Assembly (NCBI GenBank): GCA_036493895.1
Contig: DASXOZ010000011.1
Span: 626-64,625, forward strand
Direction: 5' to 3'
Source: Candidatus Binatia bacterium
Lineage (GTDB): Bacteria > Desulfobacterota > Binatia > UBA1149 > CAITLU01
Length of the DNA: 64,000 bases
A model generated the notes under the pieces. That model saw only the letters and a program-made list of their open reading frames with translations. It was not told the origin of the DNA and ran no database searches. This document shows, in pieces, positions 1 to 64,000 of the stretch (the stretch's first letter is position 1; every line of letters begins with the position of its first letter). The translations under genes and the position numbers were made by a program.

Positions 1-337
1 CGCAGTTGCCGCCCGAAAGGGCATCGGAGCCGTCGGCGCCGATGTAGATGCCGACGTCGAAACGGTTAGCGTGTCCGGAGCTGATGTTGACCGTGCCGTC
101 GAACGTGAACGTGTCGCCGACGAACTCGCACGCGTGAATCACATTGGTGACGGAGATCGACGAGACGGAGAAGTCGTTGGCGGTGCAGTTCAGGTTGGTC
201 AGGCCGGAGGCTGCCGCCATGCAGTTGGCGGCGTGCGCGGCCGGTGTGCTCGAGATCACGCCGATGGTGGCCAGCAACGCGATCGTCGCCGACAAGCTCG
301 TGCTGCGGCGCCTGGCCGAAGACTCGCGAAACTTCAT
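1..337 (-). CDS. Secreted Cys-rich protein, N-terminal fragment; third paralog of the two giant repeat proteins (runs off the window edge)
   Basis: Manual translation from ATG at 337 (GGGGG SD-like upstream) gives MKFRESSARRRSTSLSATIALLATIGVISSTPAAHA-ANCMAAASGLTNLNCTANDFSVSS...RFDVGIYIGADGSDALSGGNC with no stop to the edge. It has a signal-peptide-like N-terminus (AHA cleavage) and shares LNCTANDF and R(F/Y)DxGxxxGADGxDAL motifs with the head of the 12904..19809 protein. Confidence 0.85.
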   Translation of the reverse strand, partial: MKFRESSARRRSTSLSATIALLATIGVISSTPAAHAANCMAAASGLTNLNCTANDFSVSSISVTNVIHACEFVGDTFTFDGTVNISSGHANRFDVGIYIGADGSDALSGGNC

Positions 338-706
338 GTAGACCCCCTGGACGTCGCGGCGTGGCCGCGCCTGCTGTTTTGCGAGTTCCCGATGGAAGCC
401 GCGTTCCCTGGTTTTTTTGCCGCGCCCGCCTCGCGCCCGAGCCGCGTCCCCTGCAGCGACAGACAAGTCGCCGCGCCGACTGCGCCAGCCCCAAACTGGC
501 ACCCCCCGGATTGGGGGACCATGGCTGGACGTATTGTCAGTTGCAAGGAAAAAATACCTGAATTTGCGGGAAAAATTCGTCACGCTGGCCGACCGGCGAA
601 ACCGGGATTGCGCGGCTGCAAGGGTCCGCCGGGGGTGGTCGGGAGTTCCTGCAAGAGCCGGCTGAGAGCGGTGCCGGCACGCCGGCCGGACCAGGCTTCG
701 TGCCTG

Positions 707-2338
707 TCAGTCGTCGAGCCCGAGCTGGCGCCGAAGCTCTCGCTTGACGATCTTCCCCATCGAGTTGCGCGGCACGCTGGCGACGAAGTGGAAGCGTTCG
801 GGCACCTTGTAGCGGGCCAGGGCGGTCGCGCAGACTTCGCGCAGCTCCTCGGCTGTCACGCTGCCTGCTCCGTCGGCAACCTGGACGGCCGCGACGACCC
901 GCTCGCCGAGCCTTTCGTCAGCAATTCCGAATACCGCACACGCCGCAACGCGCGGGTCCGCATGCAGAACCCTTTCGACTTCGGCCGGGTAGACGTTGGC
1001 TCCGCCTCTGAGAATGAGGTCGCCGCGGCGGCCGCGGATGTAGAGCTGGCCGGAGGCGGGGTCGCGCACACCGAGGTCGCCGGTGTGCAGCACGCCGTCC
1101 ACCAGAGCCGCCGCCGTCTGGTCCGGCTTGTTCCAGTAGCCGAGCATCGGCGTGTACACGCCGGCAAACGGTCCTTGCGACGAAGGGGCGACGCAGATTT
1201 CGCCGACCTCGCCGTCGGCAACCTGGCGTCCGTTCTCGTCGAGCAGCCGGATTTCGATCTGCGGTAGCGGCCGGCCGATCAGGCCGGGCTGCGGCGGCGT
1301 GTCGCCCGGTGAGCGGGTCACGGCGGTCGGTGCCTCGGTCATGCCGTAGCCGATCGACACGTCGGCGCCGAACCTCTCGCGGTACAGGCGAAGAAAAGAC
1401 GGCGGACACTCGGCGCCGCCCACTTCGGGCCGCACGAGGCTGGCCAGGTCTGCCCCGCTTACCTGCGGGTGCGTCAGAAGGTCGTGGTAGGTGGCCGGCA
1501 CCGCGGCAAAATGCGCGACGTTTTCGTTTCGCACCCACTCGGCGACGCCCTCGGCATCGACGCGGTCGATGCACACGCATGTCCCGTCGATCTGGAACAC
1601 CAGCAGCGGCACGAGGACCATCAGGTTGAGCACGCCGAGCGGCAGCAGCACCCCGTGGATCTGCCCGATCGGATGGGCGCCGGTCGCAGCAGCGACGGCG
1701 CCGGGCAGCACGAGGTTGTGCTGGCTGTGCACGGCGCCTTTGGGGAAACCCGTCGTGCCGCTCGTGTAGGCAATCGCCGCGGGCGCGAACGGATCGATCG
1801 CGACTCGCTCGGCCACGTCGTTTCCGGCGTGCGCAAGGGCAGCATTCCACTTCGACTGCGCATCGCCGGGATCGGCATCGAGGACGTGGCGCAGCGACGG
1901 CACCGCGGCGCGCACGCCGTCCACCTGCGCGCACATCGCGCGATCGCCGAGGAACACGCACGCTTCGCAATCGGCGAGGATGTACGCTTTTTCGGCGGGC
2001 GCCAGCGGCCTGGCCACGCCCACCCACAGTGCTCCGAGGCGCATCGTCGCGAGGAATGCAATGACGATCTCGGCGTGGTTGCCGAGGCTTGCTGCAACTC
2101 GGTCTCCCGCACCGACGCCGAGCGATGCAAGCGCTGCCGCAGCGCGGTCGACGGCAACGTCGAGCGTGCGGTACGTGTAACGCGAGTGCCTGGCTACCAG
2201 CGCGGTCCTGTCCGGGCAGCGTGCAAGCGGTCCTGCCAGGATGTCGGCGACCGTCTGCGGCCCTGTTCCCGGAATCGGCGGCCGCGACGCGGGCACGACG
2301 AGATGGCGGGCGCGGACGAGCGATGCCGTGTCTTCCAC
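707..2338 (-). CDS. AMP-binding acyl-CoA synthetase (class I adenylate-forming enzyme)
   Basis: YTSGTTGFPKG P-loop, GYGMTE, LHTGDLG, GRRGDLILRGGANVYPAEVE and C-terminal GKIVK. Start placed at GTG 2338, just after the upstream SDR stop; the longer ORF start overlaps the SDR. Confidence 0.9.
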   Translation of the reverse strand: MEDTASLVRARHLVVPASRPPIPGTGPQTVADILAGPLARCPDRTALVARHSRYTYRTLDVAVDRAAAALASLGVGAGDRVAASLGNHAEIVIAFLATMRLGALWVGVARPLAPAEKAYILADCEACVFLGDRAMCAQVDGVRAAVPSLRHVLDADPGDAQSKWNAALAHAGNDVAERVAIDPFAPAAIAYTSGTTGFPKGAVHSQHNLVLPGAVAAATGAHPIGQIHGVLLPLGVLNLMVLVPLLVFQIDGTCVCIDRVDAEGVAEWVRNENVAHFAAVPATYHDLLTHPQVSGADLASLVRPEVGGAECPPSFLRLYRERFGADVSIGYGMTEAPTAVTRSPGDTPPQPGLIGRPLPQIEIRLLDENGRQVADGEVGEICVAPSSQGPFAGVYTPMLGYWNKPDQTAAALVDGVLHTGDLGVRDPASGQLYIRGRRGDLILRGGANVYPAEVERVLHADPRVAACAVFGIADERLGERVVAAVQVADGAGSVTAEELREVCATALARYKVPERFHFVASVPRNSMGKIVKRELRRQLGLDD

Positions 2339-2352
2339 GCCGATCCCGCTGC

Positions 2353-3117
2353 CTACGGTCTCATGTACCAGCCGCCGCTGATGTTGATCGCTTCGCCCGT
2401 GATGAAGGCCGAGCGGTCCGAGCCGAGGAAAGCCACGAGCTCGGCGACTTCTTCGGGCTTGCCGAAGCGTCGCAGCGGCGTGCGATCGACTTCGCTCTGG
2501 AACTGGTCGGCATAGCGGGCGACGAACTTCGACCAGATCAGGCCCGGCGCGATCGCGTTGCAGCGCACGCCGAACGGGCCGCCCTCGAACGCGACACTGC
2601 GCGTGAGGCCGAACAGCGCGGCTTTTGCACACGCGTACGGCGCCTCGCGGCCTTCGTTCGCATCGCCGAGCCAGCCGGCGATCGACGAGATGTTGACGAT
2701 GGCGCCGCGACGCCTCTCGATCATCCCCGGCAGCAGCAGCCGCGTCAGGTGGAATGCTGCCGTGATGTCGACGTCGAGCACGCGGTCCCAGTCGGTCATC
2801 GTGAATTCGCGAATCGGCGCGAGCACGTTTTCGGCCGCGTTGTTGACGAGCACGTCGACCGGACCGAGCGACGCTTCGATCTCGCCGATGACGTCGCGCA
2901 TGCGCGCGCGGTCGGCGATGTCACCGGGAAACGCAAGCACCCGCGCGCCGGTGTCGGCGGCAATCCGATGCGCGACTTCCCGGCAACGCCGTTCGTGGAT
3001 GTCGACCACTGCCACCTGTCCGCCTTCGCGCGCGATGCGTTCGGCGCTGTGGCTTCCGATACCCGCACCGGCGCCGCCGGTGACCAGCGCGACCTTGCCT
3101 TCGAAGTCTCTCGACAT
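2353..3117 (-). CDS. SDR family oxidoreductase
   Basis: MSRDFEGKVALVTGGAGAGIG, VNNAA, YACAK (YxxxK), NAIAPG. It is the 3' part of ORF 2353..3915; true ATG at 3117. Confidence 0.92.
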   Translation of the reverse strand: MSRDFEGKVALVTGGAGAGIGSHSAERIAREGGQVAVVDIHERRCREVAHRIAADTGARVLAFPGDIADRARMRDVIGEIEASLGPVDVLVNNAAENVLAPIREFTMTDWDRVLDVDITAAFHLTRLLLPGMIERRRGAIVNISSIAGWLGDANEGREAPYACAKAALFGLTRSVAFEGGPFGVRCNAIAPGLIWSKFVARYADQFQSEVDRTPLRRFGKPEEVAELVAFLGSDRSAFITGEAINISGGWYMRP

Positions 3118-3173
3118 GGGGGACTGCCTTTTTTCTGACGCTCGCTCGGGCGGTGGATATACGGGCAGTCGCT

Positions 3174-4370
3174 TCAGGAATTCAGGCCGACCAGGCGGCG
3201 CTGGTTGTCGCGCATGATCAGGCGCGTATCGGCGGCGCTCATCTTTTCGCAGCCGTGCACGAAATCGACCGGTTCGGCGAGTCCCTCGGGATGCGGAAAA
3301 TCGGAGCCGAAGACGACGTGATCGGTGCCGATCAGGCTGCAAAGGTGCGGGATGTCCTCTTCGTGGTACGGCGAGACGTAGACGTGGCGGCGGAACACCT
3401 CGCTCGGTCTTCCCGACCAGCGGCCCCCGATCCACGGCCCGTTGCGGCCCATGCCCTTCATCTTGTCCATCGCCTTGAGCAGGTACGGAACCCACAGGCA
3501 GCCGTTCTCGACGCTGACGACCTTGACGTTCGGGAAGCGGCCGAACAGGTTGTGGAAGATCAGCGCCGACATCGTGTCCATGATCGGACGGTCGCCGTAG
3601 AAATTGCACCACTGGAAGGCCGACTGGCTGTGCGAGCTCGGGTTGGGCTGCTCTCCCCAGGCCACCGACATCGCCTCGTTGTAACCGGACTCGCCGACGT
3701 GGAACGCCACTGCCAGGCCCGCTTCGTTCACCCGCGACCAGAACGCATCGAACACCGGATCGGCCGGTGATTTGCCGCCCTGGGGCCCGGGCCTCATGCC
3801 GATGATGCGCGCACCGCGCGACAGCACCCACTCCAGGTCCTTGACCGCTTCGGCCGGATCGAGAAGCGACAGGATCGGCGGCGCGAAGATGCGGCCGAGG
3901 TACGAGAAGCCCCACTCCTCGTCGAGCCAGCGATTGAACGCGCGCAGGTTGGCGTAGCTTTGCTCGACGTCGTCCTTCATGAAGTGCTCGACGCAGACGG
4001 CGAGCGTCGGGAACAGCAACGCGCTCTCGAGCTTCTGGGCGTCCATCAACGCGAGGCGCGCTTCGCGGTTCACGTAAGCCGGCTGCACCGGCTCCTTGAT
4101 GCCGTCGTCGCCGCCGGAGTGTTCACCGGTCAGGTAGCGCAGGTAGTCGCGAAGAGATCCCGGCTTCAGCGTGACGTCGTAATTCAGCTCCATGTCGGCC
4201 AGGAAAGTGAACGGTTTTTCGCCGATGCGGACGCTCTCGGTGCCGTTGGCCCCGCGCACGACGCGCACCGCCTTGTCGCGATGCTTCGGCTCGATGAAGC
4301 GCGTGAACGCGTCGCGGGTCTCGTAGTAGTGGTTGTCGCCGTCGAAGCTGAGGTAGTCGAGATGAGTCAT
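3174..4370 (-). CDS. Amidohydrolase-2 family metal-dependent hydrolase
   Basis: Starts MTHLDYLSFDGDNHYYE; contains AFHVG, SVENG and VFGSDFPHPEG. ATG 4370 has AGGA upstream. Confidence 0.9.
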   Translation of the reverse strand: MTHLDYLSFDGDNHYYETRDAFTRFIEPKHRDKAVRVVRGANGTESVRIGEKPFTFLADMELNYDVTLKPGSLRDYLRYLTGEHSGGDDGIKEPVQPAYVNREARLALMDAQKLESALLFPTLAVCVEHFMKDDVEQSYANLRAFNRWLDEEWGFSYLGRIFAPPILSLLDPAEAVKDLEWVLSRGARIIGMRPGPQGGKSPADPVFDAFWSRVNEAGLAVAFHVGESGYNEAMSVAWGEQPNPSSHSQSAFQWCNFYGDRPIMDTMSALIFHNLFGRFPNVKVVSVENGCLWVPYLLKAMDKMKGMGRNGPWIGGRWSGRPSEVFRRHVYVSPYHEEDIPHLCSLIGTDHVVFGSDFPHPEGLAEPVDFVHGCEKMSAADTRLIMRDNQRRLVGLNS

Positions 4371-4450
4371 CCGGCGGTTTCCTTCCTGCGGGGGCGCCTG
4401 CGGCGCCCCCGAATTCGCGTGCGCCTGCGGCCCCGACGAGTCACCCGAAC

Positions 4451-4464
4451 AAGAACATGTTCTA
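4451..4464. promoter_or_regulatory. KstR-like palindromic operator, site A
   Basis: AAGAACATGTTCTA (minus strand TAGAACATGTTCTT), about 80-95 bp upstream of the amidohydrolase ATG. The 16-mer CAAGAACATGTTCTAG is identical at 29555-29570. Confidence 0.7.
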
Positions 4465-4525
4465 GTCGGGCAGACAAGGGCCGGCCTGGCGGCGGGGCCG
4501 TCGATCGATCGTGCGGGAGGAAGTT

Positions 4526-4561
4526 CCCGGGCCCGGGCCACCGCAGTGGCCCGCGCCCGGG
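4526..4561 (-). terminator. GC-rich stem-loop just downstream of giant protein 1
   Basis: cccgggc-c-cgggccac-cgca-gtggcccg-c-gcccggg: 15 bp with one mismatch, about 10 nt after the stop at 4572. The U-tract is weak. Confidence 0.45.
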
Positions 4562-4571
4562 GGGAAGGGGA

Positions 4572-7500
4572 TCAGCGGACCGACGTCGAAGAAGCCGTGC
4601 TGGCCGAAGCGCCACTGCCGTCGCTCACCGTCACGCTGACCGGCAGCGAAGTTCCGCTCGCGAGGCTGCTGGAGACCAGCGTCCTTACTTTCACCGATCC
4701 GCTCGCCGAGGCGAGGTTGCTGAAGACGACGTCGTTTCCGGAGACCGTCGCACCGTTCGGCGTCGTGCTTTGCTCGCTCATGCCGTCGGGCAGCGTCAGC
4801 ACCAGCGTTCCGGTGCCGGTGAGATTGGCGTAGTCGGCCGAGACGTCCGACGTCAGGCCGGACGTCACCGTCCGCGGCAGCGTCAGCGACACGGTTGGTC
4901 CCGACGCCGTCGAGCCGTCACGTACGATCGTCGAAGCCTGGCCGTTGTACGTCGTGCCGCTGCCGTCCAGCGCGGAGGCGGCGATCTGCAGCGTCGAGCC
5001 CGCAACCGCGCTCGAGCTGACGGCAACGCGCAGCTTGACCGATCCGCTGGTGTCCGTGAGCCGCCACTGCGCGCCGTCGGGCAGCAGCGACGCGCTCGGC
5101 ACGGCCAGCACCGGCGTCATCTCCGGCGGCAGTGTCATGGTCAGCGTCGAGGGACTCACCAGTCCCGAGTACGAAATCGCCACGTCGGTCGTCGTGCCCG
5201 GAGTCACCGAGCGCAGCGCCGTCACGTCGAGGGCCGGAGTGCCGGACCCGCCGCCCGTCGTGCCGAGGCCGATCACGGTCTGGGTCTCGGATGCAACGAT
5301 GGTGCCGGTCTCGTCGCTCATCGTCATGCTGCCGACGAGCACGGTGCCGGTGGCGACGTCCGCCGCGATCTGTGCGTCGATCTTGACCGACCCGGACGGG
5401 TCCATCAGGTCGCTGAACGTCAGGGTGCGCTCACTGCCACCGCTCGGCGCCGGCTGCGAGCGCAGCACCGTCACTTCGTCCGGCAGCGAGATCGTCAGCT
5501 GGTTGTGCCCGACGGCTTCGCGGTAACGCGCGGTGTAGCGCAGCGTCAGGCCCGCGCGACTGTAGGTCTGCGAGCGGATCGACGCGAACAGCTTGTTCGA
5601 CGCCGTGACGACGCTGGTCTGCTCGCACACGGCGTTGTTGCCCGCACCGTCGTTCATCGTCGCACTGCTCGGCAGCACGGTCTGGTCGGGAGCGAGCGGG
5701 CTCACCTGCGTGTTCACCTTCACCTTGCCGGCGGTGGCCGCGAGCGAGTCCCAGAACAGCGTCTGGCCCTGCTGCGCAGTCGGCGTCGGATAGGCGCTGA
5801 TGATCGTCACATCGTCGGGCATGGTCAGGTTGACCGAGTTGCTCTCCGAGCCGTTCTTGTAACGCAGCTCGTACTTCACGAAGCTGCCGGGCGTCGCGTA
5901 GATCTGCGCGCGCAGGAAGCACGACAGCGTAGCGCCGCCGGTGCCGTCGTCGCGCACGTGGAACACGTTGTCGGCGGTCGCGTAGTGCCCGGCCGGATCC
6001 GACAGCGTCGCGACGTTCAGGACCGACGCGCCGGAGCTCATCGTGGGATCGATCGTCGCGGTGATGAAGCCCTGGCCGACCGTGCCCGCCTTGAACGGGT
6101 CGGCAGTGAAGGTCGCAGTGTTGCCTGAGACGGACGCGGAGGCGTCGCCGGACGACGCCGACACGAGCGTCAGTCCCGCCGGCAGCGGATCGCTGATCGT
6201 CACGTCGGCCAGGTCGTCGGCGCACGCGTTCGACCATTGCAGCGTGTACTGGATCGTGCCGCCCGGGTTGTCGTTGCCCGAGTGCACCTTGCGCAGCGCG
6301 ACCGGGCAGAGGTCCGCCTGCGAACGCACGTTCAGCTTGTCGGTGGCCTCGGCCGACGGGATGCCGGCGGTCGTCAGCGACGCCGTGTTGACGATCGTCG
6401 TCCCCGGCTCGGTGCTGTCGGCGATGCGCACCGTGATCGTGCCCTGGCCGACGTCGCCGCCGCCCCACGAATCCATGTGGAACGTGACGGTGTTGCCGCT
6501 GATCGTCGTCGTCGCCACCGGCGACGAGGCCGACTCGACGGTCATGCCGCCCGGAATCGGATCGGTGACGTTCAGATCCGAGACCGGATTTCGGCACGAG
6601 TTCGACCACTGCAGCGTGTACGTGACCTCGCCGCCCGGCGTGGTATCGCCGGTGTGGGTCTTGCGCAGCGATGCCGCGCAGTCTTCGCAGACCTGGTTGG
6701 TCTGGCAGACCCCGGAAAGACAGGTATCGGGCTGGTCGCAGGAGCTGGAGGCCTGCGAACCGCACGCCGATCCGTCCGGCTTGAAGCCGTCGGACGGGCA
6801 AGAGCCGTTGCCGTCGCAGTTCTCGGCGACGTCGCACTCACCGGCGGCGAGGCGGCACACGATAGACGCGGATGCGTGATTGACCAGGCAGCTTCCCGAA
6901 CCGTCGCAGGTATCGGGTGCGTCGCAGATCGAGCTGCTCGAGCTTCCGCACGCGAAACCTGCCGAGCGGAAGGCGTCGGCAGGGCACGACGTCGAGGCGC
7001 CGGTGCAGTTCTCGGCGGCGTCGCACTGCGAAACCGCCGCGCGGCAGGTCGTGGCCGATGCCGCGAACGAATCGGCGGTGCAGGTGGCCGAGGCGCCGGT
7101 GCAGTTCTCGGCGACGTCACAGACACCGCCCGATCCGCGGCACACGGTCGTCGAAGCGACGAACGCGTCGGCCGGGCAGGACGCCGAGGCGCCGGTGCAG
7201 CTCTCCGCGACGTCGCAGACTCCCGCCGACGGGCGGCAGGCCGTGGTCGAAGAGGCGAACGTGTTGGCGGGACACGCGGCCGACGTGCCCGTGCAGTTCT
7301 CGGCAACGTCACAGATGCCGCCCGATGCGCGACACGTCGTCGTCGATGCGACGAACGAATCGGCGGGGCAGGCGCCGGAAGTGCCGGTGCAGTTCTCGGC
7401 CGGATCGCAGATTCCGGCCGACGGACGGCAGACGCTCGTCGATGCGGTGAACGAGTCGGCCGGACACGCTGCTGCGATGCCGCTGCAGTTCTCGGACGGA

Positions 7501-10500
7501 TCACAGATGCCGGTCGAAGCGCGGCACAGCGCCGCCGCCGACAGGAACGCGTCTCCAGGGCACGCCGCGGAAGTTCCGCTGCAGTTCTCGGCGGTGTCGC
7601 AGACTCCGGCGGAGGGGCGGCACGTCGTCGTCGAAGAGACGAACGCGTCGCCGGGGCAGGCGCCGGAGGTTCCGGTGCAGCTCTCGGCTACGTCGCAGAT
7701 GCCGCCGGATGCGCGGCACGTCGTCGTCGACGAAACGAACGCATCGGCAGGGCAGGCGGCAGCAGTGCCGGTGCAGCTTTCGGGCGTGTCGCAGACTCCC
7801 GTGGAGGTGCGACACGTCGTCGTCGACGAAACGAACGCGTCGGCCGGGCACGCGCCGGAGGTCCCGGTGCAGTTTTCGGCGACGTCGCAGACGCCGCCGG
7901 ATGCGCGGCATGTCGTCGTCGACGCGGTGAATGTATCGGCAGGGCACGACGCTGCGGTACCGGTGCAGCTCTCGGACGGGTCGCAGACGCCCGTCGATGC
8001 GCGGCACGTCGACGTCGAAGAGACGAACGCATCCGCCGGGCAGGCGCCGGAGGTTCCGGTGCAGTTTTCCGCAACGTCGCAGATGCCGCCGGATGCGCGG
8101 CAGACGGTCGTCGATGCGGTGAACGTATCGGCAGGGCACGCCGCTGCGGTTCCGCTGCAGTTTTCGGACGGATCGCAGACGCCGGTCGATGCGCGGCACA
8201 GCGTGGTCGACGCATCGAACGCATCGGCCGGACACGCGCCGGAAGTGCCGGTGCAGTTTTCGGCGACGTCGCAGACTCCGCCGCTCGGGCGGCACACCGT
8301 CGTCGATGCGGTGAACGTATCGGCGGGGCACGCCGCTGCGGTTCCGCTGCAGTTTTCGGACGGGTCGCAGACGCCGGTCGATGCGCGGCACGCGGTGGTC
8401 GAGGCGACGAAAGAATCGGCCGGGCATGTCGACGACAGTCCGGTACAGTTCTCGGCGACGTCACAGACGCCGCCCGAGGCGCGGCACGTGACGGTGGGAA
8501 GCGCGAAGAGGTCGAGCGGGCACGAGGCGAGCAGGCCGGTGCAGTTCTCGGCCACGTCGCAGATGCTGACCGCATCGCGGCAAACGGTGGCGGAGCTGAC
8601 CAGGACATCGGCCGGGCAGGTCGCCGAGGTTCCGGTACAGTTTTCGGCGACGTCGCAGACGCCGCCGGACGCGCGGCAAGTGGTAGTGGACGCGACGAAC
8701 GCATCGGCGGGGCACGCACCAGAAGTGCCGGTGCAGTTTTCGGCGACGTCGCAGACACCGCCGGACGCGCGGCAAACGGTCGTGGATGCCGCGATCGCAT
8801 CGGCGGGACATGCCGCGGCGGTTCCGGTGCAGTTCTCGGACGGATCGCAGACGCCGGTCGACGCGCGGCACAGCGTCGTCGATGCGACGAACGCATCGGC
8901 CGGGCACGCGCCGGAAATTCCGGTGCAGTTTTCCGCCACGTCGCAGACGCCGGCCGAAGCGCGGCACGTGACGGTGGGAAGGGCGAAGACGTCGAGCGGA
9001 CACGTCGCGAGCAGGCCGGTGCAGTTCTCCGACGGATCGCAGACGCCGGTGGATGCGCGGCACAACGTGGTCGACGCGACGAACGCGTCGGCCGGACACG
9101 TCGACGACGTCCCGGTGCAGTTTTCGGCGACGTCGCAGACGCCGGCGATTGAGCGGCAAAGAGTCGTCGATGCAGAGAACGCATCGGCAGGACAAGCGCC
9201 GGAAGTTCCGGTGCAGTTCTCGGCCACGTCGCAGACGCCGGTGGCTGCGCGGCAAGTCGCCGTCGAGGCGACGAACGAGTCGGCCGGGCACGCCGCTGCC
9301 GTTCCGGTGCAGTTCTCGGCCACGTCGCAGACGCCGGTCGATGCGCGGCACGCGGTGGTCGAGGCGACGAACGAATCGGCAGGACATGTCGACGACAGTC
9401 CGGTGCAGTTTTCGGCGACGTCGCAGACGCCGGCCGAGGCGCGGCACGTGACGGTGGGGAGCGCAAAGAGGTCGAGCGGGCACGAGGCGAGCAGTCCGGT
9501 GCAGTTCTCGGCGACGTCGCAGATGCTGACCGCATCGCGGCAATCGGTCGTGGAACTGGCCAGGGTTTCGGCCGGGCAGGTCGCCGAGGTTCCGGTGCAG
9601 CTCTCGGCGACGTCGCAGACACCGGTCGTCGCGCGGCACGTCGTCGTCGAAGACACGAAGGCGTCGGTGGGGCAGGCGGCGGAAGTTCCGGTGCAGTTCT
9701 CCGCGACGTCACAGACGCCGGCCGAGGCGCGGCACGCGGTGGTCGAGGCGACGAACGAATCGGCAGGACACGAGGCCGAAACCCCGGTGCAGTTCTCGGC
9801 AACGTCACAGATGCCACCCGACGCGCGACAGGTCGTTGTGGACGCGACGAAGCTGTCGGCGGGACATGCGGCCGAGGTTCCGGTACAGTTCTCGGCGACG
9901 TCGCAGACACCTCCCGAGGCGCGGCAGGTCGTCGTGGAGGCGACGAACGCATCGGCCGGGCACGCACCGGTCGTTCCGGTGCAGTTCTCGGCGACGTCGC
10001 ACACACCGCCCGTCGAGCGACAGACCGTCGTCGATGCGGAGAACGCATCGGCGGGACATGCCGTCGCAGTTCCAGTGCAATTCTCTGACGGATCGCAGAC
10101 GCCGGTCGATGCGCGGCACGCGGTGGTCGAGGCGACGAACGAATCGGCAGGGCATGTCGACGACAGTCCGGTGCAGTTTTCGGCGACGTCGCAGACGCCG
10201 GCCGAGGCGCGGCACGTGACGGTGGCAAGCGCGAAGAGGTCGAGAGGGCACGAGGCGAGCAGGCCGGTGCAGTTCTCGGCGACGTCGCAGATGCTGACCG
10301 CGGTGCGGCAGACGGTCGTGGATCCGGCAAGGGCATCGGCAGGGCAGGCCGCCGAAGTTCCGGTGCAGCTCTCGGCGACGTCGCAGACACCGGTCGTCGC
10401 GCGGCACGTCGTCGTCGAAGTCACGAAAGCGTCGGTGGGGCAGGCGACGGAAGTTCCGGTGCAGTTCTCCGCGACGTCACAGACGCCGGCCGAGGCGCGA

Positions 10501-12404
10501 CACGCGGTGGTCGAGGCGACGAACGAATCGGCAGGACACGAGGCCGAAGTCCCGGTGCAGTTCTCGGCAACGTCACAGATGCCACCCGACGCGCGACAGG
10601 TCGTTGTCGATGCGACGAAACTGTCGGCGGGGCATGCGGCGGATGTTCCGGTGCAGTTCTCGGCGACGTCGCAGATGCCGCCCGAGCTGCGGCAAGTCGT
10701 GGTGGACGCGACGAAGCTGTCGGCCGGACATGCGGCGGATGTTCCGGTGCAGTTCTCGGCGACGTCACAGACACCGCCCGCGGTGCGGCATGTCGTCGTC
10801 GAGGCTACGAAGCTGTCGGCGGGGCATGCGGCCGACGTGCCGGTGCAGTTCTCGGCGACGTCGCAGATTCCGGCCGAGGTGCGGCACGCGGTGGTCGAGG
10901 CAACGAAAGCATCGGCGGGGCATGCGGCCGACGTCCCGGTGCAGTTTTCGGCGACGTCGCAGATTCCCGCCGACGAGCGGCACGCCGTGGTCGAGGCAAC
11001 GAAAGAATCGGCGGGGCAAGCCGCCGATGTCCCGGTGCAGTTCTCGGCGACGTCGCAGATTCCAGCCGACGAGCGGCATGCCGTGGTCGATGCTACGAAA
11101 GAATCACCGGGGCACGCCGCCGAAGTTCCGGTGCAGTTCTCGGCGACGTCGCAGATGCCGCCAGAAGTGCGGCATGTCGTCGTCGAGGCTACGAACGAGT
11201 CGGCAGGGCAGGCCGCCGATGTCCCGGTGCACTTCTCGGCCACGTCGCAGATGCCGTTCGTCGTGCGACACGTCGTTGTCGAGGCTACGAATGAGTCGGC
11301 CGGGCACGCTGCCGAGGTGCCGGTGCAGTTTTCGGCCGCGTCGCAGACCCCAGCCACGGCGCGGCACGCAGTCGTCGATGCGACGAACGAGTCCGACGGG
11401 CATGCAGCGGAGGTCCCGGTACAGTTTTCGGCACTGTCGCAGATTCCGGCGGAGGCGCGGCAGGCGGTCGTCGAGGCGACGAAGGAATCGGCAGGACACG
11501 CGCCCGAGGTCCCGGTGCATTTCTCGGCATTGTCGCAGATGCCCGCCGAGTTGCGGCACGTCGTCGTCGAGGCGACGAAGCTGTCGGCCGGACAGGCTGA
11601 AGAAGTTCCCGTGCAGGTTTCGGCCGTGTCACAGATGCCGGACGCCGAGCGGCACACGGTGCCGGCCGTCACGAAAAAGCCGCCCGAGCAGCAGGCGCCC
11701 GTCGTGCAGTGCGTGACGGCGATCGCCGGGCTCGGCTCGACCTGGACACATTTGCACTTGGAGTTGGTCGCCGGCCACGCCTGCGTGTAGTCCGCGCAGT
11801 TGTTGCCGGCGTTGTTGTCGTAGCTGGAGCAGATGTTCAGATCGAGGAAACCGTTGTTGTCGGAGTCGTAGCAGCTGACCGTGATGTCACCCGTGTTGAT
11901 GACGAAATTGCCGGTGACCGAGGCCGAGCCCGGGTAGTCGGGGCAGAAGTCGCCGTCGATGTTCTGGCCCTGGTCATAGGGCGCAGGGGCGCCGGGAGTG
12001 CGGATGAGATCGATGTAGCACTGCGTGCTGGTCTCGGCGCTGACGCCGTCCTTCGCGATGTAGACGGCGCCGTCGTAGCGCTGCGGGGATGTCGGGGCGA
12101 TGGTGATGTCCGCGTGGAACGTGACGGTGTCGGTGGGAAGCCCGTTGCAGCCGCCGCCGGTGACGACCGCGTTCGACATTCCCGCGACGCCGAAGTCCGC
12201 GGCCGTGCAGCTCGAGATGGATTTACCGTTCAGCGCGGCTCGCGGCGTGATGCACAGGTCGGGGCCGTTCGGATTGACGACCTGGGCGCCGGCGCCGGCG
12301 CCGCTGCCGAGCAATGCGATCGATGCGGCGAGCAGCGATAGCGCGACGCGCGAACGCCTGCTCGACGAAGGAGATGACCGCCGCGAAGAAGAAGAAACCG
12401 TCAT
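4572..12404 (-). CDS. Giant secreted disintegrin-like repeat protein 1 (2610 aa): signal peptide, Cys-rich head, 49+3 Cys4 repeats, six DUF11/Ig-like modules
   Basis: ATG 12404 has AAAGGGGG SD; MTVSSSSRR...VALSLLAASIALLGSGAGAGA looks like a signal peptide. GACCSGGFFVTAGTVCR leads into tandem CRxxxGxCDxxExCTGxxxxCPxDxF repeats. C-terminal LRKTHTGDTTPGGEVTYTLQWSN...VTDPIP is a DUF11-type module. Confidence 0.9.
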   Translation of the reverse strand: MTVSSSSRRSSPSSSRRSRVALSLLAASIALLGSGAGAGAQVVNPNGPDLCITPRAALNGKSISSCTAADFGVAGMSNAVVTGGGCNGLPTDTVTFHADITIAPTSPQRYDGAVYIAKDGVSAETSTQCYIDLIRTPGAPAPYDQGQNIDGDFCPDYPGSASVTGNFVINTGDITVSCYDSDNNGFLDLNICSSYDNNAGNNCADYTQAWPATNSKCKCVQVEPSPAIAVTHCTTGACCSGGFFVTAGTVCRSASGICDTAETCTGTSSACPADSFVASTTTCRNSAGICDNAEKCTGTSGACPADSFVASTTACRASAGICDSAENCTGTSAACPSDSFVASTTACRAVAGVCDAAENCTGTSAACPADSFVASTTTCRTTNGICDVAEKCTGTSAACPADSFVASTTTCRTSGGICDVAENCTGTSAACPGDSFVASTTACRSSAGICDVAENCTGTSAACPADSFVASTTACRSSAGICDVAENCTGTSAACPADAFVASTTACRTSAGICDVAENCTGTSAACPADSFVASTTTCRTAGGVCDVAENCTGTSAACPADSFVASTTTCRSSGGICDVAENCTGTSAACPADSFVASTTTCRASGGICDVAENCTGTSASCPADSFVASTTACRASAGVCDVAENCTGTSVACPTDAFVTSTTTCRATTGVCDVAESCTGTSAACPADALAGSTTVCRTAVSICDVAENCTGLLASCPLDLFALATVTCRASAGVCDVAENCTGLSSTCPADSFVASTTACRASTGVCDPSENCTGTATACPADAFSASTTVCRSTGGVCDVAENCTGTTGACPADAFVASTTTCRASGGVCDVAENCTGTSAACPADSFVASTTTCRASGGICDVAENCTGVSASCPADSFVASTTACRASAGVCDVAENCTGTSAACPTDAFVSSTTTCRATTGVCDVAESCTGTSATCPAETLASSTTDCRDAVSICDVAENCTGLLASCPLDLFALPTVTCRASAGVCDVAENCTGLSSTCPADSFVASTTACRASTGVCDVAENCTGTAAACPADSFVASTATCRAATGVCDVAENCTGTSGACPADAFSASTTLCRSIAGVCDVAENCTGTSSTCPADAFVASTTLCRASTGVCDPSENCTGLLATCPLDVFALPTVTCRASAGVCDVAENCTGISGACPADAFVASTTLCRASTGVCDPSENCTGTAAACPADAIAASTTVCRASGGVCDVAENCTGTSGACPADAFVASTTTCRASGGVCDVAENCTGTSATCPADVLVSSATVCRDAVSICDVAENCTGLLASCPLDLFALPTVTCRASGGVCDVAENCTGLSSTCPADSFVASTTACRASTGVCDPSENCSGTAAACPADTFTASTTVCRPSGGVCDVAENCTGTSGACPADAFDASTTLCRASTGVCDPSENCSGTAAACPADTFTASTTVCRASGGICDVAENCTGTSGACPADAFVSSTSTCRASTGVCDPSESCTGTAASCPADTFTASTTTCRASGGVCDVAENCTGTSGACPADAFVSSTTTCRTSTGVCDTPESCTGTAAACPADAFVSSTTTCRASGGICDVAESCTGTSGACPGDAFVSSTTTCRPSAGVCDTAENCSGTSAACPGDAFLSAAALCRASTGICDPSENCSGIAAACPADSFTASTSVCRPSAGICDPAENCTGTSGACPADSFVASTTTCRASGGICDVAENCTGTSAACPANTFASSTTACRPSAGVCDVAESCTGASASCPADAFVASTTVCRGSGGVCDVAENCTGASATCTADSFAASATTCRAAVSQCDAAENCTGASTSCPADAFRSAGFACGSSSSSICDAPDTCDGSGSCLVNHASASIVCRLAAGECDVAENCDGNGSCPSDGFKPDGSACGSQASSSCDQPDTCLSGVCQTNQVCEDCAASLRKTHTGDTTPGGEVTYTLQWSNSCRNPVSDLNVTDPIPGGMTVESASSPVATTTISGNTVTFHMDSWGGGDVGQGTITVRIADSTEPGTTIVNTASLTTAGIPSAEATDKLNVRSQADLCPVALRKVHSGNDNPGGTIQYTLQWSNACADDLADVTISDPLPAGLTLVSASSGDASASVSGNTATFTADPFKAGTVGQGFITATIDPTMSSGASVLNVATLSDPAGHYATADNVFHVRDDGTGGATLSCFLRAQIYATPGSFVKYELRYKNGSESNSVNLTMPDDVTIISAYPTPTAQQGQTLFWDSLAATAGKVKVNTQVSPLAPDQTVLPSSATMNDGAGNNAVCEQTSVVTASNKLFASIRSQTYSRAGLTLRYTARYREAVGHNQLTISLPDEVTVLRSQPAPSGGSERTLTFSDLMDPSGSVKIDAQIAADVATGTVLVGSMTMSDETGTIVASETQTVIGLGTTGGGSGTPALDVTALRSVTPGTTTDVAISYSGLVSPSTLTMTLPPEMTPVLAVPSASLLPDGAQWRLTDTSGSVKLRVAVSSSAVAGSTLQIAASALDGSGTTYNGQASTIVRDGSTASGPTVSLTLPRTVTSGLTSDVSADYANLTGTGTLVLTLPDGMSEQSTTPNGATVSGNDVVFSNLASASGSVKVRTLVSSSLASGTSLPVSVTVSDGSGASASTASSTSVR
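6951..11654 (-). repeat. Coding tandem array, 49 x 96 bp (32 aa, 4 Cys per unit)
   Basis: Counted in the translation. The first-unit Cys codon at 11654 and the first variant-unit Cys at 6950 are exactly 49 x 96 bp apart. Three variant units follow to about 6690. Confidence 0.95.
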
Positions 12405-12852
12405 CCGACCCCCTTTCGTCGCTGACGCAGCGCTTTTGACACGCTCATCGACGACGGCAGTCGCTCGGCGTACAGCGTCGAGCGGCTCAAAAAGCGATGG
12501 ATTCGTGAAGAGGAGGCGGGGGGCAGTGAGCGCGCGAACCCTTCCCCGGGATTCTCCGCAATGCGCTCCGTAGTTTCCCCGACCCGATCCCCTCGCCAGG
12601 AACCACTTCGCGACCGTTACCCACCCAAGAAAACGGCCGCTGCGGAATGCATATTCGCCGCGGAAACGTACTGAAGCAAACGGGTTTCGCGTGGCCTGTG
12701 CCGCGTGCCGGGGCAAACCGGGCGGCCGGATTTCCGGATCTGTGGCGGCAGTCACGACCCAGAGGACGGCCTTCCGCAGCCCGGGGTTATCCGGGCGAAA
12801 AAAAGGTGAATCTGGTCGTGATGGGACGCCCGGAAGCAGGAAGACGGGATTG

Positions 12853-12894
12853 GCGGCGGCTGCCGGCCCCGGATCCGGGCCCGGCAGCCGCCGC
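12853..12894 (-). terminator. GC-rich stem-loop just downstream of giant protein 2
   Basis: gcggcggctgccgg...ccggcagccgccgc forms a perfect 14-bp stem plus an inner stem, about 10 nt after the stop at 12904. No clear U-tract. Confidence 0.5.
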
Positions 12895-12903
12895 TGGGAT
12901 TGC

Positions 12904-15900
12904 TCAGCGAACCGACGTGGTACCGGCGGCGCTGGCGCTGGCACCGGTCGTGTCACCGATCTGGCCACTGACAGCCAGCGAGCTGCCGCTTGCGGCGCTT
13001 GCCGGGATGAGCACGCGCACCTTGGCCGTGCCCGATGCGTCGGTCAGCCCGTTCCAGGTCACGTTGCTGCTGCTGATCGCCGCACCGCTCGGCACCGTGC
13101 TCTGGGCCGTGACGCCGGACGGCAGTGTGATGACGAGGTGCCCGGTGCCCTGCAGGCCGGCCCAGTCGGCGTAGAAGTCCGACGTGAGTCCCGCGGTCAC
13201 CGTGCGCGGCAGCGTCAGCGTCATCGACAGGCCCGGCGACGATGTCGTGTCGTCACGCACGATCGTCGAGGCCTGCGCCGTCTGGCTCGCTCCGCTGCCG
13301 TCAGTCTCGGATCCGTTGATGACCAGCGCCTTGCCGGCCGCGGCGGACACACCGACCATCACGCGCAGCTTGATCGAGCCGCTGCTCGTCGCGATGCCGG
13401 ACCAGGTGGCCTGGCCGTCGGTCAGCGTGCCTGACGGCACCGCCAGCGTCGGTACGAGCTCCGGCGGCAGCGTCACCGTGATCGTCGCAGGCGGCTGCAG
13501 GGCGTCGTAGCGGATCGTGATGTCGGTCGTCGTCCCCGGCGTCACCGACTTGACGGTCGTCAGCGTGAGCGCCGAGGTGCCGCCCGCGGTCGAACTCGCG
13601 TCCCCGACCACCGTCTGCGTTTCGGCGCCGACGATGTCCTTGGTTTCGTCGGTCATCGTCAGGCTGCCCACCAGCACGGTGCCGTTGGCGACGTTGCCGA
13701 CCTGCGTGTCGATCTTCACGACGCCCGCCGGAACCGGCAGGTCTTTGAAGATCAGCGTGTTGTCGGTTCCGCCGCTGGGCGCCGGCAGCGCGCGCAGCAC
13801 GGTGACGTCACTCGGCAGTGAGACCGTCATCTGGTTGTGGCCGACTGCATCACGGTAGCGCGCGGTGTAGCGCACGCCGAGGCCCGGCCGGCTGTGGGTC
13901 TGCGCCTTGATCGACGCGAACAGCACCTGCGAACGCGAGACCACGCCCTCGTGCTCGCAGACGGCAACGTCACCGGCGTGGTCGTCGACGAACGCGCTCG
14001 TCGACAGCACGGTCTGGTCGGTCACCAGCAGTCCGACCTGGGTCTCGACCGACACCTTGCCGGCCGTCAGCGCCAGGTTGTCCCATTCCAGAGTCTGCCC
14101 GTCCTGCTTCGACGGCGGCGGGAAAGCGCTCTCGATGTTGACCTCGTCAGGCAGCGTCAGCGACAGCGCGTTGTTCTCGGTGCCGTTGCGGTAGCGCACC
14201 TGGTACTTCACGAAGCTGCCGGGCGACGCGAACACCTGGCCCGACACGGCGCACGACAGGCTCGTCGTTGCCGTGCTTCCGCCTCGGACGCGGAACAGGC
14301 TGTCGGCCGTTTCGTGGTGACCGGCCGGGTCGGAGAGCGTCGCGACGTTGAGGATCGACTCGCCGACGGGTGCCTGCGGATCGATCGTCGCGGTGATCAG
14401 GCCCTGGCCGACGGTGCCGGCGCTCCAGCTCGCCATGTGGAAGATGGCCGAGTTGCCGTCGATCGTGACGTCGGCATCCGACGACGTGGCCGACAGGAGC
14501 AGCACTCCGTCCGGCATCGGATCGGAGATCGTCACGTCGGTGACGTCGGCCTGGCACGCGTTCGACCACTGCAGCGTGTACTGGATCTGGCCGCCCGGGT
14601 TGTCGTTGCCCGAGTGCACCTTGCGCAGCGAGACCGGGCACAGCTCGTCGATGCTGCGTACCGTCAGCTTGTCGCTGCCGGTCGCGCTGTGCGAAGCGTC
14701 GTCGACGTAATGGGCGACGTTCTCGATCGTCGAGCCCGGCGACGCATCGTCGGCAACCCTGGCCGTGATCGTGCCCTGGGCAACGTCGCCGCCGGCAAAC
14801 GTGCCCATGTTGAACGTCACGGTGTTGCCGGCAGTCGACGCCGACGCGTCCGGCGAGCTTGCCGACACCAGCTCGAGTCCGTTCGGCAGCGTATCGCTGA
14901 TGACGGCGTTCGAGATCGGATCGCGGCAGGAGTTCGACCACTGCAGTGTGAACTCGACCGTGCCGCCGGGGGTCGTGTCGCCGTTGTGGATCTTGCGCAG
15001 CGTAACCGAGCAGTCCTCGCAGATGATGTTGTCCTGGCACGAGCCGGCAAGGCAGGTGTCGGGCTTGTCGCACGTCGTCTCGGCCGGGGAGCCGCACGGC
15101 GAGCCGTCGGACTTGACGGAGTCGCCGGGGCAGTGGCCGAAGCCGTCGCAGTTCTCGGCAACGTCGCAATCGCTGGCGGCCGGGCGGCAGACCTTGGAGA
15201 TCGGCGCCAGGTTGCTCTGGCAGGTGCCGGAGCCGTCGCAGGTGTCGGCGCCGTCGCAGACGCTTTGCGCCGAGCTGCCGCAGCTCGAGCCGGACGGCTT
15301 CTTGCCGTCGGCGGGGCAGCTGGCCGCTGCGCCGTTGCAGTTCTCGGCTGCATCGCACTGGTCGGCTGCCGGACGGCAGACGGTGGAAGCACCGAGGAAA
15401 CCGTTGGCCGGGCACGTCGCGCTGACGCCGGTGCAGCTTTCGGCGACGTCGCAGACGCCGGAGGCCGGGCGGCACACGGTGGACGCAGCGACGAAGCTGT
15501 TGGCCGGGCACGCAGCCGAAGCTCCCGTGCACTGCTCGGCGACGTCGCAGACCCCACCTGCTGCGCGACAGGTGACCGAGGCCGATGCGAAGTTGTCCGG
15601 CGGACAGAATGCGAACGAGCCGGTGCAGTTCTCGGGAACGTCGCACACACCGGCCGAAGCACGGCAGACCCTGGACGCGGACGCGAGTGCGTCGCCGGGG
15701 CACGCAGCCGAGTTGCCGGTGCACTGCTCGGCAACGTCGCAGACGCCTGCCGCGGCACGACACGTGGTCGTCGCCGAGACGAAGGTGTCGCCGGGGCAGG
15801 TGGCAGAGCCGCCGGTGCAGTTTTCCGCGACGTCGCAGACGCCTGCGCTCGGCCGGCACGTGGTGGCCGCACCGGCAAACGTATTGGCAGGGCAAAGCGG

Positions 15901-18900
15901 CGATGCACCGGTGCAGTTCTCGGCGATGTCGCAGACACCGGCCGCTGCGCGGCAAGTCACTGCAGCCGAAAGGAAGGCATCGGCCGGACAGGCGCCGCCT
16001 GCGCCGGTGCAGTTCTCCGGCGTGTCGCAAATGCCGGCCGGCGCACGACAGACGGTGGTCGGCGGCAGCAGCGTATCGGCCGGGCAGCTGCCGCTTGCGC
16101 CGCTGCAGTGCTCGACCGGATCACACACTCCGGTGGAGACACGACAGATCGTCGCTGCGGACAGGAACGTATCGACCGGACACGTCGCGCCGCTGCCGGT
16201 GCAGTTCTCGGACGCATCGCAGACGCCGGTCGACGCGCGACAGGTCGTCGCTGCCGACTGGAACGAATTGCCGGGGCACGAGGCCGATGCGCCGCTGCAG
16301 TTCTCCGCGACGTCGCAGACGCCGGCTGACGCGCGACAGAGCGTCGCAGCGCTGAGGAATCCGTCGCCGGGGCAGCTCGCGCTGATTCCGGTGCAGTTCT
16401 CGGGCGTGTCGCAGACACCGGCCTTTGCGCGGCACACGGTGGCCGCGCTCAGGAACGAGTTGGCCGGACACACAATCGAGGTGCCGGTGCAGTTCTCATC
16501 GGTGTCGCAGACGCCGGCGGCTGCGCGGCACGTGAAGTTCGAATTCGCGAACGAGTCGGACGGGCAGGCGGCCTCGGTGCCCGTGCAGTGCTCGGCCAGG
16601 TCGCAGACGCCGGCCGTACCGCGGCACGAGGTCGTCGTGCCGAGGAACAGGTCGGACGGACACGCCGCCGACGTGCCGGTGCAGTTCTCCGCGATGTCGC
16701 AGACGCCGGCGACGGCGCGGCAGGTCGTCGTCGACGCGAGGAAACTGTCGGCCGGGCATGCAACCGATGCGCCCGTGCACTTCTCGGCCGGATCGCAAAC
16801 GCCTGCCGAAGGACGGCACGTCGTCGTCGAGGAGACGAAGACATCGGTCGGGCACGCGGCAGAGGTGCCCGTGCAATCTTCGGCAACGTCGCAGATGCCG
16901 CCCGACGCGCGGCAGGTCGTGGTCGAGGAAACGAAAGCATCGGCCGGACACGCGCCCGAGGTTCCGGTGCAGTTCTCGGCGACATCGCAGACGCCGCCGG
17001 TCGAGCGGCAGACCGTCGTGGACGCGGTGAACGTATCGGCAGGGCATGCCGCTGCAGTTCCGCTGCAGTTTTCGGACGGGTCGCAGACGCCGGTCGATGC
17101 GCGGCAGAGCGTGGTCGATGCGACGAACGCATCGGCAGGACACGCACCGGAGGTTCCGGTGCAGTTCTCGGCAACGTCACAGACGCCGCCGGACGGGCGG
17201 CAGACGGTCGTCGATGCGGTGAATGTGTCGGCAGGGCATGCCGCCGCGGTTCCGCTGCAATTTTCGGATGGATCGCAGACACCGGTCGATGCGCGGCAGA
17301 GCGTAGTCGACGCAACGAACGCATCGGCCGGGCACGCGCCCGAGGTTCCGGTGCAGTTCTCGGCGACGTCGCAGACGCCGCCCGACGAACGGCAGACGGT
17401 CGTCGATGCAAGGAAGGTGTCGCCTGGACAGGCCCCGGAAGTTCCCGTGCAGTTCTCGGCCGGATCGCAGACACCGCTCGAAGCGCGACAGGTCGTCGTC
17501 GAGGCGACGAATGCATCGGCCGGACATGCAGCGTCGGTTCCGGTGCAGCTCTCGGAAGGATCGCAGACCCCGGTGGACGCACGGCAGACCGTCGTCGATG
17601 CGACGAACGTATCGCCAGGACAGGCGCCGCTGGTGCCGGTGCAGTTTTCGGCGACGTCGCAGATACCGCCGGTCGAGCGGCAGACCGTCGTCGACGCGGT
17701 GAACGTATCGGCGGGGCACGCCGCTGCGGTTCCAGTGCAATTTTCAGACGGATCGCAGACGCCGGTCGACGCGCGGCACAGCGCGGTCGACGCCACGAAC
17801 GCATCGGCCGGGCATGCGCCGGAGGTTCCGGTGCAGTTCTCGGCGACGTCGCAAACGCCGCCCGACGCACGGCAGACCGTCGTCGATGCGGTGAACGTAT
17901 CGGCGGGGCAAGCCGCAGCCGTTCCGCTGCAATTCTCGGACGGGTCGCAGACGCCGGTCGATGCGCGGCACAGCGTGGTCGACGCGACGAACGCATCGGC
18001 CGGGCACGCGCCGGAGGTTCCGGTGCAGTTCTCGGCGACGTCGCAGACGCCGCCCGACGAACGGCAGACGGTCGTCGACGCGGTGAACGTATCGGCAGGG
18101 CACGCCGCCGCGGTTCCGCTGCAATTTTCGGACGGGTCGCAGACGCCGGTCGATGCGCGGCAGAGCGTAGTCGATGCGGCGAACGCATCGGCAGGACACG
18201 CGCCGGAGGTTCCGGTGCAGTTCTCGGCGACGTCGCAGACGCCGCCCGACGAACGGCAGACGGTTGTCGATGAGGTGAATGTATCGGCCGGGCACGCGGC
18301 GGAGGTTCCGGTGCAGTTTTCGGCAACGTCGCAGATACCGCCCGAGGAACGGCAAGTGGTCGTCGAAGCGACGAAAGCGTCGGCCGGGCACGCGGCGGAG
18401 GTTCCGGTGCAGTTCTCGGCAACGTCGCAGATGCCGCCCGAGGAACGGCAAGTCGTCGTCGAAGCGACGAAAGCGTCGGCCGGGCACGCGGCGGAGGTGC
18501 CGGTGCAGTTCTCGGCAGCGTCGCAGACGCCGCCCGAGGCGCGGCACGTCGTGGTCGAAGCGACGAAAGCGTCGGCCGGGCACGCGGCGGAGGTGCCGGT
18601 GCAGTTTTCGGCAACGTCGCAAAGGCCGCCCGAGGCGCGGCAAGTCGTCGTCGACGCGACAAAGGCGTCGGCCGGGCACGCGGCAGAGGTGCCGGTGCAG
18701 TTCTCGGCGACGTCGCAGATGCCGCCCGATGCACGGCAAGTCGTCGTCGATGCGACGAAGGCGTCGGCCGGGCACGCCGCCGACGCGCCGGTGCAGTTCT
18801 CGGCGACGTCGCAGATGCCGCCCGAAGCGCGGCAGGTCGTCGTCGAAGCGACGAAGGCGTTGGCTGGGCATGCGGCGGAAGCGCCGGTGCAGTTTTCGGC

Positions 18901-19809
18901 AACGTCGCAGATGCCGCCCGATGCGCGGCACGCCGTGGTCGATGCGACGAACGAGTCGGCCGGGCACGCGCTCGAAGTGCCGGTGCAGTTTTCCGCGGTG
19001 TCGCAGACGCCGGCCGATGGACGGCACACGGTGGTGCTCGGCAGGAAAGAGCCGGCCACGCAGCAGGCACCAACCACGCACGTAGGTACCACTATCTGGG
19101 GAATCGTATCTACATGGGCGCAATTGCACTTCGAGGCGGTTTGAGGGTTGGCCTGATCCACGCTGTTGCAAATGGGGGCAGTGTTGTTGGCCCACGATGT
19201 ACAGACGGCGAGATCGAGGATGCCGTCACTCCCCGCGACCTGGGTAGCGTTGACGATGAAATCCGAGCACGCCAACGTCACGCCGGTGAAGTGGGAAGAG
19301 TAGGTGCCGCTGCTATTGCCGTCCGGGCATGAGTCGCCGTCCTGCACCCACGGTTGACCGGGAATGGGGTACGTGTCGGTCAGCAGGGTTGCCGAGCAAG
19401 TACCGGTAAGCGCATCCACACCGTCTGCGCCCAGCCACAAGCCGATGTCGTAGCGATCGGGTGCATTGGACGTGGCGATCAAATCTCCATCGATCGTGAT
19501 CGTGTCCGAAGGGCTGGTGCAGATGATGTCGGCCGAGTTGACCGTGTCGATGTTAATGTGGGTGACCGCGAAGTCGTTGGCCGTGCAGTTCAGGCTCGTG
19601 CCGGCCTGGTCCTCCAGGCATATATGGGGGTAGACGGCCCAAGCGTCTCTGCTCCAGGCGACTGTGAGTATTGTTACTGCGACTGCAGCCGACGCGACGC
19701 GTGTGAAGAACGCGCGCCCCCCGTACGTACGCCCCCGCGTATTCATGCCGGACACAGTCGTGAGCCTGGCAGCCACCCACGGCTTCCGAGAACAGGTTGC
19801 CTCAGTCAT
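12904..19809 (-). CDS. Giant secreted disintegrin-like repeat protein 2 (2301 aa), paralog of 4572..12404
   Basis: ATG 19809 has AAAGGGGGA SD (alternative ATG 19746); hydrophobic VASAAVAVTILTVAWSRDAWA segment. GACCVAGSFLPSTTVCR is followed by 39+3 Cys4 repeats and the same six-module C-terminus (LRKVHSGNDNPGGxIQYTLQWSNAC shared). Confidence 0.9.
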   Translation of the reverse strand: MTEATCSRKPWVAARLTTVSGMNTRGRTYGGRAFFTRVASAAVAVTILTVAWSRDAWAVYPHICLEDQAGTSLNCTANDFAVTHINIDTVNSADIICTSPSDTITIDGDLIATSNAPDRYDIGLWLGADGVDALTGTCSATLLTDTYPIPGQPWVQDGDSCPDGNSSGTYSSHFTGVTLACSDFIVNATQVAGSDGILDLAVCTSWANNTAPICNSVDQANPQTASKCNCAHVDTIPQIVVPTCVVGACCVAGSFLPSTTVCRPSAGVCDTAENCTGTSSACPADSFVASTTACRASGGICDVAENCTGASAACPANAFVASTTTCRASGGICDVAENCTGASAACPADAFVASTTTCRASGGICDVAENCTGTSAACPADAFVASTTTCRASGGLCDVAENCTGTSAACPADAFVASTTTCRASGGVCDAAENCTGTSAACPADAFVASTTTCRSSGGICDVAENCTGTSAACPADAFVASTTTCRSSGGICDVAENCTGTSAACPADTFTSSTTVCRSSGGVCDVAENCTGTSGACPADAFAASTTLCRASTGVCDPSENCSGTAAACPADTFTASTTVCRSSGGVCDVAENCTGTSGACPADAFVASTTLCRASTGVCDPSENCSGTAAACPADTFTASTTVCRASGGVCDVAENCTGTSGACPADAFVASTALCRASTGVCDPSENCTGTAAACPADTFTASTTVCRSTGGICDVAENCTGTSGACPGDTFVASTTVCRASTGVCDPSESCTGTDAACPADAFVASTTTCRASSGVCDPAENCTGTSGACPGDTFLASTTVCRSSGGVCDVAENCTGTSGACPADAFVASTTLCRASTGVCDPSENCSGTAAACPADTFTASTTVCRPSGGVCDVAENCTGTSGACPADAFVASTTLCRASTGVCDPSENCSGTAAACPADTFTASTTVCRSTGGVCDVAENCTGTSGACPADAFVSSTTTCRASGGICDVAEDCTGTSAACPTDVFVSSTTTCRPSAGVCDPAEKCTGASVACPADSFLASTTTCRAVAGVCDIAENCTGTSAACPSDLFLGTTTSCRGTAGVCDLAEHCTGTEAACPSDSFANSNFTCRAAAGVCDTDENCTGTSIVCPANSFLSAATVCRAKAGVCDTPENCTGISASCPGDGFLSAATLCRASAGVCDVAENCSGASASCPGNSFQSAATTCRASTGVCDASENCTGSGATCPVDTFLSAATICRVSTGVCDPVEHCSGASGSCPADTLLPPTTVCRAPAGICDTPENCTGAGGACPADAFLSAAVTCRAAAGVCDIAENCTGASPLCPANTFAGAATTCRPSAGVCDVAENCTGGSATCPGDTFVSATTTCRAAAGVCDVAEQCTGNSAACPGDALASASRVCRASAGVCDVPENCTGSFAFCPPDNFASASVTCRAAGGVCDVAEQCTGASAACPANSFVAASTVCRPASGVCDVAESCTGVSATCPANGFLGASTVCRPAADQCDAAENCNGAAASCPADGKKPSGSSCGSSAQSVCDGADTCDGSGTCQSNLAPISKVCRPAASDCDVAENCDGFGHCPGDSVKSDGSPCGSPAETTCDKPDTCLAGSCQDNIICEDCSVTLRKIHNGDTTPGGTVEFTLQWSNSCRDPISNAVISDTLPNGLELVSASSPDASASTAGNTVTFNMGTFAGGDVAQGTITARVADDASPGSTIENVAHYVDDASHSATGSDKLTVRSIDELCPVSLRKVHSGNDNPGGQIQYTLQWSNACQADVTDVTISDPMPDGVLLLSATSSDADVTIDGNSAIFHMASWSAGTVGQGLITATIDPQAPVGESILNVATLSDPAGHHETADSLFRVRGGSTATTSLSCAVSGQVFASPGSFVKYQVRYRNGTENNALSLTLPDEVNIESAFPPPSKQDGQTLEWDNLALTAGKVSVETQVGLLVTDQTVLSTSAFVDDHAGDVAVCEHEGVVSRSQVLFASIKAQTHSRPGLGVRYTARYRDAVGHNQMTVSLPSDVTVLRALPAPSGGTDNTLIFKDLPVPAGVVKIDTQVGNVANGTVLVGSLTMTDETKDIVGAETQTVVGDASSTAGGTSALTLTTVKSVTPGTTTDITIRYDALQPPATITVTLPPELVPTLAVPSGTLTDGQATWSGIATSSGSIKLRVMVGVSAAAGKALVINGSETDGSGASQTAQASTIVRDDTTSSPGLSMTLTLPRTVTAGLTSDFYADWAGLQGTGHLVITLPSGVTAQSTVPSGAAISSSNVTWNGLTDASGTAKVRVLIPASAASGSSLAVSGQIGDTTGASASAAGTTSVR
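15283..19026 (-). repeat. Coding tandem array, 39 x 96 bp (32 aa, 4 Cys per unit)
   Basis: The first-unit Cys at 19026 and the first variant-unit Cys at 15282 are exactly 39 x 96 bp apart. Same consensus as array 1. Confidence 0.95.
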
Positions 19810-20218
19810 CAGATCCCCCTTTCGACGATCCACGCACGAAGCCCGTCCGCTTCGTTGCCGGTGTTTCGCCCGCTTCCGCTTAGCGGTCCGGATTCCCGCC
19901 GAATCCGGAAATGCTTTGCCCACGGGTGAAGAGATCCTCTTCACAGCAGGGCTCGCCGGCTCTGGTGAACCGTCGCCCTGCGATTCGTCGGACCGTCGCT
20001 GCGAGCGCGCTCCGCGAAGAGACTCACCCGCCGGGCCCGTAGGCAATCCTTGTCAACCCCGGATTCCGCCGGCTGCGTACTTCCCGCGGCCGTTCCCCGG
20101 AATCCCCCTGGAGGGGGCGGATTATGCGTCAAAATGCCTTGAGAAGTCTAGGGAAAAATATGGCAGTCCGGCTGACATTGGGTGCGGCCGCAGACCCGCA
20201 AACAGCGTGCGAACGTCG

Positions 20219-20977
20219 TCAGAAGACTGCGTAGCCGCCGTCGACCCGGATCGTGTCGCCGGTGTGGAATCGCGACGCCTTCGACGCGAGGTAAACGGCG
20301 ATGCCCTCGAAGTCTTCGGGGAGGCCCCAGCGCCGTGCCGGCGTCCTTTGCACGACGGTGTCCCTCAGCTTTTCCCAGGCCCTGGCCGCTTCGGTCATGT
20401 CGGTCTCGATCCAGCCCGGCAGGATCGCGTTGGCCTGAATGTCGTGGCGCGCCAGCTCGACGGCCAGCGAGCGCACCAGCGCACAAAGTCCCGCCTTGCT
20501 CGCCGAGTACTGGGCCTGGCGCGGCATCCCGTGGATCGAGCCGATCGACGCGATGCCGACGAGCTTGCCGCCGCCGCCGCGCTCGATCATGTGACGTGAT
20601 GCCTCACGAAATACGAGGAAGGCCCCGACAAGGTTGACGTTCATCACCGACTCCCAATCGGATACGGACATCTCGGTGAACGGCCGCGCCAGGCCGGCCC
20701 CGGCATTGGCGAAGCAGGAGTCGATGCGGCCGAAGCGGTCGACCGCCTGCTTCATGCAACTCGAAACCTGGTCCTCGCGTGTCACGTCGACCGCGAAGGC
20801 CTCGGCATCCGCGCCGAGGGAGCGCAGCTCGGCGATCGCCGCGTCGTTCTTGGCAGCGTTCCTGCCCCAGACCGCAATGGCGGCGCCGGAGCGGGCCAGG
20901 CCTCGGGCCATGCCGAGTCCGATCCCTCCGTTGCCGCCCGTTACCAGCGCGACGTGTCCCGCAAGGTCGAAAAGCAT
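20219..20977 (-). CDS. SDR family oxidoreductase
   Basis: MLFDLAGHVALVTGGNGGIG, FANAG, YSASK, NAILPGWIETDM. Confidence 0.92.
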   Translation of the reverse strand: MLFDLAGHVALVTGGNGGIGLGMARGLARSGAAIAVWGRNAAKNDAAIAELRSLGADAEAFAVDVTREDQVSSCMKQAVDRFGRIDSCFANAGAGLARPFTEMSVSDWESVMNVNLVGAFLVFREASRHMIERGGGGKLVGIASIGSIHGMPRQAQYSASKAGLCALVRSLAVELARHDIQANAILPGWIETDMTEAARAWEKLRDTVVQRTPARRWGLPEDFEGIAVYLASKASRFHTGDTIRVDGGYAVF

Positions 20978-21149
20978 TCGGCCTTCTAGCCGGAAGCGCC
21001 CGAGTGTCCAGCTCGCGCGTCGCGCACTGCAATGCAATGCCGCCGCGGGCGCTGGCAAGGGCGCGGCCGGACTGGCAATCTCGCGTCTTTCGGCCGGCCT
21101 CGAGTGGCCTCGTCACTCGCCCTGGCCAGGCCCGTTCGCCGCGACCGTG

Positions 21150-21183
21150 AAGGCGCCACTTAATAAGGCGCCATATAATAAGG
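21150..21183 (+). promoter_or_regulatory. 15-bp tandem direct repeat containing a TATAAT -10 box directly before an ATG
   Basis: aaggcgccacttaat-aaggcgccatataat-aagg-ATG; TATAAT at 21174-21179. Confidence 0.45.
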
Positions 21184-21582
21184 ATGGAAAGCGAAGGTCC
21201 CGTTGCGCTGGTCATCGTCGATCACGGCAGTCGCGTGCCCGCATCCAACGCGGCGCTCGATGACGTGGTCGCGACCGTCTCGGCGCGCTGCGGCAGCGAG
21301 TTCATCGCCGTGCTCGCGGCACACATGGAGCTGGCCTCACCGACCATCGGCGAGGCAATCGATGCCGCCGTGCGGGCGGGAGCAGCCAAGGTGGTGATTG
21401 CGCTGTATTTTCTCGCGCCGGGACGCCATTCCGAGACCGACGTCCCGGCTCTCGCAGCCGAGGCCGCGGCCCGGCATCCCGGCTTGACCGTGACGGTCAC
21501 GGCCTGCCTCGGGCCCGACCCGTTGCTGGCCGACCTCGTCGCCCGCCGCGCCCGAAGTGCGCCAGGCGCAAACAGAATCTGA
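21184..21582 (+). CDS. Small (single-domain) CbiX/SirB-type sirohydrochlorin chelatase-like protein
   Basis: IVDHGSR, AHMELASPTI, YFLAPGRH; both His ligands are present; 132 aa. Confidence 0.82.
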   Translation: MESEGPVALVIVDHGSRVPASNAALDDVVATVSARCGSEFIAVLAAHMELASPTIGEAIDAAVRAGAAKVVIALYFLAPGRHSETDVPALAAEAAARHPGLTVTVTACLGPDPLLADLVARRARSAPGANRI

Positions 21583-21639
21583 CCGGAGTTCGTCCCGCCT
21601 CGTGTTTTTTGACAGATTTGTTCCCAAGGAGACCCGAGC

Positions 21640-22512
21640 GTGAAGTTCGCAGCGGCACTGGCTTTCAACGACCCCACCCATTTTCTCGAGCTGGCTCGCA
21701 CCGCGGACGAAGCGGGATGGGACTGGTTCGCAGTCTCCGACCACATCGTCTTCCCGGAGAAGCTCTCGAGCGCCTATCCGTACGCCAAGGACGGAAAGCC
21801 GTACTGGACCGGCGCGACACCGTGGCCCGATCCGTGGACGGCGATCGCCGCGATGGCCGCGGTGACCAGCCGCCTGCGCTTCATGACCAACATCTACATC
21901 CTGCCGGCGCGAAACCCCCTGCTCATCGCCAAGCAGATAGGCACGGTCGCGGTGATGTCGGGCGGACGCGTCGCGCTCGGCATCGGCACCGGGTGGATGA
22001 AAGAGGAGTTCGAGCTGCTCGGCACCGACTTCCATACGCGCGGCAAGCGCATGGACGAGCAGGTCGAGATCCTGCGCAAGCTGTGGCGCGGCGGCATGCA
22101 GGAGCACCACGGCAAGCACTACTCGTTCGACCGCCTCGAGATGAGCCCCGTTCCGACGGAGCCGGTGCCGGTTCTCGTCGGCGGCATCAGCGACATCGCG
22201 CTGAAGAGGGCCGCACGCATCGGTGACGGCTGGATCGCCGTGCAGCACACGACCAGCGAGCTTCGCGAGCTGCTCGGCAAGCTCGGGGCCCTGCGCAAGG
22301 AGTTCGGCACCGACTCACGACCGTTCGAAGCGGTGGTCGCGTGCACCGACGTGTTCGACGTCGACGGCTACCGCCGCATCGAGGACCTCGGCGCGACGAC
22401 GATGACGACTGCGCCGTGGATGCTCTACGGCGCCGATCCGAACTCGCTCGAAGAAAAGAAGGATGCGCTCAAGCGCTTCGGCGACGAGGTGATCTCGAGG
22501 TTCAAGGGGTGA
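21640..22512 (+). CDS. LLM-class oxidoreductase, probably F420-dependent
   Basis: AVSDHIVFP, PDPWTAIAAMAAVTSRLRF, SGGRVALGIGTGWMKEEF, PVLVGG. GTG start after AAGGAG. Confidence 0.88.
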   Translation: MKFAAALAFNDPTHFLELARTADEAGWDWFAVSDHIVFPEKLSSAYPYAKDGKPYWTGATPWPDPWTAIAAMAAVTSRLRFMTNIYILPARNPLLIAKQIGTVAVMSGGRVALGIGTGWMKEEFELLGTDFHTRGKRMDEQVEILRKLWRGGMQEHHGKHYSFDRLEMSPVPTEPVPVLVGGISDIALKRAARIGDGWIAVQHTTSELRELLGKLGALRKEFGTDSRPFEAVVACTDVFDVDGYRRIEDLGATTMTTAPWMLYGADPNSLEEKKDALKRFGDEVISRFKG

Positions 22513-22516
22513 AGCG

Positions 22517-23200
22517 ATGACAGCCGTCAAGAAACCCAAGCGCATCCGCCGCACCGCCGAGGAGGCCAAGAGCATCATCCTCGATGCGGCCGAGAAGAGG
22601 CTTGGACAGTACGGGCCTGCCGGCATCAAGCTGCAGGAGCTGGCGGCCGACGTCGGCGTTTCGCATCCGGCGATCCTGCATCACTTCGGCAGCCGCGACG
22701 GCCTCGTCGAGGCCGTCGTGAGACGCGCTCTCGACACGCTTCGCGAAGCGGTGCTCGACGAAGTGCGCCAGCAGATGACGCGCGAAGTGGACATTCCGTC
22801 GATCCTCGACGCCGTGTTCGGCATTCTCGCCGAGCGCGGGCATGCGCGCCTGGTGGCGTGGCTCATTCTCGAAGGCACCAACGCGCGCGACGACAGCCGC
22901 CTGATGCGCGCGCTGGCCGAAGCGGCGCACGTGCGCATGGTGAGCGGCGGGTGGACCAAGGGTCGTCGCTTCGAGTTCGAAGACATGCTCTTCGTCGTGA
23001 TGATGGTCGGCGCGGCGGCGCTCGGCACCGGCGTCGTCGGCGAAGCGATGCGGTTCAGCTCGGGACTGGAGGCGGACGAAGGCGCCGAGGGGCGCTTCCG
23101 GCACTGGTTCAGCGCGCTGCTGTCGCGCTACCTGGCGGCGCAGGGGGAGTTCGCGCCGGCGACGGCGCGCAAGAAGGAAGAATCGGACGCGGCCAGCTGA
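22517..23200 (+). CDS. TetR/AcrR family transcriptional regulator
   Basis: IILDAAEKRL...LQELAADVGVSHPAILHHFGSRDGL N-terminal HTH. Confidence 0.9.
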   Translation: MTAVKKPKRIRRTAEEAKSIILDAAEKRLGQYGPAGIKLQELAADVGVSHPAILHHFGSRDGLVEAVVRRALDTLREAVLDEVRQQMTREVDIPSILDAVFGILAERGHARLVAWLILEGTNARDDSRLMRALAEAAHVRMVSGGWTKGRRFEFEDMLFVVMMVGAAALGTGVVGEAMRFSSGLEADEGAEGRFRHWFSALLSRYLAAQGEFAPATARKKEESDAAS

Positions 23201-23247
23201 TCCCCCTACGCCTCGCTGATTCCCCCGCGGCGTTGCGTACTGCCTTG

Positions 23248-23366
23248 GCGGGCGGCGGTGGGCATTCGCGCTCGCTACGTCCTCGGGCGCATGAATCGCA
23301 GTCTCATGAACGGACGCTGGTGGGCGCGCTGCGGAGCCGCGAGCGCGAACGCCCACCGCCGCCCGC
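23248..23366. repeat. Long inverted repeat (28-bp arms, one mismatch, 63-nt loop) between convergent genes
   Basis: gcgggcggcggtgggcattcgcgctcgc (23248-23275) vs gcgagcgcgaacgcccaccgccgcccgc (23339-23366). Confidence 0.8.
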
Positions 23367-23572
23367 TCGCTGCGTTCTCCTTGTCGCGGCGCCCGCTCGC
23401 GACGTCTTCGGGTTCGCGCTGCTCGCTCGCTTCGGTTTCCTGGTTGCGGCGCTCGGTTGCGACGTCCTCGGTTCGCGCCGCTCGCTTGCGACGTTTTCGG
23501 CGTTGCGCCGGCGGCTCGCGACGTTTTTGGTTTTGCGGCGGCTTGGTCGCGAGGGTTTCGGGTTCGAGCCGT
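23363..23572. repeat. Degenerate ~30-bp minisatellite, 6-7 copies
   Basis: Units start near 23363, 23393, 23423, 23453, 23482, 23512 and 23542; consensus approx. YCGCTCGCGACGTYTTCGGGTTYGCGSCGC. Confidence 0.65.
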
Positions 23573-23599
23573 ATCGCGCTGGTCGCTTTCGACAGGGTG

Positions 23600-24529
23600 C
23601 TACTTGATTGCCAGGGGGTTGATCGGGGAGCCGATGCCGCCGGTGACTCGCAGGGGCGGCGCGGTCAGCAGGAAATCCCAGCACCCGTCGGCTTCGCAGT
23701 CGCGGGCGAGCTCGTCGAGTTCGAACATCTCGCCGAACGGCATTCCCATGTCGCGGATGCACAGCAGGTGAAGCGGATACAGGAGCGAAGGATCCTCGCA
23801 CGGCATCACTTCGACGGCGGTCGTGTCGGAGCAGACCGCGGCAAGATCGCGCTCACGGATCCATTCGGCGGCGTCGAGGCCGAGACCGGGGCCCTGCCAG
23901 AGGTAAGTTTCGCGGTCCCCGTCCTTCGTGAACACCGAAAGGTGACCGGTGCGAAGCACGAGGATGTCGCCGGGCAGAAGCCGGCAGCCCTGGGCGGCAA
24001 GCGCGTCGTCGAGCTCCGAGGGGCGGATCGCAGTGCCGGGCGCGATGCGTTCGACGCCGCGATGGCGGGCCAGGTCGACGAGCACTCCGCGTGAGACGAT
24101 GCCTGGCGACGCAAGCTTGTCGATGCCGTTGCGCGTGGCGCCGCCGGCGCCGAGGTGCTCGCCGGCCGCATAGCCGTTGTAGAGCTTCCCGTCGTAGTGC
24201 ACGTGCGCGAGGCTGTCCCACTGCGTGGACGATTGCAGCGGCAGCGACAGCACGTCGTCCGAGTAGCAGAAGCCGCGCGGGTCTTCGCCGATCAGCGTGC
24301 CGATCGCGGTCATGTAGTGCTGGGGATTGAAGCGGCCGATTACCGATCCGGTCTGCGGCCCTTCGGGCCCGAGCGAGAGGCCGAGACTGAAGACGTCCCC
24401 GCGCCGCACGCACGCCACCGCGCGCCGGACGACCTCGGGCGTGATCAGGTTGAGCGTGCCGCGCTCGTCGTCGGCACCCCAACGCCCCCAGTTCGAAACC
24501 TTCCCCGCAATATCCCGGACTCTTTTCAT
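23600..24529 (-). CDS. Cyclase family protein (kynurenine formamidase-like metal hydrolase)
   Basis: SNWGRWGADDERGTLN, STQWDSLAHV, GIVSRGVLVDL, GDILVLRTG, GEMFELDELA, GIGSPINPLAIK. Confidence 0.9.
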   Translation of the reverse strand: MKRVRDIAGKVSNWGRWGADDERGTLNLITPEVVRRAVACVRRGDVFSLGLSLGPEGPQTGSVIGRFNPQHYMTAIGTLIGEDPRGFCYSDDVLSLPLQSSTQWDSLAHVHYDGKLYNGYAAGEHLGAGGATRNGIDKLASPGIVSRGVLVDLARHRGVERIAPGTAIRPSELDDALAAQGCRLLPGDILVLRTGHLSVFTKDGDRETYLWQGPGLGLDAAEWIRERDLAAVCSDTTAVEVMPCEDPSLLYPLHLLCIRDMGMPFGEMFELDELARDCEADGCWDFLLTAPPLRVTGGIGSPINPLAIK

Positions 24530-24540
24530 AACTCTTGTGT

Positions 24541-24581
24541 AATGGGGTCAGGCACCACAGGAATAGTGCCTGTCCTCATTC
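24541..24581. repeat. REP-like inverted doublet abutting the LLM stop codon
   Basis: aatggggtcaggcac-cacaggaata-gtgcctgtcctcattc; near-identical to the last unit plus inverted arm of the 25975-26163 array. Confidence 0.8.
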
Positions 24582-25820
24582 CTAGTAGTGGAACTCCGGA
24601 AGCACCTTGGTGACGAACAGCTCGAGCTGCTCGGCCTGCACGTCCATCGGCACCGTGCCCTGGTAGAAGAAGTTCCACGAGATCCACTCGAGGTCTCCAT
24701 CGCCGTGGCACTTGACCAGTGCGGCAAGCTGCTTCTTGACGTCGTCGATGGTGCCGCAGAGCTGGTAGCCGCGGTCGATCATCCTCTGCGTCGCCGCGTG
24801 CTCGTCCTTGAACTTCAGCGGCATGATCGCCTTGTCGTCGTCTGGAGTGCGGAACACTTCGCCGAAACCGAACAGGTTGAAATAGTGGTGGTACTCGTAC
24901 CCGGTCGTGCGCGCGGCCAGCTCGAAGGCCTCTTCGCGCGTCTTGCCGATCGTGATCGCGCGCACGGCACCGAGCCTCTGCCCGAGCTTCAGGTCGTGGC
25001 CCGCCTTGGCCGCTTCGCTCTGGTAGAGCTTCGCCCACTTCTGGAAGCCCTGCGGCGAAGCTTCGAAGATCCACGGGAGGATCCCGCGACGGGCGCAGTC
25101 GATCAGTGATTTTTCCGACAGAGTAAACGGCGCCCAGATCGGAGGATGAGGGTGCTGGTACGGCCTCGGCACGACGCCGATCTTGCGAATCACGCCGTTG
25201 TCGTCGATCTCGCCGGGCGCTCCGTACTTGCGCGTCCACTCCGGAGCCGCCCAGCCGTCGATTCCGGAGAAAGGGAAGGGAACCTTGTAGTGTTGCCCGT
25301 CGTACGAGAAGCAGTCCTCGGTCCAGGCCTTCTGCACGATCTCGAGCTTCTCGTCGTACACGTCGCGGTTGGCGGCGTCGCCCTTGTCGCCCATGCCGGT
25401 CGCCGACTCGGCACCTTGGCCTAGCACTTTCATCCACTTCTTCTGGTAGCCACGCGCGAACGCGACCGCGACGCGGCCCTTGGTGAGCTGGTCGAGGATC
25501 GCGATGTCTTCGGCAACGCGGATCGGATCGGCCGTCGGCAGCACCACCGACATCGGCGCGAATGTAATTTGCTTGGTGCGCGCCGCGAAGTCCGCGTACA
25601 GCAGCACCGGGTTGACCGAGACCTCGCCGCCTTCGGTGTGGAAGTGGTGCTCGGTGGTCGAGAACGCGTCGACGCCGAGCTCGTCGGCGTGGATGACCAG
25701 GCGTCGCAGCTCCTCGAGCATCATCTGGTAGCGCTCGGTGTTGCGCCCGATCGGCCGCAGCGAGCTGCGCTCCTCGTTGGTGGACGGAATGGTGGGCATC
25801 GCGAACAGGTCGAGCTTCAA
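24582..25820 (-). CDS. LLM-class flavin-dependent oxidoreductase (luciferase-like monooxygenase)
   Basis: TTG start with GAGGAG SD; FSTTEHHFH, DPIRVAEDIAILDQLTKGRV, PRPYQHPHPPIW. Confidence 0.9.
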   Translation of the reverse strand: MKLDLFAMPTIPSTNEERSSLRPIGRNTERYQMMLEELRRLVIHADELGVDAFSTTEHHFHTEGGEVSVNPVLLYADFAARTKQITFAPMSVVLPTADPIRVAEDIAILDQLTKGRVAVAFARGYQKKWMKVLGQGAESATGMGDKGDAANRDVYDEKLEIVQKAWTEDCFSYDGQHYKVPFPFSGIDGWAAPEWTRKYGAPGEIDDNGVIRKIGVVPRPYQHPHPPIWAPFTLSEKSLIDCARRGILPWIFEASPQGFQKWAKLYQSEAAKAGHDLKLGQRLGAVRAITIGKTREEAFELAARTTGYEYHHYFNLFGFGEVFRTPDDDKAIMPLKFKDEHAATQRMIDRGYQLCGTIDDVKKQLAALVKCHGDGDLEWISWNFFYQGTVPMDVQAEQLELFVTKVLPEFHY

Positions 25821-25884
25821 GATTGGTCTCCTCGCGGGGCGATTGCCGCGGCCGCACCGTAAGACAGGCTGCGCCGGGGGCGGC

Positions 25885-25898
25885 TGGAACGTGTTCTA
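25885..25898. promoter_or_regulatory. KstR-like palindromic operator, site B
   Basis: TGGAACGTGTTCTA, a full match to TnnAACnnGTTnnA, 65-78 bp upstream of the LLM start at 25820. Confidence 0.7.
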
Positions 25899-25948
25899 CC
25901 TGCGCTCCCCGGCCGTTTCCAGCCCGCGCGCGTCCCGAGCGACGCGGT

Positions 25949-26163
25949 TGGGGACAGGCACTATGCCATTGCTTGAATGGGGTCAGGCACCAGAGGAATG
26001 GGGTCAGGCACCACAGGAATGGGGTCAGGCACCAGAGGAATGGGGTCAGGCACCACAGGAATGGGGTCAGGCACCAGAGGAATGGGGTCAGGCACCAGAA
26101 GAATGGGGTCAGGCACCACAGGAATGGGGTCAGGCACCACAGGAATGGTGCCTGACCCCATTC
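25949..26163. repeat. REP-like element array: one variant arm, eight tandem 21-bp units, one inverted arm
   Basis: TGGGGACAGGCACTA at 25949. GAATGGGGTCAGGCACCA(G/C)A(G/A) x8 starting at 25975, 25996, 26017, 26038, 26059, 26080, 26101 and 26122. Inverted GGTGCCTGACCCCATTC at 26147-26163 overlaps the VOC stop codon. Confidence 0.92.
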
Positions 26164-26632
26164 AGAGCGGCTTGCCGAAGGGGATGTAGGGATCGCCGGG
26201 GATTTCTACCAGCTCGACCAGGGTGCCGTCGGGGTCGGCGACGAACACGAGGCGAGAGCCGTACGCGGGATAGTCGGTCCGCGTCGAGTCGAGCACCGTG
26301 ACCGACGCCTCGCGCATCTTCGCGAGCGTCGCGTCCAGGTCGTCCACGCGCAGCATGATCGCAGCCAGCCCCGTGCGGTTCATCTGTCGCGGAGGATCCG
26401 GCGGCGGCGACTTCGGCGCGCGGAACTCGAACAGCGCCAGGCGCACGCCGTCGCGCTCGAGGAAGACGGTGGTCTGATCGACGCCGCGAAGACCGAGAAG
26501 CCGGTCGGCATCCTCGCCGCGGACATCCGTCTGCGTCATCGCGCGAAAGCCGAGCAGGTCACGATAGAACGGAACCGACCGGGACAAGTCGGAGACGCAG
26601 ATGCCGATGTGACCGAAACGAACGACTGCCAT
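26162..26632 (-). CDS. VOC (glyoxalase/bleomycin resistance/dioxygenase) family protein
   Basis: FGHIGICVSDLSRSVPFYRDLLGF, LALFEF, FVADPDGTLVELVE. Confidence 0.9.
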   Translation of the reverse strand: MAVVRFGHIGICVSDLSRSVPFYRDLLGFRAMTQTDVRGEDADRLLGLRGVDQTTVFLERDGVRLALFEFRAPKSPPPDPPRQMNRTGLAAIMLRVDDLDATLAKMREASVTVLDSTRTDYPAYGSRLVFVADPDGTLVELVEIPGDPYIPFGKPL

Positions 26633-26666
26633 GGGTGATGGTTGCTCCGCCGCAGGTACGGTCGCT

Positions 26667-27953
26667 TCAGGCCGCGGGGAAGCGCTCCCGCAGCCACGCC
26701 GCGATGATCTTCATTGCGCCCGCTCGTCCGGTCGCGCCGGGCTTGCACTTCGGAGGCAGCCCGAGGTGGTCGCCGTCGACGTAGTGCATCTGCTTGTCGC
26801 GCGCCCCCGAAGCCGCATGGACCGCCTCGAGGTCCGAAATCCACACGACGTTGTCGCTCGTGTAGCTGATGACCAGCGTCGGCGCCTGGATCTTCGGGAT
26901 GCACTCGAGCGTGGACGCGCGCGACGAGAGTCCGGACCAGGTCGACAGCCACGCGCGCGGCGTCTGGATCTTGCCGAAGCCCGCCTCGAGCGAATTGAAG
27001 ATGTCGGGCCGCGGCGAGAAAAATGACCCGTAGTCGCGCTCGGACGCGTGCAGCGAAAGGTCGCAATACGCCGGATTGGCCTCGGTGCGGTGGATCTCCA
27101 TGAAACGCCCGCAGAAGGCGCGACGCCAGACGAACTGCTTCTGCTTGAGGCTCAGGCCCTCGAAGGCCTCGTCGCCCATTTCTCGCTGGTGGTGGCGCTG
27201 CACCTCGATGTAGCTGCGTGCGATCGCGTCGACCCGGGCGACGCGACCTCGCTGCGCGGAGCGGTAGCGCGCGAGGAACTCCTCGCTGTAGCTGCTCGAA
27301 GCGTCGGGTTCCCGAAAGCCGTTGTCCGGGTTGAACATGTCGAGGCCGGGATCGACCGACAGCGGCCCGTCCTCGCGGATCACGGAAGGGTCGATGCACG
27401 TCAGCATCAGCGCGCCCTGCCCGAGATGCGTGGCGAGCTGCACGATGCCGTCGGCAACGGGCATCTCGAAGGCATTGAGGTCGTAGGGGTCGCCGGCAGC
27501 GGTCGTCGTCAGTCGATCCGGCGGCGCCGTGGCTGCCTGGGACTGGTAGAACGTGTACAGCGCGCCGCCGCCGCTGTTGCCGAGCAGCACGATGCGCTCG
27601 AAGCCGCGCTTCTTCAGCTCGCGCATCGAAGCGGCGATGTCGGTGATCAGCATCTCGTGAATCAGGCCGATGTCGTTGTTGACCCAGCGTCCGGCCTGGC
27701 CGAACGCCGCGTAACCTGCGTCGAGCAGCGCCGGAATCGCGTAGTGGCGGCTCATGTCGCCGCGCGGATGCATCATGCAGACGACGGTGCGCTCGCCGCC
27801 TCGCGTGTAGAGTACGCCGTGCGACTCGCCTCGGTCCTGGGCCAGCAGCGGAATGTTTTCGATCGTCACGCCCGAAGGCAGCGAGTCGAAGGACCACAGG
27901 CTGGGCCCGAGCTGGGGATAGCGAAGGAGCTGGATCGCCACGGCCGCGTTCAC
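26667..27953 (-). CDS. Alpha/beta-hydrolase fold protein
   Basis: LLGNSGGG nucleophile elbow and C-terminal YVDGDH. The GTG start overlaps the upstream TGA (GTGA coupling). Confidence 0.75.
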   Translation of the reverse strand: MNAAVAIQLLRYPQLGPSLWSFDSLPSGVTIENIPLLAQDRGESHGVLYTRGGERTVVCMMHPRGDMSRHYAIPALLDAGYAAFGQAGRWVNNDIGLIHEMLITDIAASMRELKKRGFERIVLLGNSGGGALYTFYQSQAATAPPDRLTTTAAGDPYDLNAFEMPVADGIVQLATHLGQGALMLTCIDPSVIREDGPLSVDPGLDMFNPDNGFREPDASSSYSEEFLARYRSAQRGRVARVDAIARSYIEVQRHHQREMGDEAFEGLSLKQKQFVWRRAFCGRFMEIHRTEANPAYCDLSLHASERDYGSFFSPRPDIFNSLEAGFGKIQTPRAWLSTWSGLSSRASTLECIPKIQAPTLVISYTSDNVVWISDLEAVHAASGARDKQMHYVDGDHLGLPPKCKPGATGRAGAMKIIAAWLRERFPAA

Positions 27954-29068
27954 CCGCCCTGGATGAGCTGCACGGCGCTGCGTGCCGTCGCGCGAGCTTC
28001 GGGGGCGATGGCAAGCGGCTTTACCGCGTCGATGTTGACCGCCTGCAGGTCGTAGTACGAAATCGCGTCCCAGTGCTGCTCGGCCATCGCGCGCGCCTCT
28101 TCGCCCGGGCCGTGCACGGAGCCGCGCGGATGCACCATGAAGGTGGCGCGCAGCATCGGCGCTCCCATCATCGTGCCGTCGTGCAGGAACCCGATCTCGT
28201 CGTAGTCCATGTTGCGGTGGTAGTACGGAAGCCGCGCGGTACCGCGCTCCATCTCCGCCGGCCGCGGCACGAAGTTGCAGATCACCCAGCCCGTTCCCTG
28301 GAACAACGCGAACGCCGTCGGCGGCACGTGGTTGCGGTCGCTCACCACCGCGCGGAAGTCGAGGTTGTGGAAACGGAACGGAAACAGGTCTCCCTTCCAG
28401 CCGACGACGTCGAGAGGATGGTGCGCGTAGAAGAACGACGTGAACGCGCCGCAGCGCTTGACGCGCACTTCGTATTCGGCGCGGCCGTCGTTGGCGTAGG
28501 CCGTGGGCTCAGGGATGCCGAGAACGGTCGGATCGTAGGGGTTGTGGCGCCCGAGCAGCGTGTGCTCGGCCAGCGTCACCTCGCCGCTGCTTTCCAGATG
28601 CAGGAAGTAGTTGTCGCGGGTCGACGGAACGACTCGAAAAGTGACACCCTTCGGGAGCACGATGTAGTCGCCGGGCTTGAAATCCAGGGGTCCGAACTCG
28701 GTTTCGACCACGCCTTCGCCGCGGTGGGTGAACCAGATCTCATCGCCGTCGGCATTGCGGTACCAGTACGGCATCGGCTCGCTGCGGCGGCTCACCGAGA
28801 TCACCAGGTCGTCGTTGTAGAAACAGCGCGTGGGGCGCCCGCGCGAGTCGCTGCGATCGTCGGCGTCGATCTTCTGGCCGTCCAGGTCCAGCGGCGCGAA
28901 ATCGCCCTCGACCCGGGTCCACGCCGTCGGCTCGTTGCGGCGGTACATTTCGGCCACTCGGCCCTGGAAGCCTCCGCGCCCGATCTCCTCTTCCTTCAGG
29001 CCCGACGGAACCCGCACGTGGGCCTGCTTCGGAACTTCGCCCTTGCTCAGGTGGATCCAGGACTTCAC
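27950..29068 (-). CDS. hmgA: Homogentisate 1,2-dioxygenase-like cupin dioxygenase
   Basis: YRNADGDEIWF, HHPLDVVGWKGD, PYYHRNMDYDE and VHGP (His/Glu/His iron ligands). GTG start at 29068 is coupled to the NTF2 gene stop. Confidence 0.75.
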   Translation of the reverse strand: MKSWIHLSKGEVPKQAHVRVPSGLKEEEIGRGGFQGRVAEMYRRNEPTAWTRVEGDFAPLDLDGQKIDADDRSDSRGRPTRCFYNDDLVISVSRRSEPMPYWYRNADGDEIWFTHRGEGVVETEFGPLDFKPGDYIVLPKGVTFRVVPSTRDNYFLHLESSGEVTLAEHTLLGRHNPYDPTVLGIPEPTAYANDGRAEYEVRVKRCGAFTSFFYAHHPLDVVGWKGDLFPFRFHNLDFRAVVSDRNHVPPTAFALFQGTGWVICNFVPRPAEMERGTARLPYYHRNMDYDEIGFLHDGTMMGAPMLRATFMVHPRGSVHGPGEEARAMAEQHWDAISYYDLQAVNIDAVKPLAIAPEARATARSAVQLIQGG

Positions 29069-29487
29069 GAGAACAGGGTCCTTTGTGCGTAGAGCGTGTC
29101 CACGTACTCCTTGACGCCTGCGATCTTGCGATCCGCTTCGCCCGGGCCGCCGCGAACCTCGAACAGGAAATGGTAGAAGTTCGAGTAGTCGGCGCCTTTG
29201 GCGGTCGTCGCGCAGATGTGCACTTCGACGGCGACCTTGTGCTCGTCGGCGACCATGCCGAGGATCTCGATTTTCATCGGCTTGGGCGCATACAGCGACA
29301 CGCCCTTGGCGAACATGCCGAGCACGGCGTCCTTTCCTTTGTAAGTACCGGCCATCGGCGACGAAGGCGGCACCCACCAGGTGACGTCGTCGGCGAAGGC
29401 GGCGACGACCTTGTCGCTGGCTCCGCTGGAGACCGCGTCGAAATAATCGCGGATCAGCTTCTTGTTCGCTTCGGGGGTGGATGCCAT
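29065..29487 (-). CDS. NTF2/SnoaL-like (ketosteroid isomerase-like) protein
   Basis: NKKLIRDYFDAV, FADDVTWWVPP, YSNFYHFLFEV, KEYVDT. Confidence 0.85.
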   Translation of the reverse strand: MASTPEANKKLIRDYFDAVSSGASDKVVAAFADDVTWWVPPSSPMAGTYKGKDAVLGMFAKGVSLYAPKPMKIEILGMVADEHKVAVEVHICATTAKGADYSNFYHFLFEVRGGPGEADRKIAGVKEYVDTLYAQRTLFS

Positions 29488-29555
29488 GTGCTGCTCTGCT
29501 CCTGTCGAGTGGCTTGGACGGGCGCCGATGCTACCCTCAGCGCGCCGCCCGAAGC

Positions 29556-29569
29556 AAGAACATGTTCTA
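29556..29569. promoter_or_regulatory. KstR-like palindromic operator, site C (divergent promoter)
   Basis: AAGAACATGTTCTA, identical to site A, centred between the NTF2 ATG (29487) and the O-methyltransferase ATG (29647). Confidence 0.7.
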
Positions 29570-29646
29570 GACCCGGCCCGGAACTCCTCGACATCGTTGG
29601 GGCAGCCGCGCCGCGGCCCGAAGGACGAGCGCGAGGAGACCAGTCC

Positions 29647-30318
29647 ATGTCGGAAACTCCGAAAGCCTTTCACCTGACTCCCCGGATCCAGAAGTACGTC
29701 GTCGACCACAGCGCCGCGGTCGACGAAGTGCAGCGCTCGCTCATCGCCGAGACGGAGGGCCTGGGGTTCATTTCGATCATGCAGATCTCGCCGGAGCAGG
29801 GCGCGTTCATGGAGCTGTTCGCGCGCGCGATCGGCGCTCGCCGCATCATCGAGGTCGGCACTTTCACCGGTTACTCCGCGCTGTGCTTCGCGCGCGCCCT
29901 GCCCGAAGGCGGCAAGCTGCTGTGCTGCGACATCAGCGAAGAGTGGACCTCGATCGGACGTCGCCACTGGGAAAAGGCCGGCGTCGCCGGACGCATCGAG
30001 CTGAAGATCGCTCCTGCCGGCGAGACCCTCGCCGCGCTTCCGGCCGATCCTGTCTGGGACCTCGCGTTCATCGATGCCGACAAGGGCGGCTACCGGACCT
30101 ACTACGAAGAGATCCTCGAGCGCCTGAGACCGGGCGGCGTCATTCTCGTCGACAACGTGCTGTGGATGGGAACCGTGGCCGATCCGACGATGGCAGGCGA
30201 AGACGTCGAAGCGATCCGCGCGTTCAACGACTTCGTCGCGTCCGACTCGCGTGTCGAGGTTGCAATGCTGACGATCGGCGACGGTCTTTCGATGATCCGC
30301 AAGAAGGGAGGCCACTGA
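29647..30318 (+). CDS. SAM-dependent O-methyltransferase (caffeoyl-CoA OMT-like)
   Basis: MQISPEQG, IEVGTFTGYSAL, DLAFIDADK, LVDNVLW. GAGGAG SD. Confidence 0.92.
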   Translation: MSETPKAFHLTPRIQKYVVDHSAAVDEVQRSLIAETEGLGFISIMQISPEQGAFMELFARAIGARRIIEVGTFTGYSALCFARALPEGGKLLCCDISEEWTSIGRRHWEKAGVAGRIELKIAPAGETLAALPADPVWDLAFIDADKGGYRTYYEEILERLRPGGVILVDNVLWMGTVADPTMAGEDVEAIRAFNDFVASDSRVEVAMLTIGDGLSMIRKKGGH

Positions 30319-31322
30319 TGGAGCTGGGATTGATGGTCGGCTATTGGCAGGGCGGCGGTCCCTGGGATTTCGTCACGCACGCGCAACTTGCCGAGAGCCT
30401 GGGCTTCGAGTCGGTGTGGACGGCCGAAGCGTACGGGTCCGACGCGTTTTCTCCGCTTTGCTGGATCGGCGCCCACACGTCGCGGATCAAGCTCGGGACC
30501 GGCGTCTGCCAGATTTCCGCGCGCACGCCCGCTTGCGTCGCGATGACGGCAACTACCATCGATCACATGTCGGGCGGGCGGCTGATCCTCGGAATCGGCG
30601 TGTCCGGGCCGCAAGTGGTCGAGGGCTGGTACGGGATGCCGTTCGCGAAGCCTTTTACCCGCACGCGCGAGTTCATCGAGATCCTGCGCGCGATCTGGAA
30701 GCGCGAGGGGCCGGTTACCTACGAAGGCAAGTACTACCAGCTTCCGTATGGCGGCCCCGGCTCGGTGGGTCTAGGCAAGCCGCTGAAATCGATCACGCAC
30801 CCGCTGCGCGAGCGCATCCCGATCTATCTCGGCGCCGAAGGCCCGAAGAACGTCAGGATGGCCACCGAGATCGCCGACGGCTGGCTGCCGCTGTTCTTCT
30901 CGCCGTACCGGCCGGAGGTGTACGCCGAGTCGCTGTCGCTCGTAAAGCCGGGCTTCGAGATCGCGTGCACTGCGCAGGTCGTCGTCGGCGACGACGTCGC
31001 GAGCTGCCTCATCCCGGTCAAGTGGATGCTCGCGTTCTACATCGGCGGCATGGGCGCCAAGGACAAGAACTTCCACATGAACATCATGGGACGCATGGGC
31101 TTCGAGGCCGAGGTCACCGAAGTGCAGCGCCTCTTCCTCGAAGGAAAGCGCGCCGAGGCGGCCGACGCGGTGCCAGACCAGCTTGCCGACGAGATTTCCC
31201 TGGTCGGCCCGCCGGGACGCATCAAGGAAAGGCTCGAGGCCTGGAAGAAGAGCCCGGTGACGAAGCTGCTGGCGGGAACCCAGGATCCGAACGCACTGCG
31301 CGCGCTGGCAGCGGCGATGTAG
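30318..31322 (+). CDS. LLM-class oxidoreductase, probably F420-dependent
   Basis: WTAEAYGSDA, GTGVCQISARTP, LGIGVSGPQVVEGWYG, IYLGAEGPKN. The ATG overlaps the upstream TGA. Confidence 0.9.
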   Translation: MELGLMVGYWQGGGPWDFVTHAQLAESLGFESVWTAEAYGSDAFSPLCWIGAHTSRIKLGTGVCQISARTPACVAMTATTIDHMSGGRLILGIGVSGPQVVEGWYGMPFAKPFTRTREFIEILRAIWKREGPVTYEGKYYQLPYGGPGSVGLGKPLKSITHPLRERIPIYLGAEGPKNVRMATEIADGWLPLFFSPYRPEVYAESLSLVKPGFEIACTAQVVVGDDVASCLIPVKWMLAFYIGGMGAKDKNFHMNIMGRMGFEAEVTEVQRLFLEGKRAEAADAVPDQLADEISLVGPPGRIKERLEAWKKSPVTKLLAGTQDPNALRALAAAM

Positions 31323-31367
31323 CTGGAGTCCTCGGCCGCGGGCGCGTTGCACCTGCGGCCGAGGACG

Positions 31368-32204
31368 CTAGGCGCGCGACGTGCCTTCGTCCATGCCGCT
31401 CGGGAACGCCTTCTCGAACTCGCCCTTGTAGATGTTCGGCCCGGCCGCGGTAAGCCCGCCGTCGACCACCAGCTCGATGCCGGTGACGAAGCGCGCGTCG
31501 TCGCTGGCCAGGAACACGGCTGCGCCGGCGATGTCGGTCGCGCGCCCGGCCGTCTTCATCGGCTGCGAGGCCGCCATGACGCCGTCCATCGCTTCCTCGT
31601 TTCCGCGGTGGACCAGCGGCGTGTTGATGCCCCCGGGGCAGATCGTGTTGGCGCGGATGTTGTTCCTTGCCAGCTGGACCGCCACCGCGCGCGTCATGTT
31701 GATGACGGCAGCCTTGCACGCGGTGTAGGCCACCGGTCCGCAGCCTCCGCTCAGGCCGGCAACCGAGCCGGTACTCAGAAGGCAGCCGCCCTGGCCCTGC
31801 TCGAGCATCACGCGCGCTCCGTGCTTCATGCCGAGGAACACGCCGCGCACGAGCACGGAAAACGTCTTGTCCCAAGCGGCGGCGTCGATTTTGTCGATCT
31901 TGCCGAGAGCGCCCGGGTAACCGGCATTGTTGAAGACGACGTCGAGGCGGCCGAACTGGGAGCGGGCCTTCTCGATCATTGCCGAGACTTCGGCTTCGTC
32001 GGCCACGTCGGTCCTTTGTGCGACGACGCTGGCGCGGAAGCCCTGGCCTGCCGCCAGCTCGAGCGTTTCGGCCAGAGTGCGGTCGTTGATGTCGCTGGCG
32101 ACGACTTTTGCGCCTTCGGCCAGGAATCGAAGGACGGTATCGCGGCCGATGCCGCTGCCGCCGCCGGTGATCACCGCAACTTTGCCTTCCAGACGTCCTG
32201 CCAT
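31368..32204 (-). CDS. SDR family oxidoreductase
   Basis: LEGKVAVITGGGSGIG, FNNAG, YTACK, NTICPGGINT. Confidence 0.92.
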   Translation of the reverse strand: MAGRLEGKVAVITGGGSGIGRDTVLRFLAEGAKVVASDINDRTLAETLELAAGQGFRASVVAQRTDVADEAEVSAMIEKARSQFGRLDVVFNNAGYPGALGKIDKIDAAAWDKTFSVLVRGVFLGMKHGARVMLEQGQGGCLLSTGSVAGLSGGCGPVAYTACKAAVINMTRAVAVQLARNNIRANTICPGGINTPLVHRGNEEAMDGVMAASQPMKTAGRATDIAGAAVFLASDDARFVTGIELVVDGGLTAAGPNIYKGEFEKAFPSGMDEGTSRA

Positions 32205-32338
32205 GTCGTGTCCTGCCTTGGGAATATTGCGTTCGAGCCGCGATTCTTAGTTGCGAACCGAAGCGGAGTCCAGAGCGCAAGGCCGCGTGACGAGGCCGGC
32301 GCCTGTGTTAAGGTGCGCCCCGAACCGGAGGAAAACAC

Positions 32339-33562
32339 ATGCAACGTTTCACGAGCTGGCTCAGGCATCGTCTCGCGCAGCGTCCAACGTGGATGAATGC
32401 GCTGATGCTGTTCGCGGCGTTCCACGTCTTCCTTTATTCGCCGTGGGACATTTTCGTAAAGCCGCTGGCCAGGGACCAGGACGTCTGGTTCGGCATCATC
32501 TTCACGGGATGGGCCGCCAAGGTCGGCGACACCCTTCATTTTCTCGTCTACGCGGTCGCGCTCTACGGGTTCTGGCGCATGCGCCGCTGGCTGCGGCCGT
32601 GGGCGGCGCTCTACGTCGGCCAGATGGCGTTCGGGATGCTGGTCTGGCCGATCCTCTATGTCGGCGGGTTTCGCGGGTGGCTGATGGGTATCGTCTCGGG
32701 CGCGGTTTTTGCGCTGCTTGCGTGCGCAATCTGGCGCTCCCGCGACGCGTTCCGCGAAAATCCGGTGGACTTCGTGCAGCGCTACGGCCGCTGGGCCGTC
32801 GTTACCGGCGCCACGGCCGGCATCGGCCTCGAATTCGCACGTGCGCTGGCGGCCCGCGGTGTCTCCTGCGTGCTGGCCGCACGCCGCGGCGACCGTCTCG
32901 AGACGCTGGCCGAAGAGCTGAAGGCGTCGAGCGGAGTCGATACGCGCATCGTCGAAGTGGACCTCGCAAGCGATGCCGGACCGGACGAGCTTGCCGACGC
33001 GGTGGCCGACCTCGACGTCGGGCTTCTCGTCAGCAATGCGGGAGTCGGTTACGCGGGGCGCTTCGAGAAGCAGGAGCTTTCGCGCCTGAAGCAGATGATC
33101 GCGCTCAACTGCACGGCCAACGTCACGCTCGCTGCGCGCCTGCTTCCGTCGATGCTGTCGCGGGGGCGCGGCGCCATCATCATCACCGGCTCGGTTGCAG
33201 GGCGCCAGCCGGTTCCATTCCACGGCCTCTACTCGGCGACCAAGGGTTTCGAGCTGCTTCTCGGCGAGGCGCTGTGGGCCGAGGTTCGCGACCGTGGCGT
33301 CGACGTGCTCGTGGTCCAGCCCGGGCCGGTGGCCACCGAGTTCGAGCAGGTGGCCGGCGAGGCGCGGCAGAATCCCGGCGCCGACGAGAGCCCTCAGTCG
33401 GTCGTCGAGACTGCGCTCGATGCGCTCGGCAAGCAGCCGTCGGTGGTCACGGGCTGGCTGAACGGGATCCGCGCCAACGCCAGCCGTTTCGTGCCGCGCA
33501 CGCTGATGGTCTGCATCGCGAGCGATTTCATGGAGGGCCAGACGCCGGCGGCGATGCGTTGA
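32339..33562 (+). CDS. Fusion of an N-terminal multi-pass membrane domain (~140 aa) and an SDR oxidoreductase
   Basis: GGAGG SD before ATG 32339. Four hydrophobic segments, then YGRWAVVTGATAGIG, VSNAG and YSATK in one frame. Confidence 0.85.
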   Translation: MQRFTSWLRHRLAQRPTWMNALMLFAAFHVFLYSPWDIFVKPLARDQDVWFGIIFTGWAAKVGDTLHFLVYAVALYGFWRMRRWLRPWAALYVGQMAFGMLVWPILYVGGFRGWLMGIVSGAVFALLACAIWRSRDAFRENPVDFVQRYGRWAVVTGATAGIGLEFARALAARGVSCVLAARRGDRLETLAEELKASSGVDTRIVEVDLASDAGPDELADAVADLDVGLLVSNAGVGYAGRFEKQELSRLKQMIALNCTANVTLAARLLPSMLSRGRGAIIITGSVAGRQPVPFHGLYSATKGFELLLGEALWAEVRDRGVDVLVVQPGPVATEFEQVAGEARQNPGADESPQSVVETALDALGKQPSVVTGWLNGIRANASRFVPRTLMVCIASDFMEGQTPAAMR

Positions 33563-34223
33563 TGCGCCTGAGCCACGCGGTGCCGCCGAGCGCGTCCATC
33601 TGACGCAGAATCCACTGCTGTCGATGGCGCACGAAGGGCGACGGCGCATCGGCCCGGAAGCTCTCCGGATCGGGAAGAACGGCTGCGAGCAGCGCGCACT
33701 CGGGCGCAGTGAGCTGTCCCGGCGTCTTCGAGAAATAGTGCCGTGAGGCCGCGCCGATCCCGTAGATGCCGTCGCCCAGCTCGGCGACGTTCGCGTAGAC
33801 GTCGAGGATGCGCCGCTTCGTCCAGATCTTCTCGACGATCACGGTAAGCGGCGCTTCCAGCGCCTTGCGCAGCCAGCTTCGGTCGGGCCACAGGAAGAGG
33901 TTCTTGGCCACTTGCTGGGAGATCGTGCTCGCCCCGCGCACGCTGCCGCCGCGGCTGTTGTGCTTTGCGGCGCTCTCGATGGCCTGGAAATCGAAGCCGG
34001 AATGCTCGGCAAACCTCTGGTCTTCGGCGGCGACCATTGCGACCAGGCAAAGAGGCGCGATCCCGGTGTGCGAAGTCCAGCGGTAGTCGATCCATCCGCC
34101 GCGATGGATGCTGTCCTCGACCATGAACGCCGTCAGCGGCGGCGGCACCACGGCCAGCACCGCGACGATGACGACCACCGTCGCGACGAATGCGAGCGTC
34201 AGCCTGAGGATCAGCAGCAGCAA
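33528..34223 (-). CDS. mtgA: Monofunctional biosynthetic peptidoglycan transglycosylase
   Basis: AAEDQRFAEH, GASTISQQVAKNLFLW, RKALE, YANVAELG. Start codon uncertain. Confidence 0.92.
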   Translation of the reverse strand: MLLLILRLTLAFVATVVVIVAVLAVVPPPLTAFMVEDSIHRGGWIDYRWTSHTGIAPLCLVAMVAAEDQRFAEHSGFDFQAIESAAKHNSRGGSVRGASTISQQVAKNLFLWPDRSWLRKALEAPLTVIVEKIWTKRRILDVYANVAELGDGIYGIGAASRHYFSKTPGQLTAPECALLAAVLPDPESFRADAPSPFVRHRQQWILRQMDALGGTAWLRRINASPPASGPP

Positions 34224-34248
34224 TCGAGGCGACGCAGCCGGCCGGAGC

Positions 34249-35025
34249 TCAGGCGCAGGTCGCCATTCCGCCGTCGACCGGGATGACGGCGCCGGTGACG
34301 TACGCTCCGGCGCGGGATGCGAGATAGATCGCGACGCCGGCCATGTCCTCGGGTTCGCCGATGCGTCCGCGCGGCACCTGGGCGACGATCATGTCTCCGA
34401 AGCGCTCGAGGGTTTCCTTCATCATCTTGCTCTGGAAAGGACCCGGCGCCACCGCGTTGACGGTGATGTTCTCGGACGCCAGGCGCTTGGCCAGGCTGCG
34501 GGTCAGGTGATGCACCGCCGCCTTGCTGGCCGAGTACGCGTACGTCTCGAGCACCGGCACGTGGATGCCGTCGATCGAGCCGATGTTGATTACTCGCGCC
34601 GGATCTTCCTTGGTCGCAGCGTTGCGGAGAAGCGGCAGCAGCTCACGAGTCAGGTTGAACACCGATTTGACGTTGGTCGCGAGCACTTTCTGGAAGGCAT
34701 CGTCGCTGTAATCTTCCAGTGACGCTCCCCAGTTGGTCCCCGCGTTGTTGACGAGGACGTGCAGCTTCTGTTCCCGCGACGAAAGCCCGGACGCGAGAGC
34801 CTTGACGCCGTCTTCGGTGCTGATGTCGCCGGCGATCGCAATGCACGTGCCCGGCCCCGCGGCGTTCAGCTCGGCGGCCACTTCGTCGCAGGCCTGCTGC
34901 TTGCGCGACGCGACGTAGACGCGCGCGCCGGCCTCGACATAGCCGCGCGCGATCATCAGGCCGATGCCGCGCGAGCCGCCGGTGACCAGCGCCGTCTTTC
35001 CTTCGATCGAAAACAGGTTCTTCAT
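34249..35025 (-). CDS. SDR family oxidoreductase
   Basis: LFSIEGKTALVTGGSRGIG, VNNAG, YSASK, NAVAPGPF. Confidence 0.92.
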   Translation of the reverse strand: MKNLFSIEGKTALVTGGSRGIGLMIARGYVEAGARVYVASRKQQACDEVAAELNAAGPGTCIAIAGDISTEDGVKALASGLSSREQKLHVLVNNAGTNWGASLEDYSDDAFQKVLATNVKSVFNLTRELLPLLRNAATKEDPARVINIGSIDGIHVPVLETYAYSASKAAVHHLTRSLAKRLASENITVNAVAPGPFQSKMMKETLERFGDMIVAQVPRGRIGEPEDMAGVAIYLASRAGAYVTGAVIPVDGGMATCA

Positions 35026-35056
35026 CCGGATATTGTCTCCGCGGGCGCCGTTGCCG

Positions 35057-35725
35057 TCAGCTGGCGGCGGCCGCTGATTTCTGGTCGCTCTTCCTGCCGC
35101 TGTTTTTGCCGCTGTTTTTGTCGTTCTTTTTGGCCAGCGCGTGCTCGACGAGCACCAGGCGATCGTTGCCGAAATACATGTCGTCGCCGTCGATGAACAT
35201 CGTCGGCGAGCCGAAGCCGCCGCGCGCGATCAACTCCTCGGTATTGGAACGCAGCTCGTCCTTGACTGCCGGATCGGCCGCGGCGGCAAGCAACGCTGCG
35301 GCGTCCAGCCCGATTCCCGCGGCGATGTCCGCGAGCACGTCGTCGCGCGAAATATCGCGCAGATCTCCCCAGTAGGCTTCGAAGACGCGGCGTGACCACA
35401 GCGGCAAGAGGCCGGTTCGATTCGCGACCAGGGCCGCGCGCATCGCCTTGACGCTGCTCACGGGGAAAACCGCCGGCTGGCCGATGCGCAGCCCGTACAA
35501 GGACGCCCAGTCCTGCAGGTCCTTCACGTACCAGCGCAGCTTCGGCATGACGGGGCTGCGGCGCTGCTCGTAGACGCTCTGGTTGACCGCGTTGAACACG
35601 CCGCCGACGAGGATCGGCCTCCACACGAGCGTGGCTCCGGCGCTGGCCGTCACTTCCTCGATGCGGTGGAACGCAAGGTAGGTCCAGGGGCTCGAGCAGT
35701 CGTAGAAGAATTCGAGGTTGGCCAT
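35057..35725 (-). CDS. 2-hydroxychromene-2-carboxylate isomerase / kappa-GST (DsbA-like) family protein
   Basis: [42 protein letters not shown]. Confidence 0.88.
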
Positions 35726-35885
35726 GCGATTTCTGCGGCGGATTCGAAGATCCTGCGACGAAAAGGGCAGGGGGTCCAGCAGGCCGCAGATGTTGCCACG
35801 ACGCCCGCGCGTTCCCAACCAGCGAGAGGGAAGCGGGCCGCGGCCCGCTGTGGCCATCGCGACGGTGCGCGGCTATGGTCGGCCG

Positions 35886-36653
35886 ATGCCGCGCGAAAAA
35901 CTCGCATTCGTGGCCTCGACGACTCCCGAAGCGCGCGAGGCGAAGGCGCGCCTGGTGGCGCGCTACGGCGGCGTCGCGGTCGGGGAGGCCGACGTGGTCG
36001 TCGCCCTCGGCGGCGACGGGTTCATGCTCGAGGCCCTGCACGGCCAGCTCCGGCGCTGCACGCCGATTTACGGCATGAACAAGGGGACGGTCGGCTTCCT
36101 GCTGAACGATTACAGCGAGGACGACCTCGTCGAGCGCATCCGCGGCGCGGTTTCGGCATCGATTCACCCGTTGTCGATGCATGCCAGCTGCCGCAACGGC
36201 GTTCTCGTGGACGCGGTCGCGATCAACGAGGTCGCGCTGCTGCGCCAGACCCGCCAGGCCGCCAAGATCCGCGTTTCGATCGACGGCCGCGTGCGCCTGG
36301 CCGAATTGATCTGCGACGGAGTGCTGGTGGCAACGCCGGCCGGCAGCACCGCGTACAATCTTTCTGCGCACGGGCCGATCCTGCCGGTCGGCTCCAACGT
36401 GCTCGCGCTGACGCCGATCAGCGCGTTCCGTCCGCGGCTGTGGCGCGGCGCGATCCTGCCGCGCGAGGTTTCGGTGCACTTCGAGGTTCTCGATCCCGGT
36501 CACCGCCCGGTCAGTGTCACGGCGGACACGACCGAGGTGCGCGACGTCGTCGACGTCCAGATCTGCGAGAACCGCGACGTGACGCTGCAGATGCTCTTCG
36601 ATCCCGAGCACGCGCTCGAAGAGCGCATCCTCAAGGAACAGTTCATCCCGTAG
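35886..36653 (+). CDS. nadK: NAD kinase
   Basis: [44 protein letters not shown]. Confidence 0.93.
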
Positions 36654-36669
36654 CCCGGCGGCGTCGCCG

Positions 36670-37302
36670 TCAGCTTCCGGCGCTGGTCTCGGCGATCGGC
36701 GCCGGCGAATGCGTGTAGATCCGGTCTCCCTGGTTGGAGCCGTCGGCGTTGGCGCAGTTTCCGGCGGCGAAGAACCCGATGCGGCCGATCCTGGCGGCCG
36801 GCGCTTTCCAATCGAACGTCCATGACGTGCCGCCGGTCTGGCCGATCGCCGTGCCTCCGTAGTTGTGCTCGATGTAGGACCGCGTCCCCATCGCCGCCGG
36901 GAGCACCTGCGTCGTCGCACCGTCGGACGAGAATTCGCCGGCGCCCGAGCCGTCGCTCATCGCGATCGCCGTCATCTGGAAGCCCCAGCGCAGCACTTTC
37001 GCATCCTTGTGCGCCAGGTGCACCGTCAGCGTGTACGTCTTGCCGGGCTCGTACTTCGGCGGCACCCCGTCGATGGTGATCGAGCCGTCGCCGTCAGGGT
37101 TGGCGGGGAACTGGTTGTGGCACTGGATGCACAGGCTCTCGGCGGCCTGGCCGGCGATTGCGGGCGCACCCGTCACCGCCGGCTGAGGACCGGCCGAGGC
37201 GGCGAACGTGTTGCTCGCTCGCAGCACCAGCATGGATGCGACCAGCAGTGCAATGCGTGCGGCGCGCGCGCTCCGCCGGCCGGCGAGCCGGGCATCAGCC
37301 AT
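36670..37302 (-). CDS. Secreted Reeler / choice-of-anchor-V-like protein with a CxxCH motif
   Basis: Signal-like N-terminus; TGAP...CIQCH, YEPGKTYTLTV, WGFQMTA, SWTFDWKAP, FFAAGNCAN. Confidence 0.7.
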   Translation of the reverse strand: MADARLAGRRSARAARIALLVASMLVLRASNTFAASAGPQPAVTGAPAIAGQAAESLCIQCHNQFPANPDGDGSITIDGVPPKYEPGKTYTLTVHLAHKDAKVLRWGFQMTAIAMSDGSGAGEFSSDGATTQVLPAAMGTRSYIEHNYGGTAIGQTGGTSWTFDWKAPAARIGRIGFFAAGNCANADGSNQGDRIYTHSPAPIAETSAGS

Positions 37303-37948
37303 TCGGATGCTCCGCAAAGCCCCGCAGCCATGCGGTCACTCCGCCAGCGAGATCCGCGACGCCGACCACGCGCGCGTCGCGCTGTTCGAGAATCGACGCG
37401 CTGCGGTCGCGCGCGTGAACGGTGACATCGTCGATGACGAAGTCGATGCCGGCAAGACTCTCCAGCGGCATGTCCCATCCGTCTACGTTTGCAATGGCCC
37501 CGCGGCGCGCGATCACCGCGAGCAGCCGCGGCGGCGCGAACAGCGCAAGCGTCGTCGAGAGCACGCCGCCTTGCCCGTCGCCGCCGAGCACGAACGGGCG
37601 CTCGAGCGCGAGGACGAAATTTTCGACCTCGCCGATCGCATCGGCGAAGCTCGCCGCTTCGGGCCGCTCGTGATCGTCGCCGAGGTACCACGAAAATCCG
37701 GCGTAGGAATCCGACGAGCGAAGGTTGCTCTGCATCGGGTTGCAGGGACGCGCGGCCTGCAGCGCGAAGATGTCCGGCTCGCTTCCAGCCAGGGTGCGCG
37801 CGTCGCCAAGTCCGCCGCCGGCGTCGCCGCCGCGCGCATGCAGCCAGACGACGACCGGAAGAAGGTCACCGGCGCTTCCCGCCGAGTGGGAGCGAAGGAG
37901 CGAGCAGTCCGGCGCAGGGCCGGAAGTCGGGCGCCCTGGCGGGTTCAG
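37295..37948 (-). CDS. Phospholipase/carboxylesterase-like alpha/beta hydrolase homolog lacking the catalytic Ser; probable CTG start
   Basis: VVWLHARGGD, GFSWY and FVLGGDGQGG (canonical GFSQGG). There is no ATG/GTG/TTG in frame after the upstream stop, but CTG at 37948-37946 overlaps that TGA with AAGGA upstream. Confidence 0.6.
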   Translation of the reverse strand: MNPPGRPTSGPAPDCSLLRSHSAGSAGDLLPVVVWLHARGGDAGGGLGDARTLAGSEPDIFALQAARPCNPMQSNLRSSDSYAGFSWYLGDDHERPEAASFADAIGEVENFVLALERPFVLGGDGQGGVLSTTLALFAPPRLLAVIARRGAIANVDGWDMPLESLAGIDFVIDDVTVHARDRSASILEQRDARVVGVADLAGGVTAWLRGFAEHPNG

Positions 37949-39741
37949 TCGATTTCCTTGACCGGCGCGGCCGCCGCGCCCTTTCCTGCGAGCATCGCGA
38001 ACGTGATCGCCGGTCCGAGGGTGCCGCCGCCGCCGTAGTAGTACTGGCCGGTCGGCGACGCGATGCAGTTGCCGGCACCGTACAGGCCCGCGATCGGCTC
38101 GCCGTCGGCGCCGAGCACCTGCGCGCTCGCGCTGGTCGCCGGACCGCCGTTGGTGTCGAGCGTCCCGGCCGCAAGGATGATCGCGTACAGGTGACCGGTC
38201 GGGTCGATCGGATGCATCGTCGGATTGAGCGTCTGGCCGATTGCCTGCGAGGTGCCCTGGTTCGGATACGACCAGACGTGCGAGAACCAGAGGCGGTCGT
38301 AGAGTTTCTCGCCGCGATGGAAGTCGACGTCGATGCCGTGGCCGGCAAACTCGTTGTAGCGCTTGAAGGTCGTCGACAGCGTTGCGGCGAACCCTTCGTC
38401 GAGCCGTACGCCGCCGGTCTTCGGCGCGAGCCTCAGCAGACGCTGGTCGATCGCGTCGGCCAGCTCCTGGGGGTTGGCACCGGTGATCACGTACGGTGCC
38501 TGGGTTCCGGCCGGCGGGATCGGGAAACGTCCGCCGAACAACTCGGCGCTGCGCTGGTCGTAAACCATCAGCATCAGCATGTTCGGCCATTCGTGCCGCG
38601 AAGGATCCCACGCAAAATGCACGCGCGTGCGCTCGTTGTAGTTCGAGCATTCGTTGACGACGCGGCGCCCGTAGCGGTTGACGAGGACCATCGAGTCGCC
38701 CGGCGGCATGAAGACGTCGTCGGGAGTGCTCGAGAACTGCAGCGCCTGCTCGAGCACGATCTCGGCGCGCCACGCCGAGCTCATGTTGCCGAGGCGCGCT
38801 CCTGCGGCGGTGGCCATGTAGACGAAGTCGCCTTCGTTGGTCGGCACCGCGCAGCCGCCGAAGATCGGTCCGGGCTGGAACGCCGTGGTCAGCTCGCGAT
38901 TCTGCGTGAAGCCGCCGCTTCCGAACACGACGCCTTTTTTGGCGCGAAGCCGCACGATCGTCTTGTCGATCTTTTCCGCCTCGATGCCGACGACCTCGCC
39001 GGCGTGGTTGCGAAGGATCGTCACGACACGGTGGCCCATCAGCGTCGCGATCTTGCGCGAGTCGATCGCGGCCCTGAGCTGGCGGACCATCTCGTCGCCG
39101 AGCCCGAACGAGCCGTCGGGTTTTTTCGCCCACAGGCGCCGGTCCACCGGCGTGATGTCGTCGACGGCTTCTTCGAAGTAATCGGGCATCGCGCCGAACG
39201 GCGGCATGTCGGCCGGCTGCGAGATCAGCGCTTTCATGTTCTCGAGCTCGTCGACGACGACGGGGCCGTTGTCGTAGAGGGCTTTGAGAAGGTCGTACTG
39301 GAGCTGGGAGAGGCCGAGCGTCTTGTCGTCGGCGCGAAAGAGCTGGGGATACGAAAAGCGCGCCATCTTCGCGATCGTCTTGTCGCGAGGCTCTTCGACG
39401 CCGCGCTCGCGCAGGAAGCGGTTGTTCGGGATCCAGTAGACTCCGCCGGACTTCGACGTCGTGCCGCCGAACAGCAGGGCCTTCTCGACGAGGGCCACCG
39501 ACGCACCGGCCTCGTGCGCGAACAGCGCCGCGACCGATCCCGCCGCGCCGCTGCCGACGACGACGACGTCCACTTCCTGGTCGAACTTGAGCTTGTCGGC
39601 GGCGCGGGCCTCGCGCACGCCCGGCAGCGTAGCGGCGCCGGCACCGGCGGCGGCCACGCCCGCGAGCCTCAGAAAGTCACGGCGAGAAATTCCCGGACGC
39701 GCCGGCGGCGCGCCCCCTGCTGCGGAGCTGTCGTCGTTCAC
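37945..39741 (-). CDS. Tat-exported FAD-dependent oxidoreductase, 3-ketosteroid-delta1-dehydrogenase (KstD)-like
   Basis: SRRDFLRLAG twin-arginine signal; DVVVVGSGAAG, GGTTSKSGGVYWIPNN, VNRYGRRVVNE, GTLDTNGG, GLYGAGN, GGTLGPAITF. Confidence 0.85.
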   Translation of the reverse strand: MNDDSSAAGGAPPARPGISRRDFLRLAGVAAAGAGAATLPGVREARAADKLKFDQEVDVVVVGSGAAGSVAALFAHEAGASVALVEKALLFGGTTSKSGGVYWIPNNRFLRERGVEEPRDKTIAKMARFSYPQLFRADDKTLGLSQLQYDLLKALYDNGPVVVDELENMKALISQPADMPPFGAMPDYFEEAVDDITPVDRRLWAKKPDGSFGLGDEMVRQLRAAIDSRKIATLMGHRVVTILRNHAGEVVGIEAEKIDKTIVRLRAKKGVVFGSGGFTQNRELTTAFQPGPIFGGCAVPTNEGDFVYMATAAGARLGNMSSAWRAEIVLEQALQFSSTPDDVFMPPGDSMVLVNRYGRRVVNECSNYNERTRVHFAWDPSRHEWPNMLMLMVYDQRSAELFGGRFPIPPAGTQAPYVITGANPQELADAIDQRLLRLAPKTGGVRLDEGFAATLSTTFKRYNEFAGHGIDVDFHRGEKLYDRLWFSHVWSYPNQGTSQAIGQTLNPTMHPIDPTGHLYAIILAAGTLDTNGGPATSASAQVLGADGEPIAGLYGAGNCIASPTGQYYYGGGGTLGPAITFAMLAGKGAAAAPVKEID

Positions 39742-39750
39742 GCGCCGATC

Positions 39751-40722
39751 TCAGGCTGCAGCGGCGGCGCCGGTCGGCGCCGAGTAGAACTGCCGCGTCC
39801 ACTGGCGGTACTCCCCGATCGGGCCGTCGGATTCGCAAAGGGCCGGCCGCGCCTGGAATCCCTTGTGTTCCCAGATCTGGAAGTCCTGCTGGATCGCCAG
39901 CGACTGGTCGTCCATGTACAGCTTGAGCAGCGCGCGCGTCTCGTCTTCGCTGCGGCCGTCCTTCTTGCCGATCACGCCGAAATGGATGCGCGTGATCTCG
40001 TCGTCGACCGGCGTGAGCCCTGCGACGATCACCGTCGTGAACATCCCGGAGTAGATCAGCCAGTCGAACCCGAGCCCCCAGTTCTGCGCCTGGATGTTGA
40101 AGTCGTCGCTGACGCCGCCCATCGTCTGCACGTCCTTGCGCGTCCAGATCGCCCACTTGAACATGTGCTGGTGGAATTCGTGGGAGCGATTCTTCGGCGC
40201 GTCCATCAGGTGCACGAAGTTGAAGTGGGGCCAGTCGATCGCGTTCTCCATGATGTCCTGGGGATGCGTGCGGACGTCCCAGGAGTATTTGTCGTAGCTG
40301 GAGGTCCAGTCGTCGGCGCCGAAGTACTCGATCGCCGGGATCTCGAAATCGGGCGCCGCGCCTTCGGCGTGGTACCAGACGAACACGAGCCCGCTGTGCT
40401 CGAGCACCGGGTAGGCGCCGGCGCGCGCCTTGGCGGGAATCTTGTCGGTGTACGGGATGTGGCGGCAGGTGCCGCCGGTATCGAACTGCCAGCTGTGGAA
40501 GGGACAGACGAGGCGGTTGCCTTCGACTTTTCCGCCATACCCGAAGTGGGCGCCGAGGTGAGGGCAGAACGGCTCGAAGGCCCCGGCTTTTCCGTCTTCG
40601 CCGCGGAACAGCACGATGTCGCGGCCGAGGTAGTGGACGGTCTTCACTTCGCCTTTGGCAAGCTCGTCCGAATAGCAGACCTGGTACCAGCTGTTGGGGA
40701 TGCCGAACGGAAATCGGGCCAT
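39751..40722 (-). CDS. Rieske non-heme iron oxygenase, KshA/sterol-oxygenase-like
   Basis: CPHLGAH...CPFHSW Rieske motif and ENAIDWPHFNFVH mononuclear iron motif; starts MARFPFGIPNSWY. Confidence 0.88.
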   Translation of the reverse strand: MARFPFGIPNSWYQVCYSDELAKGEVKTVHYLGRDIVLFRGEDGKAGAFEPFCPHLGAHFGYGGKVEGNRLVCPFHSWQFDTGGTCRHIPYTDKIPAKARAGAYPVLEHSGLVFVWYHAEGAAPDFEIPAIEYFGADDWTSSYDKYSWDVRTHPQDIMENAIDWPHFNFVHLMDAPKNRSHEFHQHMFKWAIWTRKDVQTMGGVSDDFNIQAQNWGLGFDWLIYSGMFTTVIVAGLTPVDDEITRIHFGVIGKKDGRSEDETRALLKLYMDDQSLAIQQDFQIWEHKGFQARPALCESDGPIGEYRQWTRQFYSAPTGAAAAA

Positions 40723-40748
40723 CGCGATGAACCTCCGGGGCAGATACG

Positions 40749-40763
40749 TGGGGTCAGGCACCA
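40749..40763. repeat. Single REP-like arm
   Basis: TGGGGTCAGGCACCA, identical to the core of the 24541 and 25975 elements, in the 5' leader of the Rieske gene. Confidence 0.7.
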
Positions 40764-40826
40764 GCGGCCACGTGCGCAATCACGCCTCGGTGGATAGCTG
40801 GCGTCGGACCCCGGATTTCGCCCATA

Positions 40827-40840
40827 TAGAACGTGTTCCA
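40827..40840. promoter_or_regulatory. KstR-like palindromic operator, site D (divergent promoter)
   Basis: TAGAACGTGTTCCA, a full match to TnnAACnnGTTnnA, between the Rieske gene and the SDR-crotonase-MFS operon. Confidence 0.72.
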
Positions 40841-40992
40841 GTGCCCGTGCAAGGGGCGGGCGGCGCGGCTACCATGCGGCGCGCAGCCGCCGACGGGGCG
40901 GGGGCAGGCCGGGGGACCGGCCGGCGGCGGATCTGGCAATGAAACCGGGACGAGCGGGACAAGCAGACCAAGAGGGACAAGGAGGAGAGGCG

Positions 40993-41778
40993 ATGACAGC
41001 GCGTCGGTGCCTGGAGGGAAAAGTCGCGGTGGTTACCGGTGCCGGGTCCGGCATCGGAAGGGCCACGGCCCTGCGCTTCGCGCGCGAAGGCGCCGCGGTC
41101 GTCGTCGGCGACCTGCAGGCAGCGAGCGCCGAAGCTGCGGCGGCGGAGATCGTCGCATCGGGGGGCCTTGCGGTGGCGCGCACCGTGGACGTCGCGGTCT
41201 CCGCCGAAGTCGATGCCCTGATCGACGATGCCGTCAGCCACTTCGGGCGCATCGACATCCTGATGAACAACGCGGCCGCCCCCCATGGTGCGCCGATCCT
41301 GGCAACTACCGATGCCGACTGGCGCCGCGTGATGTCGGTAACGCTCGACGGAGTCTTCTTCGGGCTTCGCGCGGCACTCGGGCGCATGACTGCCCAGCGC
41401 TCGGGCAGCATCCTCAACATTTCGTCGGGAGCGGGTCTCGGCGGCGAGGTGATGCTCGGTGCCTACGGCGCGGCCAAGGCCGCCGTGATCAACCTGACCA
41501 AGACCGCTGCCGTCGAGAACGCCGGTTACGGCGTGCGCATCAACTGCATCTGCCCCGGGCCGATCTCGACGCCGCCGCTGCATGCATGGCTCGGTGCGAT
41601 TCCGGGCGGGGTCGACGCGTTCTCGCGACAGATTCCCGCACGTCGCATCGGCGAGCCGGAGGAGATCGCTGCAGTCGCGACGTTCCTCGCCAGCGACGAA
41701 GCCTCTTACGTGACCGGCGCCGTCGTTGTCGTCGACGGCGGGGTGAATGCCCGGACGGGGACGCCGCGGTTCGACTAG
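40993..41778 (+). CDS. SDR family oxidoreductase
   Basis: LEGKVAVVTGAGSGIG, MNNAA, YGAAK, NCICPGPI. GGAGGAG SD before ATG 40993. Confidence 0.92.
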   Translation: MTARRCLEGKVAVVTGAGSGIGRATALRFAREGAAVVVGDLQAASAEAAAAEIVASGGLAVARTVDVAVSAEVDALIDDAVSHFGRIDILMNNAAAPHGAPILATTDADWRRVMSVTLDGVFFGLRAALGRMTAQRSGSILNISSGAGLGGEVMLGAYGAAKAAVINLTKTAAVENAGYGVRINCICPGPISTPPLHAWLGAIPGGVDAFSRQIPARRIGEPEEIAAVATFLASDEASYVTGAVVVVDGGVNARTGTPRFD

Positions 41779-41808
41779 AAGGCGGTACCTGCTGTAGAGA
41801 GCGGCGCG

Positions 41809-42603
41809 ATGGGATACGACGACATCCTCGTGGAGAACTCCGGCGGCATCGCGTGGGTCACGATCAATCGCGAAGCCAAGGGCAACGCATTCCGCGTGCA
41901 GACCGTGCGCGAGCTGATCGACGCGCTCGAGCAGGCCCGCCGGGACGCCGACGTGCGCAGCATCGTGCTGACGGGCGCGGGAACCCGCTTCTTCTGCATC
42001 GGCGGCGACCACGATCACGGCGGTGAGGCGGATCACGACGACCGCATCCACTACGGCAACGTCTTCCCCGTCACCGACCTCTACGACCTGATCGACAAGG
42101 TGCCGAAACCCATCGTCGCGATGGTCGCCGGTTTCGCCGTCGGAGGCGGCAACGTGCTCGCGCTGATGTGCGATCTGACGATCGCGTCCACTGCGGCGAC
42201 CTTCCGCCAGGTCGGGCCGATGATGGGCAGCTTCGATGCCGGCTTCGGCACCTGGTACCTCGAGGAAGCCGTCGGCCGCAAGAAGGCGAAAGAGATCTGG
42301 ATGCTCAATCGCAAGTACGCAGCGGCCGAGGCGCTCGCGATGGGGCTCATCAACGAAGTCGTCGAGCCCGAAAAGCTTCGCGCGCGAGTCGTCGAGATCT
42401 GCGAGGAGCTGGCCGATCGCGGGCCCCAGGCGCTGGCAGCGATCAAGGCCTCGTTCCACGCGCGCCACGGCGGTGTTGCCGGCCTTTCGCGCGTCGCGCT
42501 CGACCTGCTGACGCCGAACTACTACCGCAGCGACGAGAGCAGGGAGCTCGGCCGCGCCTTCGGCGCAAAGCAGAAGCCGGATCGAAAGAAGTTCTACCGA
42601 TGA
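41809..42603 (+). CDS. Crotonase-family enzyme of the MenB/BadI (ring C-C forming or cleaving) type
   Basis: FFCIGGD, GFAVGGGNVL, FRQVGPMMGSFDAGFG, VGRKKAKEIWML. Confidence 0.82.
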   Translation: MGYDDILVENSGGIAWVTINREAKGNAFRVQTVRELIDALEQARRDADVRSIVLTGAGTRFFCIGGDHDHGGEADHDDRIHYGNVFPVTDLYDLIDKVPKPIVAMVAGFAVGGGNVLALMCDLTIASTAATFRQVGPMMGSFDAGFGTWYLEEAVGRKKAKEIWMLNRKYAAAEALAMGLINEVVEPEKLRARVVEICEELADRGPQALAAIKASFHARHGGVAGLSRVALDLLTPNYYRSDESRELGRAFGAKQKPDRKKFYR

Positions 42604-43829
42604 CGCGCGCCGGCTGGCGCGGCGGGCCCGGCTTCGTGCTGCTGACGCTGACGCTGGTCAACACCGTCAACTGGGCCGACCGCCAGGTCGTCCCGATCCT
42701 GGTTCCCGCGATCAAGGCCGATCTTGCCCTCACCGATACCCAGCTCGGCCTCGTCGGCGGCCTGGCCTTTTCGCTGATCTACGCGCTGTCGGCGTTTCTC
42801 TTCGGATTTCTCGCCGACCGGAGCAGCCGCCGCCGCGTCATCCTGTTCGGGCTGGTGTGCTGGAGCGTGGCGACCGCTGCCGGCGCTTTCGCGCACGACT
42901 TCTGGTCCTTGTTCGCTGCGCGCTTCGTCACGGGAATCGGCGAGGCTTCGCTGTATCCCTGCGCGATGTCGCTGCTCACCGATGCGTTCCCCACCGAGCG
43001 TCAGGGGAATGCGATCGGAATGTTCGGTGCTTCCACGGCGGTCGGCAGCGGCCTCGGGATCGGGCTCGGCGGCCCGCTGGTCGCCCACCTCGGCTGGCGC
43101 AGCGTCTTTCTTCTTTACGGAGGCGCGGGCCTGCTCGTGCTTCCGCTGCTGCTGATGATGGAGGAGCCGGCGCGAAGCGGCAGCGAAGTCGCGCTGGCGC
43201 ACGATCCTCCCGTTTCGATCATCCGCGGCGCTCTCGGCGACGTCCGTCTGCTGGCCGTCTGGCTGACCGGAACCCTGCTGATTGCAGCGGCGACGGGATG
43301 GATCACGTGGGCGCCGACGTATTTCGTCCGCGATCTCCAGTTCGACGTCGGAAGCGTCGCGGGGATCTTCGGCATCGCGCAGCTTTTCGGCGGTGTGGCC
43401 GGCAGCATTGCCGGGGGCCGCCTCGGCGACCGTTATCGCAAGCGGCGCGTGGCCGGACAGCTGTCGGTCGCCGCGCTCGCGTCGCTGGCGGCCGTGCCGC
43501 TGTTCGGCGTCGCGCTTCTCGACGTTCCGCACCCGCTGCTGATGACGTGCGCCGTTCTCGGGCCTTTCGCGATCTTCGCGGCTTTTCCGAGCCTGCAAAG
43601 CCAGGTCGCCGAGATCGTCCCGGCGCGCCGCCGTGGGCTCGTCTTCGCAGTGCACGTGTTTTTTCTGAGCGGAATCGGCGCCGCGCTCGGGCCTTTCCTC
43701 GTAGGATTTCTCTCGGACCGCACCGGGAGCCTGCGCGCCGCGCTGCTTGCGCCGCTGCTCGGCGTGCTTCTTGCCTCGCTGAGCGCGATGTTCGCCGCGC
43801 GCGTCGTCAGGGCGCGTACACCGTCGTGA
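42600..43829 (+). CDS. MFS transporter (spinster-like)
   Basis: VNWADRQVVPIL, GFLADRSSRRR, ARFVTGIGEA; about 12 hydrophobic segments; ATGA overlap. Confidence 0.9.
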   Translation: MTRAGWRGGPGFVLLTLTLVNTVNWADRQVVPILVPAIKADLALTDTQLGLVGGLAFSLIYALSAFLFGFLADRSSRRRVILFGLVCWSVATAAGAFAHDFWSLFAARFVTGIGEASLYPCAMSLLTDAFPTERQGNAIGMFGASTAVGSGLGIGLGGPLVAHLGWRSVFLLYGGAGLLVLPLLLMMEEPARSGSEVALAHDPPVSIIRGALGDVRLLAVWLTGTLLIAAATGWITWAPTYFVRDLQFDVGSVAGIFGIAQLFGGVAGSIAGGRLGDRYRKRRVAGQLSVAALASLAAVPLFGVALLDVPHPLLMTCAVLGPFAIFAAFPSLQSQVAEIVPARRRGLVFAVHVFFLSGIGAALGPFLVGFLSDRTGSLRAALLAPLLGVLLASLSAMFAARVVRARTPS

Positions 43830-45418
43830 GCCTCGACCCGCTGCATCCGCCGAAGACCTCGGGTGCTGGCACGGCGCCGGTATCGTGGGCCGCGCAGGTC
43901 GCGGTTCCCCGCTACCTGACGCTGCGCGAAGGACACCGGCCCATCATCGTCGTCGCGCCGCACGGCGGGCGCAGGCTTCGCCCGATCCGGCGCGGTGACA
44001 GCGTCAACGATCTCTACACCGCCGAGATGGCCGCGCACCTGGCCGAGCGCCTGGGCGCGCACGCGATCATCAACGGCGGCCTCGATCGCAACGAGATCGA
44101 CCTCAACCGGATTTCCCATCTTGCCGCGAAGGCGCCCGAGGTGCTCGCGCTGCTTTTGACTGCGATCGATGCGGCGGGCGCCGGCGGCGAGGTCCCCTTG
44201 GTGCTGTTCGTGCACGGCTGGAACATGGTTCTTGCCTGCTGCGACGTCGGCGTCGGCCTTCGGCGTCGGGGCCCGCGGCTTTCCGGACGGCATCCGACGC
44301 TCTCGCGCGGCCGCTTCGAAGGAACGATCGCCGATCTCGAACACGAAATGGCTGCGCGCCAGCTGACGGCGTCGATCGGGCGGCGCTATGCGGCCAGTGG
44401 TCGCGACAACGCTGCCCAGCTCTTCAGCGGCCGTCATCACGACCATGAGGATGCGCTGGTTGCGCGCCTGGCGCGTCTTTCGCTCGGCGGCCGCGTCGAT
44501 GCGGCGCAGCTCGAGCTGGGCATTGCGCTGCGCTGGCCGGGTTGGAGGCGCGACGCCTGCATCGACGCGATAGTGGCTGCGCTCGAGCCGCGCGCCGGGT
44601 CGGGCCGCTTGCCGGTGGCTCCGGCGCGAAACTGGCTGGAGGCACCGATCGGCGAAGAAGAACCCGCGGCGCCGCTCGAGCGCGGGTTTTCGCTGCAGGC
44701 CGTGCTGCAGCGCGATGGCAGCGCAGCGCTGTTCTGCGGCGTCGAGGCGACGTCGGCCCATTCGATGGCGGCGCGCTTCTGCTTCGTGTTCGCCGACGGG
44801 ACGATGATGCTGCTCGTCGGCGAAGGGGACTGGGACGGGCGCGCGGGTCACTACTCGCTCGAAGGCGCGTCGTGGGTTTCGTCCCCGGACGCCGGTCGCA
44901 TCCGCATTTCGATTCGCGCTCCCTTCATCCGTTACCCGACGCACGACGCTTACCTCGACCTGGAAGCGGGACTGTCTCGTGCCGAGCTGGTCGACGCGCA
45001 GGTGGAGCTTTCGTACGAGGCGAGCGCGGAAAAGCACGGAAGGCTCCACGGGCATGTCGTCTTCGACGGGCGCCGCATGGACATCGGCGCCGTCGCATTC
45101 ACCGATCGCGGCGGACGTCGCGGCGGCGATGCCTCGCGGGTGCGCGTGTTCGCCGCGGCGGCAGACGAGACGATGATCGTGGCGGTCCGCGACGACACGC
45201 TCGAGATCTGCGACGCGGAAGACGGGACGGCCGTCATCCGCACGATCCCGGAGCTCGCGGCGCCGCTGCGGGAGGCCCGCATCATCGCGCGAGTGCCGGT
45301 CTGGCGTCCTCTCGGCGAAGGTCGTTTCGCGCGCTGGACCTTCGGCATCGCGCAGTGCCGCCTCGGTGCCGGCGACGAGTGGGTGGCCGGGCTCTTCGAT
45401 TCCCTCGAGATATTCTGA
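43826..45418 (+). CDS. Hypothetical protein with an N-formylglutamate amidohydrolase-like N-terminal domain and an unassigned C-terminal half
   Basis: IIVVAPHGG, RNEIDLNR and LFVHGW resemble FGase-type Zn-hydrolase motifs; GTGA overlap with the MFS stop. Confidence 0.55.
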   Translation: MSLDPLHPPKTSGAGTAPVSWAAQVAVPRYLTLREGHRPIIVVAPHGGRRLRPIRRGDSVNDLYTAEMAAHLAERLGAHAIINGGLDRNEIDLNRISHLAAKAPEVLALLLTAIDAAGAGGEVPLVLFVHGWNMVLACCDVGVGLRRRGPRLSGRHPTLSRGRFEGTIADLEHEMAARQLTASIGRRYAASGRDNAAQLFSGRHHDHEDALVARLARLSLGGRVDAAQLELGIALRWPGWRRDACIDAIVAALEPRAGSGRLPVAPARNWLEAPIGEEEPAAPLERGFSLQAVLQRDGSAALFCGVEATSAHSMAARFCFVFADGTMMLLVGEGDWDGRAGHYSLEGASWVSSPDAGRIRISIRAPFIRYPTHDAYLDLEAGLSRAELVDAQVELSYEASAEKHGRLHGHVVFDGRRMDIGAVAFTDRGGRRGGDASRVRVFAAAADETMIVAVRDDTLEICDAEDGTAVIRTIPELAAPLREARIIARVPVWRPLGEGRFARWTFGIAQCRLGAGDEWVAGLFDSLEIF

Positions 45419-45454
45419 GCTTCGTGACTCGGAAGCCACGCAAGCGAGAAGTGC

Positions 45455-47005
45455 TCAGTGCACCACCGCCCACGACCACGTTTCGGTGAGCGCTCCCTTG
45501 TCGTCGCGCAGGAACGCGCGCAGCTCGATCGGCGCGTCGGTCTTCGGCTTGATCTGGAACGCGAGGCGCCATCCGCCGGTGTCGGGATTGCGCAGCACGT
45601 GGTGGTCGAGAAGCTCGGCGACCTCGGGAGGCGGCGTCGTGATCACCGCCGTCGGCGGGGAGGCGTCGGGAATCGCGTTCAGGTCTTCGCCGGCAAAATC
45701 GATCACGAATCGTTTCGTGTCGCCCTTGGCTCCGCTGTCCTGGCGGGTCGCGATGATGCGGCCGCCCGGCGGAACGGCGGGATCGTCGGTGTAGAACGAA
45801 ACCGAATACGCGAAATCGAGCTGCTGGCCGGGCTGCACCGCGGTGTCGGGCACCCAGTACGCGACCATGTTGTCGACCAACTCGCTGTCGGACGGAATCT
45901 CGTCGAGCTCGACCCGCCCGTCCCCCCAGTCTCCGTGCGGCTGCACCCACGTGCTCGGTCTCTGTTCCGAGTGCGTCTCCAGGTCCTGGTAGTCGGCAAA
46001 GGCGCGGTCGCGCTGCAGCAGCCCGAAACCGCGCGGATTGTGCATCCGCGAGCTGCTCGCGTTGATGCGCATCGGGTTGTCCAGGGGCCTCCACAGCCAC
46101 TCGCCGTTGTCGAAGTGCAGCAGCAGGCCGTCCGAGTCGTGCACCTCGGGACGGAAGTCGTCGAAGTGGCGGCGCGAGTCCTCGCCGAAGAAGAACATGC
46201 TGGTGAGCGGCGCGATGCCGAGCTTGGCGACCGGCCGGCGCGGGAACAGGTGGGAAGTCACGTCGATGACGGTGCTGGCTCCGGGCGTGATCTCGAAGCG
46301 GTAGGAGCCGGCGATGCTCGGTCCTTCCATCAGTGCGAGGATCACGAGGCTTTTTGCGTCGGGAGCAGGTTTCTCGAGCCAGAACTCCGAGAAGTGCGGG
46401 AACTCCTCGCCGCCGGGCTCGACGGTGTTGATCGCGATGCCGCGTGCCGAAAGGCCGTAGACGTTGTCACGGCCGAGGGCGCGGAAATACGTGGCGCCGA
46501 GGAAGACGATGAGGTCGTCGAAGTAGGCCTGCGAGCGAAGCTGGCAGTGGACGCGAAATCCCGCATATCCGATGTCGGGCGGGATCTTCGCCGCGAAGTC
46601 GTTCTTGCCGTAATCGAACGAATGGATGTCGAAGGGAACGGGATGCACGCCGCCGTCGTCGATCACGTTGACCGCGACCGTCCGGTCGTAATAGAGGCCG
46701 GGATGAAACATCTGGACCTGGAACGGAAGGCCATCGGTTTTCCACAGCGCCTTGTCGGGATTGAAGCGGATGTCGCGCCACTGGTCGTACGTCATCGAGC
46801 CGACGAGCATCCACTTGGGCACCTCGTGACGGTGGTCGACGTACTCCTCTTTGGAGAGCGCCTGGGCCCTGGTCGTGACGTCGTCGAGGGAGAACGCGCG
46901 GGCCGCCGCGGGTGCCGCCAGGAGCGTCGCCGCAGCGAAAAACCAGGTCGCAGCCGCTCGGGAAGGGCAAAAGGCCCGCAGGAAGTGCAAGGTCGGTCGG
47001 GTCAT
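45455..47005 (-). CDS. opgG: Periplasmic glucan biosynthesis protein G/D family
   Basis: YDQWRDIRF, VFLGATYFRALG, YGLSARGIA, EEFPHF, RPEVHDSDGL, GFGLLQRDR, DNMVAYW, TETWSW; signal peptide. Confidence 0.92.
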   Translation of the reverse strand: MTRPTLHFLRAFCPSRAAATWFFAAATLLAAPAAARAFSLDDVTTRAQALSKEEYVDHRHEVPKWMLVGSMTYDQWRDIRFNPDKALWKTDGLPFQVQMFHPGLYYDRTVAVNVIDDGGVHPVPFDIHSFDYGKNDFAAKIPPDIGYAGFRVHCQLRSQAYFDDLIVFLGATYFRALGRDNVYGLSARGIAINTVEPGGEEFPHFSEFWLEKPAPDAKSLVILALMEGPSIAGSYRFEITPGASTVIDVTSHLFPRRPVAKLGIAPLTSMFFFGEDSRRHFDDFRPEVHDSDGLLLHFDNGEWLWRPLDNPMRINASSSRMHNPRGFGLLQRDRAFADYQDLETHSEQRPSTWVQPHGDWGDGRVELDEIPSDSELVDNMVAYWVPDTAVQPGQQLDFAYSVSFYTDDPAVPPGGRIIATRQDSGAKGDTKRFVIDFAGEDLNAIPDASPPTAVITTPPPEVAELLDHHVLRNPDTGGWRLAFQIKPKTDAPIELRAFLRDDKGALTETWSWAVVH

Positions 47006-47229
47006 GTCCTGTGCTCGTGGCTTGCCGGATTCCGTCGTGGCGGCGTTGCCGCACCCGCCATCGGCGACCCCGGGCGAAAGGCGATATTCTTAAGGAAAAA
47101 GGCGCAACGCAACTGCGGCGACTGCAGCGGGCGAAGCGACGGCAGCCACAGAGGACGGCTGCGACAGGTAGCGCCTGCCGGGATCCGGCCGCTTTCGCGC
47201 AGCGCCGCTCGGCGGTACAAGGGACGGAT

Positions 47230-48009
47230 ATGAAACTCCTTCGCGTGTTCGCGGTGCTGTTCGCGCTGCTGGCAGTGTCGAACTTCCTCAAGCCGATCCT
47301 CGAGAACGGCGAGACCGGATTCGTGTTCCTCGGCCGGCGCCTGGCCGGTCCACCGAACCTGATCGCGGCATGGACGTTCATGGCGTTCCTCGTCGCCTAC
47401 GCCGTGTCGCTGTGGCGGGAAAGGGCAGCCGCCCTTCCTCTCGGCATCGCGTACGCGTGCTATGTGACGGCCAACCTCTACCTGTTCACGATGAGGACTG
47501 CGCCGCCCACCGGAAACGCGAAAATCTTCGGCATCGTCTTCACCGTCCTCGCGCTGGCCGGATCCTGGGGCGTGGTCGCGCTGATGATCCGCGACGGCTT
47601 CGCATCGCGCGACAGCGCTCCCGGTCGCATCCTGCTGCGCGCTTTTGCGCTGCTGTTCGCGTTGATGGCGCTGTCGGATGCGATCAAGCCGTTCGCGTAC
47701 ACGGCGGACGTCGGGTTCGTGCTGTTCGGCCAGAGGCAGACCGGCATGGCCAATACCGTGGCTGCCCTCGTGTTCGCGTCGCTCCTTGCCACCTACGCGG
47801 CGAGCATCTGGCAGGAAAAGCGCCTCGCGCTCACGCTCGGCGCTGCGTACGCGGCCTACGTGATCGCGAATCTCGTGCTGTGGAATTTCCGAAAGCCGCC
47901 GGGAACCGAGCTGCCGCTTTCGTTCATCGTCCCCTATCTGTTCAGCGCCGTGGGGGTGTCCAACGGCGCAGCGCTGCTGCTGTGGCGCCACCGCGAGCGC
48001 CTGACCTGA
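47230..48009 (+). CDS. Integral membrane protein made of two internal repeats
   Basis: Halves align: FAVLFALLAVSNFLKP..GFVFLGRR vs FALLFALMALSDAIKP..GFVLFGQR; YAVSLW vs YAASIW; AYACYVTANL vs AYAAYVIANL. Confidence 0.8.
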   Translation: MKLLRVFAVLFALLAVSNFLKPILENGETGFVFLGRRLAGPPNLIAAWTFMAFLVAYAVSLWRERAAALPLGIAYACYVTANLYLFTMRTAPPTGNAKIFGIVFTVLALAGSWGVVALMIRDGFASRDSAPGRILLRAFALLFALMALSDAIKPFAYTADVGFVLFGQRQTGMANTVAALVFASLLATYAASIWQEKRLALTLGAAYAAYVIANLVLWNFRKPPGTELPLSFIVPYLFSAVGVSNGAALLLWRHRERLT

Positions 48010-48085
48010 ATCGAAATGCGGGACAGCCCCGCAGGACGCCGTGATGGCGGGACCGTAACGTGTACCTGTTGCGGACTGCGCGCGT

Positions 48086-49672
48086 TCAGGCTTTCGCCCG
48101 CTTCGGCGCGTCGTCCTCCTCGATCTCCCGCACGCTGATGCGGCCGGCAGCGTTGGTGCACACGCCGTCGCCGAGCGAGAAACGCCAGTGGTGGCCCGGG
48201 CAGACGATCTGCCCGCCTTCGACTTCGGCCTCCGAAAGATCCGAGCCTCCGTGCGGGCACCAGCGCTGCACTTCGTAGCGGCGCCCTTCGTGCTCGAGCA
48301 CGAACGTGTCGTGCGCGCGGTCGGCGGTCTCGACTTTCTGGATCGCGGCAAGGGCCCTGGAGTCGGACATTTTGAACAGCGTGAACAGGTGCTGGTTGTA
48401 GCGGTCGGGATCGCGGTGCGCCTTGAAGCGAAGCGACAGGAACGCGTCCTCCCAGCCGAGCTCCTCGCGCATCACCTGGTCGATCAGCGTCGAGGTCATT
48501 TCGAACTCGTACTGGCAAGGCTCGCCGTCCCAGGCGTAGACCAGCTCCGCTTTCGGCTCGGGGCGGAAGTCGACGACCCAGTCGCCGCCGTGCGCCCCGG
48601 TCACGCGAAACAGCACGCGGATGCCGATGTGCTCGACGAAATACGGATGACCCTTGAGAAACGGCAGGAAATGCCGGCGAAAGCGCTCGAACAGGCCCGG
48701 CGAAGCCGGCGTGATCGCGGCGAGCACGTCGGCGACGACGCGCTCTTTTTCGGCGCGGTGGCGCGCGTAGTACGCGCCGCGGTCGCGTTCGTAGTCGAAT
48801 CCTTCGTACGCGGGGTCGCGTTCCAGACGGAACTCGCCGGCGGTGCCGCGCGCGCCGATATTCAGCCGGTCGCCGGGATTCATCACCATGCCCGGGATCG
48901 TCGACTCGCCCGCAAGGCGCCCGGCCGCCACCGGCGGCGTCGGGAACATGCTGGCTTCGCCGAAGAAAAACGGAGCCAGCTCCGGATCGAAGAAGCAGGG
49001 CGGTCCCGCGAACGGAATCGCCAGTCGCGGCTGCAGGGCCTTTGCCGCGGTTACGAACGACGCGATCGCCGATTCGCGGCGCTGGGCGGCGAGAAGTCGC
49101 TTGGTCGCTTCGTCGTACGTCGTGTAGACGAGCGGATACCAGATGGCCGGCGTGGCCTGCGCGAACAGCACGTCGATTCCCTCGGCGCGGATGTCGGCCA
49201 CCGGCAGCGCGAGGTTGCAGTCGTTCAGGTTGAAGATCTTGTGGCCGTCCACCTCGATCAGTGCGCAGGAGTCGAACCAGTGCGGAGGGCAGTGGAAAGT
49301 CGGCGTCGAGATCTTGACGGTGAACCCCGGCGCGACCTCGAATGGCTCGAAGTTGTCCAGCTCGACGATGGTACGAAAGCCGAGACGCCGCAGGCGCGAG
49401 ACGAGGCGCTTCTTGTGCGCGCGTCCCGTCAGCACCGGCACGCTGCGATCGATGCGCCCGAGGAACTCGGGGTCGTAGTGGTCGGGATGCTCGTGGGAAA
49501 TGTAGAGCACGTCCGGCGACGACAGCGCTTCCAGATTGCCCTCGTACTGCGGGTACTGGAACCAGCTCGCGTTGTAGGATCCCTTGCGCGACATCCACGG
49601 GTCGCAGACCAGCAGCTTGCCGCCGTGGCGAAGAGCCAGGCCGCTGTGTCCGATGAATTCGATGCTCGTCAT
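48086..49672 (-). CDS. namH: MBL-fold plus C-terminal Rieske hydroxylase, NamH (Rv3818)/CMAH-like
   Basis: GHSG, CDPW, ASWF, LYISHEHPDHYDP, FNLND, AIWYPLVY, AGPPCFFDPEL, FLSLRFKAHR, QRWCPH...CPGHHW. The motif order matches my recollection of mycobacterial NamH; the symbol denotes homology, not proven function. Confidence 0.75.
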   Translation of the reverse strand: MTSIEFIGHSGLALRHGGKLLVCDPWMSRKGSYNASWFQYPQYEGNLEALSSPDVLYISHEHPDHYDPEFLGRIDRSVPVLTGRAHKKRLVSRLRRLGFRTIVELDNFEPFEVAPGFTVKISTPTFHCPPHWFDSCALIEVDGHKIFNLNDCNLALPVADIRAEGIDVLFAQATPAIWYPLVYTTYDEATKRLLAAQRRESAIASFVTAAKALQPRLAIPFAGPPCFFDPELAPFFFGEASMFPTPPVAAGRLAGESTIPGMVMNPGDRLNIGARGTAGEFRLERDPAYEGFDYERDRGAYYARHRAEKERVVADVLAAITPASPGLFERFRRHFLPFLKGHPYFVEHIGIRVLFRVTGAHGGDWVVDFRPEPKAELVYAWDGEPCQYEFEMTSTLIDQVMREELGWEDAFLSLRFKAHRDPDRYNQHLFTLFKMSDSRALAAIQKVETADRAHDTFVLEHEGRRYEVQRWCPHGGSDLSEAEVEGGQIVCPGHHWRFSLGDGVCTNAAGRISVREIEEDDAPKRAKA

Positions 49673-49861
49673 CCGGATCGTTTCCCCCGAAGCGCCGTCC
49701 CCGCGACGCCGCACCAGTACCTTTAATTGCTACGGCGAGCGGACGAAAATCGGCACCGGCGCGCATTCGGCGCAGTGCCGCGGCGCGTAACCCGGCATCC
49801 ATCTTCGATTTGGGCGATTTGTGGCTTTTTTCGGCGCAGCGCGGCGCGTACATATGCGCGC

Positions 49862-51481
49862 GTGCCGTCCCGGAGCGCCTCTGCGGACAGCCCCGCCTCC
49901 CGCCGCATCCTCGCCGCGGGTGCCTGCGCACTGGCGATCGCCGCCGCAGTCGCCTGGACGGCGGCGTGGCACCTGCGCTTCACGTCGCTGTGGTACCCCG
50001 ACGCCTGCGATTACGCGCAGCTCGGGCGCCGCATCCTGCGTGACGGCAGCATGACGACGGGCCAGTCCTTTCCGTATGTGCTGGCGTGGCTGCGCGCCCA
50101 CGCGCTGGCCACGACGGCACCCTGGCCCAACGTCACCCGCTTCGTTCTTCCTGCGCTCGTTCGCGCTGCGTCCTTCTCGGTGTTCGGCGTCAGCGATTTT
50201 GCCGCGGTGCTGCCCGACGCGCTGTTCCACTGCGCGACCGTCGCGTTGTGCTTCGTGCTCGGCGCCCGCCTGGCCGGTCTTGCGGCGGGGTGGTCGGCGG
50301 CGGTCCTCGTCGCCTTCAGCCCGACGATGCTCGGCTACGCACTGAGCGGCCTCAGCGAAACCGGCGCGGGATTGCTCGTGCTCGCCGCCGCAGCGGCCGT
50401 CGCTTGCGTCGTTCCCGATGATCGCGCAGCGAAGGGCGCTGCGAGGAATGCCGCCGTTGCGGGGGCGTTGATCGGCCTCTGCTTCCTGCAGCGCTCGAAT
50501 CTCGTTCTGCTCATCATCCCCGCCGTCGCGCTGATCCTCGGCGCACGCGGGCTCGGGGAGCTTCGCGCCCGAGCGCGCATCGCGGCCGTCTTGTGTGCGG
50601 CCTGCGTGGCCGTCGCCTCGCCGTGGCTGCTTCGCAACGCATGGAGTTTCGGAACGCCGACGCTTTCGCTGACGATGGATCGCAACGTCGGGTGGGCGCT
50701 GCTCGGCAAAGACGTTTTCTACGAGTTTACACTGATCGATGCGGGACAGGTGATTCGTTCCCACGCAGCGGACGTCGTCGCGCGCCTGGATCCGCGGCCT
50801 CTGGCCGGCCACTGGAGCGATTTTTTCGGCCCCGATTTCGGGCCGTTGCTCCCGGCGTTCGTCGTCGCGTCGGTTGCAGTATCGCTGCCGCCGCGCGCGC
50901 GCGTGCTGCGAACGCTGACGTGGGCGACACTGCTGCTGAGCTTCGTCGCGTTCGCCCCGCTCGTCGTGGGTAATTTCCTGGATCGTTACTACGAGCCGTT
51001 CGCGCCGCTGGTCGTCCTCCTGGTCGTCGTGCAGCTTGCGATCCTTGCGCGCCGCTTCGGGCGCGCCGGCCCGGCCGTTCTCGCGGTGGCATGCAGCCTT
51101 GCCCCGCTGTGGTGGATCAGCCACGGGTTCGCGTCGACCGTCGCGCGGCGCGACCCCGCTCTCGGCCAATGGGATCGCTGGGTTTCCGAGGCGGTGGCTC
51201 CCGATGCCGTCGTTGCATCCGACCAGTCCTGGTACGTCGCGTGGCAGGCCGACCGGCCGTCGGTGCGTTTCTATGGAGACGGCGCCCAGCTCGCCGAGCT
51301 CGAGCGCGGCTACACCCCGATTTCCGCCGTTTGGCTGACCGCGGCCGACAGCCGCCGATTCGAGCTCAGCATCGACGCTGCCGGCGGCGCCGCTCGCTGG
51401 CGGCTGGTTCGCCGCAGCGACGACGGCGGCTCGCTGTGGCTCGCGGCGCCTGCGACCCCGGTGACCCCGGCATCGCCCTGA
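49862..51481 (+). CDS. GT-C (ArnT/PMT-like) membrane glycosyltransferase
   Basis: N-terminal TM then YPDACDYAQLGRRI, many TM segments, SETGA, PWLLRN, RYYEPF and a C-terminal periplasmic domain. GTG start tentative. Confidence 0.75.
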   Translation: MPSRSASADSPASRRILAAGACALAIAAAVAWTAAWHLRFTSLWYPDACDYAQLGRRILRDGSMTTGQSFPYVLAWLRAHALATTAPWPNVTRFVLPALVRAASFSVFGVSDFAAVLPDALFHCATVALCFVLGARLAGLAAGWSAAVLVAFSPTMLGYALSGLSETGAGLLVLAAAAAVACVVPDDRAAKGAARNAAVAGALIGLCFLQRSNLVLLIIPAVALILGARGLGELRARARIAAVLCAACVAVASPWLLRNAWSFGTPTLSLTMDRNVGWALLGKDVFYEFTLIDAGQVIRSHAADVVARLDPRPLAGHWSDFFGPDFGPLLPAFVVASVAVSLPPRARVLRTLTWATLLLSFVAFAPLVVGNFLDRYYEPFAPLVVLLVVVQLAILARRFGRAGPAVLAVACSLAPLWWISHGFASTVARRDPALGQWDRWVSEAVAPDAVVASDQSWYVAWQADRPSVRFYGDGAQLAELERGYTPISAVWLTAADSRRFELSIDAAGGAARWRLVRRSDDGGSLWLAAPATPVTPASP

Positions 51482-51612
51482 ACGCCTGCAAGGCCGCGAT
51501 TTTTTGGAACCGAGCCGGCGTGCTACGAAGGCGGTCCCCGATGCGGCAGCACGCGCGCGTCGCTTTCTCGGGCGGGACGCGCGCGAGTCCCTTTGTCAGG
51601 CGGGAGCAGGAA

Positions 51613-53238
51613 TTGAGCTGGAACATCGCAGACATCCTCGTCGCGATCGCCCCCGTTCTGGGTGACGAAAGCGCGCTCATTCATGCTGGGAGCGGCAGCG
51701 GCCGTCCGCCGCGTGTCGTTTCGTGGAAAGACTTCGACCGCAGGACCAACGCACTGGCGCGGCTTCTGATCGAGCGCGGCGCCAGGCCGAACGACAAGGT
51801 CGCGATCTATTCATACAACCGGCCCGAGTGGCTGGAGTCGGTGGCCGCGTGCCTCAAGGCCCGGCTGGTTCCCGTCAACGTCAATTACCGTTACCGCGAC
51901 GAAGAGCTCCATTACCTGCTCGAGAACAGCGATGCGGTGGCGCTGCTGTTCGAGGGCACGTTCAGCGAAAACGCGGCGCGGCTCGCGCAGGCACTGCCGC
52001 TGCTTCACACGCTGGTACGCATCGACGACGGCGGGCCGCGCTGCAGCGGCGCGCTCGACTACGAGACCGTGGTCTCGGGACCTTCCGCGCCGCTGGAGCT
52101 CGAGCGCAGCGGCGACGACCTGATCCTGCTGTACACCGGTGGCACGACCGGCATGCCGAAGGGCGTGATGTGGAGGCAGGAGGATGTCTTCCGCACGCTC
52201 GGAGGCGGCGGCGATCCTCTCGGCACCAGCCCGAGGCCGGCCAACCTTGCCGAGCACGTCGCCAACGTCGCGGCCGGAATGCAAAGGCAGCGCCTTCTTC
52301 CGGCTTGCCCGCTGATGCACGGCACGGGACTGTTCACTGCGATCAACGCGCTGCTGAACGGCGGCAGCGTCGTCACCACCGACTCGCGCCGCCTCGATGC
52401 GCACGCGCTGTGGTCGGCAGTCGAGCAGCACCGCGTCGAGGCGATTTCCATCGTCGGCGACGTGTTCGCGCGCCCGATGCTGCAGGCATTGAACGAGCAC
52501 CGATACGACCTGGACAGCCTGCGCCTGATCGTGTCGTCGGGCGTCATGTGGTCGCTGGAAAACAAGAAGGCCCTGCTCGAGCACCATCCGTCGATGCTCC
52601 TGTTCGACTCGCTCGGCTCCTCGGAAGCCACCGGCCTTGGCGCCTCGGTGATGGGAATGGGGATCGAGATGCAGACGGCGTCGTTCAAGGTGGGCGACCG
52701 GGTGCGCGTCGTCACCGACGACGGGCGCGACGTGGTGCCGGGAAGCGGCGAGAGGGGGATGGTTGCACGCAGCGGCCCGATCCCCGTCGGCTACTACAAG
52801 GACGAAGAGAAGACCGCGAAGACGTTTCGCACCATCGGCGGCGTGCGCTACTCGATCCCCGGAGATTTCGCGACGGTGGAGGTCGACGGCACGTTGAGGC
52901 TTCTCGGCCGCGGCTCGGCGTGCATCAACACGGGCGGTGAGAAGGTTTTTCCCGAGGAAGTCGAGGAAGTGCTCAAGCGGCACCCTGCCGTCGAGGACGC
53001 CGCAACCATTGGTCTGCCCGACCCGCAGTGGGGCCAGGCGATTCATTCCCTCGTCGTTCTCCGGGGCGGGCAGCAGTGCGCCGAGGCGTTGCTTCGCGAG
53101 CACGTGCGGGAACACCTTGCCGCGTACAAGATTCCCAAGCGCATTTTCATCGTCGACACGCTCGGCCGGTCTCCGTCGGGAAAGATGGACTACAAGGGCG
53201 TGACCGCGCGCGCGACCGAGCTCGCCGCGCGGACCTGA
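51613..53238 (+). CDS. Acyl-CoA synthetase (FadD19-like)
   Basis: WNIADI, LYTGGTTGMPKGVMW, PACPLMHGTG, DSLGSSE, YSIPGD, INTGGEKVFPEEVE, SGKMDY. TTG start with GGAG/AGGA upstream. Confidence 0.9.
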   Translation: MSWNIADILVAIAPVLGDESALIHAGSGSGRPPRVVSWKDFDRRTNALARLLIERGARPNDKVAIYSYNRPEWLESVAACLKARLVPVNVNYRYRDEELHYLLENSDAVALLFEGTFSENAARLAQALPLLHTLVRIDDGGPRCSGALDYETVVSGPSAPLELERSGDDLILLYTGGTTGMPKGVMWRQEDVFRTLGGGGDPLGTSPRPANLAEHVANVAAGMQRQRLLPACPLMHGTGLFTAINALLNGGSVVTTDSRRLDAHALWSAVEQHRVEAISIVGDVFARPMLQALNEHRYDLDSLRLIVSSGVMWSLENKKALLEHHPSMLLFDSLGSSEATGLGASVMGMGIEMQTASFKVGDRVRVVTDDGRDVVPGSGERGMVARSGPIPVGYYKDEEKTAKTFRTIGGVRYSIPGDFATVEVDGTLRLLGRGSACINTGGEKVFPEEVEEVLKRHPAVEDAATIGLPDPQWGQAIHSLVVLRGGQQCAEALLREHVREHLAAYKIPKRIFIVDTLGRSPSGKMDYKGVTARATELAART

Positions 53239-53315
53239 CCGCCCTGGAGGGGCTCATTCGCCGCACTTCTGCCGAACCCTGCGCGCCTGCTGCGGCGGCG
53301 CGCCCGCTGCGCGCG

Positions 53316-55172
53316 GTGCCACTGGTGGTGGCGGCCCTGGCAATGCTTTCCACCGGTTGCGCGACGATCTCGCGCACTCTCCAGCCTCTCGGCCTCACGA
53401 AAGCTCCCGGTTACAACTACGACGTTCGCATCACCGGCGCCGATTCGGATGTGACCGACCGTATCGAGGAAGTCTCGGCGTTGTTCGCGAAAAAGGGACA
53501 GCCTCCGGCGACGGTGCAGGGCCTCAAGCGACGGACCCAGTCGGACCGTGACCTCTACCTTCGCGTGCTGCGCTCGCGAGGCTACTATGACGGCAAGGTC
53601 GAATGGTCGATCGACCAGGCCGCCAGGCCGCCGGTCGTCACGATGAAAGTGACGCCGGGCAGCGCGTATACGTTCTCCCGTTTCCAGATCGAGGGTCTTC
53701 CGCCGGAGGCGGCATCGCTGGCGACCGGCGACAGCCTGGACCCCGTCAAGACCGGCGCGCCGGCGCTTGCCGAGTCGGTGCTCAATGCCGAGACGGTGCT
53801 CGTTGCCGGCCTCGCCGCGCATGGTTTCCCGTACACGGCGCCTCCGGTGCACGAGGCCAGGATCGATCGCAGGTCGCGCACGATGGACGTCGTCGTGCAC
53901 ATCGACGCCGGTCCCCACGTTCGATTCGGTGAGCCGCGCGTCGCGGGAACCCAGCACGTCAGCAAGCAGTTCGTGATCAACAGGCTGCGGTTTCACGCCG
54001 GCGAAGCGTATTCGCCGGCGAAGATCGACGAGTCGCGCAAGATCCTGTTCGCCAGCGGCGTATTCTCGGCCGTCAGCATCACCCCGGCAAGCCGCGGTGA
54101 AGTCGGCCCCGACGGCCTCGCCCCGATCAACGTGCACGTGACCGAAGGCAAACCGCACACCGTGGGTGCGGGGCTCAAGTACTCGTCGGCCGACGGGATC
54201 GGCGGCAAGGCGTTCTGGGAGAACCGCAACCTCACAGGAATTGCCGACCGGCTGCGCGCCGAGCTGGAAGTCAGTCAGGAAATCTACACCGGCGGCCTCT
54301 CGTATCGGCGGCCGGATTTCTACAGCGTCAACCAGAGCCTGCTGCTCGATGCGAAAGCCGAAAACGACAAGCCGCCGGCGTACGATCGCTACGCACTTTC
54401 GACGTCGGCCGGGCTCGAGCGCCAGTTCTCGCGGCACCTGACCGTGACGGGCGGCCTTTCGCTGGAGCAGTCGTCGGTGCGCAGCGAAGCCGACCTGATC
54501 GACGGTCCCCCGGAAGTTCCCTCCAACGTCAGCGGCACCAAGCACTACACGCTGTTCGGGCTCCCGCTCGGGCTTCGCTACGACGGGACCGACAATCTTC
54601 TGGATCCCTCCCACGGCCACCGCACGCTGCTCAGCGTGACTCCGTTTGCGAGCGTGCTCGGCACGCGCGTGCAGATCGCGGTGATGAGGGCGACCGAAAG
54701 TTTTTACGTACCGCTCGACTCGCGCCACCGCGAGATCTGGGCCACGCGCCTGACGCTCGGCTCCGTGGTCGGCGCCGAGCGCAACGACATTCCTGCCGAC
54801 AAGCGCATGTACGCCGGCGGCGGCGACTCGGTGCGCGGCTACCAGTACCAGTTTGTCGGCGACATCTTTCCGGACTCCTCCAGCGGGAAGCTCGAGTGGA
54901 AGCCGTCGGGAGGCCGCTCGCTGCTGCAGGCCGGCACCGAGCTTCGCTGGAAGGCGACCGAGCGCCTGGGCATCGTGCCGTTCGTCGAGGGGGCAGGCGT
55001 TTACGACGCCGGTTATCCCGATTTCCAGAAGACGTTCCGCTGGGCGGCCGGGCTCGGACTTCGCTACTTTACGGTGGCGGGACCGATCCGGCTGGACGTG
55101 GGTTTTCCGGTCAATGCTCGCAAGGCCGACGACATCTTCCAGATCTACATCAGCCTGGGGCAGGCGTTCTGA
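53316..55172 (+). CDS. tamA: Omp85-family translocation and assembly module outer-membrane subunit
   Basis: POTRA-like RSRGYYDG and GFP, GYQYQ/RGY motif, AAGLGLRYFTVAGPIRLDVGFP, C-terminal YISLGQAF. Start approximate; LSTGC lipobox-like motif. Confidence 0.9.
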   Translation: MPLVVAALAMLSTGCATISRTLQPLGLTKAPGYNYDVRITGADSDVTDRIEEVSALFAKKGQPPATVQGLKRRTQSDRDLYLRVLRSRGYYDGKVEWSIDQAARPPVVTMKVTPGSAYTFSRFQIEGLPPEAASLATGDSLDPVKTGAPALAESVLNAETVLVAGLAAHGFPYTAPPVHEARIDRRSRTMDVVVHIDAGPHVRFGEPRVAGTQHVSKQFVINRLRFHAGEAYSPAKIDESRKILFASGVFSAVSITPASRGEVGPDGLAPINVHVTEGKPHTVGAGLKYSSADGIGGKAFWENRNLTGIADRLRAELEVSQEIYTGGLSYRRPDFYSVNQSLLLDAKAENDKPPAYDRYALSTSAGLERQFSRHLTVTGGLSLEQSSVRSEADLIDGPPEVPSNVSGTKHYTLFGLPLGLRYDGTDNLLDPSHGHRTLLSVTPFASVLGTRVQIAVMRATESFYVPLDSRHREIWATRLTLGSVVGAERNDIPADKRMYAGGGDSVRGYQYQFVGDIFPDSSSGKLEWKPSGGRSLLQAGTELRWKATERLGIVPFVEGAGVYDAGYPDFQKTFRWAAGLGLRYFTVAGPIRLDVGFPVNARKADDIFQIYISLGQAF

Positions 55173-58100
55173 TGCGCGCGATGCGAAGACTCCTGCTGTC
55201 GCTCGTCGCCGTCATCGCGGTGCTCGTCATTGTCGTCATGGCCTTGTACGGGGCGGTCGCGTCCGGCCGGCTGACGAGCCGCCTCGATGCGATCATCACG
55301 ACGCTGGCGCAGAAGAAGGGCTCCTTCTTCGTTACGGCCGAGGGAGTTTCCGGAGACGATATTCCGGGGCACTTCCGCGTGCACAAGGTCGAAGTCGGCG
55401 ATGCGTACGGCGTGTGGCTGACGGTCGAGGACGGCGAGGCGAGCTGGAACCCGTTCGACCTTTTTCATCCGTTCGACAGCGTCAAATGGCGCGTCAACGT
55501 CGACGACGTGCACGCGCGCCACGTGCTCTGGACGAGGCTTCCTCGAGACGGACCCGACGAGCCGGAGACGCCGTTCCACTGGGACCGCTTCATCCGGATT
55601 CTCGTCGGCCACATCCTCGTGGACGACTTCGAGCTTTCCGGCGCCATCCTCGGCGGCGCCGACGACCACGTTCGCGCCGAAGGGCACGGGGTGCTCGGCG
55701 AATGGGATCACGGGCGCGTGGTGCTCGATATCGTCCACGTCGATTCCGCAACCGGACACGCCCGCGTCGATCTCGAGACGCACGGGTCTCCGCTGCAATT
55801 GTCGGGAAGCATTGTCGCGGAGGAAGGAGCCGGCGGTGCGCTCGCGGCGCTCGCGCGGCTGCGCGACGCGGGCGCCGTGACGTTGAACGCGAGCGGTTCG
55901 GGGCCGATGCGCGACTGGAAAGGCAAGGCCGACGTCACGGCGGCCAATATCGGCGACCTCCACGCGACGACGTCGCTCGCATTCACCGCGGACGGTCCTT
56001 TCGAGGCCCGCGGGACGTTCGATCCGGCGCCCGCCCAACGAGAAAAATACCTCGTCGGGCCCGGCGCTCCGCTGGCGATCCATGCAAAGGGCGACTGGGC
56101 ACCCCAGGTCGAAGTGAAGATCGACGAGGCCACGCTGGATGCCGATGGGCGCAAGCTTGCGGCCAGCGGCCGCCTCGATCTCGCGACCAGGCAGTTCCAC
56201 GTTTCCGGCTCGCTGACGCGCCCTTCGGACGATGCCCCGGTCGTGCTCACGCTGCTCTCGGCGGCTTCTGCACGCATCGACGGCAGCGGTGTGCTCGGCG
56301 ACGGCGGCTACCTCGATGCCACGCTCGACGTCGACGCACCGTCGCGTGCCGACGTGCATGCAAGGAGCGCCCACGCCGATTTCCACGCCAGGGACGTCAA
56401 GGGCGACAGCGTCCCGACTTACGATCTGGCGGCCACGTTCGATGCCCTCGGCCTCGGCGACGGACCGTTGCCGCTGTTCGGAGAGCACGGCAGCCTCCAG
56501 GCATCTGGATCGATCGATCTTTCCGCCGGCGTGCTCGATGCACCGCGTTTTCGCGCCGAAGGCAAGGACGTCGTCGTCGACGGACCGCTGTCGTTTTTCG
56601 ATGACTGGAAATCGATGAAGGCTTCGCTCGCACTGCATGCGTCGTCGCTCGCGACGCTCTCGCAGCTTGCGAAGACGGATGTTGCAGGAAAGGCCGAGGC
56701 GACGTTCGAGGTGAATTCGCGATCGGCGCTGAAGGATCTCGACGTGGATGCTGCCGGCCAGGCATCCGGCGTCGCGATCGCCGAAGCCGGATGGAACGCG
56801 CTCATCGGACCCGAAGCGACGTTCAAGGCATCGCTTCACTCTGCTGCCGGCAAGCCCGGGCACGGTGATCTCGAGGTCGATGCGACCGGCATCCACGCGG
56901 CCGCAAAGGGGGACGTCGATGCGGACGGAGAAAATCTCACTGCCGACGGGAATTTTCGCCTCGACAATCTCGCACGCCTGGCCGAGCCCGCTCGTGCTGC
57001 GATCGCCGGACGCCTCGAAGGCAGCGTGAGCGCCCGCGGCACGCTCGCGGACTTTTCGATGACGGCAAAACTTGCCGGCGATCGGTTCTCGTGGGAGGGC
57101 ACGCGCTTCGACCGCGTGACGGCCGACGTGGCCGCCGATGGCCTGCCGTCGAAATGGAACGCCTCGGTGCGCTCCCGCGCGAGCTACGGCAAGCTCGATG
57201 CGAGCCTGGACGCCGCTGCATCGATGCCGGCGCCGCAGCGGCTCGTGCTTCGCGATGTCGTGCTCAAGGGACCGCAGACCGATGCCCGCGCATCGCTCGA
57301 CATCGATCTCGAGGACCGCACGGCCTCCGGCAAGGTCACGATCACCAGCGCCGACCTGGCCGCGTGGCGACCGATGACCGGAATCGCGCTTTCGGGCGCC
57401 GTGCGTGCAGACCTGACGCTCGGCTCTCGCGCCGGCGGCCGCTCGGGCGACACGACGCTCGTCAGCGGCAGCGCAAGCATTCGCGGCGGACAGCTTCCTG
57501 TCGGATCTTCGATCGTTGCCATCGGGACCATCGACGTCGAAGCCGACGGTCTCGAGCTTGGCGCGACGCCCGGAGGCGTCGCGCGCCTTCACGCTGGTAA
57601 CGTACGGTCCGGCGAGCTGCTGCTGGCCGATGCAAACGCCGAGCTGCGCGGCGACGGGCGGCTGTGGAACGTCACGTCGCACGTCGATGTGAGACGCGAC
57701 GGCCAGCTCCTGCTCGATCTGGCCGGCACCCTGCTTTCTTCCAATGCACCGGAGGTCACGCTGACCAGGGCTGACGGCACGGCGGCAGGGGTTCGAGTGT
57801 CGCTGGCGCAGCCTGCGACGCTGCGACTGGCTTCGCGCGACGCTGCGAAGTGGGACCTCTCGTCGTTGGCGCTCGCGCTCGGCGACAGCGGCCACGTGAC
57901 GGTGCATGCGTCGCGAGGCCCGTCCGGCGTCCACATCGACGGCGATGCCACCACGCTTCCGCTGGAAGTCGTATCGTTCGTCGCGCCGTCGCTCGACCTC
58001 AAGGGGTCGGTGGACGGCAGCGTGCTCTTCGACGGTGCGAGCCTGATCGGCGGCAGCGGATCGCTGACGCTGCACGGACACCACATCATCAGTGCGGATC

Positions 58101-59584
58101 TCGAGGACGACGCGAGCGCACCGCTCGACGTCAGCGCCAACGGCACTCTCGGCAAAGGAAGGCTTTCCGGCTCCGCATCCGTGCTCGGTCTCAAGGACAC
58201 GAGCATCGACCTGACGCTGGACGCGCCGCTCAGCTCGGCCGCGGCCGCCGGCGCGGTGGTCGTGGACCTCAGGTGGAAAGGCGACGTCGCCCAGGCCGAG
58301 GCACTGCTGCCGATCGGGGAAGACCAGGTTTCCGGGCATATCGACGCCGACCTCAAGCTTTCGGGCAACGTGTCCGCTCCGCGCGTGACCGGCCGCGCGG
58401 TGCTCGACGGGGGCGGCTGGGAGCATTCCCAGTCCGGACTGGTGCTGCGCGACGTGCATGCCGAGCTGGAAGGCGACGGCACCGCGCTGGTGCTGCGCAG
58501 CCTCACCGCGACCGACAGCGAGAAGGGCAGGATCGATGCGCACGGGCGCATCGACTTCCAGGGTTTTCCGGCCTTCGACGCAAGCTTCGACCTCGATGCG
58601 AAGAATGCCATGCTCGCGCGTCTCGACCTGGTGACGGCCAAGGCCGACGCGACGATTTCGGTCCGCGCTTCCCGCGGCGCGGAGCACGATGCGGCGGTGG
58701 AAGGCGAAGTAAAGGGGTCGGTGCACGTCGATGACGCGCGCATCGAAATCCCGCAGAAGTTCGTCGCCGACGTGCCCGAGATCGACGTGATCGACGTCGC
58801 TGCCCAGCTCGAACACGCTGCCGAGCTTGCGCCGGCACCGCGCCGCTCGCGTCTCGCGCTCGACGTCGATGTCACCGGCGACAACAGGATTTTCCTCACC
58901 GGCCGCGGGCTGGATTCCGAGTGGAGCAGCGACGTGCACGTGCGCGGCGATACCGCCGATCCGCGAGTGCAGGGCACGGTGACCTCGGTGCGTGGGCAGC
59001 TCAGCCTGCTCGGACGCCGCTTCGACGTCACCAACGGCACGCTCCGTTTCGATGGAGACAAGGGCAACGTGCCCTACCTGACGCTCACCGCGCAGGCAGA
59101 AGCCAACGACATCACGGCGTTCGCCGACATCACCGGGCCTGCAACCAAGCCGACGATCGAGCTTCGCTCCGAGCCGGCCCTTCCGCGCGACGAAGTCCTC
59201 TCGCGCGTGCTGTTCGGCCAGAGCGCCGCGACCCTGACGCCGATGCAGAGCATTCAGCTCGCCCGCTCGATCGCCGAGCTGACCGGCAGCCCTCTCGGCG
59301 GGGGAGGCGATTTCCTCGGCGGCATCGGCCGTTCGATCGGCCTGGATCGCCTCGGCATCGATTCGACCGAGAGCAAGACCAGCTCCGGAAGCAGCGGGGC
59401 TGCTGCGCTCACGGCCAGCAAGTACCTGACTTCCAACGTCTACCTGCGCGTGCAGCAGGGCCTGACGCCGGAGACGAGCGCGCTCAGCCTCGAATGGAAA
59501 GTGCTCAAGCACATCACGATCGAAAGCGACGTCAGCCAGGACGCCCAGGGTGAAGTGGGCGCCACCTGGCGTTGGGACTACTAG
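55172..59584 (+). CDS. tamB: Translocation and assembly module inner-membrane subunit (DUF490)
   Basis: N-terminal TM anchor and long beta-rich body; GRGLDSEW, GRRFDV, ASKYLTSNVYL, terminal WRWDY; coupled to tamA. Confidence 0.9.
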   Translation: MRAMRRLLLSLVAVIAVLVIVVMALYGAVASGRLTSRLDAIITTLAQKKGSFFVTAEGVSGDDIPGHFRVHKVEVGDAYGVWLTVEDGEASWNPFDLFHPFDSVKWRVNVDDVHARHVLWTRLPRDGPDEPETPFHWDRFIRILVGHILVDDFELSGAILGGADDHVRAEGHGVLGEWDHGRVVLDIVHVDSATGHARVDLETHGSPLQLSGSIVAEEGAGGALAALARLRDAGAVTLNASGSGPMRDWKGKADVTAANIGDLHATTSLAFTADGPFEARGTFDPAPAQREKYLVGPGAPLAIHAKGDWAPQVEVKIDEATLDADGRKLAASGRLDLATRQFHVSGSLTRPSDDAPVVLTLLSAASARIDGSGVLGDGGYLDATLDVDAPSRADVHARSAHADFHARDVKGDSVPTYDLAATFDALGLGDGPLPLFGEHGSLQASGSIDLSAGVLDAPRFRAEGKDVVVDGPLSFFDDWKSMKASLALHASSLATLSQLAKTDVAGKAEATFEVNSRSALKDLDVDAAGQASGVAIAEAGWNALIGPEATFKASLHSAAGKPGHGDLEVDATGIHAAAKGDVDADGENLTADGNFRLDNLARLAEPARAAIAGRLEGSVSARGTLADFSMTAKLAGDRFSWEGTRFDRVTADVAADGLPSKWNASVRSRASYGKLDASLDAAASMPAPQRLVLRDVVLKGPQTDARASLDIDLEDRTASGKVTITSADLAAWRPMTGIALSGAVRADLTLGSRAGGRSGDTTLVSGSASIRGGQLPVGSSIVAIGTIDVEADGLELGATPGGVARLHAGNVRSGELLLADANAELRGDGRLWNVTSHVDVRRDGQLLLDLAGTLLSSNAPEVTLTRADGTAAGVRVSLAQPATLRLASRDAAKWDLSSLALALGDSGHVTVHASRGPSGVHIDGDATTLPLEVVSFVAPSLDLKGSVDGSVLFDGASLIGGSGSLTLHGHHIISADLEDDASAPLDVSANGTLGKGRLSGSASVLGLKDTSIDLTLDAPLSSAAAAGAVVVDLRWKGDVAQAEALLPIGEDQVSGHIDADLKLSGNVSAPRVTGRAVLDGGGWEHSQSGLVLRDVHAELEGDGTALVLRSLTATDSEKGRIDAHGRIDFQGFPAFDASFDLDAKNAMLARLDLVTAKADATISVRASRGAEHDAAVEGEVKGSVHVDDARIEIPQKFVADVPEIDVIDVAAQLEHAAELAPAPRRSRLALDVDVTGDNRIFLTGRGLDSEWSSDVHVRGDTADPRVQGTVTSVRGQLSLLGRRFDVTNGTLRFDGDKGNVPYLTLTAQAEANDITAFADITGPATKPTIELRSEPALPRDEVLSRVLFGQSAATLTPMQSIQLARSIAELTGSPLGGGGDFLGGIGRSIGLDRLGIDSTESKTSSGSSGAAALTASKYLTSNVYLRVQQGLTPETSALSLEWKVLKHITIESDVSQDAQGEVGATWRWDY

Positions 59585-59654
59585 CCGTGTGCCGGCTCGC
59601 GGGCGTCGTGCTCGAAGAACTCCTTCCTCCGTTGCATCGCACCGTCGCCAGCCG

Positions 59655-60416
59655 TCACTGCCCGATCGTCAGCCCTCCGTCGATGATGTGCACCTGTCCG
59701 GTGATGAGGTCGTTGGTGACGAGCGCAACGATTGCGGCGGCGACGTCTTCCGGCTCGCACACTTTCTTCAGCACCGCACGCGCCGTGGCGAGCTGCTCGA
59801 TCATCTCGTAGCTCTCGCCGTAGCCTTCCTGGAGCCAGCGCCCGCGGATGAAGCCCGGTGCGACGGCATTGACGCGGATGGAAGGGCCGAGCGCGCGTGC
59901 CAGCGTCAGCGTCAGGTTGTTGAGCGCGGCCTTGGACGCGCAGTACGGGATCGACGATCCGACGCCGTTGGTGCCCGCGATGCTCGAGGTCATGACGATC
60001 GCGCCGCCGCCGGCCGAATCCATCGCCGCCTTCACGGCGCGCGCGCATTGAAAAGGCCCGATGAGATTGACGCCGAGGATGCGCTGCCAGACTTGCGGCG
60101 TCAGGCGGTCGAGCTCGTGGTGCGCGATGAATTCGGTGGTGCCGGCATTGGCGACCAGTACGTCGATGCGACCAAGCTCGGCCGTGGCGGTCGCAGCGAG
60201 GCGGCGGCAGTCGTCGTCGGCGGCGACGTCGGCCTGGACGGCGATTGCCCGGACGCCGAGGGCGCGCGCTTCGGCGGCTGTCTCCTCCGCGGCCTGCTTC
60301 GACTTCGAGTAGTTGACCGCGACCGAGCAGCCCCGGCCGGCCAGCATCAGGGCCGTCGCCCGTCCGACACCGGTCCCGCCGCCCGTTATGACTGCAGCTT
60401 TTCCGTCCAGATTCAT
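59655..60416 (-). CDS. SDR family oxidoreductase
   Basis: LDGKAAVITGGGTGVG, VANAG, YCASK, NAVAPGFI. Confidence 0.92.
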   Translation of the reverse strand: MNLDGKAAVITGGGTGVGRATALMLAGRGCSVAVNYSKSKQAAEETAAEARALGVRAIAVQADVAADDDCRRLAATATAELGRIDVLVANAGTTEFIAHHELDRLTPQVWQRILGVNLIGPFQCARAVKAAMDSAGGGAIVMTSSIAGTNGVGSSIPYCASKAALNNLTLTLARALGPSIRVNAVAPGFIRGRWLQEGYGESYEMIEQLATARAVLKKVCEPEDVAAAIVALVTNDLITGQVHIIDGGLTIGQ

Positions 60417-60435
60417 CACTTTTCCCTCATTTCGG

Positions 60436-60454
60436 CCGGCAGCCTGGCTGCCGG
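60436..60454. promoter_or_regulatory. Perfect 19-bp palindrome in a divergent intergenic region
   Basis: ccggcagcc-t-ggctgccgg between the SDR and the HTH-aminotransferase gene. Confidence 0.35.
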
Positions 60455-60514
60455 AGCATTGATATCCCCAATTTTCTACTTTCTTCCCACTGGTGATCTG
60501 TTAGGATCGCCGTT

Positions 60515-62074
60515 GTGACGGAAAAGAAAGACGAAGTCCCGGTCTCATCCCAGGCGCTGCTGACGATGAAAGAGGTGGCCGCCCGCACCGGCCTGCACCT
60601 CAAATCCGTCTACCGCCTGGCCGAGCGCGGCCAGCTTCGCACCGTGCGAGTCGGAAACCGCACGCTGCGCGTCCCGGCCAGCGCTCTTGCCGACCTCGCG
60701 TCGGGCCGAGACGACCAGCAGGAGGCCGGGCCGGTGCCCGGCGCGGAGGCAGACGTGTCCCAAGAACAAGGCGCAGTTCCTTCCCGTCGTCGCGGCCCGA
60801 TGCAACCGGTCCTCAAGTCCGACAAGCTGCGGAGCGTCTGTTACGACATCCGCGGTCCGGTGCTCGCCCGCGCCAAGCAGATGGAGGACGAGGGCCAGCG
60901 CGTCATCAAGCTGAACATCGGCAACCCGGCCGCATTCGGATTCCGCGCGCCCGAGGAGATCGTCCAGGACGTCATCCACAACCTTCCCGACGCGTCGGGC
61001 TACTGCGATTCGAAGGGGCTGTTCGCGGCGCGCAAGGCGATCATGCACTACACGCAGACCAAGGGCGTGCGTGGAGTGACGATCGAAGACATCTACATCG
61101 GCAACGGCGTGAGCGAGCTGATCTCGATGACGATGAACGCGCTGCTGAACAACGGCGACGAAGTGCTGATCCCCGCACCCGACTACCCGCTGTGGACCGC
61201 CGCGGTCACGCTCTCCGGAGGCACGCCGCGCCACTACCTGTGCGACGAGAGCAAGGGCTGGATTCCCGACCTTGCCGACCTGCGCTCGAAGATCACGTCG
61301 CGCACCCGTGCGCTGGTCGTCATCAATCCCAACAATCCGACCGGCGTGCTTTACCCCGACAGCGTGCTGCGCGAGCTCGTCGCGATCGCGCGCGAGCACG
61401 GCCTGATCATCTACGCCGACGAGATCTACGACAAGGTCCTCTTCGACGGGCTGCGGCACACGGCGATCTCCACGCTGACCGGTGACCTGCTGTGCCTCAC
61501 CTTCGGCGGCCTGTCGAAGAACTGGCGCGCCTGCGGTTACCGCTCGGGCTGGTGCATCGTCACCGGCGACAAGAGCCAGGCGCGCGACTACATCGAAGGC
61601 CTCGACATCCTGGCGTCGATGCGTCTTTGCGCGAACGTCCCGGGGCAGCACGCGATCCAGACGGCGCTCGGAGGATACCAGAGCATCGACGATCTCGTCG
61701 CTCCGGGCGGCCGCCTGACGCGCCAGCGCGACCTTGCGTGGGAAATGCTGACGGCCATCCCTGGTGTGACCTGCGTCAAACCGCAGGCGGCGATGTACCT
61801 GTTCCCGCGCCTGGACCCGGAGATCTATCCGATCGAGGACGACGAGCAGTTCGTGCTCGAGTTCCTGTCGGAGGAAAAGGTGCTCGTGGTGCAGGGCACC
61901 GGCTTCAACTGGCCGTCCCACGATCATCTTCGCGTCGTGTTCCTGCCCAACCCCGACGACCTCACCGAGGCCATCGGGCGCTTCGCGCGCTTCCTCGAGG
62001 GGTACCGCCAACGCCACGCCGGCCACCGCGCGCGCAAGGCGGCGGCGGGCACCGAGGCCACCGCGGTGGCCTGA
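60515..62074 (+). CDS. alaA: Excisionase-type HTH domain fused to an AlaA-like PLP-dependent aminotransferase
   Basis: LLTMKEVAARTGLHLKSVYRLAERGQLRTVRVG (HTH_17-like), a linker, then KSDKLRSVCYDIRGP, KLNIGNP, GNGVSELI, NPNNPTG, DEIYDK, GGLSK. Confidence 0.85.
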   Translation: MTEKKDEVPVSSQALLTMKEVAARTGLHLKSVYRLAERGQLRTVRVGNRTLRVPASALADLASGRDDQQEAGPVPGAEADVSQEQGAVPSRRRGPMQPVLKSDKLRSVCYDIRGPVLARAKQMEDEGQRVIKLNIGNPAAFGFRAPEEIVQDVIHNLPDASGYCDSKGLFAARKAIMHYTQTKGVRGVTIEDIYIGNGVSELISMTMNALLNNGDEVLIPAPDYPLWTAAVTLSGGTPRHYLCDESKGWIPDLADLRSKITSRTRALVVINPNNPTGVLYPDSVLRELVAIAREHGLIIYADEIYDKVLFDGLRHTAISTLTGDLLCLTFGGLSKNWRACGYRSGWCIVTGDKSQARDYIEGLDILASMRLCANVPGQHAIQTALGGYQSIDDLVAPGGRLTRQRDLAWEMLTAIPGVTCVKPQAAMYLFPRLDPEIYPIEDDEQFVLEFLSEEKVLVVQGTGFNWPSHDHLRVVFLPNPDDLTEAIGRFARFLEGYRQRHAGHRARKAAAGTEATAVA

Positions 62075-62084
62075 GGACCCGGGG

Positions 62085-62816
62085 TTACGGCGGCCCGAGG
62101 CTGTCGGCCTGGCCGGCCACGCCGACTTCGGTCGCGAGCTTGGCGACGTTCTTGATCCAGACGTAGCCGCTGCCGGTTTCGACCAGGCCGTCCTTCTTCC
62201 ACTGTTGCAGGATCTTGTTGACCGTCTCGCGCGAGCTCGAGATGCTCGCCGCCAGCTCGCGCTGGGGCAGGCGGTGCAGCACGCGAAGGCCTTCGCCGGT
62301 GGTCTCGCTGTTGACCTTCGCGAAATCGAGCAGGCAGCGGAACAGGCGCGCGGCCGGCGACAGGAACGCCGAACGCTCGGCCATCTCGTTGGTCGCGCGC
62401 AGCTTGCCGCACACGACCGACAGCACGCGGAACAACAGGTCGGTGCGCACGCGCAGGAAGTCGAGCACCGACTGGCGGTCGAGGCTGAGCAGCGTCACGT
62501 TGGTGAGCGCCACCGCGTCGGCCGATCGCTCGCGGCCGTCGAGCACCGACAGCTCGCCGAAGAGCTGGCCGCGCTCGACGATGTTGAGCAGCAGCTCGGT
62601 GTTGCGCGGCGATGTCGCAATGATCTTGACGCGTCCGGAGACGACGATCAGCATCGTGTCGCCCGGCGCCCCGCGGTGCAGCAGCACCGTGTCGGCCTTG
62701 GCGCGCACGACGCGCACGGCGTCGGCAAGCGGGGCCACCTCGGCGTCCTGGAGGCCGCGGAAAAGCAGCGACTGACGCAGCAGGGTGCAGATCTCGCGAA
62801 TCGACGGCTCGCTCAT
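62085..62816 (-). CDS. Crp/Fnr family transcriptional regulator
   Basis: cNMP-binding GELSVLDGRERSADAVA and C-terminal HTH LPQRELAASISSSRETVNKIL. Confidence 0.92.
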   Translation of the reverse strand: MSEPSIREICTLLRQSLLFRGLQDAEVAPLADAVRVVRAKADTVLLHRGAPGDTMLIVVSGRVKIIATSPRNTELLLNIVERGQLFGELSVLDGRERSADAVALTNVTLLSLDRQSVLDFLRVRTDLLFRVLSVVCGKLRATNEMAERSAFLSPAARLFRCLLDFAKVNSETTGEGLRVLHRLPQRELAASISSSRETVNKILQQWKKDGLVETGSGYVWIKNVAKLATEVGVAGQADSLGPP

Positions 62817-62909
62817 CGGCAGCTAGATACGGCAGGCGCCGGGCTTAGGAAAGAAGCCGAACCGAGGGGCAATGCGATGCGCACCGGCCGGTAGGCATCG
62901 ATCCGTGGG

Positions 62910-64000
62910 TCAGTGAAAATCCCGGCTCGCGGAGGGCTCCGGCCTGCGCACGAGATCGGGTGCCCACAGCTCGCGGGCGACGACGTGCACGACGCCGCCG
63001 TCGGACTGCAGGGTGCCGGCGACGCCGAGGAACGAAGCGCTACGGGCGAGCACCGGATACCGGTCGAACACGCTCTGCCACAGGATCACGTTGACGAAGC
63101 CGGTTTCGTCCTCGAGGGTCATGAAGACGACGCCCTTGGCCGTGCCCGGCCTCTGGCGACAGATGACGATGCCGGCGTAGCGCACCCGGTTTCCCCCTGG
63201 CACGCGCGAAAGCTCGACAGCGGTCGGAAGCCCGCGGCGGCGCAATTCCGGCCTGAGCGGCTCGAGCGGATAGCCGCGCACGCTGTGCGCCGTGCGCAGG
63301 TGGTCCCACGCGATCGTCTCGAAGCGGGTCAGCTGCGAAAAATCGGGCTGGGGGGAGCGGTCCTCCAGCAAAAGCGCCGCATCGTCGCCGTCGGCGGCGC
63401 CGGCCTGCCACAGCGCGCGGCGCCGGTCGCTTTCGAGGTTTTCGAGGGCGCCGGCCTCGGCGAGGGATTCGAGCGCGCCGCGGCCGATGCCGCTCTTGCG
63501 TGCAAGATCGTCGATCGACGCGAACGGCGTGGTCGCCTCCGCCTGCCTGGCGCTCACGATTGCCTCGGCATCCTTCCTGGCCAGCCCCTTGACGAAGCGC
63601 AGACCCATCCTCACCGCGAAGTCGGCGGCCGTCAGCTCCATCGTCGAATCGACGTCGCTTGCGAGCACGTCGATCGGCAGCACCTCGACGCCGCTGCGCT
63701 GGGCATCGGCGACGATGGTCGAAACCGAATAAAACCCCATCGGCTGGGCATTGAGCAGCGCGCACGTGAACTCGACGGGCCAGTGGCAGCGCAGCCAAGC
63801 CGTCGCGTAAGCGATCAGCGCAAAACTGGCGGCGTGGCTTTCGGGAAAGCCGTACTCGCCGAAGCCGCGGATCTGCTCGAACACGCGCTCGGCGAACTCG
63901 CGGCGAATTCCCTTGGCCATCATGCGGGCGGTCAGCCTTTCGCGGTGCTTCTCGATGCGGCCGGTGCGGCGCCACGCGGCCATGTCGCGCCGCAGCTGGT
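62910..64000 (-). CDS. dnaE2: Error-prone DNA polymerase III alpha DnaE2, 3' part (runs off the window edge)
   Basis: [56 protein letters not shown], terminal SRDFH. Confidence 0.95.

Follow-up and report, generated by a model that had tools for sequence, protein, structure and literature searches.

The window analysed here, a stretch of 64,000 nucleotides from a Candidatus Binatia bacterium, contains a minus-strand operon of four coupled genes which spans 40722 to 36670 and has a KstR-box-like palindrome upstream (Table 1). The tight packing and overlaps of these genes and the KstR-like site behind which they lie, all described in the initial annotation, were found in place. The Rieske gene begins with an ATG just behind a GGAGG, the flavoprotein gene with a GTG 9 nt past the Rieske stop, and the ATG of the Reeler-fold gene overlaps the stop of the esterase-like gene (ATGGCTGA). 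In all related loci, a short-chain dehydrogenase (SDR) gene is divergent from the Rieske gene. Judging from the genes for TamA, TamB, an Omp85-family protein and MdoG in the same window, the host is a diderm bacterium.

Table 1. Genes and operator sites of the cluster and its putative regulon (positions in the window)
Feature	Position	Strand	Basis or remark
TetR-family regulator, candidate palindrome binder	22517..23200	+	Pfam TetR_N 1.7e-11
Luciferase-like flavin monooxygenase, same putative regulon	24582..25820	-	Pfam Bac_luciferase 7e-36
Second operator copy, TGGAACGTGTTCTA	25885..25898	.	Start of the luciferase-like monooxygenase operon
Secreted Reeler-fold/choice-of-anchor V protein with CIQCH, putative mono-heme c-type cytochrome	36670..37302	-	NCBIfam choice_anch_V
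Pseudo-esterase, alpha/beta-hydrolase fold	about 37295..37948	-	AlphaFold2 and Foldseek; start uncertain
Putative Tat-exported FAD-dependent alicyclic-ketone alpha,beta-desaturase, CDH class	37945..39741	-	Pfam FAD_binding_2 6.5e-50
Rieske non-heme-iron oxygenase, KshA-like	39751..40722	-	Pfam Rieske 1.3e-24, KshA_C 5.2e-41
KstR-box-like palindromic operator, TAGAACGTGTTCCA	40827..40840	.	Intergenic, between the divergent Rieske and SDR operons
Divergent short-chain dehydrogenase	40939..41778	+	Pfam adh_short_C2 1e-63; probable start ATG near 40993
MenB/BadI-subfamily crotonase, candidate ring-opening beta-ketoacyl-CoA hydrolase	41809..42603	+	Pfam ECH_1
MFS transporter	42600..43829	+	Orthologues in L001 and L004 with Pfam MFS_1, 62-67% identical
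Conserved 530-aa protein adjoining the transporter	43826..45418	+	Counterparts in Binatia loci 44-56% identical; no match in Pfam or NCBIfam

Over its full length, the flavoprotein matches cyclohexanone dehydrogenase (CDH; PDB 8AM3, 8AM6 and 8AM8) with 42% identity and an E value of 1e-122. The Tyr/Tyr/Tyr/Gly catalytic tetrad is conserved, with 4/4 residues kept (Y188, Y368, Y568 and G572, equivalent to Y195, Y376, Y570 and G574 of CDH). Matches to AcmB (E 2e-37) and KstD (E 1e-31) are weaker, and the KstD equivalog models all score far under their cut-offs (229 vs 789 bits). On its sequence, we thus place the protein in the CDH class, with predicted KstD-type chemistry; given the closeness to CDH and the missed equivalog models, it is no true KstD. 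The earlier description as a KstD-like flavoprotein holds for the chemistry and the tetrad, but the nearest characterised relative is CDH and not KstD. At the N-terminus there is a canonical twin-arginine signal (...ISRRDFLRLAGVAAAGAGAATLPGVREARA/AD), as had been noticed before, and its SRRDFLR is kept in orthologues. A Tat motif is found in all Binatia, Myxococcota and gammaproteobacterial relatives and in most betaproteobacterial ones, and is missing from the actinobacterial relatives. Since the characterised CDH itself bears a twin-arginine motif (SRRGFLR), export is a trait of the class and no surprise, and the initial statement that characterised KstDs are generally cytoplasmic or inner-membrane-associated does not carry over to the CDH class. 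At the position of the CDH gate residue W113, Val is found here and in three aligned Binatia-type orthologues (L001, L003 and L004). In CDH, the W113A mutation admits bulkier substrates (PMC10966990); the Val in place of this Trp thus suggests that the substrate of the flavoprotein is probably larger than cyclohexanone.

The closest solved structure to the Rieske protein is KshA (4QDC; E 2.2e-39, 139 bits), and in the alignment of the two the CxH...CxxH cluster ligands and the His-His-Asp iron ligands are matched. Still, the similarity is modest and the protein is about 65 residues shorter than KshA. It has no signal peptide and is predicted to be cytoplasmic, which would divide the module between cytoplasm and periplasm; the proposed periplasmic location fits the exported flavoprotein and the secreted Reeler protein, but not the oxygenase. 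In all Binatia and Myxococcota loci, the flavoprotein gene is immediately preceded by the Rieske gene (59-89% identity). A motif scan of every coding frame of the window, the sole method applied to this question, revealed no plant-type [2Fe-2S] motif, in agreement with the reported lack of a KshB-type reductase in the window.

With a KshA_C domain and KshA as best solved relative on one side and the catalytic tetrad of KstD on the other, the two enzymes could form a steroid ring-opening pair, i.e. a KshA 9-alpha-hydroxylase and a KstD delta-1-dehydrogenase that act on 3-ketosteroids, the dehydrogenase having moved to the periplasm. Large substrates would be admissible through the open Val gate, and the operator fits TnnAACnnGTTnnA, the KstR box pattern of Mycobacterium. 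Both the distance from the KstD models, with CDH far closer, and the modest likeness of the shorter Rieske protein to KshA argue against such a pair, which we consider improbable also in view of the neighbouring genes (see below).

The operator pattern occurs in 3 copies in the window, compared with 0.14 expected, and 3 copies were reached by no shuffle. In 23 orthologous SDR-Rieske spacers (22 further loci), the core TG[A/G]AAC[A/G][C/T]GTTCTA is invariant and the flanks are variable. The second copy overlaps the upstream end of the luciferase-like monooxygenase gene, and a single putative regulon may cover the Rieske cluster and the monooxygenase operon. For the TetR-family protein, the best models are of the BetI/RutR type, far under cut-offs; KstR-specific models gave no match, and the regulator was not found in the related loci that were searched.

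Among the neighbouring genes, the crotonase scores 285 bits on the DHNA-CoA synthase model and 260 bits on that of BadI 2-ketocyclohexanecarboxyl-CoA hydrolase, both under the equivalog cut-offs. The divergent SDR scores on models of ChcB-type hydroxycyclohexanecarboxylate dehydrogenases, also under cut-offs, and CoA-ligase matches and ChcB-like SDRs were found among the scanned neighbours. An orthologue of the luciferase-like monooxygenase (62-67% identity) is located about 3.5 kb 3' of the flavoprotein/pseudo-esterase pair in the Myxococcota loci L012-L026. Taken together, the BadI/MenB-type crotonase, the SDRs, the CoA ligases and the luciferase-like monooxygenases point to catabolism of an alicyclic ketone or acid, which we favour over the steroid-type oxidation that had been suggested. 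One CoA ligase does score on a steroid-24-oyl-CoA synthetase model, under the cut-off; however, the crotonase is not of the EchA20 type, and among the window genes scanned, none was recognisable as a steroid-core gene of the Hsa, Ipd, FadE or KshB type. Our preferred explanation is that the genes form a catabolic module under TetR-type control, which acts on an alicyclic (ring) ketone and has components on both sides of the inner membrane. For this explanation as a whole, including the electron path through the Reeler protein, we see an about even chance of being correct.

No Pfam or NCBIfam family matched the esterase-like protein. Its AlphaFold2 model (pLDDT 88.8) has as top Foldseek matches the Abhydrolase_2 carboxylesterases and acyl-protein thioesterases 2H1I, 4H0C and APT1/2 (E about 1e-7, TM about 0.6-0.7), and the carboxylesterase fold is thus real. 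The nucleophile elbow is G123-D-G125-Q-G127, without serine; all homologues have G-x-[G/E/R/C]-x-G, and the nucleophile serine is missing from every lineage. As the initial annotation had it, the protein is a catalytically dead esterase; its fold is kept. It has no signal peptide. The gene is located directly 3' of the exported-flavoprotein gene in 22/22 distinct informative loci with 3 taxon labels, including a gammaproteobacterium; it is the pseudo-esterase, rather than the Reeler protein, that invariably accompanies the flavoprotein. No ATG, GTG or TTG lies upstream of the internal ATG 37735 in its frame. This leaves as possible start a single CTG, which overlaps the stop codon of the flavoprotein gene (CTGA); in Myxococcota orthologues the junction is GTGA at the same position. 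We count the missing canonical start codon of this gene against our explanation.

The four genes, the divergent SDR and the operator are co-conserved in Binatia- and Myxococcota-labelled genomes. The expected conservation of the cluster was thus observed, except that some loci lack the Reeler gene. In 14 loci this gene is linked to the cluster. Eight Binatia-type loci have it adjacent, and in L020, L023, L025 and L026 it is found about 6 kb upstream. In three loci, L012-L014, it forms a single ORF with the pseudo-esterase; such a single ORF was also found in P0043, P0056, P0109, P0111 and P0112. At least two loci (L015 and L018) have no Reeler gene within 10 kb, and it is absent from the gammaproteobacterial, betaproteobacterial and actinobacterial relatives. 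Where it is missing there is no substitute CxxCH gene, and the Reeler protein is therefore not an obligatory partner of this flavoenzyme class. Most related loci show extended synteny and share a common descent, and each co-occurrence can therefore not be counted as an independent event.

The Reeler protein scores 95.4 bits on choice_anch_V (cut-off 42). Its fold can be assigned with confidence from the AlphaFold2 model (pLDDT 88.6), for which the top Foldseek matches are F-spondin reeler domains. A Sec-type signal with an AxA cleavage site (...NTFA/ASAGPQP) and the CIQCH motif are both present, as previously described. In 58 close homologues, the C, C and H of CxxCH are invariant, and the Cys-His dyad is found in 147/147 family representatives, in which the first Cys varies in spacing (CX2CH 125, CX4CH 14, CX3CH 4, CX5CH 1, CX9CH 1, single-Cys 2). 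Across this very large family, the motif behaves like a heme-c site, which agrees with its initial reading as a heme attachment motif, and on sequence grounds the protein likely binds c-type heme. Three family members are auto-named cytochrome c by JGI. Against this reading, the family offers no strictly conserved Met or His as sixth heme ligand; the most promising position has 81% His and 18% Gln.

Less likely, though with a real chance of being correct, is that Reeler protein and flavoprotein are not redox partners, and that the former is a general periplasmic binder of metal (e.g. copper via Cys-Cys-His) or hydrophobic substrates, or a cell-surface binder, linked to the cluster by shared ancestry. 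In favour of this, members of the huge family are found joined to a wide variety of unrelated domains (FG-GAP repeats, T9SS tails), a distant member is encoded in a copper-resistance context, with CusA/B, HMA and multicopper oxidase genes around it, YcnI, which is related in structure, is a copper protein, and the gene is gone from some loci without replacement. However, an invariant Cys-His with a first Cys of variable spacing is a signature of heme-c sites, and the cytochrome c maturation machinery is likely to act on any Sec-exported CxxCH. Moreover, the gene is kept in the same catabolic supercluster even when displaced by 6 kb, and in several lineages it is fused to the pseudo-esterase, the invariant companion of the flavoprotein. 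A role of the Reeler protein as electron acceptor of the flavoprotein is plausible.

In the alicyclic-ketone module that we prefer, the flavoprotein would take up FAD and fold in the cytoplasm before Tat export, and would then run the KstD/CDH reaction in the periplasm, from cyclic ketone to alpha,beta-enone: a tyrosine base would take the alpha-proton, and the beta-hydride would pass to FAD. We infer that the Reeler protein, encoded in the same operon and exported via Sec, re-oxidises the reduced flavin; a single c-type heme, bound to CIQCH close to the N-terminus of the processed protein, would let it pass electrons to the respiratory chain. The pseudo-esterase, translationally coupled to the flavoprotein, may be a non-catalytic cytoplasmic accessory, possibly an escort or scaffold. 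After import by the MFS transporter, the KshA-like Rieske oxygenase, served by an unlinked reductase, would act on the same carbon skeleton in the cytoplasm, and the SDR, the BadI/MenB-type crotonase, a CoA ligase and luciferase-like monooxygenases would finish ring opening. The predicted compartment mismatch between Rieske protein and flavoprotein counts against this explanation.

KstD-type reactions are chemically reversible, and the system might work in the opposite direction, as a respiratory reductase of the periplasm, with electrons passing from the quinol pool via the Reeler cytochrome and the flavoprotein to an enone (ene-reduction). It would then resemble the periplasmic flavocytochrome fumarate and urocanate reductases FccA and UrdA, which have the FAD_binding_2 fold in common with the flavoprotein (E 1e-19 to 1e-14) and are likewise periplasmic and cytochrome-linked. 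We regard this as very improbable, because the tetrad consists of dehydrogenase catalytic residues, the context is catabolic (oxygenases, CoA ligases, ring hydrolase) and not respiratory, and the presence of Rieske and luciferase-like oxygenases in one putative regulon implies aerobic metabolism. The large family to which the Reeler protein belongs appears to be a type of cytochrome that has not been described before: its fold differs from known cytochrome folds, which we count against the heme reading, but its Cys-His site varies in the manner known from heme-c sites.

The four tightly coupled minus-strand genes described in the initial annotation were confirmed at 40722..36670; their coordinates are listed in the table together with those of other features of the window. 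The window has a G+C content of ~67-68% and encodes the diderm housekeeping proteins TamA/TamB, Omp85 and MdoG, so that its host has a periplasm. While the observation was thus confirmed, its interpretation as a periplasmic steroid-type oxidation module is partly supported. The novelty of the locus lies in the two companions of its enzymes, a universally co-inherited pseudo-esterase and a Reeler-fold protein.

Coordinates of the operon genes, the putative operator and other features of the window
Feature	Coordinates	Strand	Remarks
Rieske oxygenase gene	40722..39751	-	ATG behind GGAGG
Flavoprotein gene	39741..37945	-	GTG start, 9 nt past the Rieske stop
Pseudo-esterase (esterase-like) ORF	end at 37295	-	tightly coupled third gene
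Reeler CxxCH protein gene	37302..36670	-	210 aa, predicted secreted; ATG overlaps stop of esterase-like ORF (ATGGCTGA)
Putative operator	40827-40840		TAGAACGTGTTCCA
Second, near-identical box	25885-25898		head of luciferase-like monooxygenase operon
Third pattern match	55445-55458		TGGAACCCGTTCGA, inside TamB-like gene
Luciferase-like monooxygenase operon	24582-25820	-	
Pfam 'Cyclase' gene	23600-24529		
TetR gene	22517-23200		candidate repressor
SnoaL-like gene	29065-29487		free-standing
Gene for 530-aa protein	43826-45418	+	adjoins MFS transporter
Gene for Rv3818-like protein	48086-49672	-	528 aa
Very large Cys-rich ORF	4572-12314	-	as called; large plus-strand ORFs overlap
Very large Cys-rich ORF	12904-15477	-	as called; large plus-strand ORFs overlap

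The flavoprotein had been read as KstD-like. By far its closest solved structures are 8AM3, 8AM6 and 8AM8 (E 1e-122; 414 bits), which represent the cyclohexanone dehydrogenase (CDH) of Alicycliphilus denitrificans K601 (PMC10966990). Residues 12-593 of the flavoprotein align with residues 25-595 of CDH, that is over the full length, at 42% identity, and the FAD_binding_2 architecture is common to both. The catalytic residues reported for CDH, Tyr195, Tyr376, Tyr570 and Gly574 (PMC10966990), correspond to Y188, Y368, Y568 and G572, all of which form invariant columns in our flavoprotein alignment (A6). Fold and proposed mechanism are also shared with KstD1 (4C3X; E 2.9e-31, 112 bits) and AcmB (7P18; E 1.8e-37, 133 bits), in which the tyrosine base and the Gly amide are kept, but this similarity is much weaker than that to CDH and gives partial coverage in two stretches. 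As the KstD equivalog cut-offs of NCBIfam were all missed widely as well (PRK12844, 229 vs 789 bits; PRK07843, 213 vs 788), the flavoprotein cannot be regarded as a KstD. The catalytic residues and the low similarity (E 1e-19 or weaker; ~1e-19 for the flavocytochrome fumarate reductases) spoke against a fumarate or urocanate reductase, and this identity was rejected as the primary reading. Judged by its sequence, the exported desaturase can be added to the known CDH class as a new member.

The aromatic gate of CDH (Trp113/Tyr415/Phe496), which closes over the small substrate, is not kept in the flavoprotein. Trp113 is replaced by Val101, the loop holding Tyr415 is missing, and Phe496 is replaced by Trp485, which is followed by a 9-residue insertion. 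Since the engineered CDH variant W113A gained activity on the bulkier dihydrocoumarin (PMC10966990), the natural Val suggests a substrate that differs from cyclohexanone and exceeds it in size. The Val gate variant is a natural analogue of W113A CDH and offers a ready experimental handle. In contrast to the locus studied here, three betaproteobacterial loci with CDH-like relatives (L029, L031, L040) have no pseudo-esterase, Reeler or Rieske gene nearby.

Export of the flavoprotein through the twin-arginine (Tat) route, as initially annotated, was borne out. The signal SRRDFLRLAGVAAAGAGAA...ARA/AD comprises an S/T-R-R-x-F-L-K motif, a hydrophobic core and an AxA cleavage site, and its SRRDFLR aligns with SRRGFLR in the signal of CDH. 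The Pfam TAT_signal model gave 18.1 bits, under the cut-off of 22.7; the motif is kept in all orthologues. All relatives from Binatia, Myxococcota, Gammaproteobacteria and Methylibium carry such a motif, and those from Conexibacter, Streptomyces and Rhodococcus lack it. Export thus characterises the Gram-negative branch of the class and is no quirk of this locus. Unlike the soluble Binatia form, the Myxococcota orthologues (loci L012-L026) have a Tat signal that ends in a lipobox-like ...A-[AS]-[AG]-C-A, which suggests that these enzymes may be Tat-exported lipoproteins.

The Rieske oxygenase contains a Rieske and a KshA_C domain (Pfam KshA_C, 141 bits). Both domains are kept in comparison with KshA, the oxygenase of 3-ketosteroid 9-alpha-hydroxylase (4QDC, 2ZYL), and the CxH...CxxH cluster ligands and the His-His-Asp mononuclear iron site all align (E 2e-39). 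However, the similarity to KshA is modest (139 bits) and the protein is shorter (323 aa vs ~390 aa); SdmA, SxtT and NdmA are matched at a comparable family level. No signal peptide was found in the Rieske protein. In every locus from Binatia and Myxococcota, its gene (59-89% identity) immediately precedes that of the flavoprotein, and several Streptomyces and Rhodococcus loci carry a distant Rieske gene ~1.2 kb upstream of a cytoplasmic flavoprotein homologue. The two enzyme types therefore seem to have been functionally paired for a long time. In agreement with the initial annotation, a motif search detected no plant-type [2Fe-2S] motif, and hence no KshB-type reductase, in any coding frame of the window. 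KshB reductases are often unlinked in known systems, and this absence is therefore weak evidence. Another Rieske domain is encoded in the window at the C-terminus of the Rv3818-like protein, together with a metallo-beta-lactamase fold and an SCP2-like domain.

Because neither Pfam nor NCBIfam gave a match for the esterase-like ORF, its fold is known only via structure prediction. When the AlphaFold2 model (pLDDT 88.8, pTM 0.87) was submitted to Foldseek, it matched Abhydrolase_2 carboxylesterases and acyl-protein thioesterases (2H1I, 4H0C, APT1/APT2), with an E of 7e-8 and a TM of 0.68-0.72 for 2H1I. The protein is thus predicted to have the alpha/beta-hydrolase fold of these enzymes (TM 0.6-0.7), and the LHxxGGD and WY/WF loops typical of the Abhydrolase_2 family are present. 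At the nucleophile elbow, which connects strand 119-124 to helix 126-135, the sequence is G-D-G-Q-G. Its nucleophile position is occupied by Gly, Glu, Arg or Cys, never by Ser, in ~50 homologues and all related loci, and the homologues share no His at the triad position. Since the nucleophile Ser is missing throughout, we consider the protein a pseudoenzyme and do not class it as an esterase, which bears out its original description as a dead esterase.

A profile search of the fetched loci located the pseudo-esterase gene immediately 3' of the flavoprotein gene in 22/22 distinct loci for which downstream DNA was present and the flavoprotein was at least 48% identical. The pseudo-esterase is thus the invariant companion of this flavoprotein clade. 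Among the 22 is a locus from a gammaproteobacterial MAG (L027) in which the elbow reads G-Q-G-Q-G and the Rieske and Reeler genes are both absent. The profile had no match in the betaproteobacterial or actinobacterial loci, and a third homology search with a broadened profile yielded no family members beyond the same clade.

The pseudo-esterase frame contains no ATG, GTG or TTG from the flavoprotein stop to an internal ATG at 37735 (37735-37948, minus strand), which is why the ORF appears as a 146-aa stump in public gene calls (P0059 here; P0060, a 78%-identical relative). The 70 codons upstream of this ATG keep every family-invariant residue, and a CTGA is found at the exact position of the Myxococcota GTGA start that overlaps the flavoprotein stop. 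We infer that the gene has a coupled, non-canonical start and is not a pseudogene.

No signal peptide was found in the pseudo-esterase. It is fused to the Reeler protein in three related loci (L012-L014) and in five proteins (P0043, P0056, P0109, P0111, P0112), where it precedes the Reeler signal sequence, whose AxA cleavage site is kept. An assembly artefact was rejected as the cause of these fusions, which form one open frame in three independent MAGs, one of them with a contig of 3.2 Mb, and in five protein clusters. In two loci, L024 (3998-5905) and L026 (10697-12685), the frame continues without a stop into a cytoplasmic SnoaL/NTF2-like domain, to which the free-standing SnoaL-like gene of the window is related. 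This run-on and the fusion ahead of the Reeler signal place the pseudo-esterase in the cytoplasm. Unlike Abhydrolase_2 enzymes, it is truncated or joined to other domains in some lineages. It could act as an escort, a scaffold or a ligand binder.

The Reeler protein matches the NCBIfam model NF041895 (choice-of-anchor V) with 95.4 bits against a cut-off of 42. The Pfam Reeler model gave 18.2 bits, under its cut-off of 21, and is matched by 39 of 55 homologues. In a Foldseek search with the AlphaFold2 model (pLDDT 88.6), the best eight matches were F-spondin reeler domains (3COO, 2ZOT; prob 1.0, TM ~0.6 on the target); cohesins and the copper protein YcnI came next. A PDB sequence search returned nothing meaningful, and a search for literature on choice-of-anchor or reeler domains with heme or CXXCH yielded no relevant work and no published function. 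The bacterial domain differs from the animal F-spondin reeler by an N-terminal extension with an invariant Cys...Cys-His, which has no counterpart there.

C63, C66 and H67 are invariant in 58 close homologues. An exhaustive profile search for the family gave 6,974 representatives at 50% identity (E <= 1e-3), 4,256 of which had E <= 1e-10, and the best 147 of the 6,974 were used for a motif census. The second Cys and the His were present in 147/147, while the spacing of the first Cys varied (CX2CH 125, CX4CH 14, CX3CH 4, CX5CH 1, CX9CH 1, single-Cys 2). The domain is nearly always preceded by an N-terminal signal in these representatives. A family-wide conserved x-S-x-G-P follows right past the AxA cleavage site, and the CxxCH (here CIQCH) lies at mature residues ~24-28. 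Known heme-c sites vary in this way, with an invariant Cys-His dyad and a variably spaced first Cys; examples are cytochromes c3 with CX3CH and CX4CH, MccA with CX15CH and euglenozoans with single-Cys sites. The behaviour of the motif across the family speaks for a hitherto undescribed c-type cytochrome class, and we regard covalent heme on the predicted-secreted Reeler protein as probable.

A recognised cytochrome c fold was not found, and the fold of the model is the Reeler beta-sandwich. None of the 55 family members matched a Cytochrom_C-type Pfam family, and six matched Paired_CXXCH_1 weakly (E of at least 0.09). No invariant distal Met or His was detected in the 147 representatives; the His of the Y-x-x-H motif is conserved at 81%, with Gln at 18%, and Tyr residues are conserved at 95-97%. 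Cytochrome f is a beta-sandwich c-type cytochrome in which the CxxCH lies ~21-25 residues from the processed N-terminus and the alpha-amino group ligates the heme. As the motif is also near the processed N-terminus in the Reeler protein, the N-terminal amine is, by this analogy, a possible heme ligand. Cytochrome f structures did not occur among the best 50 of 71 Foldseek matches (E <= 0.001).

Elsewhere in the family, the choice-of-anchor V domain is N-terminal to FG-GAP/VCBS-type repeats, T9SS sorting tails and other modules (P0120, P0122, P0123 and others) in proteins that reach 1,155 aa, and thus serves as an N-terminal module that is reused widely. Two Bacteroidota loci (L005/L006) encode a distant choice-of-anchor V protein with CTACH between HMA-domain and multicopper oxidase genes, which CusA/B-like efflux genes adjoin, and a distant Bacteroidota member (P0058) is set among copper-resistance genes.

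The initial annotation had proposed the Reeler protein as the electron acceptor of the flavoprotein, and co-conservation of their genes was checked. The Reeler gene is adjacent in all 8 Binatia-type loci with enough sequence and lies ~6 kb upstream, within the same supercluster, in L020, L023, L025 and L026. It was not found in any proteobacterial or actinobacterial relative locus, nor in L015 and L018 (searched to 10 kb) or L016 and L024 (searched in the flanks available). A substitute CxxCH gene was not detected near flavoprotein genes without a Reeler partner, where one spurious antisense ORF was the only hit. The linkage of the Reeler gene to the cluster is thus real and is strengthened by the fusions, but it is lineage-restricted and not obligatory. 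The co-occurrence counts are not independent because many loci share long synteny (NAD kinase, DsbA-like, SDR, transglycosylase). In three related Binatia loci (L001, L003 and L004, at about 8750-10480), a PAS-HisKA sensor kinase gene is located between the Reeler and NAD kinase genes; in the window these two genes are convergent with stop codons 16 nt apart, and the PAS-HisKA gene is missing. To our knowledge, little is established about which acceptor CDH/KstD-type desaturases use physiologically. In the activity assays of the CDH study, an artificial dye, DCPIP, was the sole acceptor (PMC10966990). That the Reeler protein directly accepts the electrons of the flavoprotein is a tentative proposal, about which we are somewhat more doubtful than confident.

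The KstR-like site reported for the operon was recovered by pattern search and phylogenetic footprinting. The putative operator fits the KstR-type pattern TnnAACnnGTTnnA, which has 3 occurrences in the window vs 0.14 expected. A core, TG[A/G]AAC[A/G][C/T]GTTCTA, is invariant in the spacer between the Rieske and SDR genes of 22 further loci while the flanks vary freely, resulting in a clear phylogenetic footprint. The second box heads the luciferase-like monooxygenase operon, after which the Pfam 'Cyclase' gene is located. In Myxococcota loci, the flavoprotein/pseudo-esterase pair is followed ~3.5 kb downstream by an orthologue of the monooxygenase, and from this proximity both boxes most likely mark one regulon. 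The third match is probably due to chance. The TetR protein matches only BetI/RutR-type models, far under their cut-offs; it resembles KstR by none of the models, and its gene is not conserved near related clusters. A promoter/terminator scan and an inverted-repeat search of operon and spacer found nothing.

Encoded in the divergent operon are an SDR with scores on hydroxycyclohexanecarboxylate dehydrogenase models, a MenB/BadI-subfamily crotonase, an MFS transporter and a conserved unknown protein; BadI is the ring-opening 2-ketocyclohexanecarboxyl-CoA hydrolase. The 530-aa protein adjoining the transporter has 44-56% identity in Binatia loci and matches neither Pfam nor NCBIfam. Genes found dispersed over the window adjoin the core of Rieske oxygenase, flavoprotein and pseudo-esterase in Myxococcota loci, including those for a CoA ligase, an amidohydrolase, an SDR, luciferase-like monooxygenases, an HgmA-like dioxygenase and a glyoxalase-fold protein. 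Taken together with the SnoaL-like fusions, this gene context indicates that the module would catabolise an alicyclic ketone or acid. A steroid as substrate is not established by this context. Gene calls in the 4.5-20 kb region, where the very large Cys-rich ORFs are found, are tentative and include an 857-aa ORF with DUF11 and disintegrin-like repeats.

A more far-reaching but rather unlikely reading is that the choice-of-anchor V/Reeler proteins are an unrecognised class of c-type cytochromes, beta-sandwiches with a cytochrome f-like heme near the processed N-terminus, and that together with the pseudo-esterase they would form a dedicated electron outlet of the Tat-exported ring desaturase. 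In its extreme version, the electrons of the desaturase would be returned to the Rieske oxygenase, making the pair self-sufficient, which would account for the missing reductase. If the Reeler protein binds heme, thousands of surface or periplasmic proteins from many phyla that are annotated as 'hypothetical' or 'choice-of-anchor V' would be candidate electron carriers, and c-type heme would occur on a fold so far without such a link. Eukaryotic ferric-chelate reductase 1 contains a reeler domain beside DOMON and cytochrome b561, and a heme-binding Reeler protein would provide a redox rationale for it. The Reeler protein is also a candidate for the natural acceptor of CDH-type enzymes, and such a partner would aid both physiology and biocatalysis. 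The catalytically dead esterase, strictly co-inherited beside a Tat substrate, represents a candidate class of accessory proteins.

p-Cresol methylhydroxylase (PchCF) and flavocytochrome c sulfide dehydrogenase are periplasmic two-component dehydrogenases that consist of a flavoprotein and a cytochrome c. The logic proposed here would be alike, with an exported flavin dehydrogenase and a dedicated c-type cytochrome as one-electron outlet. However, the cytochromes of PchCF-type systems are all-alpha class I folds, whereas the candidate at this locus is a beta-sandwich Reeler domain. Unlike these systems, the set also includes a conserved pseudo-esterase, and the Reeler partner is dispensable in some lineages.

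Follow-up and report, generated by a model that had tools for sequence, protein, structure and literature searches.

The window analyzed here, a 64,000-nt stretch of DNA from a Candidatus Binatia bacterium, carries two divergent genes: a NamH-family oxygenase gene on the minus strand (48086..49672, 528 aa; assigned from the ORF, Pfam, homology to NamH and an AF2 model) and a gene for an ArnT-fold GT-C membrane glycosyltransferase on the plus strand (49862..51481, 539 aa; assigned from a PMT_2 match, an AF2 model and a fold search). The sequence places a 189-bp divergent intergenic region between them (49673..49861), and a scan of this region for the sigma-70-type promoter consensus found none. 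The longest ORF for the hydroxylase opens at a GTG at 49714 (48086..49714, minus strand, 542 aa). Since all relatives begin at M15, the most likely gene is the shorter frame that starts with the ATG at 49672; this ATG has an SD-like GGGGGA upstream, and the 528-aa product is identical to the database protein P0001. We also considered a pseudogene or a chance ORF and rejected both, as the GC3 is 0.86, every family-invariant residue is kept, and the AF2 model is a confident single-chain fold (pLDDT 92.3, pTM 0.90). A terminator-like hairpin (48017..48033, minus strand), located 53 nt past the hydroxylase stop codon, is common to this gene and to a convergent membrane-protein gene; it is weak evidence from a pattern scan only, which found 5 sites in the region where 3.1 were expected.

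Three Pfam domains, all above the curated cut-offs, follow one another along the hydroxylase. The N-terminal domain has an MBL fold of the UlaG/CmlA-like type with a putative O2-activating metal site (Lactamase_B_3, residues 18-186, E 1.6e-8; 49157..49663, minus strand), the middle domain is SCP2-like and of the Rv3818 type (PF25451, SCP2_Rv3818, residues 342-453, E 1.1e-11, 45.5 bits against a cut-off of 28.2; 48356..48691, minus strand), and the C-terminal domain is a Rieske [2Fe-2S] domain (PF00355, residues 468-522 of 542, E 2.2e-8; 48149..48313, minus strand). In the family alignments, the HxHxDH motif (H60-E-H62-P-D64-H65 in the 528-aa numbering; 49478..49495, minus strand) is invariant together with D134, N150, D151 and Q172, both in the 62-sequence and in the 133-sequence alignment. 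The Rieske ligands C472, H474, C491 and H494 (CPH...CxxH; 48191-48259, minus strand) are family-invariant as well, and the PDB matches of the Rieske domain are Rieske ferredoxins and KshA.

The closest solved relatives of the MBL domain are diiron hydroxylases, ahead of all MBL hydrolases: the domain profile matched CmlA (9.2e-14) and FrsH (1.1e-11) in the PDB, the best hydrolase reached only 4e-8, and Foldseek likewise returned CmlA and FrsH as the best matches among solved structures. The HxHxDH motif aligns with these enzymes, and D403 of CmlA aligns with D151 of the window protein. The likeness is limited to about 210 residues (CmlA residues 255-477). CmlA and FrsH carry an N-terminal domain absent from the window protein and have neither a Rieske nor an SCP2-like domain. 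Their substrates are amino acids tethered to an NRPS, and a scan of window regions revealed no NRPS genes.

Over its full length the protein is built like NamH (Rv3818, M. smegmatis namH), in which an MBL N-terminal domain is combined with a C-terminal Rieske domain (PMC10050696). For this comparison we used as reference not the characterized protein itself but an orthologue from Mycobacterium sp. 236(2023) (L013:2797-4350), which was reached via the published M. smegmatis namH sgRNA2 25-mer; this 25-mer matched three other Mycobacterium/Mycolicibacterium genomes. The reference has the identical Pfam pattern, SCP2-like domain included, and BLASTP aligned the two proteins collinearly across all three domains (29% identity, residues 17-524 vs 2-508, E 5e-42). 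In the reverse direction, tblastn of the reference against the window matched solely the hydroxylase gene, besides a short Rieske match in a KshA-like gene. The HxHxDH motif, the Asp and the Rieske ligands are the same in the two proteins, and both are encoded by stand-alone genes. They differ in their hosts and in their phylogeny: the window protein comes from a diderm Binatia host without known N-glycolyl peptidoglycan and belongs to a robustly separate clade.

This separation was obtained from a neighbor-joining tree of the family (133 sequences, 503 columns, 200 bootstraps). The clade of the window protein (clade A), restricted to Binatia-like MAGs, was recovered in 200 of 200 bootstraps and the clade holding mycobacterial NamH in 192, while the two were sisters in 0 of 200; clade A is 25-30% identical to NamH. 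With a profile HMM of the NamH clade, the window protein scored 289 bits against at least 691 bits for the clade members, ranking 53rd of 133, and 35 of the 111 other family members outscored it. By phylogeny, then, the window protein is not a NamH orthologue but a member of a separate clade. The deep nodes of the tree were found in only 3-18 of 200 bootstraps (<10%), so we make no claim on the sister group of clade A, nor do we tie it to the polysaccharide-associated lineages described below. A Pilimelia protein (P0156, Micromonosporaceae) was considered as a bridge to an N-glycolyl-containing taxon and was set aside, as it has no close relatives elsewhere and its tree position appeared in 18 of 200 bootstraps.

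At the residue level, 40 core positions, including HxHxDH, D134, D151 and the Rieske ligands, are common to clade A, the NamH clade and the rest of the family, while 57 positions are conserved in both of the latter groups and clade A retains 50 of them. F416, A418, N426 and Q469 recur in clade A and the NamH clade more than in the remaining family, and Y43, P175, R198, F228 and F236 are invariant substitutions peculiar to clade A. The core being common to all clades, this comparison of clade-specific residues did not discriminate between substrates.

The animal enzyme CMAH, which we compared through its published description, is also related in its parts: it combines a Rieske center with an MBL-like domain and converts an N-acetyl to an N-glycolyl group on a nucleotide sugar in deuterostomes (PMC5767959). 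Its domain order is reversed, with the Rieske domain at the N-terminus (CDS positions 43-345) (PMC5767959) rather than at the C-terminus as in the window protein, which thus lacks the CMAH-type layout of an N-terminal Rieske domain followed by an MBL-like catalytic region. P0202, P0204 and similar proteins were examined as possible cases of the CMAH-like order and rejected, since Pfam identifies them as GNAT fusions in which the Rieske domain is still C-terminal; P0202, P0204 and P0218 are GNAT-MBL-Rieske fusions.

The divergent neighbor encodes a multi-pass PMT_2 protein (34.8 bits against a cut-off of 26.1) that is identical to P0121, and its open frame reaches back to a TTG at 49727. Its AF2 model (pLDDT 84.6) matched ArnT best (5f15, TM 0.60/0.60), followed by OST enzymes (STT3/AglB/PglB), DPY19 and the Aft enzymes including AftD; phmmer against the PDB sequences gave no match. 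The likeness to ArnT extends to the whole-chain fold, the PMT_2 family, the C-terminal soluble domain and the acidic motif after TM1 (YPDACDY), in which D47 is invariant in 7 homologues, fitting the conserved acidic residue that GT-C enzymes have in their first extracytoplasmic loop. Nevertheless, the GT-C is only 13-14% identical to ArnT and scored 15.5 bits on the ArnT equivalog model NF009784 (cut-off 567), and a scan of window regions turned up no arn genes, so it is not ArnT proper. GT-C enzymes take polyprenyl-phosphate-linked donors, not nucleotide sugars, and the same scan found neither an ArnC/GtrB-type GT2 (polyprenyl-phosphate sugar synthase) nor any other sugar gene.

The GT-C is rare. 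A search of 5.8 billion proteins gave only three orthologues, no close relatives were found in the GTDB representative genomes, and the metagenome collection scanned for them yielded only the already known L014 contig. Among 17 clade-A loci, the GT-C is present in the window and in L014; 14 of the other 15 have none, and the upstream DNA of L020 is too short to judge. In L014 the two genes also stand head-to-head, with a gap of 200 bp, and compared with the window the GT-C is 49% identical and the hydroxylase 79%. Both orthologues with retrievable DNA thus adjoin a NamH-like gene, and the third, P0123, has a divergent gene upstream. In relatives without the GT-C (L001-L004 and L006), an AMP-binding acyl-CoA synthetase (ACS) gene is directly divergent from the NamH-like gene; its counterpart in the window lies beyond the GT-C (51613..53238, plus strand; Pfam, with the start placed by alignment with the L006 orthologue). 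An indel signature supports the reading of the GT-C as an accessory indel within an old NamH-like/ACS intergenic region. Its presence in just two of 17 loci indicates that the hydroxylase does not depend on it, and a functional coupling of the two in the window organism and in L014 is possible.

Clade-A genes were never located in sugar or peptidoglycan clusters; their constant neighbor is an SRAP gene. In one subclade, represented by six divergent loci, an EgtD-like Methyltransf_33 gene and an OpuA/EgtUV-like ABC transporter come after the clade-A gene. The window itself is rich in lipid/steroid-type catabolic genes. The closest relatives outside clade A (35-39% identity) lie in surface-polysaccharide clusters. 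Of five relatives sampled outside both clade A and the actinobacterial NamH clade, four are in polysaccharide clusters, and in three cases a gene for a DegT aminotransferase is the first or second one downstream. The window contains the diderm markers Omp85/TamA, TamB and OpgG, and the loci closest to it are Candidatus Binatia MAGs.

The original prediction had described a full-length NamH-like hydroxylase in a diderm, head-to-head with an ArnT/PMT-like gene, and these elements (the architecture and homology, together with intact metal and Rieske ligands, the diderm host and the GT-C neighbor) are borne out by the results above. Two parts of its interpretation did not find support. One is a place of the protein within the NamH group, a position outside the NamH clade having been named beforehand as the first of three points of evidence against it. 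The other is the link to the GT-C, which is not conserved and sits poorly with the donors that GT-C enzymes use. NamH-family genes are, moreover, no rarity in diderms: homologues exist in Cyanobacteria and Bacteroidia, and JGI labels many family members, several of them in clade A, 'UDP-MurNAc hydroxylase' by automatic transfer.

The gene is intact, and its product is probably an active member of the NamH-type oxygenase family. By analogy with characterized enzymes, we favor, as somewhat probable, the reading that this product is an O2-dependent hydroxylase and that it acts on an activated amino sugar, at the N-acyl group. The C-terminal Rieske [2Fe-2S] center would receive electrons from an external NAD(P)H-dependent reductase or a ferredoxin and hand them on to the carboxylate/histidine iron site of the MBL domain. 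There, O2 would be activated and an N-acetyl (N-acyl) group hydroxylated at its methyl or methylene, so that an N-glycolyl-type sugar results; the known counterparts are the reactions of NamH on UDP-MurNAc and of CMAH on CMP-Neu5Ac. The link to an N-acyl amino sugar is drawn from the relatives in polysaccharide clusters, the GNAT fusions and the N-acetyl hydroxylation by the only characterized members, NamH and CMAH (PMC2722178, PMC6194230, PMC5767959). The reaction class is an extrapolation across ~28% identity from the actinobacterial NamH clade. Points against this reading are that no clade-A gene lies in a sugar or peptidoglycan cluster, that the deep branches of the tree do not connect clade A with the polysaccharide-associated lineages, and that, even within Actinobacteria, the presence of a homologue does not always track MurNGlyc, with Catenulispora and Rubrobacter as exceptions (PMC6194230). 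Candidate substrates are UDP-MurNAc or, alternatively, a sugar that ends up in LPS, EPS or a glycoprotein. The earlier suggestion that a different N-glycolyl sugar serves a surface glycan gains indirect support, at the level of the family only, from the polysaccharide-cluster contexts and the GNAT fusions. The neighboring ArnT-fold GT-C should use a polyprenyl-phosphate sugar donor.

Against this preferred reading of an N-acyl amino sugar hydroxylase, three alternatives were weighed. The protein could be a true UDP-MurNAc hydroxylase, functionally equal to NamH, such that these Binatia make N-glycolylmuramic acid peptidoglycan. The same architecture, the full-length homology, the retention of all catalytic-core residues and the four residues shared preferentially with the NamH clade are consistent with this, and a stand-alone gene without pathway-specific partners, as for mycobacterial namH, fits a housekeeping substrate. 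Several clade members also bear the JGI label, which however is an automatic transfer. The position outside the NamH clade, with 0 of 200 bootstraps for a sister relationship and 25-30% identity, the low score on the NamH-clade HMM, exceeded by 35 of 111 other members, and the location of the nearest relatives outside clade A in polysaccharide rather than peptidoglycan clusters argue the other way, and our search of the literature on cyanobacterial N-glycolylmuramic acid or UDP-MurNAc hydroxylase found no report outside Actinobacteria; we regard this equivalence as doubtful.

Unlikely, in our estimate, is a two-gene module in which the hydroxylase-made N-glycolyl sugar is passed to polyprenyl phosphate and attached by the GT-C to an envelope target, for instance a protein, lipid A or a periplasmic glucan. 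The recurrence in L014 of the head-to-head pair with its gap of ~190-200 bp, where the GT-C has diverged to 49% and the hydroxylase stands at 79%, the adjacency of both readable GT-C orthologues to a NamH-like gene, and the intact GT-C fold with its invariant Asp are in its favor. Yet the window and L014 share the entire TamB-TamA-ACS block, and common descent may be all that keeps the pair together; in addition, the GT-C is missing from the 14 other loci that could be judged, is extremely scarce in the databases, is co-oriented with ACS-TamA-TamB instead of with the hydroxylase, and is accompanied, as far as the scan of window regions shows, by neither a polyprenyl-phosphate sugar synthase (GT2) nor any further sugar gene. 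It is similarly improbable that the substrate of clade A is no longer a sugar but, for example, a derivative of a betaine or amino acid, a lipid or an acyl thioester, hydroxylated by the same Rieske-to-MBL iron chemistry. CmlA and FrsH are examples of an MBL diiron scaffold whose substrates are not sugars, and clade A has its own invariant substitutions; the methyltransferase and transporter genes at six loci, the divergent ACS in the subclade of the window, the abundance of lipid/steroid-type catabolic genes and the SCP2-like domain could all be read in this direction. However, the methyltransferase-transporter unit is a tight operon 180-410 bp apart from the NamH-like gene, and synteny extends to the genes upstream (4HBT, MatE), as would be expected if the gene order had been inherited and did not reflect a functional operon; the SCP2-like domain is found in NamH itself, and the ACS neighborhood is limited to one subclade.

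Muramic acid N-glycolylation is regarded as an actinomycete hallmark. That some Binatia use the enzyme to N-glycolylate an envelope sugar is a speculation that we hold to be unlikely. The sugar might be muramic acid, or else a different amino sugar that, in L014 and the window organism, the adjacent, fast-evolving GT-C would deliver to a target in the outer envelope. If true for muramic acid, no earlier case of N-glycolyl peptidoglycan in a diderm would precede it; more broadly, the relatives in polysaccharide clusters and with GNAT fusions would then make N-glycolyl (hydroxyacyl) amino sugars a widespread, overlooked modification of Gram-negative surface glycans. N-glycolylation of muramic acid has been suggested to affect lysozyme and beta-lactam resistance in mycobacteria (PMC6194230), and it raises NOD2 recognition (PMC2722178). 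The function of the many uncharacterized NamH-family clades in diderms would show whether N-glycolyl sugars are commoner in bacterial envelopes than assumed. The window gene by itself is a modest case for this: its enzyme family is known, its clade is uncharacterized, its phylum is uncultured, and its pathway context is not informative. More is to be gained from the family-level pattern, with its polysaccharide clusters and its GNAT fusions.

The NamH-like gene lies within an open frame of 542 aa on the minus strand (48086..49714), in which the ATG at 49672, the start shared by all relatives, is the most likely initiation codon; an SD-like GGGGGA lies upstream of it, and the resulting 528-aa product (48086-49672) is identical to the database protein P0001. 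Matches above the curated Pfam cut-offs were obtained for Lactamase_B_3 (residues 18-186), the Rv3818-type SCP2-like domain (residues 342-453) and Rieske (residues 468-522), bearing out the MBL-fold N-terminus and the C-terminal Rieske domain of the original prediction. The divergent ORF (49727..51481, +; database start GTG at 49862, 539 aa, P0121) matches PMT_2, and 189 bp separate its start codon from that of the NamH-like gene, which agrees with the proposed head-to-head arrangement with an ArnT/PMT-like gene. Since OpgG, an Omp85/TamA protein and a TamB-sized ORF are also encoded in the window (GC content ~67%), the host is diderm, as had been claimed. The nearest loci among GTDB genomes belong to Candidatus Binatia MAGs, some of them labeled Myxococcales or Deltaproteobacteria.

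A reference for mycobacterial NamH (Rv3818) was found by searching genome contigs with a 25-mer taken from the sgRNA2 target published for M. smegmatis namH (PMC10050696, supplement). The 25-mer matched three Mycobacterium/Mycolicibacterium genomes, always inside a gene of ~517 aa, whose product reached 160.8 bits against the full SCP2_Rv3818 model. In BLASTP, the window protein aligned with this orthologue at 29% identity (residues 17-524 versus 2-508, E 5e-42), collinearly across all three domains; in the reverse search against the window, the NamH-like gene was the sole match apart from a short Rieske match in a KshA-like gene. NamH carries an N-terminal UlaG domain and a C-terminal Rieske domain (PMC10050696), as the window protein does, whereas the Rieske domain of the animal CMP-Neu5Ac hydroxylase, CMAH, is at the opposite, N-terminal end (PMC5767959). 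The alignment, the reverse search and the matching domain order thus confirm the full-length collinearity with NamH noticed originally.

Reading this collinear protein as NamH itself was not supported. A phmmer search run exhaustively against 1.84 billion representatives at 50% identity returned 167 proteins at E<=1e-30, with the whole window clade collapsed into a single representative. In a neighbor-joining tree (133 sequences, 503 columns, 200 bootstraps), the Binatia-like group holding the window protein (clade A) was monophyletic in 200/200 replicates and the NamH clade (13 sequences, 37-52% identical to mycobacterial NamH) was recovered in 192/200, but the two were exclusive sisters in 0/200; support for the deeper nodes was below 10%. 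The window protein shares 25-30% identity with NamH-clade members and up to 38% with other lineages, and an HMM of the NamH clade gave it 289 bits versus at least 691 bits for its own members, with 35 of the 111 other family members scoring higher. From these separate clades, identities and HMM scores, the window protein belongs to the family but, within the reach of these methods, falls outside the NamH orthologous group. A true UDP-MurNAc hydroxylase yielding N-glycolyl peptidoglycan, to which the full-length alignment might point, is unlikely. Many family members already carry the label "UDP-MurNAc hydroxylase" in public pipelines; the actinobacteria Catenulispora and Rubrobacter carry homologues without reported N-glycolylmuramic acid (PMC6194230). 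The literature searched yielded no report of a characterized member outside Actinobacteria and animals.

We lean slightly toward the view that the protein is an active oxygenase of the NamH family, in a clade specific to Binatia, and would hydroxylate some N-acyl amino sugar, with the GT-C gene as a sporadic accessory neighbor. Residues H60, H62, D64, H65, D134, N150, D151 and Q172 and the Rieske ligands C472, H474, C491 and H494 are invariant in a 62-sequence alignment, and 40 positions are common to clade A, the NamH clade and all remaining sequences among 133 family members. The AlphaFold2 model is confident (pLDDT 92.3, pTM 0.90), and no solved structure spanning the whole chain was found. 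By fold, the MBL domain matched both MBL hydrolases and two diiron hydroxylases, CmlA and FrsH; its best PDB profile matches were CmlA (9e-14) and FrsH (1e-11), clearly better than every hydrolase. From these alignments, model and matches we infer that electrons would pass from the Rieske center to a His/carboxylate iron site within the MBL domain, which would activate O2 for C-H hydroxylation.

The GT-C assignment of the neighboring gene is sound: ArnT was the best fold match to its AlphaFold2 model (pLDDT 84.6), aligning along the full chain (TM 0.60/0.60), ahead of oligosaccharyltransferases, DPY19 and Aft enzymes, and an Asp in the YPDACDY motif that follows TM1 is kept without exception in seven homologues. 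ArnT proper was rejected (15.5 bits versus a cut-off of 567). GT-C enzymes use donors linked to polyprenyl phosphate; the window regions scanned showed neither a GT2 synthase nor any other sugar gene. The association of the GT-C gene with the hydroxylase proved weak. A search of 5.8 billion proteins gave only three GT-C orthologues (identities of 100%, 49% and 42%), none was found in GTDB representatives, and none in the metagenome collection beyond the contig of L014. The gene is present at 2 of 17 distinct clade-A loci, the window and L014 (at L020 the upstream DNA is too short to judge). At L001-L004 and L006 (77-80% identity), the NamH-like gene stands head-to-head with an acyl-CoA synthetase gene, with no GT-C gene in between; in the window this synthetase gene lies downstream of the GT-C gene. 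A synthetase-proximal stretch of the L006 intergenic region (7859-7921), between the synthetase gene and the NamH-like gene, is conserved after the GT-C stop codon of the window, at ~51474-51534, which suggests that the GT-C gene is an indel in an old intergenic region, inserted in the window or deleted elsewhere. Both readable GT-C orthologue loci are head-to-head with a NamH-like gene, so coupling is possible in these two genomes; a real hydroxylase/GT-C module nevertheless seems improbable.

Clade A has no informative partner genes, and a substrate shifted to a non-sugar compound is a reading to which we give little credence. The constant neighbor is an SRAP gene, directly following the NamH-like gene by 17-60 bp in the 70-80% subclade, to which the window belongs; it is absent from the window. 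At six loci of the 55-58% subclade (L009:8001-13865, L020, L021, L024, L025, L026), the NamH-like gene is followed by Methyltransf_33 (EgtD-like), an ABC ATPase and an OpuAC-permease fusion (EgtUV-like), then by SRAP except at L025, where no match was seen. The methyltransferase and OpuA-type transporter, which the window lacks, form a tight unit 180-410 bp from the NamH-like gene. As the upstream genes are syntenic too, this arrangement may be inherited gene order and not a functional link. L026 (CAXQPB010000159.1) has typical Binatia-type neighbors and is assigned to a Nitrosopumilus sp. MAG, probably a binning error.

The preferred amino-sugar reading draws on relatives outside clade A. Four homologues that share 35-39% identity with the window protein, from Nostoc (L027:7001-8536), a Bacteroidia MAG (L028:7001-8539) and two metagenome contigs (L029:7001-8539, L030:7001-8545), are located within gene clusters for surface polysaccharides. 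These clusters encode Bac_transf, GT4 enzymes, epimerases, and Wzz/Wzc or ABC2 exporters; three of them also encode a DegT/DnrJ/EryC1 aminotransferase 1-2 genes downstream. Three family representatives (P0202, P0204, P0218) are GNAT acetyltransferase-MBL-Rieske fusions with the GNAT domain N-terminal, a Rosetta-stone hint at action on N-acetyl groups. Together with NamH and CMAH, these relatives support the view that the family in general may hydroxylate N-acyl groups of activated amino sugars. The occurrence of the family in polysaccharide clusters of diderms is a stronger lead than the window gene.

Elsewhere in the window, a gene convergent with the NamH-like gene (47230-48009, +), sharing with it a terminator-like hairpin (48017-48033), encodes a 259-aa multi-pass membrane protein of no Pfam family whose two tandem halves are 49% identical across 92 residues (E 5e-27). 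The OpgG/MdoG periplasmic glucan biosynthesis gene (45455-47005, -; E 1.5e-186) has no adjoining OpgH, and the ORF upstream of it (43799-45418, +) has no Pfam match. Two very long ORFs, at 6880-11790 (+, 1636 aa) and 14711-19144 (+, 1477 aa), have a GC3 typical of genes (0.82) and match no credible Pfam family. A cluster at 37945-42603 resembles steroid or lipid catabolism, with a KstD-like FAD_binding_2 protein, the KshA-like oxygenase (Rieske + KshA_C), a short-chain dehydrogenase and an enoyl-CoA hydratase.
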